A DNA stretch of 64,000 nucleotides from Eledone cirrhosa. Lineage: Eukaryota. The position numbers and the translations under genes are program-made. Every line of letters begins with the position of its first letter. Positions within the stretch are counted from its first letter, which is position 1. The stretch is from assembly GCA_964016885.1 (NCBI GenBank), contig OZ024740.1:375410001-375474000 (forward strand). Reading direction: 5' to 3'. Under the pieces are notes generated by a model that was given only the letters and a program-made list of their open reading frames with translations, was not told the origin of the DNA and ran no database searches. This document shows, one piece after another, positions 1 through 64,000 of this stretch.

Positions 1-68
1 TAATGGAATAGAATTGTAAGGCTGGTTATAGTAAATGTCTTGCTATTGTTAATTAGTATTAATAAAAT

Positions 69-256
69 AATTGTTTCTACTTTTGGCACAAGGCCAACAA
101 TTATCCCATTGCATTGCTGGTGCTTTATTTTATCGAAACCGTAAGCATGAAAGGCAAAGTTAACCTCGGCGGGATGTGAACTCAGACCGCAAAGGGGCGT
201 AACTCTTTGCTACAAAGCATGGCATGCAACCTTCTACCAATACTGCCAGTCCACCA
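69..256 (-). mobile_element. tRNA-derived SINE (family A)
   Basis: Reverse strand has A-box-like TGGCAGTATTGG, B-box-like GAGTTCACATCCC, central GCCTTTCATGCTTACGG..CGATAAAATAAAG and tail AGTAGAAACAATTATT; homologous to copies at 33886, 55993 and 59730. Confidence 0.8.
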
Positions 257-1579
257 AGGCTTCAAGTAATTTTATCTATAACAACCATTGTTTCAAATAT
301 TACATCGTATAGAAAACAGAATTCTTTCAAAAATATGAATGAAATGAAACTATGCACGAAACGTTAGATATATAAAGTTCCTTGACAATATTCAAATTTC
401 AGAGTATTTTATTGTTCTTCGGTGTTTACCTGTCAGTAGCTGACATACATTTCTATAATCGATTATAGTAATCATACATTGATGAACAGATATAGTAGGA
501 AATGTCAAGCTATCAATTTTAATTATGGCAGTTCTGTCATGCAATCTCATACTGGTAATTAGGTATATTATGAGAGCCTTGTTGGTAGATGTTTGGACGT
601 ACATATAATATCATCATACAGCCTACAGACACGATATATGCGTGTGTGTGTGTGAGTGCGTTTGTATGTGCGCATACGCGTTCTTGTTATTGATAGACTA
701 ACACCACAGTATACACATCCAATAGAGAATGATACATTCAGTTAGTATAATAACGTCTCAATGTTTAGGAAAAATTTAAACTAGACGAATGATCGATAGC
801 ATCATGTTAAGTTTAATGTCCCTGATTTATATCAATGCGAAATACAATTTCTGTATCGCAACTTCCTGGTTAAATTAAGATAGTAATAAATAACAGTTAC
901 TCAGAGATGACATTAGGCATATGAACACCAAATAAGAAGATATATAATTAGTCCTAAAGTGTAAAAATCGCCATGCTATTGTATTAGCCGTTGTTATGTA
1001 TGCTGTTCTTGGTAGAGGAAACAAATCAGTAACGTATTGGAAAAAAGGCATTGCTGTATCTAATTACGTCAATTTAGGTTTCCATTTCCTGATGTCAATT
1101 ACATAATGGCCAGCCATTTATTGAGGTACGTAACGGATTTTACCATCCTCAAACATTTGTTGATTTGTGACTATATTTGTAAAACGCCAATTAGTAACGT
1201 CATTCTTCATAAGCGGATTAAGTGTACACGTGGGTACAGCTTGTTTTTTTTTCAATTAACCAGACAAACAAATGCATTGCGTCGATCTTAACAAATGCAT
1301 TTGAACAAATTAGCACACATTTTAATCAATTAATGAAACTACTAATTACTCCCATGAATTATAGCATCATTACAACATTGTTACATCAGATTGAATAAGA
1401 CATAAAGAACAAAATATGTTGTCAACGTCAAAGGAAAAGAAGATACCATTCGCTATATCCAGGTTTTATTCCATAACCCTTCTGTATCTCACCGACTTGA
1501 TCGATCCCGAGAAGAAATATATATGCAACCATCCGACAACATCTGTTGTGAGATGTATAAGGTGAGATGAGAAAATAGA

Positions 1580-2020
1580 TGGGTCTTTCTCAGGGCCTTT
1601 CTACACTGGTTAGCTAATTTCCCTCCAGGGGTAGCGTCCACAAACATGACACTCTGGTATCTCTGGTTGTCGTACCATGAGGTGGCTTTCCCTATCTTAT
1701 GTCTAGCCTTATCTAAGCTATTCCATGATTTGCACCTGTATAATGGGCAAATTCCTTTCATGTCCAGTTCTATGAGGGTATTATACTTCTCCATGGCTCC
1801 TTCGTATACTCTGACACTGTCTTTTTGGTTGTAGCCAGAGAAATGCATGCGGTTGATGAAGTGTTGGATGTGTCTTTCCATTTCTGTTGTGTCGCACATG
1901 CGGGACACAATCTTCATCACTCATACCAAATCTGCCATCAGAATATTAAACTTAGCACTACTGGACATTGCAGAGTTTTTGAGTATCAGGTATTTGGAGG
2001 CCATGGGTTTAGCATAGACA
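1580..2020 (-). pseudogene. Penelope-like element fragment, RT thumb/linker region
   Basis: Minus-strand translation [17 protein letters not shown]...RMHFSGY...PLYR.K.W...SVMFVDATPGGKLA resembles the PLE post-RT region (recognised from memory); in-frame TGA near 1923. Confidence 0.65.
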
Positions 2021-2089
2021 CAAATATAACCCTCCCCAAATATAACAATATTTGCTTCGACACACTATTTAATATAAAAAACCTCACAA

Positions 2090-2256
<167 letters not shown>

Positions 2257-2354
2257 AGTATGTATACGTATATATATAATTAACAGCCGTACTAAGAGTG
2301 AGAAATGAAATTTCCTTTCATTTTTTCCGTTTATATATATATATATATATCATA

Positions 2355-5300
2355 AATTGGTTGAGATTAGATTTGGTGATATGTGGCTGCGCTTTCTAGC
2401 AGCAGGCCTGGCCGCCGTAAGCAACCAATCACACGCTTTCTCTCTGGCTGGTACACAGCTACATAGCGATTTTAGCAATTTTTGAATCTAAATTTGCCGC
2501 GATTGGTTAGAAAAAATATAAATGTATGTTTTTGAGTTTGTCTCCTGATGATCCTTACTCTGGATAATTCATATTATTTGGATGTCCTAAATAAGGAAGA
2601 AACCATGGTAGAGATATAATTACGGTATGTGCGCATTTTTTCTAAGTTTAATTTGACTACTAATTGTGTGTGGTTGATGGTATATTTGGTCGGATTCTGC
2701 ATGCTGCCGAAATGTTGTATAAATAATGGAACGCGGCTGCCGCGAAGAGGCTACGATCAATTGTTTGTCAGAGATTTCCACATAAGAAAATTTATTCTTA
2801 AAGCTAGCTGGATTTGATTTTGTATATGGTTAATTATGCTAATTAGAAGAAGAAATAGTATATATTTTAATATCTGATGATTCTATAGACATGATTTATG
2901 ATATAATGCTCTGATTCTTTTATTTTAATTTATTAATTCTTCATTGAGCTTAAAAGTGAACAGTTGCAACATATATATCTTTCAGTTAATTTTATGTATA
3001 TGATAACCTTTATATTTAATAATCTCCCAATTGGTTGAGATTAAATTTGGCGATATGTGGCTGCGCTTTCTAGCAGCAGGCCTGCCCGCCGTAAGCAACC
3101 AATCACACGCTTTCTCTCTGGCTGGTACACAGCTACATAGCGATTTTAGCCATTTTTTAATGTAAATTTGGCGCGATCGGTTAGAAAAACTAAATGTCTG
3201 TTTTTGAGTTTGTCTCCTGATGATCCTAACTCTGGATAATTCATATTATTTGGATGTCCTAAATAAGGAAGAAACCATGGTAGAGATATAATTACGGTAT
3301 GTGCGCATTTTTTCTAAGTTTAATTTGACTACTAATTGTGTGTGGTTGATGGTATATTTGGTCGGATTCTGCATGCTGCCGAAATGTTGGATAAATAATG
3401 GAACGCGACTGCCGCGAAGAGGCTACGATCAATTGTTTGTCAGAGATTTCCACATAAGAAAATTTATTCTTAAAGCTAGCTGGATTTGATTTTGTATATG
3501 GTTAATTATGCTAATTAGAAGAAGAAATAGTATATATTTTAATATCTGATGATTCTATAGACATGATTTATGATATAATGCTCTGATTCTTTTATTTTAA
3601 TTTATTAATTCTTCATTGAGCTTAAAAGTGAACAGTTGCACACATATATATCTTTAATTTAATTTTATGTATATGATAACCTTTATATTTAATAATCTCC
3701 CAATTGGTTGAGATAAAAATTTGGCGATATGTGGCTGCGCTTTCTAGCAGCAGGCCTTCCCGCCATAAGCAACCAATCACACGCTTTCTCTCTGGCTGGT
3801 ACACAGCTACATAGCGATTTTAGCCATTTTTTAACCTAAATTTGGCGCGATCGGTTAGAAAAACTAAATGTCTGTTTTTGAGTTTGTCTCCTGATGATCC
3901 TAACTCTGGATAATTCATATTATTTGGATGTCCTAAATAAGGAAGAAACCATGGTAGAGATATAATTACGGTATGTGTGCATTTCTTCTAAGTTTAATTT
4001 TACTACTAATTGTGTGTGGTTGATGGTATATTTGGTCGGATTCTGCATGCTGCCGAAATGTTGGATGAATAATGGAACGGGGCTGCCGCGAAGAGGCTAC
4101 GATCAATTGTTTGTCAGAGATTTCCCCATAAGAAAATTTATTCTTAATGCTAGCTGGATTTGATTTTGTATATGGTGAATTATGCTAATTAGAAGAAGAA
4201 ATAGTATATATTTTAATATCTGATGATTCTATAGACATGATTTATGATATAATGCTCTAATTCTTTTATTTTAATTTATTAATTCTTCATTGAGCTTAAA
4301 AGTGAACAGTTGCACACATATATATCTTTAATTTAATTTTATGTATATGATAACCTTTATATTTAATAATCTCCCAATTGGTTTAGATTAAATTTGGCGA
4401 TATGTGGCTGCGCTTTCTAGCAGCAGGCCTGCCCGCCGTAAGCAACCAACCACACGCTTTCTCTCTGGCTGGTACACAGCTACATAGCGATTTTAGCCTT
4501 TTTTAAATCTAAATTTGGCGCGATCGGTTAGAAAAACTAAATGTCTGTTTTTGAGTTTGTCTCCTGATGATCCTAACTGTGGATAATTCATATTATTTGG
4601 ATGTCCTAAATAAGGAAGAAACCATGGTAGAGATATAATTACGGTATGTGCGCATTTCTCCTAAGTTTAATTTTACTACTAATTGTGTGTGGTTGATGGT
4701 ATATTTGGTCGGATTCTGCATGCTGCCGAAATGTTGGATAAATAATGGAACAGGTCTGCCGCGAAGAGGCTACGATCAATTCTTTGTATGAGATTACCCC
4801 ATAAGAAAATTTATTCTTAAAGCTAGCTGGATTTGATTTTGTATATGGTTAATTATGCTAATTAGAAGAAGAAATAGTATATATTTTAATATCTGATGAT
4901 TCTATAGACATGATTTATGATATAATGCTCTGATTCTTTTATTTTAATTTATTAATTCTTCATTGAGCTTAAAAGTGAACAGTTGCAACATATATATCTT
5001 TAAGTTAATTTTATGTATATGATAACCTTTATATTTAATAATCTCCCAATTGGTTGAGATTAAATTTGGCGATATGTGGCTGCGCTTTCTAGCAGCAGGC
5101 CTGCCCGCCGTAAGCAACCAATCACACGCTTTCTCTCTGGCTGGTACACAGCTACATAGCGATTTTAGCCATTTTTTAATCTAAATTTGGTGCGATCAGT
5201 TAGAAAAACTAAATGTCTGTTTTTGAGTTTGTCTCCTGATGATCTTAACTCTGGACAATTCATATTATTTGGATGTCCTAAATAAGGAAGAAACCATGAT

Positions 5301-8300
5301 AGAGATATAATTAAGGTATGTGCGCATTTTTTCTAAGTTTAATTTGACTACTAATTGTGTGTGGTTGATGGTATATTTGGTCGGATTCTGCATGCTGCCG
5401 AAATGTTGGATAAATAATGGAACGCGACTGCCGAGAAGAGGCTACGATCAATTGTTTGTCAGAGATTTCCCCATAAGAAAATGTATTCTTAAAGCTAGCT
5501 GGATTTGATTTTGTATATGGTTAATTATGCTAATTAGAAGAAGAAATAGTATATATTTTAATATCTGATGATTCTATAGACATGATTTATGATATAATGC
5601 TCTGATTCTTTTATTTTAATTTATTAATTCTTCATTGAGCTTAAAAGTGAACAGTTGCAACATATATATCTTTAAGTTAATTTTATGTATATGATAACCT
5701 TTATATTTAATAATCTCCCAATTGGTTGAGATTAAATTTGGCGATATGTGGCTGCGCTTTCTAGCAGCAGGCCTGCCCGCCGTATGCAACCAATCACACG
5801 CTTTCTCTCTGGCTGGTACACAGCTACATAGCGATTTTAGCCATTTTTTAATCTAAATTTGGTGCGATCAGTTAGAAAAACTAAATGTCTGTTTTTGAGT
5901 TTGTCTCCTGATGATCTTAACTCTGGACAATTCATATTATTTGGATGTCCTAAATAAGGAAGAAACCATGATAGAGATATAATTAAGGTATGTGCGCATT
6001 TTTTCTAAGTTTAATTTGACTACTAATTGTGTGTGGTTGATGGTATATTTGGTCGGATTCTGCATGCTGCCGAAATGTTGGATAAATAATGGAACGCGAC
6101 TGCCGCGAAGAGGCTACGATCAATTGTTTGTCAGAGATTTCCCCATAAGAAAATGTATTCTTAAAGCTAGCTGGATTTGATTTTGTATATGGTTAATTAT
6201 GCTAATTAGAAGAAGAAATAGTATATATTTTAATATCTGATGATTCTATAGACATGATTTATGATATAATGCTCTGATTTTTTTATTTTAATTTATTAAT
6301 TCTTCTTTGAGCTTAAAAGTGAACAGTTGAAACATATATATATCTTTAATTTAATTTTATGTATATGATAACCTTTATATTTAATAATCGCCCAATTGGT
6401 TGTGATTAAATTTGGCGATATGTGGCTGCGCTTTCTAGCAGCAGGCTTGCCCGCCGTAAGGAACCAATCACACGCTTTCTCTCTGGCTGGTACACAGCTA
6501 CATAGCGATTTTAGCCATTTTTGAATCTAAATTTGGCGCGATCGGTTAGAAAAACTAAATGTCTGTTTTTTCGTTTGTCTCCTGATGATCCTAACTCTGG
6601 ATAATTCATATTATTTGGATGTCCTAAATAAGGAAGAAACCATGGTAGAGATAAAATTACGGAATGTGCGCATTTCTTCTAAGTTTAATTCGACTACTAA
6701 TTGTGTGTGGTTGATGGTATATTTGGTCGGATTCTGCATGCTGTCGAAATGTTGGATAAATAATGGAACGGGGCTGCCGCGAAGAGGCTACGATCAATTG
6801 TTTGTCAGAGATTTCCCCATAAGAAAATTTATTCTTAAAGCTAGCTGGATTTGATTTTGTATATGGTTAAATATGCTAATTAGAAGAAGAAATAGTATAT
6901 ATTTTAATATCTGATGATTCTATAGACATGATTTATGATATAATGCTCTGATTTTTTTATTTTAATTAATTAATTCTTCTTTGAGCTTAAAACTGAACAG
7001 TTGCAACATATATATATCTTTAATTGAATTTTATGTATATGATAACCTTTATATTAAATCATCTCCCAATTGGTTGAGATCAAATTTGGCGATATGTGGC
7101 TGCGCTTTCTAGCAGCAGGCCTGCCCGCCGTAAGAAACCAATCACACGCTTTCTCTCTGTCTGGTACACAGCTACATAGCGATTTTAGCCATTTTTTAAT
7201 CTAAATTTGGCGCGATCGGTTAGAAAAACTAAATGTCTGTTTTTGAGTTTGTCTCCTGATGATCCTAACTCTGGACAATTCATATTATTTGGATGTCCTA
7301 AATAAGGAAGAAACCATGGTAGAGATATAGTTACGGTATGTGCGCATTTTTTCTAAGTTTAATTTTACTACTAATTTTGTGTGGTTGATGGTATATTTGG
7401 TCGGATTCTGCATGCTGCCGAAATGTTGGATAAATAATGGAACGGGGCTGCCGCGAAGAGGCTACGATCAATTGTTTGTCAGAGATTTCCCCATAAGAAA
7501 ATTTATTCTTAAAGCTAGCTGGATTTGATTTTGTATATGGTTAAATATGCTAATTAGAAGAAGAAATAGTATATATTTTAATATCTGATGATTCTATAGA
7601 CATGATTTATGATATAATGCTCTGATTTTTTTATTTTAATTTATTAATTCTTCTTTGAGCTTAAAAGTGAACAGTTGCAACATATATATATCTTTAATTT
7701 AATTTTATGTATATGATAACCTTTATATTTAATAATCTCCCAATTGGTTGAGATTAAATTTGGCGATATGTGGCTGCGCTTTCTAGCAGCAGGCTTGCCC
7801 GCCGTAAGGAACCAATCACACGCTTTCTCTCTGGCTGGTACACAGCTACATAGCGATTTTAGCCATTTTTGAATCTAAATTTTGCGCGATCGGTTAGAAA
7901 AACTAAATGTCTGTTTTTGAGTTTGTCTCCTGATGATCCTAACTGTGGATAATTCATATTATTTGGATGTCCTAAATAAGGAAGAAACCATGGTAGAGAT
8001 ATAATTACGGTATGTGCGCATTTCTTCTAAGTTTAATTTTACTACTAATTGTATGTGGTTGATGGTATATTTGGTCGGATTCTGCATGCTGCCGAAATGT
8101 TGGATAAATAATGGAACGCGACTGCCGCGAAGAGGCTACGATCAATTGTTTGTCAGAGATTTCCCCATATGAAAATTTATTCTTAAAGCTAGCTGGATTT
8201 GATTTTGTATATGGTTAATTATGCTAATTAGAAGAAGAAATAGTATATATTTTAATATCTGATGATTCTATAGACATGATTAATGATTTATGATATAATG

Positions 8301-8405
8301 CTCTGATTTTTTTATTTTAATTTATTAATTCTTCATTGAGCTTAAAAGTGAACAGTTGCAACATATTTATATCTTTAATTTAATTTTATGTATATGATAA
8401 CTTTT
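2355..8405 (+). repeat. Head-to-tail tandem array, 9 units of 672-674 bp, each with a hammerhead ribozyme (retrozyme/pLTR-like)
   Basis: HHR core CTGATGA recurs at 2545, 3217, 3891, 4564, 5236, 5908, 6582, 7256 and 7930; TA runs flank both ends. Confidence 0.95.
2539..2616 (+). ncRNA. Type I hammerhead ribozyme (unit 1; repeated in all 9 units)
   Basis: Stem I TGTCTC/GAGATA; CTGATGA; stem II TCCTTA...TAAGGA with inner hairpin TCTGGATAAT/ATTATTTGGA; GAAA; palindromic stem III ACCATGGT; GUA cleavage after 2610. Confidence 0.85.
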
Positions 8406-8589
8406 ATATATATATAAATTAGATATGTATTTTTCGGGAGAACTGTTATTCTGCGCAAAACTCTTCTGCTAGACAACAGGTCACTGATAGCGGATAGTGA
8501 TACCGCAAACAGATATGATAGTTATTTGAGATATTAGCGGGCAACTGTCAGAAGGCTGAGCAATTCCAGACCAAATGCGGTAAACTACA

Positions 8590-11240
8590 AAGGAAGTGGG
8601 AGTACTGGTTGGCAACTGTAGCTCATAAGAAACATGTTACTGCCCAGTGATGTAGCTATGACGAGGTGAGTAAAGGCTACGTCTAAAGAAACCTTATCTT
8701 CGTGGGTTTCAGAACGTTCCAGAATGACGACTGGCTAGGATAACACCACGAAAACTCAATATGGTGAGACAAACCAAACAGGACCAAATTCGATCGTCCT
8801 TCACGCGGTTTAAAAGGTGAATCAGAGGGGCCCGTTCGAAAAATATATTTCATTCTGCATTTGATGCCGTAAAAAACTCGCGATGTGCCTTGTTTTGGGA
8901 GGCATGGGAAAGAGGAACAAAGATTGCCTGTCATGAAACATCAAAGTGGGGTTCGAAAAGGAGAATGCCTTGCCAATTGGAATTTGAAACATCTCAGTCT
9001 GAAAGGTACGGAGCAGGAACTAGTAGATTAGGCTAGACTCTTCCTGCTACTTATTGTCGGTGTTTACTAAACAATGTACGATGGCTAGGTTCAGTGGATT
9101 TGGATAGTGGATGGACATACCACTAATTAGGTGGGAGTGGTTATGTTCACAAGCCCCCGGGAGACGACAGAATGTGTTATGGACTGGATACCATTAGAAG
9201 GGATGATTTGCCGCTTGAATCTTAGGCTGAAAGATAGGTCCCTTGAGACGACGAAATGCCAAAGAAGGCCACACAACTGGCAGGTTCAGCTCGACTAACA
9301 GGATCAAGTGGGAACCATTTGTGTATGAGGAATTCAAGTCCAGGTATTCAGATACTATTGCATCCAAATTCAGGGAACAACCTGAGAAAACGGAGGGAGT
9401 TGAAACAGAGTGGAGATTGGACAGCGTCTCAGTTACTGCACGGGCGGTTAAATGCTGCCGACGAAAAAGTATTTGGCACCGGTGGGTGGGAAGAACCCCT
9501 GGTTCAATCAATAGGATGGAGATACCATCCGGGCAAAGAAGGAAGCCTACAAATCTCGGCTTGGAAATAAGCCCTCCCTCTTGTGCCTGTGGTATAAGCC
9601 CACCTACACAAAGAAACGCAGCTGAAACAGTGAAGACATCGAAATTTAGGACATGGAATCTGACTTCAAATCAGCAAATAAAGAATTCTGACAGACCATC
9701 CGCCGACTTCGTAATAAGATGTCCTTCTCCACACAAGATATCAGGAATGTGTCTGGAGTTTTCTTCTCTTCAGTGAGGTGCATCTTCGCGAGGTGGAGAG
9801 AATAATTTGCTGGTCTCCCAAACCATATCACAACAGCATATTTTGTGTACAATTGGTATCTGGGAGCGATGATTAATCTTTCGTAGGCTGAGGTCAGAGG
9901 AGCAATTAAAGAGGTCAAATGTGAGAAGGCAACTGGAGAGGCTGAATTCGGCCCGAGATGTTAAACTCATTATCTAAGAAGGTAATCTCTTGTTGCCTGT
10001 GTGTGCTGGGTTGCCTGGATCTCTGGAAATGCACATGAACAATGGTAATCGAGAGTGATTAACTCGATTTCTAAACTGGTAAACAAGAAGAGAGAATGCT
10101 CCAACTATAGAGGGGTGTACTTGTAATGTCTATACTAAGTCTCTGGCCAAGAGATCTAGGGACATTACTGAGTTCAATCTAGCTGATGAACAGAAATTGT
10201 GGGAGTACTGCCAAGCTGTGTTGACCTCGAAACGACATATGGCCGTATTCCAGGGGATCTCTTGTGGATGGTTCAGCAGGTGTATGGAATCGGGGCACAG
10301 CTTAGTGTTGCGTTGATATCTCTAAACGAATGCCCTCGTATATTGTTACTATAAATGGTGTCGAAACGCTTCAAAGAGGGATTCAGAGTCCACCAAGTCT
10401 GAGTCCTGTCAATTCTCCTATACATTATTTCCATGAACAGGATTGGCATGCACATTCGGGCTGGAAATGGTATCACGACTGACAGGTGTAGAGTCAGTTG
10501 GTTAGAATTTGTAGACGAGATGGTAGTCCTTAGCACTACAGAAGATGTCCTCCCAGAGCCACATGATAGGTTTCATGCCGACTGCAGTATAGCTGGAATG
10601 AAATCGGTGCTGCGAAAACTGAGATAATCCTTCTCCCAAGGTTCCTGCGCAGTGAACTCTACAGGTGAATGGAGTTTTTCTGAAGCAGGTGGAGAAGTTC
10701 ATGTATCTCGGGGACGTCTTCACATGTGATGGAAGCCAGGAGGCTGAAATGAGTGGAATAATTGCAGGAGCTAGTACAGTAATGCGCCAGCTTCAATATT
10801 CGGTAATCAGAAGAAGAGAGGTAGAGGTATGAAAGCCAAACTCGCTATCCTCAATTCCATTTTCGTGACAATCTTTACCTATTGTCATCAATCTTGGGTA
10901 ATGACCGCATACAAGTAGTCAAAATGGAGTTCCTCTGAAGGTCCCTGATGTAATGTTACTGGGTAGAGTGCATAGATTGGAGATAATAGAATCGTACCAG
11001 GTTGACCCACTAACCATGAATTGAGTGGCCACAGCTCCAGTATATGGTTAGAATGTTTCAGGAATTAAACATTGGAAAGGATTTGGGTCGAAACAAACCG
11101 GCAGATGACCCAGTTGTAGGGCCCGGTCATGATCATTGGATATCATCCATAAGCTCGACTAGTCTCGCTTGGGGATCCAGCCGCATAAGTTGTAAAAGGT
11201 TTTGTTTGAGGACACTGTCCCCACAACATTTTTAGGATTA
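8590..11240 (+). mobile_element. Heavily decayed RTE-like LINE
   Basis: Broken-frame remnants of APE/RT motifs: WNLKHL (~8978), CSNYRG (~10097), DLE (~10223), EFVDEMV (FADD-like, ~10505), VEKFMYLG (~10690); many stops and frameshifts. Confidence 0.65.
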
Positions 11241-11406
11241 AGTGGGCCAAAAAGAAGTACATGTATACATGCGTGTATATATAAATATATATATGACAAC
11301 CTCGGTCTTCCTCTTTAAGCGTGTCTATGCAGGGGCTCCCACAGGACAGACACTGATTTCATGAATTTTACCCGCCCTAGATATATTAAATATATATATA
11401 TGTATG

Positions 11407-11437
<31 letters not shown>

Positions 11438-11467
11438 GTGAGTGCGCGCGTGTGTGTGTGTGTGTGT

Positions 11468-11501
<34 letters not shown>

Positions 11502-11626
11502 CTGCGTGTGTGTGTATATCAATAAATATGTATATATACATATATAGACCAGAAATAGCCGTCGAAACGGCTTGACCTCTGTGCGTTATGGTCCATCTGG
11601 CTCCTTACCACAATTCCTTCGTTATT

Positions 11627-11654
11627 TCATACATATATATATATATATACAAAC

Positions 11655-11727
<73 letters not shown>

Positions 11728-11813
11728 AACTTATATATATATATACATACTTATATACAAACATATATATATATATATATATATATACATACACACACAC
11801 ACACATATATCTA

Positions 11814-11888
<75 letters not shown>
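11627..11888. repeat. Interrupted (TA)n/(CA)n microsatellite
   Basis: Direct. Confidence 0.95.
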
Positions 11889-11891
<3 letters not shown>

Positions 11892-11906
11892 GATAAATCT
11901 ACCAAA

Positions 11907-12332
11907 ATGTACGGTAGAAACAAAGCAAATTGCCCATTAAAAGGTAATTGCCTTATTAATAACATAGTATATAAATGTAAAATTAACACTAAGGACTCAA
12001 CTTATTCATATATAGGAGCTACTTCTAACTATTTTAAAGTAAGATTTAATACCCACAAACACAGTTTAAAAAATGCCGCATTAGCTAATACAACATCCTT
12101 AGCTGAAATAATTAATAATTATATAAAAAGGAATATAGATTATAACCTGACCTGGAGTGTGCTCAAAAACGCCAGCCCTTATCAAAATAATAGATATGAA
12201 TGTAGATTATGTTCCCAGGAACTTTTTGAAATAATGAAATCTAAGGATATCCTATTAAATAAGCGACAGGAATTAATTATATCATGTAATCATAAATTGA
12301 GAAGAACTTTTAAATATTATAAATCTAATTAA
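11907..12332 (+). CDS. GIY-YIG endonuclease domain of PLE (N-terminally truncated)
   Basis: [13 protein letters not shown]...[13 protein letters not shown]...W...CRLC..E...LLNKRQEL...C.H. Confidence 0.85.
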
Positions 12333-13023
12333 TATACACTTTACAAATTATTATAATAATTTTTTTTAAAAATTAGTTAACCTATAATTAATATTCTACT
12401 ACTAATGAACTGCATAATTTTATTTCCCTTTTAAAATGTATACCAATAAGAATACATATAAACTATTTTAATTTCAGGTTATGAATCTATATTCCTTATA
12501 ATCTATATAAATTTGTTATTTCTCACTAATAAATTTACCCCCCCCCCAATAATAATAATAATTGTTTTATTTATTTTCCCTTCCTTTTTAACAGCACTCT
12601 TCAATTACATCTAACTCTTATTTATCATATCTATATGAATTAATATAAATATACCTATCAATTTAATTAATTTATTTTCTTTTTATAGATGTAAATTCCT
12701 CATATTTTGAATAAGATTGATATTTTTCACTAACACATTTATCGTAAAATGTTATTCTCCTTAGCATTATTCTTTTATAACATCAATTTTTCGTGTACCT
12801 TTTACCGACTTGACCTATTTTCATCCCCAAAATAATCTTTTCATTTATTATACTCTTTCCATTCAAAATTGAAATCTGCCTTCCTCTACCCCTAAATTAA
12901 AGTTCTATTTCTACTATTCTACCATCGTAACCACTTACTACCTTTCTATTGGTCAATTCAAAACCTGTTCCCAAACAGACCTATTATATTAAATCTTTGT
13001 TGGGTTTTTTTAATAAAGAAATA

Positions 13024-13161
13024 TCATTATTTCTGAAGACAGCATATATATGTGTAGGTATGTATATTCCATCTGATAGTTTGTAAAAATGTTACATAGA
13101 TCTATATGATATACATACCAGCACACACATATATATCCTAGAAACGATCGTAAAATGATGA
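13024..13161 (+). ncRNA. Type I hammerhead ribozyme with ~100-nt stem II
   Basis: Stem I TCATTATTT/AAATGATGA; CTGAAGA 13033-13039; long hairpin 13040-13140; GAAA; stem III palindrome ACGATCGT; GUA cleavage after 13152. Confidence 0.8.
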
Positions 13162-13212
13162 ATTTTTTAATATAAGGAACTGTTTCTTTGTTTTTATTCA
13201 TTATTTTTATTA

Positions 13213-13263
<51 letters not shown>

Positions 13264-15199
13264 AACATATATACATACATTCATACATACATACATATTG
13301 TTCATTTGGGTACTTAAAAATACTACTTAAGGAAAATACTCTATACATATATAACATGCAATTATATCCTAACTCATTTAATACTGTTCCTCTGTGATCT
13401 ACTAATTGAATATGAATTCATTTTGACAACAGGAAATCGAGTTAAAATATTTGATTAATGAATCGCTTCAAGCTTTTCAATACATTCAGATAAAGGAAAT
13501 GGCGAAATAAGATTTAATTCACGTTAATTTATTTATGTGATGTGCTTTCATTTTAATAGAAACAGTGACTTTTTTTCCTGTCCGAATGTATATGGAATGT
13601 GAAAGAATGCATGTGTGTACATACGAAGCTCTCTGTGGGTTTCTGTTTGTGCTTGTGTGTGTGTATGTATATATATGTATGTGTGTTAGTGTCTGTGCAT
13701 GTGTGTGTGTGTGAGTGTGTGAGTGTGGGCGTGTGCGTGTGTGTGTGTGTGTGTGTTTGTGTCGTAATGTATTTTCATCAATTTTATTTCGGATGCATTT
13801 ATTGTTGTAGTGAAGTAACTAGCTGTTTACCTACCTTCCATTGCTAAACAAATTAGAATGCTTCATTGGGGTGCATATATAAACGTATGAAATAATCTTT
13901 GGTCCAGATTTAAAATGCATTAATATATAATTTCCATTTTCACTTTTATTTGTCATTATTTCAATCTATTCATTGTTTAGCTTCTCTACTGCACACTTCA
14001 TTGCGTTCCCTCTATGTTTGATATAAAAACGGTCATTATAACAAGCTGAATATTAGAAAAGCAAAAACCAAGCCCTTATACCATCAAAATCTGCGATTGT
14101 AGTGAGAAATATAATCAATAAAATCATTTATATTTGCGCTTGTATTTTTCTATGAACTGCGGAAGTGAAAAGTTAATACGACTTGCGTGGTATTTCTTTG
14201 TCTGCATATACATATATCTTACACATCCGTTAATGAGGAAAATTATTTCTAAAAGCTCGACGTATTATAAATGACATACCCGCAAACACAAATGCTCTTT
14301 GAATCGTGCACAACCACTTCAACAAGGAAATAGTACTATTCAATGCGGTCCTTCATCCTTAAGAAAAACACATTGCCTACATTGTGTAAACGTTTGATAA
14401 AATAGGGCTGAATTGAAACGAAAAGAAAGAAAAATCAAGTCTAGCCCAAACCACTAAACAACGTATATATATCCTCTATAGTGTAAAGAAGGTATGATGT
14501 AAATTATGAAGCCAAAGTAATGCAAATAGGTGCAAAACTGGAAAATATACATGACTTGGTATTCAAAGATGACAATATATAACAAATTCGTCAATCGTAG
14601 AAGACAGCAAATATTATGCTAACGGAATAATATCTAATAAATTATTTTTTTTTAAATCTGAAAGTATGTTTTCAGAATATCATTTATGACGGTGGCTAAA
14701 GCATGCGTCGCCCAGTTGAAACTTAACGAGAATGGTAACCTTGACATTCGGTTGCGGATAATGTTATTATAAGGAATGATGTTCTCGTATGCGGAGACGC
14801 ATACGAGAGTTAGGGCTTATGATGGAAAAGGAAGTTACCAACGGCAGCTACTAGGAATCGAGCTCCATATTTCCCAAATATGTGCTTTAAACCAATACCC
14901 CAAGGCACCATGATAATTCTTAGCGTCTTAAATTAGACAGGTAAATCACTAGCGACATAATTAAAGGAGTTAGTCCAGAGAGCCACAGTACCCATCTAGA
15001 TAGTTAAGGCAAAAGGGGTATCTTCTCACCATTACCATTTGTTATATCACCGATGACTATAACACTCACACTCAGAAAATATTTATATACCAGCCTCTTC
15101 CAATGGAACTCGAAACTGTTGTGGAAGTAGGATAGCCAAAAAGTATCATTTGTTAAAAAGGTTCAGATATGTAGCAGTCACATCGGTATGGAATTTGGA

Positions 15200-16940
15200 A
15201 TTTCCAATTGCTCTGTATCCAACATGAAAAGAGGGAAGAAAGCAGCCTGTATGGATTAAGACTGACATAGGGAAAAACCAAGGGATAACCAGAATATAGT
15301 GACTATACATATTTGGAGATCTTAGACTAGATGGTAGTTTGCACGCAGAAATTAAATAGAAGTTTAGCGGATATATTTAAAGGACGAAAGAATGATTTTA
15401 AATTCCAACTTCAATGTGAGATATCTGGTCACTTCAACGAATACCTGTGCAGTTTCAGTGGTTAGGTATAGAGTATCCATTCTTAGTTGAACTGAAGAAG
15501 GAATATCAAAATTAGATAGAAGGACTAAAAACATTGATGATATTGTAAGGAGATTTAGACCCATATCTTGTTTGTCACGAATGCAAAAATATCTAATGAA
15601 GTATATTGATGAATTAATAAAAAGAGACAGGAAACATGAAACAACAAAACAAAATTGTTTTCTATCAAACAGCAAGCCAACGCATTGAAAAGAGAAGATA
15701 AATTAACGGAAACCTATGAGGAAAATGAAATCACTGCAAAAAATATGAAATCCAAACTGAAAACGTATCACCAGAATGATGATGACAAACATCTCAACAT
15801 GGACAATATCCGATAATAATTGAAGTGGGAAGACGTAAAGAAGCAACATTAACTAGACAAGTTAAGTCGCACTGGAGTCAAAACATAAACTGACGGTTTT
15901 CTAATTGGAGCATAAGATTGAAGCGCCCCCATTAGGATCCAGAAAACTACATAAGAGAGCCAAACACAATATGTAACCATTATGTGGTGTTGGTGCAGAA
16001 ACAATTAACTATGTTGGTTTTAATTACCCAGTCAAAGCCACAAATATAATGTATCCATAGGCATGATAGTTAAGATTTACATGCATTGGATTTCATCACG
16101 ACACTATGGAATACTAATAGAAGTAAAGGTAGTACAATAAACAACGTGTCAGAGAATGAGAAAGGAAACTTCTTTTGGTATATGCCAATACTCATAGGCA
16201 GGGACATGAAAGCCAACCCAGTGCATATTATAATTTGATACCACAAAAAAGTCTTCAAATTGATGTATATGTCCCCACAGAAGAATACATCTACAAAGAA
16301 ATTGAGATAGCAGAATTAGCCTGAAATTAGAATACATTTAGTGCTGGGCTGAAACTACCTACCACGAGTTCTATTATTAATTAATCACTGCAGGACTACA
16401 AACGTACATAATCAAGAAGCACGGAAAACGCAAAGCAAGAAAGCCAAGTTCAAACAGAATTAATAGATAATTAATGGGCAATGAAAAACAGAAGCTTCAA
16501 CATGAATAATAGAAATTATAAAATGCAAATTTGGATCAGATTTCCAGAAATCCATACTAAAATGTTTGCAAGAAAAAGATCTATATTACTCATAGCCTAA
16601 AATGATAAGAAATATATATGAACAGGTTCCAAAACTTGTTAAGAAGAGCTGGACGAAAAGCCAAGATTCAGGACAATGTCTGCAGCAAAATTCAAGTCAT
16701 TCCAATCTAAAATCCTCAAAAGCATAAAAAGTAGCAGAGTAGAGTAATTGCAGAATATGTGGAAGTGGGAAAGAAATAATAGGCCACATCGTTTCTGACC
16801 GCCGTGTCTTCCAAAGAAAGATATATACCCAAATAATAATGTTGTGAAGTTCATATACTGGATATTATGCCATCACTACGAAATGACAACAGAAAAGATG
16901 TGGTACAGATATACTCCAGGCATGGCTTCATATAATGACA
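15200..16940 (+). pseudogene. Decayed RLE-type (R4/Dong-like) non-LTR fragments, probably two copies
   Basis: Two CCHC-like remnants (~15973 C..C..ETI; ~16748 CRICG..E..GHIVS), RHD-like (~16059), IYWILC..WY; multiple stops. Confidence 0.55.
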
Positions 16941-16962
16941 AACAACCTTACTCTCTCTGTCT

Positions 16963-17046
<84 letters not shown>

Positions 17047-17082
17047 TGAAAAAGAACAAAGGAACTACTATAACAAGTTTAT

Positions 17083-17129
17083 TGCCGACAGCCGTTTCGT
17101 CCGACCCCATGGTGGGACTTATCAAGGCA
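17083..17129 (-). ncRNA. Hammerhead ribozyme, U3-A8 core variant
   Basis: Reverse complement: TGCC-TTGATAA-GTCC..GGAC-GAAAC-GGCT-GTC-GGCA. Confidence 0.75.
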
Positions 17130-17891
17130 TATAACATGTGATTGCAAGATCATTGTTTACATCAACGTATCACTCAAGGCTAGCAGTTTGAAATTGTTAT
17201 ATACATCAGCAACTCCGCTTTAAGGGGGGCTCTTTTATATTAGTTGTCGGGGTCAGGGATTGAAGTTTAAAAATTAGACAAAAATATATAATTCACGCAT
17301 CAACATTAAACCAAGAGACTTGGGGTCCAGTAGAAGCACCTCAGAAAATCCCTCAATGAGTGCATAAAGCTTACAGGCTCCAATACACCTATTAGTCTAG
17401 AAGAAAATTAAGAGGCTAATAAAATAAGAAAATAAAAATATAAAGTTTCCCTGAAAAATATATAGAGTTCCTATGAAATTTCTTCTAGAGAAAAAAATTT
17501 TTTCCCAAAGAAAAAAACCTTCTTCCCCGAGATCACGTTTACAAAATTCAGAAAACTGAATTGAAAACTAGGTTGAAAGAAACTAATCAATTAGAGGTTA
17601 ATTCAGAGAGCCTTCCATAAATCTCTCAAAAAAGGCCCCTTTACTATTTCCAATAGGAACTTCTTCCGAGAGACCCTTCGAAGAATTAAAATTTTAAAGA
17701 GCCTTTGAGGATAAATATAAAAACGAATTGAGGAAAATTATACATTAAAAGTTAAAAATTAAAAATTACGGTATTTGGGATATCCGAGGAATTTTCAAAG
17801 GGCTGCTTCAACAGATACAGATGTATCTGTTGAAACAGCCCTTTGAAAATTCCTCGGATATCCCAAATATCGTAATTTTTAATTTGTTATA

Positions 17892-17938
17892 TGCCTTGAT
17901 AAGTCCCACCATGGGGTTGGACGAAACGGCTGTCGGCA
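17892..17938 (+). ncRNA. Hammerhead ribozyme, U3-A8 core variant
   Basis: TGCC-TTGATAA-GTCC CACCATGGGGTT GGAC-GAAAC GGCT GTC-GGCA; stems I, II and III all pair. Confidence 0.78.
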
Positions 17939-18091
17939 ATAAACTTGTTATAATGTCATAATAGTTCCTTTGTTCTTTTTCACTAATATTTCTGCTCTGC
18001 GTATACGCATAGAGCTTAACTAGCTACCGTCACATATTTGGTAAGTCAGACGTGATCATCGCGATTCACATACGTCCTACCATATATCTTA

Positions 18092-18160
<69 letters not shown>

Positions 18161-18345
18161 GAGGTAAATATCTCATTGAGCACTAAGTACACACTGAGAT
18201 ATATAGGGTGTCTACAATATAATTGTTGTTCTATGGAACTAATTCGAGATACCAGAACTATAAAAATTGATGACCAGAACAAACAAACATTAAACAATCC
18301 TTTAAATAAATAAAAATATAATTTAAATATCTACCTGTTCATAAT

Positions 18346-18424
18346 GCTATTACCGGCGGTTTCCATCCACAAAAGATAGGAAATTCGGAGAATTTCCAAC
18401 GGAAAGTAGATTTCTTCAGATAGC
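18346..18424 (-). ncRNA. Hammerhead ribozyme (inverted copy of 19111-19189)
   Basis: Reverse complement of the + strand HHR. Confidence 0.78.
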
Positions 18425-19110
18425 TATTTCCATTCTATAGGACATTTGTCCCACGGTCAGCAAATATAATGCTAACTACCAGCACGTATGGGATATAGCC
18501 GTTAAAGTGACCCGTACGTGACCTGGCTACTAGAGCAAGCGGGAATATTATAGACTTGTTGATGCTTTGGCTGCTAAAAATATAGCAGTAACCGACAACG
18601 AATTTTTTCTCTACATTGATTGGCGAATATATAAAAATGAGGTAAATATCTCATTGAGCACTAAGTACACACTGAGATATATAGGGTGTCTACAATATAA
18701 TTGTTGTTCTATGGTACTAATTCGAGATACCAGAACTATAAAAATTGATGAGCAGAACAAACAAACATTAATTTCCAATCATTTGTGGATGGAAACCGCC
18801 GGTAATAGCATTATGAACAGGTAGATATTTAAATTATTTTTTAATTTATTTAAAGGATTGTTTAATGTTTGTTTGTTCTGCTCATCAATTTACCTCATTT
18901 TTATATATTCTCCAATCTATGTAGAGAAAAAATTCGTTGTTGCTTACTGCTATTTTTTTAGCAGCCAAGCCATCAACAAGTCTATAATATTCCCGCTTGC
19001 TCTAGTGGCCAGGTCACGTACGGGTCACTTTAACGGCTATAGCCCATACGTGCTGGTAGTGAGCATTATATTTGCTGACCGTGGGACAAATGTCCTATAG
19101 AATGGAAATA

Positions 19111-19189
19111 GCTATCTGAAGAAATCTACTTTCCGTTGGAAATTCTCCGAATTTCCTATCTTTTGTGGATGGAAACCGCCGGTAATAGC
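19111..19189 (+). ncRNA. Type I hammerhead ribozyme with extended stem II
   Basis: Stem I GCTAT/ATAGC; CTGAAGA; stem II ATCTAC...GTGGAT; GAAAC CGCCG GTA. Confidence 0.8.
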
Positions 19190-19266
19190 ATTATGAACAG
19201 GTAGATATTTAAATTATTTTTTAATTTATTTAAAGGATTGTTTAATGTTTGTTTGTTCTGCTCATC

Positions 19267-19435
<169 letters not shown>

Positions 19436-19849
19436 GGAGTGATAAAGAGAGAAGGAACGAATAAATAGAAGATATAAATTCGAACAACCAACATTAAAGC
19501 ACGAATTAGAGTTTCAAATGTAATCATTTACTGATAGAAATAACGTAAATGTGGATGATGAATACAGAAACGATCTCTGTAAAAATATACTTTCTGGGAA
19601 TAACAAAATCGATCATAATTGCATGCATAAGACGAACCACAGAACTTAAAATTATATACGGGATACAGAAAATAGCACTAACAGTTTCTAAACACATATG
19701 ACGAAAAATAATCTTAATAAAAGAACACACAACCGTGCATGGTAATGCTATGGCAGAATGCAATAGAAAATATCAATAATGATCGTGATGTGGATAATTA
19801 TGATGATAATGATCAGTAGAAGGAGGGAGAAGCAGAGAGGAGGATTACT

Positions 19850-20042
19850 AATACTTTTGGCTCAAGGCAATCAAATCGAGGGGTGGGGGCAAACACAATT
19901 AAATGGGCTCCAGTGAATTACATGTACTTTTTTCTCGACACCTTTATGCTGAAAGGCATAGCTAAGCTCGGCCTTATTAGAGTTCAGATATTAATGGACG
20001 CAAATATGTGTCCCACGCTCTGCCAACACTTCCAATCTCCAC
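19850..20042 (-). mobile_element. Degenerate SINE family A copy
   Basis: Residual matches TACTTTTGGCTCAAGGC...GTACTTT..TCGAC..TGAAAGGCA..CTCGGC. Confidence 0.5.
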
Positions 20043-20059
20043 TACAATAATAATATCAA

Positions 20060-20121
20060 AAAGAAGAAGAAGAAGAAGAAGAAGAAGAAGAAGAAGAAGA
20101 AGAAGAAGAAGAAGAAGAAGA
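20060..20121. repeat. (AAG)n microsatellite
   Basis: Direct. Confidence 0.95.
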
Positions 20122-21377
20122 CACTAATGATGCTTATAACCTAATAGCGTACCTAATATTGTTACTGTTTGTAATACATTCTGTTATGTAGAGACGTACA
20201 ATTATTTCGTTAGAAAATTACATTCGTATAGGGGATTACATCGTTTAAGATAAAGACAAAGAGAACGGAGGAAGGAAATAATGGTAATGATGCAGGTAAC
20301 AAATGGTAAAGCATATTTTTGTAAAAAGAGCCAAGGTCTAGTGTTCAAAAATCCAATTCAAAAGCAAAATGTCTATTAATGGTTTGGATGTTGATAATAG
20401 TTGTATATACGTTACTCAATTTCAAATATATCCTGACATAATATATGCCTTTTTAATGTCTTTATTGGCAGAAAATTGACATAAGTTAATCTGCAATGAT
20501 GCATCATTCCTAAATGCCAATCTTTTCTTTTAAGATCATCAATTCAAATAAGATGCACCATTTTGCTTCCCAGTTTAACATACATCAATTGCGATTGCTG
20601 CAGCCTAAAGGACAGCAATCCCCAAGAGAACACCATTGTTGCTAGTTTAAGAGGTTGGAAAAAATGTCTAATACAAACATAGGTGTTTTATTAGGTAAAG
20701 TCTTTCCTCTTTTACATTTCATCTTCTACAGAAGATGTTGCAAAATATATCTTAGTAAGATTCCAAAAGATTATGTACTTCTATAGCTATTTTCATTAGA
20801 AACTGTAGAAATGTACGGTTTTGTCTTTGTCATGTTATAATCCTCCATTTCTATGCCATTTTGTATTATTAAATACATTGGTTACGCAGTGTTCTATTTT
20901 TTGTTGTATAAATGTATTAATGTCAATATTCAATCTATGACGTATATAATCCAGGGGCTGATCAACAGCCAATCGCTGGGAATATGAGGTATTGATTTAC
21001 ATAATTACAAGTATGATTGTGAGAAAAACAAAGGCATTATTTAAAAGGTATTATTTAAAAAAGAAAAATAATCCTATCATCAAGAGAATTAACTATCTTA
21101 AATGTAGATAAAGGGCAAAACTATGGAACGAGCTCAATATATGCTGAAATTACTGTTTAAATGCAATGAAATCGTGGTATTGATTTTTGAATGATAAAAC
21201 AATGACTGCATGTTTTCCGAAAATTCGTTTTTTGAAATAGCTTGCTGCCATTGTTAAATGAATATTCCTGGGAAGTTGTTTCGTAAGCAGCATGAAATGA
21301 CATTTGCTATTCGATATGATGTTATATGCACAGGATCACACACATGTATATGTATGTATTTATGTATATATGATTTA

Positions 21378-21468
21378 TGTATGTATGTATTATGTATGTA
21401 TGTATGTATGTATGTATGTATGTATGTATGTATGTATGTATGTATGTATGTATGTATGTATGTATGTA
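21378..21468. repeat. (TATG)n microsatellite
   Basis: Direct. Confidence 0.95.
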
Positions 21469-22189
21469 GATGTTGGGGTTGAAATCTGGTCGTTTGACTG
21501 AGTGATGTATATACACACATATACATGCATATATATATATATACACATTCAACAGAGAGTAGAGAGTTTGACAACAGGTCGATGACTTTAGTCTAGATAG
21601 GGTAATGACATGTGATAGTGGGGAGAGAGTGTAGACGTTATTGTGGTGGCGGGGGACAGTGAGATGTATCTAGTTCATTTGACCGTTTTCTTCTCTTTGC
21701 AAAATTTGAATTTTAGCCATGTTATATTGAGATGTAAGTAAATGTAAATTGTAAAATATAAATAAGGATTGCTCTGCTAAAATATCCTAAAATATTTGTG
21801 TAACTTCCACAAACTTCTGTCGTGACATTCCCGAGTCCAGTGACCAACAAATTGTTGTATTTTGATGTTTCAGAATACAAAAATTAATTAAAACCTTACC
21901 CCACGAAAAGACAGCGTGTGTTGTCCTATCTATACGCTCCCTCATACACCGGCACTAATGTTTACAGCAACAACAGCTTCAGAATGAACTGAAATGAACA
22001 TTTACAACAACAACAGCGGCATCAAAAGATAAAAAAAAGAAAGGGAAGGGAAAAAACAAAAATCAAAATAACAACACACACACACACACGCACACAACAC
22101 AACAACAACATCAACTGCCACCACCACCACTACCGCCGCCGCCATCACCATCACCAGCGACCGGGCCTTAAGAAAACAACTTGAATAAT

Positions 22190-22340
22190 AATGTTTCTGC
22201 TTTTGGCACGGATCCAGCGACTGGCCCAGCGCATCACTGGTACTCTCTTTTGTTGACTCCGTGGGGATGAAAGGCAAGGTTGACCTCGGCGGGATTTGAG
22301 CTCAGAGCGTGGAGGGCCGTGACTCTATGCTGTAAAGCAA
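22190..22340 (-). mobile_element. SINE family A copy (5' partial)
   Basis: GGATGAAAGGCAAGGTTGACCTCGGCGGGATTTGAGCTCAGA matches the other copies. Confidence 0.7.
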
Positions 22341-22440
22341 TTATAATAATACTGGACTGTAGTACGATCGGCTTCAACTATACAAACTCTTGAAAGTCAA
22401 CAGTTGACATAATCTTGTAATCTTGTATCAGTAATGACGG

Positions 22441-22488
<48 letters not shown>

Positions 22489-22614
22489 AAGTGAGTAGAG
22501 TAGCGGGTGTGTGTTTGTTTGTATGTATGAGTGTTGCTGTGTGCGCGCATATGTATGCGCGTGTGTGTGTCGTACGTATAAGTGTCAATAAGTGATTTTT
22601 TTTTTTTTTTTTTT

Positions 22615-22895
22615 GCGCGGGGACATAGAAATAATCGGGCTGGATGCCCGATCGCGCAGTTAAACCACTGGGAGTGAAGAACCCCTGGCCCTTGTCAGGG
22701 CATTCTTCTAGGAGAAGGCATCTCAGGAAACTGGTTTAACTCCGACATAAAACCTGCGGCTCAGTAGTTACCGATGATGTTGATCTTTTCTTCTTTTCGG
22801 GTTATAGCTACTGTCGCTCAGAGAGTGGGATTGGCTCAGTGCACAGTCTTTCCTCACTTTAAAAATATACGTCACGCACAGGCATTGCACGAGTG
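22615..22895 (+). mobile_element. Probable RTE 5' UTR segment
   Basis: GC-richer block with CTAGGAGAAGG and TTCCTCACTTTAAAAA, reminiscent of RTE 5' UTRs (from memory); lies upstream of the RTE ORF. Confidence 0.4.
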
Positions 22896-22923
22896 CATTA
22901 ATAATTATTAATAGTGTACTATT

Positions 22924-23018
22924 GTTGACTTTGCCTTTCATCCTTACTGGGTCGATAAAATAAAGTACCAGTAATGCACTGACTATTTGCTGGCCTTGTG
23001 CCTAAAGTAGAAACAATT
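22924..23018 (+). mobile_element. SINE family A 3' half with (TAT)n tail
   Basis: GTTGACTTTGCCTTTCATCC...GTCGATAAAATAAAGTACCAG...AGTAGAAACAATTATT. Confidence 0.75.
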
Positions 23019-23088
23019 ATTATTATTATTATTATTATTACTATTATTATTACTTTTTTTTTTTTTTTTTTTTTTTTTTACCAATTCA

Positions 23089-26000
23089 ATGATGTTCCAG
23101 AACAATATAAAAGAGATAATTGGCAATTTAGGTTCTGGAACAAAAAAGATCATTGGCAATAAGGGCAGGGGCCCCAGGTTATCACAGCCTGGGCCCGCTC
23201 GTCATCGTGCCATTGTAATAGAGCCAAACAAGGCATTTAGTCTTAGCTGCTGGAACGTACGGACGCTGCTTGAGAGGGATTCCTTGGGGCGTCCTGAACG
23301 AAGGACCGCTCTTGTTGCAAAGGAGCTTCGACGTTACGATCTTGACATCGTGGCTTTATCTGAGACGAGGGTAGCTGGAGATGGTCATCTTACGGAATTT
23401 GGTGGAAAATATACATTCTTCTGGAAAGGAAGAGATGAAGGAACCAGAAGAGAGGCTGTGGTAGGATTTGCTGTTAAGACTGTGCTTGTGAACAAGCATA
23501 GAAGAATTCCCAGTAGGGATTAGTGAGCGTCTTTTGTCCATGAGAGTTCCGCTGGACAAGGGAAGATATGCTACGCTGGTGAGTGTGTATGCTCCAACTA
23601 TGAGTTCTGTCGATGAGGAAAAGGTGTCCTTTTACCATGCCTTGAAAAGTGTTTTAAGAAATATCCCTCAGGCAGACAAAGTCATCGTGCTTGGTGACTT
23701 TAATGCTAGAGTGGGTAGGGATTTTAACACATGGAATGTAATCGGAAGGCATGGGGTGGGAAAGTGTAACAGCAATGGTATGCTCCTGTTGCAGATGTGT
23801 GAGGAGCTGGATCTGTGTGTTACCAACACCATGTTCCAATAAAAGAACAAATTCAAGACCACATGGATGCATCCTGCATCTAAGGAATGGCATCTTTTGG
23901 ACTACGTCCTAGTCAGGATGCGTGACAGACAGGATGTGCAGTGTGTTCGTGTTCTTCGTGGAGCCTAGTGCTGGACGGACCACCGCCTGGTACGCGCAAA
24001 TGTGAAACTAATCACTAAACGTAAAATCCGGGCTCCTGGTGCTGCCCTGCCCAAAAGATTGAATGCTGCTCGTCTTAAGGATAAAAATGTGAAGAGGACA
24101 TTGGAAGAAGAGATGCAGGCTGCAGATCTTGGTGAGGATTGGCCGACCCTTAAAAAGTCGGTTTATGATGTAGGCAGGCGTGTTCTAGGATTGGCGCAGA
24201 GGAAACATCAGGACTGGTTTGATGAGAATGATGTACATATAGAAGACTTGTTGGCTGATAAGAAGCGTGCTCTGTCACGCTACTTGACAGCAAAATCACA
24301 GGAGAGGAATAAGTTGCATGAGGAACTCAGGGATGTAAAATCACGTGTTAGGCGGAGTCTTTCTCAGATGAAGCATCAGTGGTGGAGTGAGAAGGCTGGT
24401 GAGATACAAACTGCGTCAGATTCCAATAACACAAAGCTGTTGTACAGTCTCTTGCGTGAGGTTTATGGACCGTCTTCTTCTCTGGTGACACCGCTTCGCA
24501 GCAAGGATGGCAAATAACTTCTTCGTGACTCACGAGGAATTCTACGAAGGTGGCGAGAGCACTTTGATGATCTTTTGAATCAGCCGTCTGTCGTCAGTGA
24601 AGATTTCCTCAATCTAATTCCAGAAAGTCCTGTGAAAGTAGCTCTCGCAGAACCTCTGACGCTTGTGGAGGTTGCAGTGGCTATTTCGAAGCTGAACAGT
24701 GGAAGATCTCCAGATATGGATGGCATACATGCTGAGCTCCTACAATATGGTGCTGAGAGACTCCTGCAACATCTTCACTCTTTCTTTGGCAGGATATGGG
24801 CTAATGAATCCGTATCTGAGGACTGGAGACATGCAGTAATGGTGGTCTTGTGCAAAGGAAAGGGTAACAGGAACGATTGTGCGAACTACAGAGGTATATC
24901 ATTGCTTTCTGTCGTAGGGAAAGTTTTATGGAGGGTGCTTCTGGACCGTCTGCTGACACACATTGCAGATTGTGTTCTTCCTGAAAGTCAATCTGGTTTT
25001 CGTGCTGGACGCGGCACTACTGATATTATCTTCTCAGCTAGACAGCTCCAGGAGAAGTGCATGGAACAAGGCTTGGATCTGTATCAGGTTTTTGTCGATC
25101 TGACAAAAGCTTTCGATACTGTTAACAGAGATGCATTATGGAAGGTTCTCCAGAAACTTGGTTGCCCTGATGAGTTCCTTGCTTTAGTTAGGTCTTTCCA
25201 TGACGACATGAAGGCTTGGGTTAATGTCGGGGGTAACATATCGGAGCCTATCTCAGTAAAAAATGGAGTGAAACAGGGGGATATTCCAGCACCGACCCTG
25301 TTTGCCATATACTTTGCAATGGTTTTCTGTATTGCATTCAGGAATTGCGAGCATGGTGTTTACATCCGATATCGAACCTCAGGCAGCATATTTAACATCA
25401 GACGCTTTGCTGCGAAGACAAAAGTATTTACATCAATCATAAGAGACCTCTTGTATGCAGATATTTGCGATCTTGTAGCGCACACAGAGAGTGATATGCA
25501 GCACATTTTGAATACATTTTCTGACGCTTGCACTGCCCTAGGTCTGACTGTCAGTCTCAAGAAAACCGTCATCATGTACCAACCTGCCCCTGGTAAGCAG
25601 TACACTGAACCAAATATCTATGTGTATGGCAAACGACTTGGAGTGGTTGATCAGTTTGTCTACCTGGGAAGCACTGTCAATCGATACAGCAACCTTGACA
25701 GTGAAATCTCACTTACGATTAGGAAAGCAAGTGATGCTTTCGAAAAGCTAGAAAGGCGACTCTGGGGTCGGCGAGATATATGCAGGAGGACAAAGGTAAA
25801 AGTGTACAGGGCATGTGTGCTCTCTTGTCTTCTTTATGCCTGCGAGACCTGGGTCACATATCGACACCACCTTAAGCAATTGGAGCGTTTCCATCAGATC
25901 TGTCTCAGACGGATCCATGGCGTTCACCGCAGGGACCACATCAGTGATGTCGAGATTTTGGAAAGCTCTATGTGTGACAGTATAGAAGCTCTTGTGCTTA

Positions 26001-26635
26001 AGCAACGACTCCGTTGGAGTGGTCACCTTGCCAGGATGAAGGATTCTAAAATACCAAAACAACTCTTTTATGGAGAGTTGGTTAAAGGAAAACGACCGCC
26101 ACATAAACCAAAAAAGAGGTATAAGGATTCCTTGAAAGCCTCTCTGAAAGACGCTAACATCTCTGCTGATACATGGGAGAATATTGCTGCTGATCGTAAT
26201 AAATGGAGAAAGACTGTATATGAGGGAAAAGTTGCCTTTGAGGCATATCGAATCGCATGCGAGAAAGTAAAGCGGGATGTGAGGAAGGGCATTGCTGTTG
26301 CACTTCCAGACGGTGAGGGTCCTCCTATGGTGCTGACATGCAGCGTATGTGCGAGACACTGCCTAAGCAAAGCTGGACTCGAAAGTCATCTTCGCAGTCA
26401 TAAAGTAAGACCAGTGGTTGACTACCAGGCTGCTGTTGGAGATGCTACTCATCATGCTTGCCAAACATGTGGTAGAGAATGTAAATCAGCAGGAGGGCTC
26501 AAGCGACATGCAAAAGTACACGAACTCCAATCACAGCCGACTATTCCCAGTGAATGTTTTGGTTCCCGACTCTGTGCAAGACATTTTAGATCATTGGCTG
26601 GGCTAAAAAGCCACATTCGATCGCAGCGCTGTTAG
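23089..26635 (+). pseudogene. RTE-clade LINE ORF (APE + RT + C2H2 zinc fingers), disrupted
   Basis: APE: WNVRTL, LSETR, VYAPT, GDFNA, TDH. RT: NYRGISLLS, FVDLTKAFD, GVKQG, YADI (YADD lost), YLGS. C-terminal CxxC..H..H repeats. Frameshift ~23495, stops at 23840, ~23966 and 24515; (GT)n tail. Confidence 0.92.
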
Positions 26636-26824
26636 TTGCTATCGTGTGTGTGTGTGTGTGTGTAGATATGCTTATGTGTGTGCGTGTGTGTGTATATATA
26701 TATGTATATGTATATTATTAATGTTGTTGTCGTTATTATTATTGTTGTTATGATTATTATTATTGTTATTAATGTATGTGTGTGTGTATATGTGTGTGTG
26801 AGTGTGTGTGTGTATATGTGTATG

Positions 26825-26865
<41 letters not shown>

Positions 26866-27059
26866 CTTTTTTTTATTTATTTATTATTATTATTTTTTTT
26901 TCTTTCTCCTCGTGCAATGGCCATACTCGATAACGAGGGGGCAGCCATCATGTATGTATGTATGTATGTATGTATGTATGTATGTATGTATGTATGTATG
27001 TATGTATGTATATATGTATGTATGGATGTATGTATGTATCTATGTTTCTCTTTCTCTTA

Positions 27060-29280
27060 ATTTCGAGTACATTTTTGACCGGCCTCCTTCCTGATGGCAA
27101 GGTCGTAAAAGAAAAGAAATTGTCATCCCATGAATCACAAGAATCTTTTGCAATTTATGAAGGCGCCAGCAATCGCAGCAATTTGAAAGATGGGTATGTA
27201 GCTGAAGGTGCATGTTGGATACTGGATCTGCAAACTCCTCATCTACGGTCCGTAGATGCCCTCCTTCTCTTGGATTTTTCTTACGTCGTTGACAGCATAT
27301 GTGCAGCTGATATCCACAACAGAGCACGTTTTCAATGTGTAGGCCAAAATAACATCTGGCCGGTTGTGCTTTAATTTGGTGGCAGGTTTTACTTTTAGGT
27401 TCCACCAGTATTATTTAGAGCCATCTATCACAGAATATTCCTCATCATTTGTTTTTATTTTTTTTCGTAAGTGCGATCCAGATGGTTCTAGTTGTCACAT
27501 CGTGTCTCATAGGGAGGTATTAGAGAGAAGACATTATTTCGCGGTTGGCAACAATGTGGCTAACATCTACGATCTTTGTTTTACATAGCCTACATTTATT
27601 GTCAACTGATGGTCCTCCTACTTTGTGTAGCAGATATTTGCTAGGGATTTCTTGTTCCTGTATTTCATAGAAATATCCTTCAAGGTGGGATGTCAGAAAC
27701 TTGTCAGAACCCCATGTCAGGCTTTTTTAATGATTTACCCCTTTAGAATATGTGTGTTTCGTCTAAGGTATCCATGAACAATTTTCTTTTTTTAAATTGG
27801 TTTATTTTGTTTATCTTGTTCGAACACTGAATAGGTATTCCAATTTCCCTGGGAGAGAAATTTTTATCAAGCCTTATTCCATATCTCTCCATAAGATACG
27901 TGGATATCCTAATGATATTATTTCCCTCATTCTCATAAACCTTGGCAAGATAGTTGCTGACCTTTCTCTTCTATTGAAGATGTTGCTTCAGTGTTACTAT
28001 GCGGGTCACGTATGATGTTAATATGGATTTTAGACCCCGGCCACATCCCTAGCATGAGATGTGTAGCCTATCCGCATCACAATTGATGTTAACATTTTCA
28101 GTAACACTGAGCAGCTTGCGAGTTCTTACATCTATCTCCATTCTTTCAATGACCAGTTCAGCAAGCCAAATACTCGCGTTAGGATTGGCACAGCATAGGT
28201 ATTGTGGGAAATGTATTTGTTGTATACTGATAGTTCTGATGACCATATTTTCTTTACTCTTCTGATGTATTCAGTTCTGGCTCTCTCCTTATTTCTGAGT
28301 CCATCATATCTGACATTCTCATCATGTCCAGGATATCTGCAATTGTGACCTCTTTGCTTTTTGATATAGTTGGCATTTGGCCTATCCAACTTCAAGACAG
28401 CAACAATGAAAATATGGAAGATACTTCTGGACCCACTTCTATGTCCACTATGTTTTCTGAGCAGGTATGATTGTGAGTGTAGTGAGAGGTGGAAGAGCTG
28501 CACTGATAAGCTATCAATCTTAATTTGCCCCTTCTCACACCTAAGGATGAAATTGGTGTACCGATTCTTGGTCAGGAATTCAACAGCGGCTACTGGTGGT
28601 TGTGAGAGTTTGGCTAACTGTAAAGTCTTAATAATCCACCCATGACGTACACTATCAAAAGACGTCTGATAGTCCAGCCACACTATAGTCATGTTCCTGC
28701 GATTCCTTGCTGTTTTTCCCCTATCATTCTATTTGTTAGTAGATGACCTATGCAACCCCACACCTCTGTAAGAATAGATTAAGGCACCCAGTGTATAATT
28801 TATACATGATGTTCTGGCAGGCTATTGGACGGTAATCTTTAGCAAGGTGTTTCGCAAATATTTAGGAGATGAGGAGAGTAGTGGCAGTTGATAAACATTG
28901 GGGCAGTTTTATGTGCCTTTGATGGCTTCTCTAAACAGCCGTATGAGATATTGCCGATAGAAGGTGACATTCCGGAGCCAGTATCCTGTTATGTGGGCTG
29001 GGCCTGGTGATTTCCTATTTGACATTTTCCGTAGAGCTGTTTCCAGTATTGACCAATCTATTTCATATTGTTTTGTCTGGACATGCTGGCAGTATTCCTG
29101 TTCCAGTTATTTTAGCCATTTAGTTCGTTTGTTAAATCCATCATTCATTTCCCATACAGATCTGTAACTCTCAACTTGTTCTTTTGTAGGGGTGTCATTT
29201 ACAGAGATTGAGCTTTTCCTATTGAAGTTGCGATAAACTGATTTAGGATCTCTGGCAAAAAATATCTATCCCTTTCTCTT
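27060..29280 (-). pseudogene. Decayed RLE-type non-LTR retrotransposon
   Basis: WLDYQTSFDSVRHGWIIKTL, DSLS, EYIRRVKKIWSSEL, and near 27370-27200 KHNRPDVI..VVDISC..KEGIY (PD-D/ExK nuclease). Confidence 0.75.
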
Positions 29281-29744
29281 TCAGAGACATGGAACCTATA
29301 ATAGTCCAGAAAGGCAAATCAAGAACAGCTGAAAATACGTTTACATTATGTTTCCAAAAGTTTAAAATACCTTAAAATAAAGGAAAGATTACGCAAGTAT
29401 TTAATGCTATTGTGTAGTCATAAACGTCTTGAATTGCGTTTTGAATTGAACTGGACATGACAAAAGTATGCATACATAGCAAAAACTAGACAAAAACTAA
29501 CAGTCTGTGTTCTTAAAGAATTCATAAGAAACTGAGATCGACAAAAAGAATGATGGTGTGGTCAATTGCAAAGAATCGTCATAAAGTAAAGGGATTCCAC
29601 GGACGGATGGAATGAAATAAAAAAAGTATTTACTCAGTTGTAGATGAGCGATTACTTTTTACTTGTTTTAAATCAGTAATTATAAAATATGACAGCTAAC
29701 CGAATAAACAAAATATAAATTAAATTCAGCTTTCCATCAAGAGT

Positions 29745-29920
29745 TAGAGACACACACAATCTAGCGAACTTCCACAGTTTACATCGACACAATTTAAATC
29801 ACAAGGCTCGGGTGGCCCGAGGATGTGGAAACTGAAATTTGCCCTAGATGCGAGGTAATAGAATCGAACACGGAGAATTATGCCTGAAATACGAACTTGC
29901 CCATCATTCGACTATGTCAT
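29745..29920 (-). mobile_element. Degenerate second tRNA-derived SINE family
   Basis: CACAAGGC..GGCCCGAGG..TTGCCC..GAATCGAAC (reverse B-box-like); resembles octopus SINEs from memory. Confidence 0.4.
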
Positions 29921-31641
29921 GTCTATAATATAAGAATACAAAGAGACAGCAATTCGCATAGTTGTTTGCAATCAAATCATAGCAGACAGCTAGTTATGTA
30001 GGCATACTATATTGCATTCAGTCGGTTATATTCAATAAATTATTTTTTATATAAACATGTTGTTTCTATAAATGCATTTCCTATCTTCAATTGAAATATG
30101 AATTTATTCATTGAATGTTATAATATTTTAGGAAAGACTATACATTTAAATGGATTTATGGCAGGATAAAAACATTTATTTTTCAAAAATATAATCGTAG
30201 TATTATTTAGATGAGCTGTCTCAAAAGCACTGCTAATAGATGATATAAACGAGATACAAAATTAAATAAATTTCCTTTCGTGGTTAAGAGGCATCAGGGA
30301 AATACGTTAGTTTTATCAAGATGTATGGCGTAATCCAGAAGAGTGTTGTTTATGAGTAGCCAGAGAACTGCTGTGAGATGATTCAGAAAAATTCGAACGC
30401 GATTAAAAAATATATAATTAAAATCAAATATCAAGATTTATTTCTAGTATTATGTGTTTCTCTAATCATAGCTTATATAAGAGAAACTACGATTAATTGT
30501 TCAACTATGTGTATTATCACATTATACTCACACGTAACACTTAATCGAGAATATAATATAATATATGAATGTTTACTAATGTAATATACGGCTGAATTGA
30601 TAGCATATTCGGCAAGCACTGGAGGAATATTATAGTGTTGCATCTTATATTAGATATTATGATTGGAATAGTGGCCAAAATAACTTTCTTTCAGTTATCT
30701 TGAGCGCCAAGTGATGGGTAGATAAGATGGCCTATTGAACTCAGTCATAGAGTAATTTAAAGAAATATAATGTTAGCTAATGATTTTTGGCAACTAGTGC
30801 TGAAGCTAAATAACATCACATCTTTATCTTGCACACATTAAATTACGCACATTTAATACATCATACTGGTCGTTGATCAAAGGATCGTGCAAATAATGCT
30901 CTAAGCTAACAAAGATGAATATGCATTTTATAACTTGCTAGAAACATAGCTAGTGCATTTTCGATATTCATACACTTTAATGGCGAGAGATGTGTTGAGT
31001 AATATTTTTGTTTGAGGTAATTATAAACGTGTTTAATGTGTTTGTGAACGTATGTATGCTACCTTTCATATTTGCTCATTCCGTATCCCATATAACATTG
31101 CTCCTCGCAAACAGTAACTAAACGTGAGTGCGCGACACATACCCATTCTTAATAATCCAATCTCACTCTCGTTCTCGCTCTTTCGCTTCATCCCTCTCTC
31201 TCAAAACCACCCGCAATACCACAGATGAACACACACGGGAACATCACAGCTTAAAATGGTTACGATGGTATTACTGTATGTTTCTTATATGTAATTTTGT
31301 ATATGGGTTAATGTTCCTGCATTCTGTATCAAGTTTGATTGTTAATAAATACGAGCTGATATATCATGCAAAATATGTATATGATCATTAAAAAAAATAG
31401 TCTTCTTAAAAAATGTACAAAATGACATTGTCTGTGACACCTCAGCGTCTTGGTGAAAATAAGCGACTGCTTACGAACAGCAAAGACATGCACGCATCCA
31501 CTGATCTTACATCGATTATGAATTAGATGTGACATAATCTCAGGAAGAATGAATCTGTTTGCCATAGGTAAACACGCAATGTGTCTGGTTATTATACTCC
31601 TTTATTCTAATGCGAGTATTGTATGCATAAAGTATGTATAA

Positions 31642-31675
<34 letters not shown>

Positions 31676-32507
31676 AATGTAGAAATGTGACACACGAGTT
31701 GATATATATAAACAAATAGTAAAAAGTTGTTAAATACCGTAGGAAATGTGGGTGTTTCTAAGAGATCTTCCTGAAAAGCTGGCATACTTAAATTGACTTG
31801 CAATGTGGGTTTTTTTAAGAGATCTTCCCCTCTACAAATTTAAAGACAACGCTTCCTACATCCAGCGCATTAGCAAGAAATCACACTTTATCGTCAACTA
31901 CGAACGCCTTCTAAATCCAACCAATTCGGACGAAACTTCAGCTGGCACGCGTTAAAATTAGCACCCTGTAAACATTAGCCCTTTGGCATTTGAAATGGAC
32001 TTGTCCGGCCGGAGTTCTCTCACCTCTTTCAGTTCAGGTTGGCAGTGGCCGGTTACTCATACTGATGTTGGGGTGCTGTTCTCGAGTGAAAGCGTTAATT
32101 AGAAGATGCATATTAACTAACCTCTATAGGCAATGACCTCCCGCACCAGTGAGCCCCCGGAAACATATTTTCATAGTAATCAAAGTACTGCAGCTAAACA
32201 TCGGGTGTGGGAATTCTGAGTCCAAAGAGGATTTGGGCATAACGTACCACTAGTTGTAAGAATGGTTATTTGCGGCGATTGCGTCGTTGCCTGGGTTGTT
32301 ATCACGTGGAATGTAGGGCATTTAGGCATTTTGCTAAACCTGTTGGAGGCCATATCCTCTCGAGGTCCGAATACAGCAAAGAGCCTAAACGAATATCGCA
32401 AAGCATTCTATCCGACTCTGACAATGAGCCTTTTGTATACGTATATATTATATATAAATACACACACACATATATATATATATATATATTATTATTATAA
32501 AGAAACT

Positions 32508-32735
32508 GGGAGAGGACACTTGCCCTGGTGGTCAGGGTCACTGTGGTCTTTTAATGGGCTTTCTCCGCAAATGTCCCTTGGAAGTCTCCCCCCTATTGGG
32601 GAATTTTTCTTTGTTATTTTATTTCAACCTCTGTTTTTTTACACGCAGAAATGCCCATTTGTACCGTCCTGTATTGTCCTGTACTGTCCTTAATGTCTAC
32701 TTTATGTGAACCCTTGTGGTTAATAAAGAAAACAT
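32508..32735 (+). mobile_element. 3' UTR fragment of the Tx1-like element with AATAAA and (ATT)n tail
   Basis: Reverse complement of ~44596-44825. Confidence 0.85.
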
Positions 32736-32754
32736 TATAAAGAAATCATTATTA

Positions 32755-32801
<47 letters not shown>

Positions 32802-32804
32802 GTT

Positions 32805-33365
32805 GTTCTTTGAGTCTCAGTCATTGATGTTATTTAACTGGAAAGTTTGTTGAAATGAATATCAAGCCGCTACCTGCAGCCTCAGATATTCAGGACGTAA
32901 CGGAGGGTTCTTGTTGTTCCCAGAAAACATGCCTTTTGAAGTGTTCCAAAAAGCGGGGCTGCACTAATCTTCTTTGACCATCCTTGGAAACACTTTGAGA
33001 TAGTACCTAGTGCGCCTATGACAATCGGGACGACCTTGATTTCATGGCAGTTCCAATTCCTTTTTACCTCCCACTTTAAGTGGTATCGGTTAATTTTCTC
33101 CCTCTCCTTTTCTTGCACTCTCGTTTCAAATGAGCTGGCTACATCTACAATCAGGCACGATCTTTTTTCCTTGTCCAATACCACCAGGTCAGGCCTATTG
33201 TATTATAATTTCTTGTCCGCCTGTATCCTAAAATCCCATAGCACCTTCAACTGATCGTTTTCTATCAGCGACTCTGGCTTATGCTCATACCACTTCTCCA
33301 AATGTGTAAATTGTTTACTTTGCATAGATGCCAGTGGATCACCCTACCTATCACATCATGTCTCC
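32805..33365 (-). mobile_element. 5'-truncated R4/Dong-like copy (REL endonuclease + 3' UTR)
   Basis: ORF 32882-33184 nearly identical to the C-terminus of the 51502-54894 protein. Confidence 0.9.
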
Positions 33366-33456
33366 GATGACAAAATTATGTGAATTAGGGAGAAACTTTA
33401 CTTGATCATCAGGAAATGTATCAATTCAACAAGTAGTGCTCGCGCCATATTGTGTA

Positions 33457-33703
33457 AGTCAGCCTGTGGTATTGACCTCAAGATAGGTGGTTTCATGATG
33501 ATGTGCATTCGAACACAGAACAAAAATAATTCGACAAGCAATCCAACATGCACGGCAAATAGGTATTGTTATGTTTTGAAAAAAAAAACCCTGTTTACCG
33601 TGCATGTGGGATTGTATGTCGAATTATTATTATACCAAAGTTTTCAGTGATTCGAATGCACATTACCATGAAATGGGATATCTTGAGGTCAATACAACTG
33701 GTT

Positions 33704-33706
<3 letters not shown>
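33457..33706. repeat. Imperfect ~250-bp foldback (MITE-like)
   Basis: GTATTGACCTCAAGATA/TATCTTGAGGTCAATAC, TGTGCATTCGAA/TTCGAATGCACA, ATAATTCGACA/TGTCGAATTAT and CATGCACGG/CCGTGCATG are nested symmetrically. Confidence 0.8.
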
Positions 33707-33786
<80 letters not shown>

Positions 33787-33885
33787 TATTTGCCCTAGGT
33801 GTCAGGAAGACACTCGGCATATATCTCAGAAACAATAATGAAAGAAAATAACAATAATAATAATACTAATAATAGTTATAATAAT

Positions 33886-34068
33886 AATTGTTTCTACATT
33901 AGGCACAAGGCCAGCAATTATCCAGTACATTACTGGTACTTTATTTTCTCGACGCAGTAAGGATGAAAGGCAAAGTTAACATCGGCGGGATTTGAACTCA
34001 GACTGGAAAGGGACGTAACTATGCTAGAAAACATGGCATCCAACCCTCTACCGTTACTGCCATTTCAC
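33886..34068 (-). mobile_element. SINE family A, full length, flanked by TAA repeats
   Basis: Matches the other copies; B box GAGTTCAAATCCC on -. Confidence 0.88.
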
Positions 34069-34342
34069 TATAATAATAATGATAATAATAATAATAATAA
34101 TAATAATAATGGTTTCATTAGTTTACATAAACTAGACATTAAGGACAGTACAGGACAATACAGGACGGTACAAATGGGCATTTCTGCGTGTAAAAAAAAC
34201 AGAGGATGTAATAAAATAACAAAGAAAAATTCCCCAATAGGGGCAAGACTTCCGAGGGACATTTGTGGAGAAAGCCCATTAAAAGACCACAGTGACGCCG
34301 ACCACCAGGGCAAGTGCCCTCTCCCAGTTTTCCACCTTTAAT

Positions 34343-37300
34343 TTACAGACACATACTCAGAGTAGGCCCATTCACTCGGGCCATTCTTGCTTCTCTCACC
34401 CATCTTTCAACAAAATGCTGGGAAGAGAGCAGTTCCCTCTCTACCTTGATTTTCCTTTTCAAATGAAATCTGAAAAAGTTAATCAGGGCATCACCGAAGA
34501 GGTAAGTGCAAGTCTTCAGCCCTTTCAAACGTGTCTACCATACTATCTCTTTCGCCATGGCCACCAGACAGATAAAAACCGCCTGCCCTTTCCGGCTAAA
34601 GGAAGAGGGCAGGGCAATCCTCACGATGGACTAGCTGATAGCCGGATCCGTCCTACACGTGACAGCAGGTGTTCGACATAAACCCACAAGTCAGCAATGC
34701 TCGGACACTGGACGAGTGCGTGCAGGACGGTTTCGTCGCCCTGCGCGCATCACGGACATGCCCGGCTGACGGCACCTCCATGCCTGTAGAGTTTATCCCG
34801 AACTGGCAAAGCTCCCCGGTAGCACTGCCAGGGCAGGGATTTCTGGAAGTTGTCCATAGGCCCCGGCCCGAAAGTCCTTCCGAAGAGATTGGCTAGTTGA
34901 TTTTCGTCGACGCCTAGAGTTTCTCCAAGTACGTCATCGCTCTTCCCCTCAACTAATCCTCTATAGAACGCCAAGGTGGAGTTTCCACCGATCACATTGC
35001 CCGATTGGTCGAGAGCTGTGTGCACCTGAAGACATTCAAGTCTCCAAGCGCTCCCTCTCGGTTTTCGCTTGACCCAGGACTGCAGCTCCGTCAAGGAGAC
35101 GAGCTGGGGAAAGACGTGTCTAGCAAACGGCGACCACACCTGATCACCGTCGAGGAAGAGGTGGAGATGTCGTAGCCTGAGCGCGTGTCTGCGCATCATC
35201 AGCCACGGCATGCCCAGCCCTCCACGTAGCGGGTGTTGACAGCAGATGGACCGCCTGACCATCGGAGCGCGTCCCTTCCACAAAAAGCTAAAGAGCAAAC
35301 GCTCCAGTGCAGTCAGGCGGGGCTTAGGACAAGGTACGACGGTCAAGCGGTAGTAGATGACGGACGCGATGTACGCGTTAGCCACGTCCGCTCGAGCTTT
35401 CAGGGATAGCTTCCTCTCGGCCCATTTCTGGGTGAGAGAAGCCACCCTGCTCGTCACCTCGTTCCAGTTTTTGTCCGTCTGGAGGTCCTGACCGAACCAG
35501 GACCCTAGCAATTTAACCGGTCCGTCCGTCCAGCGCCCCACGACGCTGTTGGACGGCATGGACCTGCCTCTCCAGGTGCCGAGCTGCAGGCCCACTGACT
35601 TTTCCTGGTTGATCATTGCTCCTGTCACCGCTTCGTATTCTCTTAGTGTAGTGCCGATCGCCTCGATGTGTTTGGCGTTCGACACCACTACGGTGATATC
35701 GTCCGCATATGCTGACACGGATCTTCCGCATCCTAGTTCCCGCAGGACCCCCCTCAACGTCTCCAGTATGTGCAGTAATGGTTCGAGAGTCAATACGTAC
35801 AAGATGCCGAGAGGGGACATCCTTGGCGGACCGAGCGCATGATGTTGAACGGTTCCGAAAGGTCACCGTTCACTCTCACCACCGAGCAAATGTCGCTGTG
35901 CATGGCAGAGATCCAGCCTCTGAAGAGGGGCCCAAAGCCAGCCGCCCTCATGACTGCTGCTAAGTAACGATGGTCGACCCTATCGAAAGCTTTCGACTGA
36001 TCGTGGATGGATCTGTCGGGAATGACGCACGTCTGCGCCTCTCCCACCAGACCACCAACGACAAGCACCAACCTCTTTGCTAGCTCCTTGGCCAAAATCG
36101 TAAACTCTGTGCTTAGCAGAGTTATGGGCCTAAAATTATCTATGTTATCCCCCTTGTTCGGATCCTTTCTCAGCATCCCCACCGCTCCTCGGCTCACAGA
36201 GCTGGGAATTCTCCCGTTCTGTTGCCAGTTGCAGTAGACAAGTCTGGCATTTGTACGTAAAGTTCATAGGGCAGACCATCCAAACCAGGCGATTTACCCC
36301 TTGTGCAGCCAGTCATTGCCTCCCGTACTTCAGCGGCTGTTATCGGCTTTTCGCAAAACTCCGCCTCAGTGGCCGAGAGCCGCGGAAGTCCGTCGAGGTA
36401 GACACTAAAGTCTATCCTTCGATCCGGCCCGCAGCTGCCCCCGAACAATTGAGCGAAGTGTCGCTGAAAAGCTTCACACATTTTCCCAGGATCCAATAGC
36501 ATGCGCCCGTCGTGGTCCACCAAAGACCGGATCGTGGCTTTGTAGCCACGACGCGCCTCCGACACTCGGGCCCATTGAACGGCTTTCGTCCCAACGTGTC
36601 TGAGAGCACGCACCCTAGCTCTGACAACGCAGCCTTCGTGCTTGGCATTGAAGAATTGGTCAAGGGCCAATTTCGCCGCAAGTACGTCGGTCCCGATGCC
36701 TTTGCAAAGCGCCTCGTCTAATTTTCTAACTAATTCTCCCTCTGCTCTATTTTTCTCTATTGCTAAAGCCTTACTAAACCTAATTGACTCTATTCCAATT
36801 GCTCTTTTCAGAGCAAACCACCACTTGTTGTTGACGATGGCTCCCGTCAAGGCCCGCTTAACTAGTTCGCTAATCCTATCTCTCTAGGCCTGGCGCGCTG
36901 GTAAGGACGCGTTTATCTTCCAGTAGCCGGGTCCGCGACTATGAAGCCTATCTAAGTGAAGCACACAGATCACGAATTTGTGGTCCATGTAGATGACTAT
37001 CTTGAATTGTGGACAGCCTATGCTAGACCTATCTATTTCCCTACAAAATACTCTATCTAGATATGATCTGGATGACCCTATGCGATTTGCCCAAGTCCAC
37101 ATTGGTACATTCGGGAAATCCAATCGGTACCTGTCAGACAGTTCAAAACGCCTAGCAGGTTGGTGAGACTCTTGCACCCTCCTTCCCTATCCACTAATCC
37201 CTCACAGTCCCAGCGTGCATCTAAGATCCCGTTCCAGTCGCCCACTAACACTAAAGAGCAGGACGTTCCAAGAAAGGTCTCCAGACGCCGGAAGAAATCA

Positions 37301-37658
37301 GGCCGCCCTGCTCCTGTCGGGGCATAGACGGCTATTAACCTGAAAGCTTACCCGTTTCCGCTGGTCACGTCCAGCACCACCAACTTACCTTCTCGGTCCA
37401 GGAAGATGGCCCGTATGGCAAGATCCAAACCTCTACGAAAAAGCACAGCAACTCCACTCCCCGATCCCGGATGGATGGGAGATGCGTACACATCGTAGCC
37501 GCCGAAGATCGGTGCGAATGCCCGTGCTTCGGAGATTCTGGTCTCGCTGTTGGTCACTACATCTATGTTTAGTGACCTGAGGTCGTTGAGCAGGTGGCCC
37601 TGCTTCCATGACGCCCCAAGCCACGAGCATTTATGCTGCCTATTCTGAGTGAGGTCAT
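34343..37658 (-). pseudogene. Tx1-like ORF2 (APE, RT, C-terminal zinc finger), frameshifted
   Basis: SETR, SYLDRV, DHK, GYWK.N, GKSPGLDGLP, NFRPITLL, DQSKAFDRV, RQGCPLS, AYADD; deletions near 36000 and 36240 relative to copy B. Confidence 0.9.
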
Positions 37659-37692
37659 GTTAAAATGGAGTGGGAAAGATGGGAAAGACCAC

Positions 37693-39651
37693 TTACCTTA
37701 CTTCTCGTAGAGGAAGGACGGTTTTTCCATCCTTTTCACTGCTTGTGGCCTCCTCGGGAAGGATGTCCTTATAAATCCTCCTGGAGAGTGCTTGTCGGAA
37801 GTCTCCGATGTCTTTGGGGAATTTTTGTTTTAGTGTCATGTACGTTTTCTGTGTGATGCGAGTGATTTGTATGTGTGGAGGTGGTGTGAATTTTTGGGTT
37901 GTTGTGTAGTCTTTTTCTGTGATGCTGGTGTTGTGTTGGATGTAGTGTAATAATTGGTTGTTGTTCAAATTTAATGCTGTGTAGTGTGTATTGTTACGGT
38001 TGTTTATTTTTGTTTGCGTTTGGTGTGGGCTTGCTTCTGTTTCGCATTTTGGTGACTTTTGTGGTCTAGGTGATGGTGGTGTTGGGGTTAATGATGGTGT
38101 TGGTGTTTGGGGTCATGGGGTTGGTGATGCTGGTGTGGATGGTGGCATATCTGTCCTAACTTTTTTGTTTGTTAATTTATTTGTTTCCCTCTGTATTTTG
38201 TTTTTGGAGGGGGAAGGAACAGCATTTTTTCTTTTTTGGTTTCTTTTTTTCTTTTTTCCTGATACCGTTTCCCACTCCTCGTCGTCACAATCTGTCTCCA
38301 GTTGGGATAGGCCGGGGAGTGGAAAATCCTCCACAGGCGTTAGTTTTGGTTGTGGCGTGGTGGATGGTGTAGGCGCTGGTGCTAGTTATGAAGCGTTGGG
38401 TGGTGGTGGTGTTGGTTTTGCTACTGTTGCTGGGGTTGTTGCTGTTATAGTTGCTTCTGTTGTTGCTGCTACTGTTGTTGCTGCCATCTCTGCTACTGGT
38501 GGTGTTGATGGTTGAGTTACTGGGGTGGGTAAGAGAGGTGGCCTCAACCTTTTAGCATGTGAGGGCAGAAAGCCCTTAGGTGGGTTCCTTCACCACAAAC
38601 GACACACCCAGGCCTTCTGCCCTCGACAATTACGTTGAGGTGGCTGCCGTCAGTGAGGTCTATTACCTCTGGGGTCACCTCAATGCTTTTTTGGTCCGCT
38701 TGGATCAGGAGCTCCATCCCAGATCCGGACCAGTTCTCCTGCTTTTCTTTTGCTATTGCTATTATCTTTGTGTTGGCTTCGATGCCGGCGAGAACGGCCG
38801 CTATTAGCCAGGGAATTTCGATGGCCGGTGGAACGTGGGTCACCCTGATCTTTACGAGTCTCTGGCCGCAATAGCTTGGGACGAGTGTGAAGTTGTTACT
38901 TCTTAATGGGGCCATGGATTGTTCTCTAGCCTCCTGTGGTGTTTCAAAGAACACGTCCACGGTTCCATACTTCTGCCCACATCTGATGTGGGTTTTTCTT
39001 GCCCACACATGTCCCAAAGCTTTTTGGATTTGGGACTCGGATGCCCGTTCCACTCGGCGCGATTTTACATTAATTGTTCGATACGACACGGTGCATAGGC
39101 GCCGATGCTCCATTTTATTAGGTGGGGGTGAGGCTGACCCTGTACCCTTCTTTATTTACCATTTTTTTGGCATTTTCTAATTCCTCTTGAGTTACCTGAA
39201 ATGCTTCCCACTATTTTGCTACTCTGGCAAAACTCAGGGTGTATTTTTTAATTTCATTGTTGCTGTTGTTGTTATCGTTATTTTTGTTATTATTAATTTT
39301 ATTTTCAGTTGTGGTGGTGTTGACGTCAGTGTTGTTCGGTGGGGAAGAGTCCATTTTGCTTGAATTCATTTTGACATCACGAGTTAATTTATTTTTTTCT
39401 TCTTTTGTTTCTGTTGTCGCGGTGGTGGTGGGGTTGGGGGTTGTCGCGGTGGTGGTGGTGGTGGCGGCTTTAACACCTGCTGTTATTGGTAATGGCGGGA
39501 AATGAATGTCTGCCTGAGACAAATTTAAAATATTGCTACTGCTTAAATTTTTTGTGTTGGCAAACGTAGTAATATTTACAATGGTGGTGTCGGTGCGAGG
39601 TGTTAATTTATCAGGCAGACTGTCAGCATCGTGTGGCTGTGAGACTTCCAT
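37693..39651 (-). pseudogene. Tx1-like ORF1 (gag-like, zinc knuckle), broken
   Basis: CVVCGEGTHLRAFC knuckle, SFARVAK, W.TV..KKKKR, Pro/Thr-rich linker. Confidence 0.8.
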
Positions 39652-39862
39652 ATTTTTTTCAAAGAAATTTTTTTTTATAATTATAAATGTTAAAATTTTG
39701 GTCACAAGACCCCAATCTTTTTGAGTGTCCTTTTCGGAAAATAATGTATGTGCGTTTATATACAGTTAACAATAACATTTTCCATAAATGGCAATTTTTA
39801 ACAAACGGAAATAACAAACCTTTGCGGAGCTCACGATGATACGATTTACTACGTAGGTCGCC

Positions 39863-39910
<48 letters not shown>

Positions 39911-39912
<2 letters not shown>

Positions 39913-42900
39913 GGGAAGAAGACGCACATGGTGGATAGAAGGTCATGAAATCGCTCCCGTAAGTTTTGATTTTTTAACATATTTAAATCAATTGTGAAAT
40001 AACAATTCTTAGTACAAATGATGCATAACGCATCCGGCTTGAGTCCCAACAAATTCGGATCCATAATATATTGTTATATCGCTCAAATATTCAATTTTGT
40101 ATTATACATTTTATATTCAAAAAAGAAAATGGTTATAAATGTCTACACTATATAGAACAGCCAAATAACAGCAATTTCACCAACACCAGAAACTAGATAC
40201 ACTACCTACCCCATCACCCCTCTGTGTACACTAAACACAACAGCCAGATAACGGCAATTTCACCACCACCACCACCAATCTCAGCATAATAATAATAATT
40301 ACTATTATTATGTCTCAAGTTTTAACAAAATGTTTAATAACAAAATGTTTAATTCCAATATCAAGGAAATATGTCAACACATATACGCGTCTAACCCCAT
40401 AAATTCTCCGATCAAACAAAAATACAGTCTATTTAACAAAACTCAGTAACGACAACGCCATCACTACAGTCACCGCCGCCGCCCATCCATCATTACTACC
40501 ACTATCCCATCACCATTGCCACCGCTCCTTCATTGCTACCACCGCTATCCCCCCATTACCTTCTGTTAACTTACGAAAGGGGAAGATGGCGGTATCACTA
40601 GACAATATTAATAAACAAGATTAATATTTAATTTTGGATCAGGAATGTTAGAGTCGAAAAGGAGGAAAATGACAAAATGACTAAATAACTAAAGATAATT
40701 TCACCACCAACACAACCACCACTACCACGATGAAAACTCTAGTCAAGTCGACTCGACTCGACCGTTATTTCTACTCTAACTTCAACACGATCACTACAGT
40801 GATGCAAACACATCACCACCACCACTGCCTCATTATCTCTACCGCCGCTATTCTCTCCCGCTGCCCCCTGCTACATTGTAGAATCCACACTAAAAGAGGA
40901 AGGCATCAAAATATATAAATAGACTGAATTGATGACCCGGTCAAAATGAAAAAAACAAAAAACAAAATCAAAGCAGCACAGCAACAACGAAAAACGTAAA
41001 GAAAATAAGAATGAAGAGAAAAACAAACAGACGGACCGAGAAGGGAAGGGAAAAACTAAGTCAGACATTCAAACACTACATTACAATGGAACTTATGCTT
41101 ATTCATTTTTGGGTTTATTTTTGCCTGTTTGTTTGTTTATTTATGTTCGTCTACAGCGTGATAATGCCACACAAAAATCACGTGGAGTGACGAAACCACC
41201 GGAGATGATAAATTCACCGGTGGTTATGTAACCATACATTCACCAATCCTCGATAAGAGTGTTTAAATGTCGAACCTAAACAGTTCGAATAACGGTGAAA
41301 TGGAGACTAGAATGTCATGTGACAGACTCTCACCCAACAGGTGCTCCCTGGCTCAGCAGCAGGGACCTGGCTGTCAACCAAATACTGCTGGTGTCGGAAG
41401 AAGAAGAAGAAGGAAAGGGACCAGAACCAACTGGACAAAATAATTGAATAGAACTGTTATGCAATGTTACCTGAAGAGTAACCCCAAGGAGAAAGGCTAT
41501 AGAAAACGGATGCATAACATCTGGAACGAGATTGGTCTATTTAAATTAGATGAACAAAAATTGGCCGGGCAGGCTCGGGTAATAAGAACTAATGGGTGGA
41601 TAAGCGAGCTGGAACTGGAGGAACTGAGCAACTAGATTAGCTTAGAGATGGAGAGTGGAGTATGCCAGGCAAACGAGCCAGTGGGAAATGAAGGTGAAGA
41701 GGTCGAGAGAATGGAGGAACTAACCGAATCAGGCAATGTTCTGAATGCTGAGATAAATAATACCTGGAACAGAGATACGGCCACTGAGGAGATGAATGCT
41801 GACGGGCTAGGACAAGATTTGGTTGATATCCTAAACTTAGTGGTAGATGAATTGAACAATGATAGTGAGAGACCTATGAACCTAAGATTTGTAGACAGGA
41901 AAAAGTTAAAAGAAACAACAGCTAAGGTAAACAAAGTCATCCCATACTTCACCAGTGCAACAATATCCTCAAAGCAACAGCGAATACGGTGAGGAAACTA
42001 CTTGGTATAAAAGCGAGAGGAAACAACAGACAAGAACGATCAGAACCTTGGTGGAAGAAACGACTGAGTGGTCAAATCAGGGAAATGAGAAATGACATTG
42101 GAAAGCTTGAGTCCCTACTGAATGGGACACTAAAAAAACATAGATACTAAAAATAGACTGGAAATAAAGTACAAAACTAGGAGGAAAAAGCTAAATATTA
42201 TCATAGAGGAACTGAAGCAACGCATTGTAGCAAAGAGTGCAAAAATCAGGCGATACGAGAACAGGGTCAGTCAGTATAGACAGAACCGCATGTTCGACAA
42301 CAACCAGAAGATGCTGTTTGGACAGCTTGAAGGGAAAGAAAGAGGCAATGACTTGATCCCTGAGGCGGAACAAACTAAAACATTCTGGAGAGGAATATGG
42401 GAGCAGGATGTTAAACATAATGACCAGGCAGTGTGGATTGAGACAGTACAGAAGGAGATTAGTGAACAGGCACACCAACAAACTGATTTGAGTATCACAG
42501 TTGAAACTCTTAAGGGGCAGGCCCAAAAATTAACCAACTGGAAATCACCAGGCCCAGATGGTGTGCAGGGGTATGTCTGAGGAAATCTACCATCACCTCC
42601 ACACAAACAACTTGTTATCGGACGAACAGAAAGGATGCCGAAAGAAGTCACGTGGTACAAAGGACGAGTTACTTATTGATAAGATGGTAATGAGGAATTG
42701 CAAGAGGAGACACACTGGTCTTGCCATGGGATGGATAGACTACAACAAGGCATTTGACATGGTGCTTCGTTCTTGGATCACCAAAAGCCTGGAGATCTTC
42801 AAGGTGGCAGATAACATCAGACAGTTGTTGGGCAAAAGTATGAAGTCCTGGGAAACAGAGTTAACATCAGCTGGAGAATCCTTGGGAAACGTGAAGATCA

Positions 42901-44540
42901 AGAGAGGTATCTTCCAGGGAGATAGTCTGTCCCTTCTGTTGTTTGTCCTTGCCCTGATGCCCCTGACCAGTGTACTGCGAAAAGTGAGAACAGGATACAG
43001 GACGGGAAAGGGAGGGCTTACCATCAATCACCTCCTCTTCATGGACGATCTTAAGCTCTTCAGGAAGAGTGAGAAGAAGTCGGATGTGCTTGTTGACACT
43101 GTCCGTATTTTCAGCAATGATATACGTATGCAATTTGGTATTAGTAACTGTGGAGTCATTGTGATGAAGAGCGTTAAGTTGAGCAGAAGTATCGGAATCC
43201 AGATACCAACAGGTGAGATGATAAAGGAAATTGACACTGCAGAAGGATACAAGTATTTGGGCCTTCTGGAGGCTGATGACATCAAGAACAAAAAAATAAA
43301 GGAATTGATAAGAACTGAATACATTCGGAGAGTAGGGAGCGTATTAAATTCAAATCTGAACAGTAGGAATGCCATAAGTGCAGTAAATTCCCCAGCTGTG
43401 TCTATTATTAGGTACAGTGTGGGAATTCTGAGATGGAATGTTGCTGAACAAAAAGAAATGGATAGGAAGACTAGCAAGCTATTGACTATCTACAACTTGT
43501 TCCACAAGAGGAGTGATGTCGATAAACTCTACTTAAGGAGATCTGAAGGTGGAAGAGGTCTTATCAGCATAGAGGAATGTGTTCAGATGGAGAAAAACAA
43601 CCTACACAAATACGTGACTGGTAGTAAGGAGCCAATGCTAAGAACTGTACTGAGGGGGGGGGGGGGGGCAATAGGCCAGGGGATGTCCAAGGGGGAAATA
43701 GCATCAAGGAGAAAGAGCAGCTTTCAGGAAAAATCCCTTCATAGTACCTTCTTTGAGGAAACTAAATTTAGAGATCCACAGACAGGGAACTGGTTGAAAA
43801 GAGGAGACCTTAAAAAGGCTACAGAAGGAATGTTAATGGCTGCGCAGGAGCAGGCCCTCAAAACGAAGTGGTTGAAACACCATTTTTACAAGGAGGGGAA
43901 TAGCCCACTGTGCAGGTTCTCTGGAGAGAGAGAGGAGACTGTGGCTCACATTGTATCCGAGTGTAAACACTTAGCCCAGACTCACTATAAGGGCTGGAGA
44001 CATGATGTGATGGGCAGGGTGATCTACTGGCACCTATGCAAAGTAAACAATTTACCACATTCGGAGAAATAGTATGAGCATAAGCCAGAGGCGGTGATAG
44101 AAAACGATCAGGTGAAGGTGCTGTGGGATTTTAGGATACAGACGGACAAGAAACTGGAACACAATAGACCTGACCTGGTAGTTGTGGACAAAGAAAAAAG
44201 ATCGTGCCTGATTGTGGATGTGGCCTGCCCATTCGACACAAGAGTGCAAGAGAAGGAGAGGGAGAAAATTAACCGATACCAGGACTTAAAGTGGGAGGTA
44301 AAAAGGATTTGGAACTGCCATGAATTCAAAGTGATCCCGATTGTCATAGGCGCAGTTTCCAGGGATGGTTAAGGAAAATTGGCCCCTTCACGCTTTTTGG
44401 AACGCTTCAAAAGGCATGCTTGCTGGGAACAGCAAGAACCCCCCGATACGTCCTGAATATCAGAGGCTGCAGGTAGTGGCTTGGTATTCATTTCAACAAA
44501 CTTTCCAGTTAACTAACATCAATGACTGAGACTCAAAGAG
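39911..44540 (+). mobile_element. R4/Dong-like RLE retrotransposon copy 1 (disrupted)
   Basis: Colinear with 50491-54968; ~200-bp deletion at ~42575, frameshifts, G-run at 43654, TAG at 44070; flanked by (TAA)n. Confidence 0.9.
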
Positions 44541-44547
44541 TAATAAC

Positions 44548-44596
<49 letters not shown>

Positions 44597-44837
44597 TTTT
44601 CTTTATTAACCACGGGTTTACATAAAGTAGACATTAAGGACAGTACAGGACAATACAGGACGGTACAAATGGGCATTTCTGCGGGTAAAAAAAACAGAGG
44701 ATGTAATAAAATAACAAAGAAAAATTCACCAATAGGGGGGAGACTTCCGAGGGACATTTGTGGAGAAAGCCCATTAAAAGACCCGAATGACCCTGACCAC
44801 CAGGGCAAGTGCCCTCTCCCAGTTTTCCACCTTTAAT

Positions 44838-47800
44838 TTACAGACACATACTCAGAGTAGGCCCATTCACTCGGGCCATTCTTGCTTCTCTCACCCATCT
44901 TTCAACAAAATGCTGGGAAGAGAGCACTTCCCTCTCTACCCTGATTTTCCTTTTCAAATGAAATATGAAAATGTTAATCAGGGCATCACCGAAGAGTTAA
45001 GTGCTCGTCTTCAGCCCTTTCAAACGTGTCCACCATACTATCTCTTTCGCCATGGCCACCAGACAGATAAAAACTACCTGCCCTTCCCGGCTAAAGGAAG
45101 AGGGTGGGGCAATCCTCACGATGGACTCAGCTGATAGCTGGATCCGTGCTACACGTGACAGCAGGTGTTCGACATAAACCCACAAGTCAGCAATGCTCGG
45201 ACACTGGACGAGTACGTGCAGGACGGTTTCGTTGCTCTGTGCGCATCTCGGACATGCCCGGCTGACGGCACCTCCATGCCTGTAGAGTTTATCCCGAACT
45301 GGCAAATCTCCCCGGTAGCACTGCCAGAGCAAGGATTTCTGGAAGTTGTCCATAGGCCCCGGCCCGAAAGTCCTTCCGAAGAGATTGGCTAGTTGATTTT
45401 CGTCGACGCCTAGTGTTTCTCCAAGTACGTCGTCGCTCTTCCCCTCCACTAATCCTCTATAGAATGCCAAGGTGGAGTTTCCACCGATCACTTTGCCCGA
45501 TTGGTCGAGGGTTTTGAGCGCCTGAAGACATTCCAGACTCCAAGCGCTCCCTCTCCGCCTTCGCTTGACCCAGGACTGCAGCTCCGTCAAGGAGACGAGC
45601 TGGGGAAAGACGTGTCTAGCAAACGGCGACCACACCTGATCACCGTCGAGGAAGAGGTGGAGATGTCGTAGCCTGAGCGCGTGTCTGCGCATCATCAGCC
45701 ACGACATGCCCAGCCCTCCACGTAGCGGCTGTTGATAGCAGATGGACCGCCTGACCATCGGGGCGTATCCCTGCCACAAAAAGCGAAAGATCAAACGCTC
45801 CAGCGCAGTCAGGCAGGGCTTAGGACAAGGTACGACGGTCAGGCGGTAGTAGATGACGGACGCGATGTACGCGTTAGCCACCTCCGCTCGACCTTTCAGG
45901 GATAGCTTCCTCTCGGCCCATTTCTGGGTGAGAGAAGCCACCCTGCTCGTCACCTCGTCCCAGCTTTTGTCCGTCTGGAGGTCTGGACCGAACCAGATCC
46001 CTAGCAATTTATCCGGTCCGTTCGTCCAGCGCCCGACGACGCTGTTGGACGGCATGGACCTGTCTCTCCAGGTGCCGAGCTGCAGGCCCACTGACTTTTC
46101 CTGGTTGATCATTGCTCCTGTCACCGCTTCGTATTCTCTTAGTGTAGTGCCGATCGCCTCGATGTGTTTGGCGTTCGACACCACTACGGTGACATCGTCC
46201 GCATATGCTGACACGGATCTTCCGCATCCTAGTTCGCGCAGGACCCACTCAACGTCTCCAGTTTCTGCAGTAATAGCTCGAGAGTCAATACGTACAATGG
46301 GGACGAGAGGGGACATCCTTGGCGGACCGAGCGCATGATGTTGAACGGTTCCGAAAGGTGACCGTTCACTCTAACCACAGAGCAGATGTCGCTGTGCATG
46401 GCAGCGATCCAGACTCTGAAGACGGGCCCAAAGCCAGCCGCCCTCAGGACTGCCGCTAGGTAACGATGGTCGACCCTATCAAAGGCTTTCGACTGATCTA
46501 ATTTGATCAAAGACCCACCCGTGCCAGGTTCCCTAGCTATCCTCTCTACGATGTATCGCATTAGGTGCAGGTTGTCGTGGATGGATCTGTCGAGAATGGC
46601 GCATGACTGCGCCTATCCCACCAGACCACCAACGACAAGCGCGAACCTCTTTGCTAGCACCTTGGCCAAAATCTTGAACCCTGTTTTAGCAGAGTTATGG
46701 GCCTAAAATTATCTATGTTATCCCCCTTGTTCGGATCCTTTCTCAGCAGCGCCACCGCTCCTCGGCTCACAGAGCTGGGAATTCTCCCGTTCTGTTGCCA
46801 GTTGCAGTAGACGTCCGCCAAGAGGCCTCCGAACAAGTCTGGCATTTGTACGTAGAGTTCATAGGGCAGACCATCCAAACCAAGCGTTTTACCCCTTGTG
46901 CAGCCAGTCATTGCCTCCCGTACTTCAGCGGCTGTTATCGGCTGTTCGCAACACTCCATCTCAGTGGCCGAGAGCCGCGGCAATCCGTCGAGGTAGACAC
47001 TAACGTCCATCCCTCGATCCGGCCCGCCACTGCCCCCAAACAGTTGAGCGAAGTGTCGCTGAAAAGCTTCACACATTTTCCCGGGATCGAGTAGCATGCG
47101 CCCGTCGTGGTCCACCAAAGACCGGATCGTGGCTTTGTTGCCACGACGCGCCTCCGACACTCGGGCCCATTGAACGGCTTACGTCTCCTCGTGTCTGAGA
47201 GCACGCTTCCTAGCTCTAGCAACGCAGCCTTCGTGCTTTGCATTGAAGAATTGGTGAAGGGCCAATTTCTCCGCAAGTAAGTCGGTCGCGATGGCTTTGC
47301 AAAGCGCCTCGTCTAATTTTTTCACTAATTCTCCCTCTGCTCTATTTTTCTCTATTGCTAAAGCCTTACTAAACCTAATGGACTTTATTCTAATTGCTCT
47401 TTTCAGAGAAAACTACCACTTGTTGTTGACGTTGGCCCCCGTTAACGCCCGCTTTACTAGTTCGCTAATCCGGTCTCTGTAGGCCTTGCGCGCTGGTAAG
47501 GACGCGTTTAGCTTCCAGTAGCCGGGTCGTCGTCTATGCTGCCTATCTAAGTCAAGCACACAGATCACGAATTTGTGGTCCGTGTAGCTGACTATCTTGA
47601 ATTGTGGACAGCCTATGCTAGACCTATCTATTTCCCTACAAAATACTCTATCTAGATATGATCTGGATGACCCTATGCGATTTGTCCAAGTCCACATTGG
47701 TACATTCGGGAAATCCAATCGGTACCTGTCAGACAGTTCAAAACGCCTGAGCAGGTTGGTGAGACTCTTGCACCCTCCTCCCCAATCCACTAATCCCACA

Positions 47801-48254
47801 CAGTCCCAGCGTGCATCTAAGATCCCGTTCCAATCGCCCACTAACACTAAAGAGCGGGACGTTCCAAGAAAGTCTCTAGACGCCGGAAGAAATCAGGCCG
47901 CCCTGCCCCTGTCGGGGCATAGACGGCCACTAATCTGAAAGCTTGCCCGTCTCCGCTGGTCACGTCCAGCACCACCAACTTACCTTCTGGGTCAAGGAAG
48001 ATGGCCCGTATGGCAAGAACCAAACCTCTCCGAAAAAGTACAGCAACTTCTCCCCCCGATCCAGGACGGCTGGGAGTTGCGTACACATCGTAGCCGCCGA
48101 AGATCGGTGCGAAGGCCCGTGCCTTGGAGATTCTGGTCTCGCTGATGGCCACTACATCTATGTTTAGTGACCTGAGGACGTTGAGCAGATGGCCCTGCTT
48201 CCATGACGACCCTAAGCCAGGCGCATTTATGCTGCCTATTCTGAGTGAGGTCAT
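44838..48254 (-). pseudogene. Tx1-like ORF2, frameshifted
   Basis: MTSLRIGSINAPGL, SETR, VYAP, GDWN, SYLDR, TDH, RQGCPLS, YADD, CPRC..ETVLHVLVQC. Confidence 0.9.
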
Positions 48255-48289
48255 GTTTAAAAGGAGTGGAAAAGATGGGAAAGACCACT

Positions 48290-50228
48290 TACCTTACTTC
48301 TCGTAGAGGAAGCACGGTTTTTCCATCCTTTTCACTGCTTGTGGCCTCCTCCGGAAGGATGTCCTTATAAATCCTCCTGGAGAGTGCTTGTCGGAAGTCT
48401 CCGATGTCATTGGGGATTTTTTGTTTTAGTGTCATGTACGTTTTCTGTGTGAAGCGAGTGATTTGTATGTGTGGAGGTGGTGTGAATTTTTGGTGTTGTT
48501 GTGTAGTCTTTTTCTGTGATGCTGGTGTTGTGTTGGATGTAGTGTAATAATTGTTTGTTGTTCAAATTTAATGCTGTGTAGTGTGTATCGTTTTGGTTGT
48601 TTTCTTCTGTTTGAGTTTGTTGTGGGTTTGTTTCTGTTTCGCATTTTGGTGACTATTGTGGTGTAGGTGATGGTGGTGTTGGGGTTAATGATGGTGATGG
48701 TGTTGGTGTTTGGGGTGCTGGGGTTGGTGATGCTGGTGTGAATGGTGGCATATCTGTCCTAACTTTTTTGTTTGTTAATTTATTTGTTTCCCTCTGTATT
48801 TTGTTTTTGGAGGGGGAAGGAAGAGAATTTTTTTCTGTTTTGCTATCTTTTTTTTTCCTGATACCGTTTCCCACTCCTCGTCGTCACAATATGTCTCCAG
48901 TTTTGATAGGCCCGGGAGTGGAAAATCCTCCACAGGCGTTAGTTTTGGTTGTGGCGTGGTGGATGGTGTAGGCGCTGGTGCTACTTCTGGCGCGTTGGGT
49001 GGTGGTGTGTTGGTGTTGCTACTGTTGCTGGGGTTGTTGCTGTTATAGTTGCTTCTGTTGTTGCTGCTACAGTTGTTGCTGCCATCTCTGCTGCTGGAGG
49101 TGTTGATGGTTGAGTCACTGGGGTGGGCAAGAGAGGTGGCCTCAACCTTTTAGCATGTGAGGGCAGAAAGCCCTTTTGTGGGTTCCTTCACCACAAACGA
49201 CACACCTAGGCCGTCTGCTCTCGACGATTACAGTGAGGTGGCTGCCGTCAGTGAGGTCTATTACCTCTGGGATCTCATCAATGCTTTTTTGGTCCGCTTG
49301 GATCAGGAGCTCCATCCCTGATCCGGACCAGTTCTCCTGCTTTTCTCTCGCTATTGCGATTATCTTGGTGCTGGCTTCGATGCCGGCGAGGATGGCAGCT
49401 ATTAGCCAGGGAATTTCGATGGCCGGTGGAACGTGGGTCACCCTGATCTTTACGAGTCTCTGGCCACAATAGCTCGGGACGAGTGTGAAGTCGTTACTTC
49501 TTAATGGGGCCATGGAGTGGTCTCTAGCCTCCTGTGGTGTTTCAAAGAACACGTCCACGGGTCCATATTTTTGCCCACGTCTGATGTGGATTTTTTTGCC
49601 CACACATGTCCCAAAGCTTTTGGAACTCGGATGCCCGTTCCACTCGGCGCGATTTTATATTTATTGTTCGATAAGATACGGTGCATAAGCGCCGATGCTC
49701 CATTTTATTAGGTGTGTGTGTGGGGGGTGGGGTGGTTTGAGGCTGACCCCGTACCCATCTTTCTTTACCATTTTTTTGGCTTCTTCTAATTCCTCCTGAG
49801 TTACCTGAAATGCTTGGCACTGTTTTGCTACTCTGGCAAAACTCAGGGTGGTTTTCTTAATGTCATTGTTGCTGTTGTTGTTATCGCTATTTTTGTTATT
49901 ATTAATTTTAATTTCAGTTGAGGTGGTGTTGGCGTCAGTGGTGTTCGGTGTGGAAAAGTTCATGTTGGTTGAATTCATTTCGACATCACGAGTTAATTTA
50001 CTTTTTTCTTTTGTTTCTGTTGTCGCGGTGGGGGGGGGGGGGGGGGGTTGTGGTCGTGCTGGGGTTTCAACATCTTAAGTCATTGGTAATGGTGGGAAAT
50101 TAATGTCTACCAGAGACAAATTTAAAATATTGCTACTGCTTATATTTTAACGTAGTAATATTTACAATGGTGGTGTCGGTATGAGGTGTTAGTTTGTGAG
50201 GAAGGAGTGACTCTGAGTCATCCAGCAT
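48290..50228 (-). pseudogene. Tx1-like ORF1, broken
   Basis: CVVCGEGTHKRAFC knuckle; homologous to copy A ORF1. Confidence 0.8.
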
Positions 50229-50439
50229 TTTTCAAAGAAAAATTTTTGTTTGATAATTATAAATGTTTAAATGTTCGGCTCAAGGCCCCAATCTTTTTGG
50301 GTGTCCTTTTCAGATAACAATGTATGTGCACTTATATACAGTTAACAATAAAAATTTTCCATGAATGGCAATTTTAAACAACTGAAAATAACAAACTTTT
50401 GCAGAGCTCACGATGATACGATTTACTACGTAGGTCGCC

Positions 50440-50490
<51 letters not shown>

Positions 50491-53400
50491 CATTTGTGAA
50501 ATAACAACTCTTAGTACAAATGCTACGTAAAGCACCCGGCTTGAGCCCCCAAAAAATTCGGACCCAAAATATATTGTTATAAGGCTCAAATATTCAAATA
50601 TTCAACTTTGTATTGTACACTGTATATCAAAAAAAAAAAATGGCTATAAATGGAAGAAGAAGAACCCCCCCCCCCCCTCCTCTCCTCTGGCTACACTATA
50701 TAGGACAGCTAAACTCACCAACACCAGAAACTAGATACACCACCCACCCCATCATCTGTGTACACTAAACACAACAGCATTTTCACCTTCACCGCAACCG
50801 CTCACTACGGCCATCATTACCACCACTATCCCATCACCGCCGCCACCACCCCTTGACTCCTTCACTGCTGCTGCCACCGCTACAGCACCATCACTACAGT
50901 AATACGGTCGCATCACCGCCACCACTGCCTCGGTATCGACATCACCACCACCACTGTCTCAGTATCGCCAACGCCGCCCTCTCCCACTTCTCCCTGCTGG
51001 CTGCTACTACTACTTCCACATTATAGAATCCCTACTACTAACAAAGAGGAAGGCATCAAAATATATGGATAGACTCAAAAGAAAAAAGAAAAAACAAACA
51101 ACAAAACCAAAGCAGCACAGCAACAACAGCAAAAAACGAGAAAAAAAAACAGAGAAAAACAAAAACAAAAAAAGAAACCCCAAAAACGTAAAGAAAATAA
51201 GAATGAAGAGGGAAGCAGGCGGACGGACAGAGAAGAGGGGGGAAAAAGTAAAACTTAAAAAACAAAAACTAAGTCAGACATTCGAATACTACATTACAAT
51301 GAAACTTATGCTTATCCATTTTTGGGGCCCTTTCTGCCCGTGTGTTTGTTTGTTTATGTGTGTTCGTATACAGCGTGGTGATAATGCCACACAAGGGCCA
51401 AGTGGGATGGCGGATCCACAGATGGCTATGTAAACATACATTCGCCAATCCTCGATAAGAGTGTTTAAATATCGAACATAAACAGTTCGAATAACGGTGA
51501 AATGGAGACTAGAACGTCATGTGACAGACTCTCACCCAACAGGTGCCCCCTGGCTCAGCAGCAGGAACCTGACTGTCAACCAAATACTGCTGATGTTGGA
51601 GGAAGAAGAAGAAGGAAAGGGGCCAGAACCAACTGGACGAAAGAATTGAATAGAACTGTTATGCAATGCTACCTGAAAAGTAACCCCAAGGAGAGGGGCT
51701 ACAGGAGACGGATGCATAACATCTGGAACGAGATTGGTTTATTTAAATTAGATGAACAAAAATTGGCCGGGCAGGCTCGGGTAATAAGAACTAATGGGTG
51801 GATAAGCGAGCTGGAACTGGGGGAACTGAGCAGAGAGAATGGCTTGGAGATGGCGGGTGTAGTATGCCAGACAAGCGAGCCGGTGGGAAATGAAGGTGAG
51901 GAGGTCCTGAGAACGGAGGAACCACCCGAAGCAGACAATGATCTGAATACTGAGATAAATAATACCTGGAACAGAGATACGGCCACTGAGGAGATGAATG
52001 CTGACGGGCTAGGACAAGATTCGGTTGACATCCTAAATCTAGTGGTAGATGAATTGAACAATGATAGTGGGAGACCTATGAACCTAAGATTTGTAGACAG
52101 GAAAAAGTTAAAAGAAACAACAGCTAAGGTAAACAAAGTCATCCCATACCTTGAGGCGAGGAGTCTTCACCAGTGCAACAATATCCTCAAAGCAACAGCA
52201 AATACGGTGAGGAAACTACTTGGTATAAAAGCGAGAGGAAACAACAGACAAGAAAGAGCAGAGCCGTGGTGGAAGAAGCGACTGAGTGGGCAACTCGGGG
52301 AAATGAGAAATGACATAGGAAAGCTTGAGTCACTACTGAATGGGACACTAAAAAACATTGGCACTAAAAATCGACTGGAAATAAAATACAAAACTAGGAG
52401 TAAAAAGCTAAATATTATCATAGAGGAATTGAAGCAACGCATTGTAGCAAAGAATGCCAAAATCAGGCGATACGAGAACAGAGTCAGTCAGTATAAACAG
52501 AACCGCATGTTCGACAACAACCAGAAGATGCTGTTTGGACAGCTTGAGGGGAAAGAAAGAGGCAACGACTTGATCCCTGGGGCGGAACCATCTAAAACAT
52601 TCTGGAGAGGAATATGGGAGCAGGATGTTAGACACAATGCCCAGGCAGGGTGGATTGAGACAGTACAGAGGGAGATCGGTGAGAAGGCACAACAACAGAC
52701 TGATTTGAGTATCACAGTTGAAACTCTTAAGGGGCAAGCCAAAAAACTAACCAACTGGAAATCACCAGGCCCAGATGGTGTGCAGGGGTATTGGATTAAA
52801 CATTTAACATCCCTCCACCCGAAGCTGACGGCCATGTTCAATGACTGCTTGGTGTCGGGTGAGGTGCCAGAGTGGTTGACAAAAGGTACCACAGTTCTGA
52901 TAATGAAAGACCGAATCAAGGGTAATGATGTTACCAACTATAGACCTATCACATGTCTGCCCGTAATGTGGAAACTGTTGACGAGCATTGTGTCTGAGGA
53001 AATCTACCATCACCTCCACACAAACAACTTGTTACCTGACGAACAGAAAGGATGCCGAAAGAAGTCACGTGGTACAAAGGACCAGTTGCTTATTGATAAG
53101 ATGGTAATGGGGAATTGCAGGAGGAGACACACTGATCTTGCCATGGGATGGATAGACTACAGAAAGGCATTTGACATGGTGCCTCATTCCTGGATCACCA
53201 AAAGCCTGGAGGTCTTCAGGGTGGCAGATAACATCAGACAGTTGCTGGGCAGGAGTATGGGGTCCTGGGAGACAGAGTTGACATCAACTGGAGTATCCTT
53301 GGGAAGCGTGAAGATCAAGAGAGGTATCTTCCAGGGAGATAGCCTGTCCCCTCTGTTGTTTGTCCTTGCCCTGATGCCCTTGACCATTATGCTGCGAAAA

Positions 53401-54968
53401 GTGAGAGCAGGATACAAGTTGGGAAGGGGAGAGCTTACCATCAATCACCTCCTCTTCATGGACGATCTTAAGCTCTTCGGGAAAAGTGAGAAGGAGTTGG
53501 ATGTGCTTGTTGACACTGTCCGTATTTTCAGCAGTGATATATGTATGCAGTTTGGTATTGGTAAATGTGGAGTCATTGTGATGAAGAGGGGTAGGTTGAG
53601 CAGAAGTAACGGGATCCAGATACCAACAGGTGAGATGATAAAGGAAATTGACTCTGAGGAAGGATACAAGTATTTGGGCGTTCTGGAGGCTGATGGCATA
53701 AAGAACAATAAAATGAAGGAATTGTTAAGAACTGAATACATTCGGAGAGTAAGGAGCGTATTGAAGTCACATCTGAACAGCAGAAATGCCATAAGCGCAG
53801 TAAATTCCCGAGCTGTGTCTATTATTAGGTACAGTGCGGGAATTCTGAGATGGAATGTTGCTGAACAAAAAGAAATGGATAGGAAGACTAGGAAGCTATT
53901 GACTATCTACAACATGTTCCACAAGAGGAGTGATGTCGATAGACTCTACCTAAGGAGATCTGAGGGTGGAAGAGGTCTTATCAGCATAGAGGACTGTGTT
54001 CAGATGGAGAAAAACAACCTATACAAATACGTGACCTATAGTAAGGAGCCAATGCTCAGAACTGTACTGAAGGAGGGGACAGTAGGCCAGGGGATGTCCA
54101 AGGAGGAAATAACATCAAGGAGGAAGAGCAGCCTTAAGGGAAAATCCCTTCATAGTACCTTCTTTGAGAAAACTGAATTTAGAGATCCACAGACATGGAA
54201 CTGGTTGAGAAGAGGAGACCTCAAAAAGGCTACAGAAGGAATGCTAATGGCTGCGCAGGAGCAGGCCCTCAAAACGAAGTGGTTGAAGCACCATATCTAC
54301 AAGGAGGAGGCTAGCCCACTGTGCAGGATCTGTGGAGAGAGAGAGGAGACTGTGGCTCACATTGTGTCCGAGTGTAAACACCTAGCCCAGACCCACTATA
54401 AGGGCTGGAGACACGATGTGATGGGCAGGGTGATCCACTGGCACCTGTGCAAAGTAAACAATCTACCACATTCTGAGAAATGGTATGAGCATAGGCCAGA
54501 GGCGGTGATGGAGAACAGTCAGGTGAAGGTGCTGTGGGATTTTAGGATACAGACGGACAAAAAACTGGAACACAATAGACCTGACCTGGTGGTTGTGGAC
54601 AAAGAAAAAAGATCGTGCCTGATTGTGGATGTGGCCTGCCCGTTCGACACGAGAGTGCAAGAGAAGGAGAGGGAGAAAATTAACCGATACCAGGACCTAA
54701 AGTGGGAGGTGAAAAGGATTTGGAACTGCCATGAAGTCAAAGTGATCCCGATTGTCATAGGCGCACTGGGGACTATCTCCAAAGGTTTCCAGGGATGGTT
54801 AAAGAAAATCGGCCCCTTCACGCTTTTTGGAACGCTTCAAAAGGCATGCTTGCTTGGAACAGCAAGAACCCTCCGATACGTCCTGAATATCTGAGGCTGC
54901 AGGTAGTGGCTTGATATTCAATCCAACGGACTTTCCAGTTAACCAACATCAATGACTGAGATTCAAGG
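50491..54968 (+). mobile_element. R4/Dong-like RLE retrotransposon copy 2, apparently intact
   Basis: ~1 kb leader, single ORF, ~75-bp 3' UTR; (TAA)n on both sides. Confidence 0.92.
51502..54894 (+). CDS. 1130-aa RT + CCHC + restriction-like endonuclease polyprotein (R4/Dong clade)
   Basis: Uninterrupted ORF: [71 protein letters not shown]. Confidence 0.95.
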   Translation: METRTSCDRLSPNRCPLAQQQEPDCQPNTADVGGRRRRKGARTNWTKELNRTVMQCYLKSNPKERGYRRRMHNIWNEIGLFKLDEQKLAGQARVIRTNGWISELELGELSRENGLEMAGVVCQTSEPVGNEGEEVLRTEEPPEADNDLNTEINNTWNRDTATEEMNADGLGQDSVDILNLVVDELNNDSGRPMNLRFVDRKKLKETTAKVNKVIPYLEARSLHQCNNILKATANTVRKLLGIKARGNNRQERAEPWWKKRLSGQLGEMRNDIGKLESLLNGTLKNIGTKNRLEIKYKTRSKKLNIIIEELKQRIVAKNAKIRRYENRVSQYKQNRMFDNNQKMLFGQLEGKERGNDLIPGAEPSKTFWRGIWEQDVRHNAQAGWIETVQREIGEKAQQQTDLSITVETLKGQAKKLTNWKSPGPDGVQGYWIKHLTSLHPKLTAMFNDCLVSGEVPEWLTKGTTVLIMKDRIKGNDVTNYRPITCLPVMWKLLTSIVSEEIYHHLHTNNLLPDEQKGCRKKSRGTKDQLLIDKMVMGNCRRRHTDLAMGWIDYRKAFDMVPHSWITKSLEVFRVADNIRQLLGRSMGSWETELTSTGVSLGSVKIKRGIFQGDSLSPLLFVLALMPLTIMLRKVRAGYKLGRGELTINHLLFMDDLKLFGKSEKELDVLVDTVRIFSSDICMQFGIGKCGVIVMKRGRLSRSNGIQIPTGEMIKEIDSEEGYKYLGVLEADGIKNNKMKELLRTEYIRRVRSVLKSHLNSRNAISAVNSRAVSIIRYSAGILRWNVAEQKEMDRKTRKLLTIYNMFHKRSDVDRLYLRRSEGGRGLISIEDCVQMEKNNLYKYVTYSKEPMLRTVLKEGTVGQGMSKEEITSRRKSSLKGKSLHSTFFEKTEFRDPQTWNWLRRGDLKKATEGMLMAAQEQALKTKWLKHHIYKEEASPLCRICGEREETVAHIVSECKHLAQTHYKGWRHDVMGRVIHWHLCKVNNLPHSEKWYEHRPEAVMENSQVKVLWDFRIQTDKKLEHNRPDLVVVDKEKRSCLIVDVACPFDTRVQEKEREKINRYQDLKWEVKRIWNCHEVKVIPIVIGALGTISKGFQGWLKKIGPFTLFGTLQKACLLGTARTLRYVLNI

Positions 54969-55005
54969 AATAACAATAACAATAATAATAATAATAATAA
55001 TAATA

Positions 55006-55968
55006 CAAAAAAAACAACCTACACAAATACGTGGCTGATAGTAAGGAGCCAATGCTCAGAATTGTACTGAAGGAGAGGACAATAGACCAGGGGATGTCCA
55101 AGGAGGAAATAACAAGGAGAAAGAGCAGCCTTCATAAAAAAATCCCTTCATATTAACTTCTTTGAGAAAACTGAATTCAGAGATCCACAGACGTGGAACT
55201 GGTTGAAAATAGGAGACCTTAAAAAGGCTACAGAAGGAATGCTAGTGACTGCGCAAGAGCAGGCCCTCAAAACGAAGTGGTTGAAATATATTTACAAGGA
55301 GGGGGCTAGCCCACTGTGCAGGATCTGTGGAGAGAGAGAGAGGAGACTGTGGCTCACATTGTATCCGAGTGTAAACACCAAGCCCATACTCACTATAAGG
55401 GCTGGAGACATGATGTGATGGGCAGGGTGATCCACTGGCCCCTATGCAAAGTAAACAATTTACCACATTCTGAGAAGTGGTATGAGCATAAGCCAGAGTC
55501 GCTGATAGAAAACGATCAGGTGAAGGTGCTGTGGGATTTTAGGATACAGACGGACAAGAAACTGGAATACAATAGACCTGACCTGGTGGCTTTGGACGAG
55601 GAAAAAACATCGTGCCTGATGGTAGATGTAGCCTGCCCATTCGACACGAGAGTGCAAGTGAATGAGAGGGAGAAAATTAACCGATACCAGGACTTAAAGT
55701 GGGAGGTAAAAAGGATTTGGAACTGCCATGAAGTTAAAGGGGTCCCGATTGTCATAGGCGCACTAGGTACTATCTCAAAATGTTTCCAGGGATGGTTAAA
55801 GAAAATTGGCCCCTTCACGCTTTTTGGAACGCTTCAAAAGGCATGCTTGCTGGGAAGAGCAAGATCCCTCCGATACGTCCTGAATATCTGAGGCTGCAGG
55901 TAGTGGCTTGATATTCATTTCAACAAACTTTCCAGTTAACTAACATCAATGACTGAGACTCAAAGAAC
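55006..55968 (+). mobile_element. 5'-truncated Dong-like copy 3
   Basis: Repeats ~54010-54968 directly after the TAA tail; frameshifted. Confidence 0.9.
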
Positions 55969-55992
55969 GATAATAATAGTAATAATAATAAT

Positions 55993-56179
55993 AATTGTTT
56001 CTACTTTAGGCACAAAGCCAGCAATTCACCAGTGCATTACTGGTACTTTATTTTATCGACCCCGTAAGGATGAAATGCAAAGTCAACCTCGGCGGGATTT
56101 GAACTCAGATCGTAAAGGGACGTAACTATGCTTGAAAGCATGGCGTCCGACCCTCTACCGATACTGCCAATCCACCGCC

Positions 56180-56180
<1 letters not shown>
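55993..56180 (-). mobile_element. SINE family A, full length, inside (TAA)n
   Basis: Matches the other copies. Confidence 0.88.
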
Positions 56181-56246
<66 letters not shown>

Positions 56247-56248
<2 letters not shown>

Positions 56249-56375
56249 TTTTCTTTATTAACCACAAGGGTTCACATAAAGTAGACATTAAGGACAGTAC
56301 AGGACAATACAGGACGGTACAAATGGGCATTTCTGCGTGTAAAAAAACAGAGGTTGAAATAAAATAACAAAGAAA

Positions 56376-56376
<1 letters not shown>
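56247..56376 (-). mobile_element. Very short 3' end of the Tx1-like element between TAA tracts
   Basis: Matches 44596-44725. Confidence 0.85.
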
Positions 56377-56407
<31 letters not shown>

Positions 56408-56409
<2 letters not shown>

Positions 56410-57497
56410 CTCGTTTTGAAACACGAAAGCATCAAAAGATCATATTCCATTACAAAAGATGCACAAAGATACAGTAATGGACTACAAATTTCAGAAGTCC
56501 CATTTACTGCTGAAATGGAAAACACAGAAAAAGCAAAGCAGGTAAAAGTAACTGCAAAGAAAGAACTGCTACAGAAACTGGCTAAGAAATGGCAAGAAAA
56601 GCCTCTGTATGGAAAATACCCAGAGCGAGCTAACAATCCTGATGTTGACAAAACTTTAACCCATCAGTGGTTGGCGTCCTCTGGACTGAAATCGGAGACT
56701 GAAGGACTAATTATATCGGCACAAGATCAGTGTCTGCCAACAAAAAATTACCAAGCCAACATAATAAAAAATGGGTGCAGCCCATTATGCCGTGTATGCA
56801 AAAAACAACCAGAGACCATTGACCATATAATTTCAATGTGCAGTCCTATAGCTCCAACCGAATACCTAAACAGGCATGACAGAGCTGCACAATACATACA
56901 TTGGATAATGTGTAAGCATTTTGACCTGCCCCATCAAAAGAATTGGTGGGAGCATCAACCACCTCCCATACTTGAAAAGGTTCACATCTCAATCTTGTGG
57001 AACTTTAGCATCCAAACAGACCGAAAAATAGATGCAAACAGACCTGATATAATATTGAAAGACTTTCAAAAGAGGGTATGCCTGCTAATTGATATGTCTG
57101 TTCCAATAGACAAGAATGTATCTATAAAAACATTTGAAAAATTGAGCAAGTATAAGGACCTGGAGATAGAAATTGGAAAAATGTGGAAATTGAGAACTAA
57201 AACAATACCAGTGGTTGTAGGCGCTCTGGGAAAGATACCTAAGGGGTCTAATGATTACATATCGCAAATCCCAGGAAACCCGCGTATAGGAGAAATACAA
57301 AAGATAGTACTAATCGGAACTGCCCATATACTAAGGAAGATTCTGTCAATATAAGTACATCACAAGTTTAAACACTAAAGATGCATGTGTGAATATGTAT
57401 GTTCTTTCTTGAACATGGCGGACCTTGTTGTCTCTTGAGGTCACTGGTTGTAACTTGGTGATAACTCGTATGAACATAAAGCAAGATAAATGCAACT

Positions 57498-57499
<2 letters not shown>
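56408..57499 (+). mobile_element. 5'-truncated RLE element of a second R4/Dong-like family
   Basis: Open frame 56416-57354: ETEG..AQDQ, CRVC..ETIDHIISMC, RHD, RPDIILKD..LIDMSVP..EK; divergent from family 1; flanked by (TAA)n. Confidence 0.88.
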
Positions 57500-57551
<52 letters not shown>

Positions 57552-57561
57552 TAATAATAAA

Positions 57562-57685
57562 TTGTCCCCCCTGCTGTTTGTCCTTACCCTCAGACCCCTG
57601 ACCGTTATATTGCGAAAAGTGAGAGCAGGATACAAGTTGGGAAAATGAAAGCTTGCCATCAACCACCTCCTCTTCATGGACGATA
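57562..57685 (+). mobile_element. Internal RT fragment of Dong family 1
   Basis: Matches ~53344-53466 (LSPLLF...INHLLFMDD). Confidence 0.75.
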
Positions 57686-59395
57686 TTCTATTTTGGAATA
57701 GAATATCGACAAAGAATCAGGAGGCTGATAAATCCCTACAATGGAGTTGAAAATGTAAATATATGACATGGTAGAAGCGCAAATCACATGAATATGATTG
57801 TTTTATTTCTTTATAACATTGAATACAATAAAACGTTAATCTTTAAAAAACATTGTTAAAATTTACTGACAAATTTATGATATATTCATGGAAGAGCATA
57901 GAAAAAAACTTTTTTTTTCTTTGTTTCGTTCAGAGAAAATATTTTTCTTCGGCAGCGAGTCTTCCCACATTTGTATTGCATATTAACGTAGTTTATGTTT
58001 ATATGCTTTGTAATATACACTTCCATTTGCTTAAACGTCATGTTAGTGATACTAGCAAATAAATATATATATATATGAATGTATATATATATATATGATT
58101 TCGATTCTAATTATTTTATTTCCCAATGCTTCGCTTTGGGCCACATTTCATGCGAATGGCATTGTATATTGATTTAGAAAGAAATCATGCTGCATAGGAA
58201 TGTTTTACATTAACAGTAATTTAGACGGCTGTCAATCACGTGTGATACCTAATATAAATATATTATATGCGTCATTTACTGTCTCTTGATTCTTTGTTTA
58301 ACAGGTATTTTGTAACATTCTTCCATTCTTGCAATAAAAAGTCTTAACCTTCGAATTCAAACGTGATGTAGCGGAGATATACCTACGTAAATTATTCGTT
58401 ATTGTGTATATTAAATTAGTTTTTCTATTTAGCAGAAGGATAGAGATATGAATAAATGTTTCATGATACGCAGAGTGTTTTACCTTAAAAAACTATTTTC
58501 AGATAAGTTTGTCCGATTCGTCTGGGGTACCAAGTAACCTGGCCAAGAGCATATTTCTCATAGAGAAATCTACTAATGGTCAGTAAAATATACAACGTTT
58601 CATCTTTGCGCACTTGGAGGATTTTTGTTTGTTTCTGCGTCTTCGTAGACATTGCTACGTGCCGTTTGATAATATACTTGATGACTTTAATATCAACTCA
58701 AATTACATAAAACAAAATAGATGTCGTAGGGATATATGGTACTACACGAAACAAATGCAGCCTGGTTGTAGAAATGAAGAGCATATATTACAAAAGAAAA
58801 AACAAAAACTCATATACATAGCACAGAATACATGATTTCTAATCGCAAACCCAAATCTGGATACATGGGTAGTCAAACCACAACATAGAACGTACTATAA
58901 ATTTTAAAGCAAGTATGATAATTGTGAATTTTATTAAGAAAATATACACATTTGTAAAACCAGCACGATGTTTACCAATCCATAAATCATGCAGTTACAA
59001 CAAGGAGTTATCGCAAAACATTTACATACAGTACATGCAGAAAATAGATTGGGATACTTTTAGTCATAATACTATATAGAATTCGATAACAAACAATGTG
59101 AACAATTATAGAGGCTCAAACTAATATCAGAATATAAGCAAGGAAATGACATAGATACTGCATACGTGAACACAATTATGATCAATGCCATGTTTCTACA
59201 TTATAGAAATATTAAATCCAGGGCCGATGATTTCCTACCAATCCTATAGTCATTTAAGACCATTGATAAAAAGCGGAGAATATATCAGTAGTATCATTAT
59301 GAATCTGCAGATGGAGTCATGAATGCTTTGATATGTTAACACAAAAAATGATTTAGAAAGCAAGCTAACTACTTACACGCTCACGCACACACTCA

Positions 59396-59448
<53 letters not shown>

Positions 59449-59475
59449 ACACACGCACACGCATACCCACACACA

Positions 59476-59514
<39 letters not shown>

Positions 59515-59729
59515 ACACACATATATATCTATATATGTATATATATATGTGAGTGTATCTCTGTTTCTGTGTGTGTATACAGAGAGAGAAAGAAAGGAAG
59601 AGATATACAGAAAGAATCAGAGACAGAGATAAGAGAAAAACATAGGTTGACTTCAGAGGCATTGGAAAATGTTTCATTTCAATTGTAGTCCTCCATTTTT
59701 GCAATTATTATTTCTAATAATCTGATAGA

Positions 59730-59915
59730 GCGGTGAATTGGCAGTATCGGTAGAGGGTTGGACGCCATGCTTTCTAGCATAGTTACGTCCCTTTACAGTC
59801 TGAGTTCAAATCCCGCCGAGGTTAACTTGGCCTTTCATCCTTACGGGGTCGATAAAATAAAGTACCAGTAATGTACTGGGTAATTTATGACCTTGTGCCT
59901 AAAGTAGAAACAATT
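59730..59915 (+). mobile_element. SINE family A, full length
   Basis: A box TGGCAGTATCGG, B box GAGTTCAAATCCC, central GCCTTTCATCCTTACGGGGTCGATAAAATAAAGTACCAG; ATTATTTCTAATAATC on both sides (TSD-like). Confidence 0.9.
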
Positions 59916-60045
59916 ATTTCTAATAATCGTGTATATACATATAAACATTTGCATTGAGATATACAGACAAACGAGCAAAAGTACACATTAGAAAAACACA
60001 GTCACACTCACAGAGTCAAACGCAACCACTCCTATATATATAAGT

Positions 60046-60290
60046 ATAATAAGCATGCATGTCCCCTTGAAAACAAATGGCTGATGAATGATATCGTATA
60101 TAAATGGGATGCTATTTCTGGTGACAACGACAACAACAAAAACAAGATATCTAATACCTTTAAAACACGATGGTACTCCTACACCCACTCTTTTACTAAA
60201 TCAAACCAAACTGCACTCGCCGCCTATATACGGGACAACAAGAATTCTTCCATCTCAAGCTCAAATTGTAAATATCTAGAGGGTGCGCAT
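60046..60290 (+). pseudogene. Degenerate PLE GIY-YIG remnant
   Basis: NKHACPLENKWLMNDIVYK...NTFKTRWYSYTHSF..TALAAYI; inverted homolog at 61145-61425. Confidence 0.6.
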
Positions 60291-60522
60291 ATGTATATAT
60301 ATATGTATATATATATGTATATATATATATGTATAAGCGTCGGGGCCCGACGGCTGAGGAGTTGGCGTTTCGCCAGCAAGTCGAAAAGGCAAGATCTCAG
60401 CAATCGGGCACCGTATTTTTTAGATATTTTCAATCTACTATTGCAAGTATTGTGTTCCCTGATGAATAAATGATCTTACTCGTTTAAAGCGGGTATTCTT
60501 GTTCTCTCTCTCTCTCTCTCTC

Positions 60523-60596
<74 letters not shown>

Positions 60597-60677
60597 TTCT
60601 CGCTTCTCTCTCTCTCTCTCTGTATATATATACACACACACACTCATATATACACACATACGCACATACACACACAT

Positions 60678-60724
<47 letters not shown>

Positions 60725-60804
60725 TATATATATATATGTGTGTATGTGTGTGTTTGTGTGTGTTTGTGTTTGTGTATGTTTGTGTGTGTGTGCGTGTGAG
60801 AGAG

Positions 60805-61591
60805 TTCCGGGTCCAATCATGGGTAACACCATGAATAAATTACTCAATTCATTAGTTGAGTGTAAACATCAAGTTTAATAGAAATGGCTTCCTCACGTCT
60901 AGAACTATATCATTCAAAAGAAATCACCAGGAAAGCAAACAGTCATTGTAATGTGGAGATGCGTGTTAGAATGTCTAAACTATCCATCTGTGGGTAAAAC
61001 TGAATTCTAAGTTTTATACATTGCATAGTTTCCGTGTATGCAGTTCGAACAATGTTTGGAGAGTTGGTGCAGACTCGGACCCTTGGCAGATAATATATCA
61101 TAGCTCTCCGAAAAAACATAGGTCACAGCATTTATGCCTGCCTATGTATGCGCGCACCCTCTAGATATTTACAATTTGAGCTTGAGATGGGAGAATTCTT
61201 CTTGTGGTCCCGTATATAGGCGGCGAGTGCAGTTTTGTTTGATTTGTTCGGTCAACTAAAAGAGTGGGTGCAGGAGTACCACCGTGTTTTAAAGGTATTA
61301 GATATATTGTTTTTGTTGTTTTCGTTGTCACCAGAAATAGCATCCCATTTATATACGATACCATTGATCAGCCATTTGTTTTCAAGGGGACATGCATGCT
61401 TATTATGGCAGTTACACTGTACTCTATACAAGGCATGAGTTTCGGAGGTAATTGACTTGTTTAGCTTCGTTGGCTATGTTCCTAGTTATTTTATAATAAG
61501 ACATAAATACAACCGTATTACAATTGCTTTCCTGATGATCTATTTTGAAGGAAACAATTCTAGTCCTGTAGAAGCCATTTCTATATAAAAA

Positions 61592-61595
<4 letters not shown>
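60805..61595 (-). mobile_element. Non-autonomous PLE derivative: GIY-YIG remnant between inverted HHR-type repeats
   Basis: CNCHNKHACPL..IVYK remnant at 61145-61425 (-); decayed HHR at 60887-60936 (-); HHR at 61526-61575 (+). Confidence 0.6.
61526..61575 (+). ncRNA. Hammerhead ribozyme (weak stem II)
   Basis: GCTTTC-CTGATGA-12 nt-GAA ACA..TGT A-GAAGC; same family as 62920. Confidence 0.6.
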
Positions 61596-61656
<61 letters not shown>

Positions 61657-61718
61657 ATAATAATAAATTTGAAGACTAAAATCTAAAAGCGATTATTTGC
61701 TTAAACTTTAATCTGTTA

Positions 61719-61765
<47 letters not shown>

Positions 61766-62055
61766 AAAAAAAGATGAAATCGAAAATGTCTTATTTTTTT
61801 TTAAATATATATATTTATTTGGTTCCTTTACCGGTTTCGCAGTTCTTCTGCTTTTCAAGAGTAGAGTTGAGATGGAGGGTCTGTGGTTTTTTTCACATCT
61901 GGTTTGTCTTTGAATGTTACTTGTTTTATATGGAAAAAAGTGGCTCGAAACGCCAGGTTTTTAGAGAAGTATTTTGATTGGCTGGTCATTAAATACAATA
62001 AATTTCGCGCCAGATCGCGTTAGAAAGTTCTTCAAACTAGGGGGGGGGGACTCAT

Positions 62056-62566
62056 GTTGTTTTTTTCATATATGAGTGAAGTTTGGTTGGTTGATGTAGA
62101 CACGTGAATAAGCACATCAACTCTCGCGCGAATTTGTTTGAATTTGTTTTACTTAAAAAAAGCGGCTCACGAAGGTTTTTTTTAATAAATGTAATTTCAT
62201 TGGTTATAATTGAAATTATGCTGTCACGTGAACAAGTTCATTAAATTTCGCGCCCGTATTTGGGAGTTTATTTTGTAGCCTTTTAGAGAAATTTATGACA
62301 AACAAAAGATAAGGGTCAAGAGAAATGGGGTGGGGGAATTGTTCTGGTTCAGTGTATATGGCAAGTTGTTTTTCATATATGAGTGAAGTTTGGTTGGTTG
62401 TTGTAGTCACGTGAATAAGCACATCAGCTTTCGCGACAATTTGTTTGAATTTCTTTTTATTTTACTTAAAAAAGGGGCTCACGAAGGCTTTTTTCAATAA
62501 ATGTAATTTGATTGGTTATAAATGATATTATGACTGTCACGTGAACAAGTTCATTAAATTTCGCGC
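62056..62566. repeat. Diverged ~200-bp direct repeat (two copies, ~310-bp spacing)
   Basis: CATATATGAGTGAAGTTTGGTTGGTTG...CACGTGAACAAGTTCATTAAATTTCGCGC occurs twice. Confidence 0.85.
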
Positions 62567-62739
62567 GTGTGCGTGTATGTGTGTGTGTTTGTAGGAAAAT
62601 ATTTTGTGTGTTTGTAGTAGAAATATTTTTGAATGAACATATTTTCCTTATTTATTCGAATTTGTTCTGTTGTATTATCAGCGCAAACGTATGTTAAGGT
62701 TTATTTAGTCCGGGTTTTTATTTTCTCAAGTAAGTGTTA

Positions 62740-62784
<45 letters not shown>

Positions 62785-62831
62785 GTTATTCCGGGTTGAA
62801 TCGGAGGTAACCACAGTAAGTAAGGTACTCA

Positions 62832-63005
62832 ATACATAGCAGAGTATAACAGTTTTAATATAGATGAGATTCTACAGGACTAGAACTGTTTCATTCATTA
62901 GAAATCATCAGGAATCCCTGAGATTCCTGATGATTTCTAATGAATGAAACAGTTCTAGTCCTGTAGAATCTCATCTATATTAAAACTGTTATACTCTGCT
63001 ATGTA

Positions 63006-63006
<1 letters not shown>
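62832..63006. repeat. Perfect ~85-bp-arm palindrome carrying back-to-back HHRs
   Basis: Arms symmetric about CCTGA at 62917-62921. Confidence 0.92.
62920..62972 (+). ncRNA. Type I hammerhead ribozyme (mirror copy on - at ~62866-62916)
   Basis: Stem I GAGATTC/GAATCTC; CTGATGA; stem II TTC/GAA; GAA; stem III ACAG/CTGT; GUA cleavage after 62965. Confidence 0.82.
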
Positions 63007-63039
<33 letters not shown>

Positions 63040-63051
63040 CACATATGTATG

Positions 63052-63136
<85 letters not shown>

Positions 63137-63140
<4 letters not shown>

Positions 63141-63395
63141 TAAGACATGTCTATAGAATCACCAGATAAAATATATACCATTTCCTCTCCCAATTAGCAT
63201 AATTAACCATATAAATAATCGAATAGACCAGGCTATAAGAATAAGGGTTCTATGAAGAAATCTCCAACAAATAACCGAAACTAACCCTTCGCGTCGGCTG
63301 CGACGGAATATTTATCGAATATTTCTACAGCGTAATAGCCCACTTATACAGTCAATTAAACAGAATTAGGTGTAAAATAAACTAGGAGAAATATG
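63137..63395 (-). repeat. Diverged solo fragment of the 673-bp array unit
   Basis: CATGTCTATAGAATCA.CAGATA..AATTAGCATAATTAACCATATA matches the reverse complement of ~2635-2905. Confidence 0.75.
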
Positions 63396-64000
63396 TATAT
63401 ATGTATATATATATATATATATATATACATACACACACACATAACACCTTCTACTTTAGGAAATAAAAATATGTATGTATTTTTACTTTGTTATAGTGTT
63501 GAGTCCATAAACATTTCTAATGTCCAGAACAACACGGTCTCATCACCGGGAATATGATAGGTTTATTTTCATGGACACTTTTATCATAGGCATCTGCATT
63601 TTATGAAGTTATTTCTGGTTCTACTTACTTTCTTTCCATCATTGTATGTTTGGCTTAGCGGAATTTGAGTCAGCGAGAAAATGTGTGAAAGAAGATTTAC
63701 TTAATATTCTTTTCTAACCTTTCCGAAGTATGCAATGCAATATCAATATAAAAAGGGACCCAATTCATCTGGATATATTTTAGGTTTATGGATTTCATCC
63801 ATATACCACTTTTGAAAAAACCTCCGTTCATGAGAACATTTCTCTCTCAAAATATTAACAGCTGATGCATTTTGATATAGAATCCAGTTTGTGATGTGCC
63901 CATGACAACTAATACATTCTTGATAATATTTCTCAGCATAGAAACTAACACGTGAATACACCTTCTGTAGTTATATATAGAACTGTATACATGTAAGTGG

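What the first reader, a model, noticed from the sequence alone, without database searches (positions are those of the whole stretch)
2355..8405. Nine-unit concatemer of a 673-bp hammerhead-ribozyme monomer: candidate large animal retrozyme / circular RNA replicon
Seen: nine head-to-tail units with no credible ORF, each carrying one type I HHR at the same phase, with TA runs on both sides. Self-cleavage of a read-through transcript would release ~673-nt monomers. Established: non-LTR retrozymes and PLE pseudo-LTRs use minimal type I HHRs whose palindromic stem III works as a dimer, and retrozyme monomers circularise. Inference: this is a non-autonomous element copied by PLE RT (rolling-circle reverse transcription or template jumping). 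Its monomer is longer than the few-hundred-nt animal retrozymes I recall, and its stem II is extended.
Basis: partly seen in the sequence, partly recalled or inferred. Interest (0 to 1): 0.9.

Follow-up and report, generated by a model that had tools for sequence, protein, structure and literature searches.

The report
Penelope-mobilised retrozyme with a drifting hammerhead
This is a nine-copy array of a 673-base non-coding repeat that carries a hammerhead-ribozyme motif and is scattered through an animal genome with the same two-ended insertion pattern as Penelope-like retrotransposons, so it is likely a passenger copied by their enzyme, and its ribozyme has lost a standard base pair, so it is predicted to cut only weakly.

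Summary
Observation confirmed: nine head-to-tail units of 672-674 bp, no ORF over 46 codons, one type I hammerhead motif per unit, predicted cut after 2610. The unit is one branch of a genome-wide non-coding family (at least 1,700 hammerhead-bearing copies). Copies sit in (TA)n and end at two fixed sites about 111 nt apart. In 29 of 29 typed inverted insertions the two arms end at different sites, as in coding Penelope-like elements (PLEs) of the same genome; two copies are joined directly to coding PLE pieces. No coding element with this unit as terminal repeat was found, so it is best read as a non-autonomous PLE (non-LTR retrozyme). Three corrections. (1) The size is not new: a 2026 preprint reports 51-972 bp. 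(2) The nine units share mosaic, array-specific variants, so the array likely grew after insertion, not in one rolling-circle pass. (3) The base pair closing stem II drifted from G-C to A-U to A·A to a one-base deletion in the lineage that kept spreading, and no 5' end falls at the cut site (0 of 112). Cleavage, transcription and circles are untested, and the partner enzyme is unidentified.

The parts
2355..8409 (+). Array of nine head-to-tail non-coding units of 672-674 bp; the last ends at family end-site 2
2346..2357 (-). Likely 12-nt inverted arm ending at family end-site 1; only 4-5 bases are diagnostic, the rest overlap the TA run and the unit start
   Evidence: reverse complement of unit bases 538-549 matches the left junction
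2332..2350 (.). Left (TA)n target run
8406..8417 (.). Right (TA)n run, short
2539..2616 (+). Type I hammerhead motif of unit 1: stem I 2539-2544 with 2611-2616, core 2545-2551, 47-nt stem II 2552-2598, GAAA 2599-2602, palindromic stem III 2602-2609, predicted cut after 2610. Same motif at 3211, 3885, 4558, 5230, 5902, 6576, 7250, 7924
2552..2598 (+). Stem II with non-canonical junction: pairs U-A, C-G, C-G, U-A one base off, leaving an extra A before GAAA; no G10.1-C11.1 pair
   Evidence: pair probability 0.64-0.99 for the shifted register, 0.01 or less flush
5290..5301 (+). Unit 5 (and unit 6 at 5962-5973): stem III palindrome broken by one G-to-A change
2894..2905 (+). Family end-site 1 (unit base about 549), inferred reverse-transcription start; recurs at 3577, 4251 ... 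8297
3002..3015 (+). Family end-site 2 (unit base about 660; BLAST ends 660-666), inferred second start, about 111 nt after site 1; recurs at 3688 ... 8409
2874..2880 (+). Second CTGATGA in each unit, without a GAAA partner; not scored as a ribozyme
   Evidence: altered in the sister subfamily
3030..3174 (+). Promoter-like motifs in each unit (shown for unit 2): ATTGG 3030-3034, CCAAT 3099-3103, TTTGGCGC 3167-3174; the labels CCAAT box and E2F site are recalled, function untested
63134..63345 (-). 5'-truncated copy of a sister subfamily (about 72% identical over full length; full copies have the canonical G-C stem II), ending at site 1 in (TA)n

Best explanation
The unit is a non-coding, hammerhead-bearing repeat dispersed through (TA)n microsatellites, likely a non-autonomous Penelope-like element (non-LTR retrozyme) copied in trans by the reverse transcriptase-endonuclease of a coding PLE, and this array likely began as one short insertion that grew to nine units by recombination in the DNA. 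Shown: dispersal, TA targets, two fixed 3' ends, opposite-facing arms that use one end each, arms longer than one unit that cross the predicted cut site without scars, and mosaic variants in the array. Inferred: a tandem copy is transcribed; a PLE protein nicks both strands of a TA run; one strand primes inside the RNA at site 1 and the other at site 2; the two cDNAs join at 1-4 nt microhomologies. The template must be longer than a linear cut monomer, so it is either an uncut multimer or a ligated circle. For this subfamily I put about 55% on uncut or partly cut multimers and 45% on circles, and about 55% on at least weak cleavage as a dimer. The partner is unidentified: a Hydra-type PLE is slightly favoured (long tails, similar ribozyme layout, one co-linear chimera) over a Neptune-type (one inverted chimera).
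For: Dispersal: 2,979 first-look candidates, 40 scored; 305 exact 23-mer matches, control 0; 1,377 exact 16-mer matches for G-C subfamilies, control 3. Ends: 112 of 133 arms in 76 loci end at site 1 (66) or site 2 (46). Asymmetry: 29 of 29 typed inverted pairs in 124 loci are mixed; coding PLEs here do likewise (mixed pairs: Hydra-type A 4 of 4, Hydra-type C 7 of 7, Neptune-type A 3 of 3, Neptune-type B 1 of 2). Two internal start sites bounding a 'tail' were shown in vitro for an anole PLE (PMC11167929). Chimeras: in 131 loci two distinct insertions join the unit directly to a truncated coding PLE (L051 inverted, 2-nt microhomology; L158 co-linear). Template: 85 of 112 arms cross the cut site, 48 exceed one unit, none starts within 10 nt of the cut, and the junction shows no indel in 95 copies. 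Non-autonomy: no nucleotide or protein match to five coding PLE families; 30 of 30 sampled G-C loci are the same non-coding unit; only 5 genome matches continue past the junction differently, none into a PLE ORF. Local growth: 21 variants shared among units, 11 of them not seen in two or more dispersed loci; 47 of 136 site pairs incompatible; a roughly 45-unit sister array has exact six-unit block duplications. Ribozyme drift: ladder tree with a clade of 69 rows lacking the flush pair (support 99/98), sister to an A-U copy; the deletion form occurs at 18 other loci.
Against: No autonomous partner or parent was found; only five coding families were compared in a genome that has many more. The tail (about 111 nt) matches none sampled (58, 60, 139, 160 nt). 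The two chimeras point to different clades, and each could be an old deletion joining two insertions. No RNA evidence exists either way. The left inverted arm of this array rests on 4-5 bases. The mosaic pattern could instead come from copying an unsampled, already mosaic source array. Against a dead ribozyme: core and stems I and III vary at 1 of 28 positions against 138 of 584 elsewhere, the one core change is at free position 7 and the stem I change keeps the pair (biased, since most loci were chosen by exact matches to the ribozyme); an axolotl retrozyme with a U-U mismatch at the base of stem II still cleaves. The tree root is a midpoint only.
Confidence: 0.8

Rival explanations
1. Classical retrozyme cycle in one pass: efficient dimer cleavage releases 673-nt monomers, a host ligase circularises them, and a PLE enzyme went round the circle nine times to write this array.
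For: Arms longer than one unit cross the cut site without scars; segments of one insertion share locus-specific alleles; core conserved; circles are shown for coral, mussel and axolotl retrozymes (PMC7229834).
Against: One pass predicts only private mutations, yet units share array-only alleles in incompatible patterns; the longest of 112 dispersed arms is 1,811 nt; stem II junction is non-canonical; the circle folds only slightly better than shuffles (z -1.6, 40 shuffles); 1 of 9 predicted Xenopus dimers cleaved in the preprint. Circles as template for the first short insertion remain possible and are counted within the best explanation.
Confidence: 0.08
2. The copies are terminal repeats (pseudo-LTRs) of an unsampled coding PLE, left by 5' truncation; the array is a satellite grown from one of them.
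For: Same ends, tail and ribozyme layout as pseudo-LTRs of coding PLEs; the preprint finds retrozymes related to pseudo-LTRs and discusses satellite birth from them.
Against: All 48 arms longer than one unit loop back into the unit; no family continues past the junction (exact-motif search only); 31 non-inverted 5' flanks share no common upstream element apart from four pairwise hits; no homology to five coding families. Ancestry from a pseudo-LTR is still likely but old.
Confidence: 0.07
3. A DNA-level satellite or rolling-circle DNA element spread by recombination or extrachromosomal circles, with a ribozyme relic.
For: Long arrays clearly expand at the DNA level; no RNA data.
Against: Fixed 3' ends with random 5' truncation, inverted arms, strict end asymmetry, TA targeting, ladder-like subfamilies and chimeras with PLE coding pieces are retrotransposition signatures.
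Confidence: 0.04

Closest known systems
Non-LTR retrozymes of animals (Cervera and de la Pena 2020, PMC7229834; Li, Clavereau and Pollet 2026, bioRxiv 10.64898/2026.07.22.740005)
   Same: Non-coding tandem repeat, one type I hammerhead per unit, short palindromic stem III, low GC (33%), monomers to long multimers, coexisting with PLEs; size inside the 51-972 bp range of the preprint.
   Different: Larger than the 170-400 nt invertebrate circles tested in 2020; 47-nt stem II that has lost its closing pair; no discernible target duplication in (TA)n; insertion structure (two ends, inverted arms) read directly, where the texts I read argue for PLE mobilisation from co-occurrence and sequence kinship.
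Pseudo-LTRs and 'tail' of endonuclease-bearing PLEs (Poseidon PAc of anole, PMC11167929; Neptune and Hydra clades, PMC8557442)
   Same: Partial tandems, inverted 5' arm, optional tail on one end, two start sites, (TA)n targets, hammerhead upstream of the start sites.
   Different: No ORF; tail about 111 nt against 30-40 bp in those papers; both ends have 4-6 TA-like bases, whereas PAc starts at a site not homologous to the target.
Non-autonomous Chlamys PLEs such as MRC1 (PMC8557442, passage seen)
   Same: Non-autonomous, pseudo-LTRs, multicopy head-to-tail insertions, microsatellite targets.
   Different: Those resemble their autonomous partners at the 3' end and most Chlamys lack canonical hammerheads; here there is a hammerhead and no matched partner.
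Axolotl retrozyme Rtz_353 with HHR_Amex2 (PMC7229834)
   Same: Mismatch at the base of stem II; better cleavage expected as a dimer.
   Different: U-U there; A·A and then a one-base deletion here, with a monomer twice as long.

Membership tests
Non-LTR retrozyme | Tandem repeat with a type I hammerhead motif in at least two consecutive units | tested here: met
   9 of 9 units carry the core; 7 of 9 have an intact stem III palindrome
Non-LTR retrozyme | Non-coding | tested here: met
   longest ATG ORF 46 codons; no match to PLE proteins. LTR-type primer and polypurine sites were not searched
Non-LTR retrozyme | Dispersed monomers, dimers and multimers | tested here: met
Non-LTR retrozyme | Canonical hammerhead geometry (stem II closing directly on the core, usually G10.1-C11.1) | tested here: not met
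   not met in the window subfamily; met in sister subfamilies
Non-LTR retrozyme | Self-cleavage in vitro | not testable with these tools
   needs a co-transcriptional assay
Non-LTR retrozyme | Expressed as linear and circular monomers | not testable with these tools
   no RNA run available to lay
Non-LTR retrozyme | Highly self-paired monomer circle | tested here: inconclusive
   60% paired, z -1.6 against 40 shuffles, one monomer
PLE-type insertion (non-autonomous) | Random 5' truncation, partial tandems, inverted 5' arm | tested here: met
PLE-type insertion (non-autonomous) | Tail on one end only, i.e. two fixed 3' ends | tested here: met
   29 of 29 typed inverted pairs mixed; about 111 nt apart
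PLE-type insertion (non-autonomous) | (TA)n target preference as in Neptune and Hydra clades | tested here: met
   flanks
PLE-type insertion (non-autonomous) | Sequence kinship with a coding PLE's terminal repeat | tested here: inconclusive
   none with five families (best E 0.012, AT-rich); other families unsampled; two direct chimeras
Autonomous PLE | ORF with reverse transcriptase and GIY-YIG endonuclease | tested here: not met
Minimal PLE hammerhead (min-HHR) | 7-8 bp stem II, unpaired base between positions 9 and 10.1, G10.1-C11.1 | tested here: not met
   47-nt stem II and no G-C pair; definition from PMC4209133

The most novel reading that the evidence does not exclude
A retrozyme lineage caught shedding its ribozyme: after the stem II closing pair was lost the element stopped cleaving and circularising yet kept spreading for many subfamily generations, copied from uncut multimers by a two-headed PLE enzyme that primes each target strand at a different fixed site and can even pair two different RNAs in one insertion. 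The graded natural series (G-C, A-U, A·A, deletion) would then show directly that circles are not the transposition intermediate of animal retrozymes.
Probability: 0.25. Interest if true: 0.75.

Novelty: new variant of a known kind. Interest (0 to 1): 0.5.

Why it matters
How animal retrozymes move is open: the 2020 paper and the 2026 preprint name PLEs as likely helpers and propose circles as intermediates, and the preprint says the mechanism remains to be worked out. This family shows the PLE footprint on a non-coding hammerhead repeat in its insertion structure, and offers a natural series of four ribozyme junctions in a lineage that kept spreading. That makes two questions directly testable: whether cleavage and circularisation are needed for mobility, and how a PLE enzyme assigns its two start sites to the two target strands. 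The array itself is ordinary for the family.

Tried and rejected
Rfam: no hammerhead hit. Pfam on three neighbouring ORF pieces: nothing useful. Sequencing runs: no RNA holder listed; three contig sets of unknown kind from one sample were laid and show presence only. Earlier findings: nothing shown. Partner search: five coding PLE families fetched (two Neptune-type, three Hydra-type by the motifs in PMC8557442 section 11; no protein tree built); none shares sequence or tail length with the unit; two scans of 1.25 Mb of held loci for hammerheads found no other family with this stem III. Template jumping between cut monomers: rejected, no scars and no 5' ends at the cut. The window array as source of the dispersed copies: only one other locus (L270, 1.1% from the array majority) shares its alleles, direction unresolved. 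A cluster of five 5' ends at unit bases 57-61 as a transcription start: not significant by my estimate after allowing for about 135 windows. The second CTGATGA as a ribozyme: rejected, no GAAA. The bacterial promoter scan does not apply. The tail was first noted as 114 nt from BLAST ends and corrected to about 111 nt. Rows dropped before counts: duplicate or overlapping loci (7, 2, 4, 3), arms touching a locus edge, one chance match. The paper on hammerhead variants that cleave as dimers (PMC5785218) was not available; it may describe tolerated stem II junctions. Supplements of the bioRxiv preprint were not seen and may list similar families.
Full report
Observation. The array is as described: nine head-to-tail units of 672-674 bp from 2355 to 8409, 7-32 substitutions apart, longest ATG ORF 46 codons. 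Each unit carries a type I hammerhead motif: stem I of up to 6 bp, core CUGAUGA, a 47-nt stem II, GAAA, an 8-nt palindrome as stem III, and a predicted cut after GUA at 2610 and at the same phase in every unit. As a monomer stem III is essentially unformed (pair probability 0.01), while two palindromes form a duplex of -11.2 kcal/mol, so any activity would be as a dimer; units 5 and 6 have a broken palindrome. Rfam misses the motif, but the fold is supported across 30 distinct relatives (90.5% of cells paired, 27 cells changed on both sides, 0 of 500 shuffles, relatedness not controlled).

A genome-wide family. The genome is a 3.0-Gb animal assembly. The unit gave 2,979 first-look candidates, of which 40 were scored. 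An exact 23-mer of the ribozyme's 3' half occurs 305 times (control 0), and a 16-mer marking older subfamilies 1,377 times (control 3); all 30 loci fetched from the latter were the same non-coding unit at about 64-82% identity. Most insertions are under three units, but one array has about 45.

Insertion structure. In 76 loci, 112 of 133 arms end at one of two sites, unit base about 549 (66) or about 660 (46), usually running into (TA)n, while 5' ends are scattered over the whole unit. The sites are about 111 nt apart. Many insertions have two arms facing away from each other and joined at 1-4 shared bases. In 124 loci, 29 such pairs could be typed at both ends and all 29 were mixed (17 one way, 12 the other); with the observed end frequencies about half would be mixed by chance (my arithmetic). 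Coding PLEs of the same genome behave alike: mixed pairs in 4 of 4, 7 of 7, 3 of 3 and 1 of 2 cases for four families, with tails of 139, 160, 60 and 58 nt. Partial tandems, an inverted 5' arm and an optional tail are the published PLE signature (PMC8557442, passages and section 11 seen), and the tail was shown in vitro to be the stretch between two internal reverse-transcription starts (PMC11167929, parts 1-2 of 4 read). The window array fits: it ends at site 2 on the right, and its left junction matches a 12-nt inverted arm from site 1, though only 4-5 bases are diagnostic.

Non-autonomy and partner. The unit has no significant nucleotide or protein match to five coding PLE families, which have their own terminal repeats and hammerheads. 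A search for copies that continue past the unit junction into something else gave 5 matches, each different and none with a PLE ORF (exact motif only). In 131 loci, two distinct insertions join the unit to a coding PLE piece with no TA spacer: L051, inverted to a truncated Neptune-type copy with TA at both outer ends, and L158, co-linear with a truncated Hydra-type copy. They suggest shared machinery but point to different clades, and deletion cannot be excluded. Clade names rest on motifs in PMC8557442, not on a tree. One Hydra-type repeat shares the layout (long stem II, 8-nt palindrome, long tail). The partner is not identified.

Template. A linear monomer cut at unit base 254 could give at most about 406 nt from site 2. 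Yet 85 of 112 arms cross the cut site, 48 exceed one unit, none begins within 10 nt of the cut, and 95 junctions show no indel. The template is therefore a circle or an uncut multimer; jumping between cut monomers is unlikely. The predicted circle is only slightly more stable than shuffles (z -1.6).

Ribozyme drift. Sister subfamilies close stem II with G10.1-C11.1 flush on the core (pair probability 0.81-0.98), the pair described as highly conserved (PMC4209133, parts 1-2 of 4 read). A tree of 96 copies built without the ribozyme is a ladder: G-C at the base (midpoint root), then an A-U copy, then a clade of 69 rows (99/98) with an A·A mismatch or its derivatives, with the one-base deletion form confined to the crown (that form needs 4-5 changes on the tree, one origin not excluded). 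In the window form stem II pairs one base off and leaves an extra A before GAAA. This form occurs 29 times: 7 in the window, 21 in 18 other loci, 1 by chance, so it spread. Against a dead ribozyme: among 77 loci of this clade the core and stems I and III vary at 1 of 28 positions against 138 of 584 elsewhere (p 0.01), and the only core change is at free position 7, but most loci were picked by exact ribozyme matches, so the test is biased. An axolotl retrozyme with a U-U mismatch there still cleaves (PMC7229834, parts 2-4 of 6 read). For PAc, cleavage was dispensable for insertion in vitro and needed the protein. I therefore predict weak, dimer-dependent cleavage at best.

How nine units arose. 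One pass round a circle predicts only private mutations. Instead 21 of 77 variants are shared between units, 11 of them not seen in two or more dispersed loci, and at several sites the array's majority allele is absent from all 70-74 dispersed segments; 47 of 136 site pairs fail the four-gamete test. The 45-unit array contains near-exact block duplications (units 8-13 equal 14-19), and it too is bounded by an inverted site-2 arm and a site-1 end. Local expansion by unequal exchange is the likely cause; copying from an unsampled mosaic array is not excluded.

Comparison and novelty. The kind is known. The 2026 preprint (10.64898/2026.07.22.740005; parts 1-3 of 5 read, supplements not seen) defines non-LTR retrozymes this way, reports units of 51-972 bp and up to 300 repeats, derives them from PLE terminal repeats, and found cleavage in 1 of 9 dimers. 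So size and copy number are not new. Non-autonomous head-to-tail PLEs are also described in algae. In the texts read and the listings of seven searches I did not see strict two-site asymmetry reported for a retrozyme, tails above 100 nt, or stepwise loss of the stem II pair in a spreading lineage; most subscription papers are not searchable, so this is not proof of absence. Other papers seen as passages only: PMC2837043, PMC544870, PMC9977147, PMC6765202.

Verdict. A real element, new variant of a known kind. Interest 0.5: the array is ordinary for its family, but the family makes the role of cleavage and circles in retrozyme mobility testable.

Noticed in passing
window 2277-2335 (+); full copies L161:4194-4881, L136:2016-2688, L237:536-2436: 3' end of a second non-coding tandem family of about 430-465 bp with its own short hammerhead and two ends about 57 nt apart, close to the 58-60 nt tail of Neptune-type PLEs here; in L174 such an end is joined inverted to a Neptune-type coding piece. 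Tail length may mark the mobilising enzyme.
   Followed up: partly
window 1489-2092: Separate Neptune-type PLE insertion: inverted reverse-transcriptase piece plus a forward ORF-start end running into the long TA run; family has open frames over 1,000 codons elsewhere.
   Followed up: partly
window 11889-12329 (+) and its 3' region to about 12,900: 5'-truncated Hydra-type PLE (linker and GIY-YIG end; 61,458 first-look candidates) whose terminal repeat has a hammerhead with a stem II of about 100 nt.
   Followed up: partly
L042, L048, L282, L285: Hydra-type PLEs have tails of 139 and 160 nt, far longer than the 30-40 bp in the papers read, with the same end asymmetry.
   Followed up: partly
L123-L126 (G000 C1, about 92.986-93.016 Mb): Array of about 45 units of an older subfamily with higher-order block duplications.
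   Followed up: yes
window 17087 (-), 17843 (+), 61829 (-); L158:6200-6310: Hammerhead-like motifs with the U3-A8 core variant described for PLEs.
   Followed up: no
window about 62,780-62,990: Short inverted duplication containing another hammerhead-like motif; a relative in L167 lies before a Hydra-type ORF start.
   Followed up: no
window 51469-54894 (+); 42534-44072; 24518-26635; 34070-50489: LINE-like ORFs, one open for 1,141 codons, and a roughly 10.5-kb diverged tandem duplication (34-44 kb against 44.5-55 kb) made of LINE pieces; labels from motifs recalled, not scanned.
   Followed up: no
L010 and L013; L144 and L145: Pairs of near-identical insertions with shared flanks 0.45 and 0.23 Mb apart: segmental duplicates or haplotype copies.
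   Followed up: no
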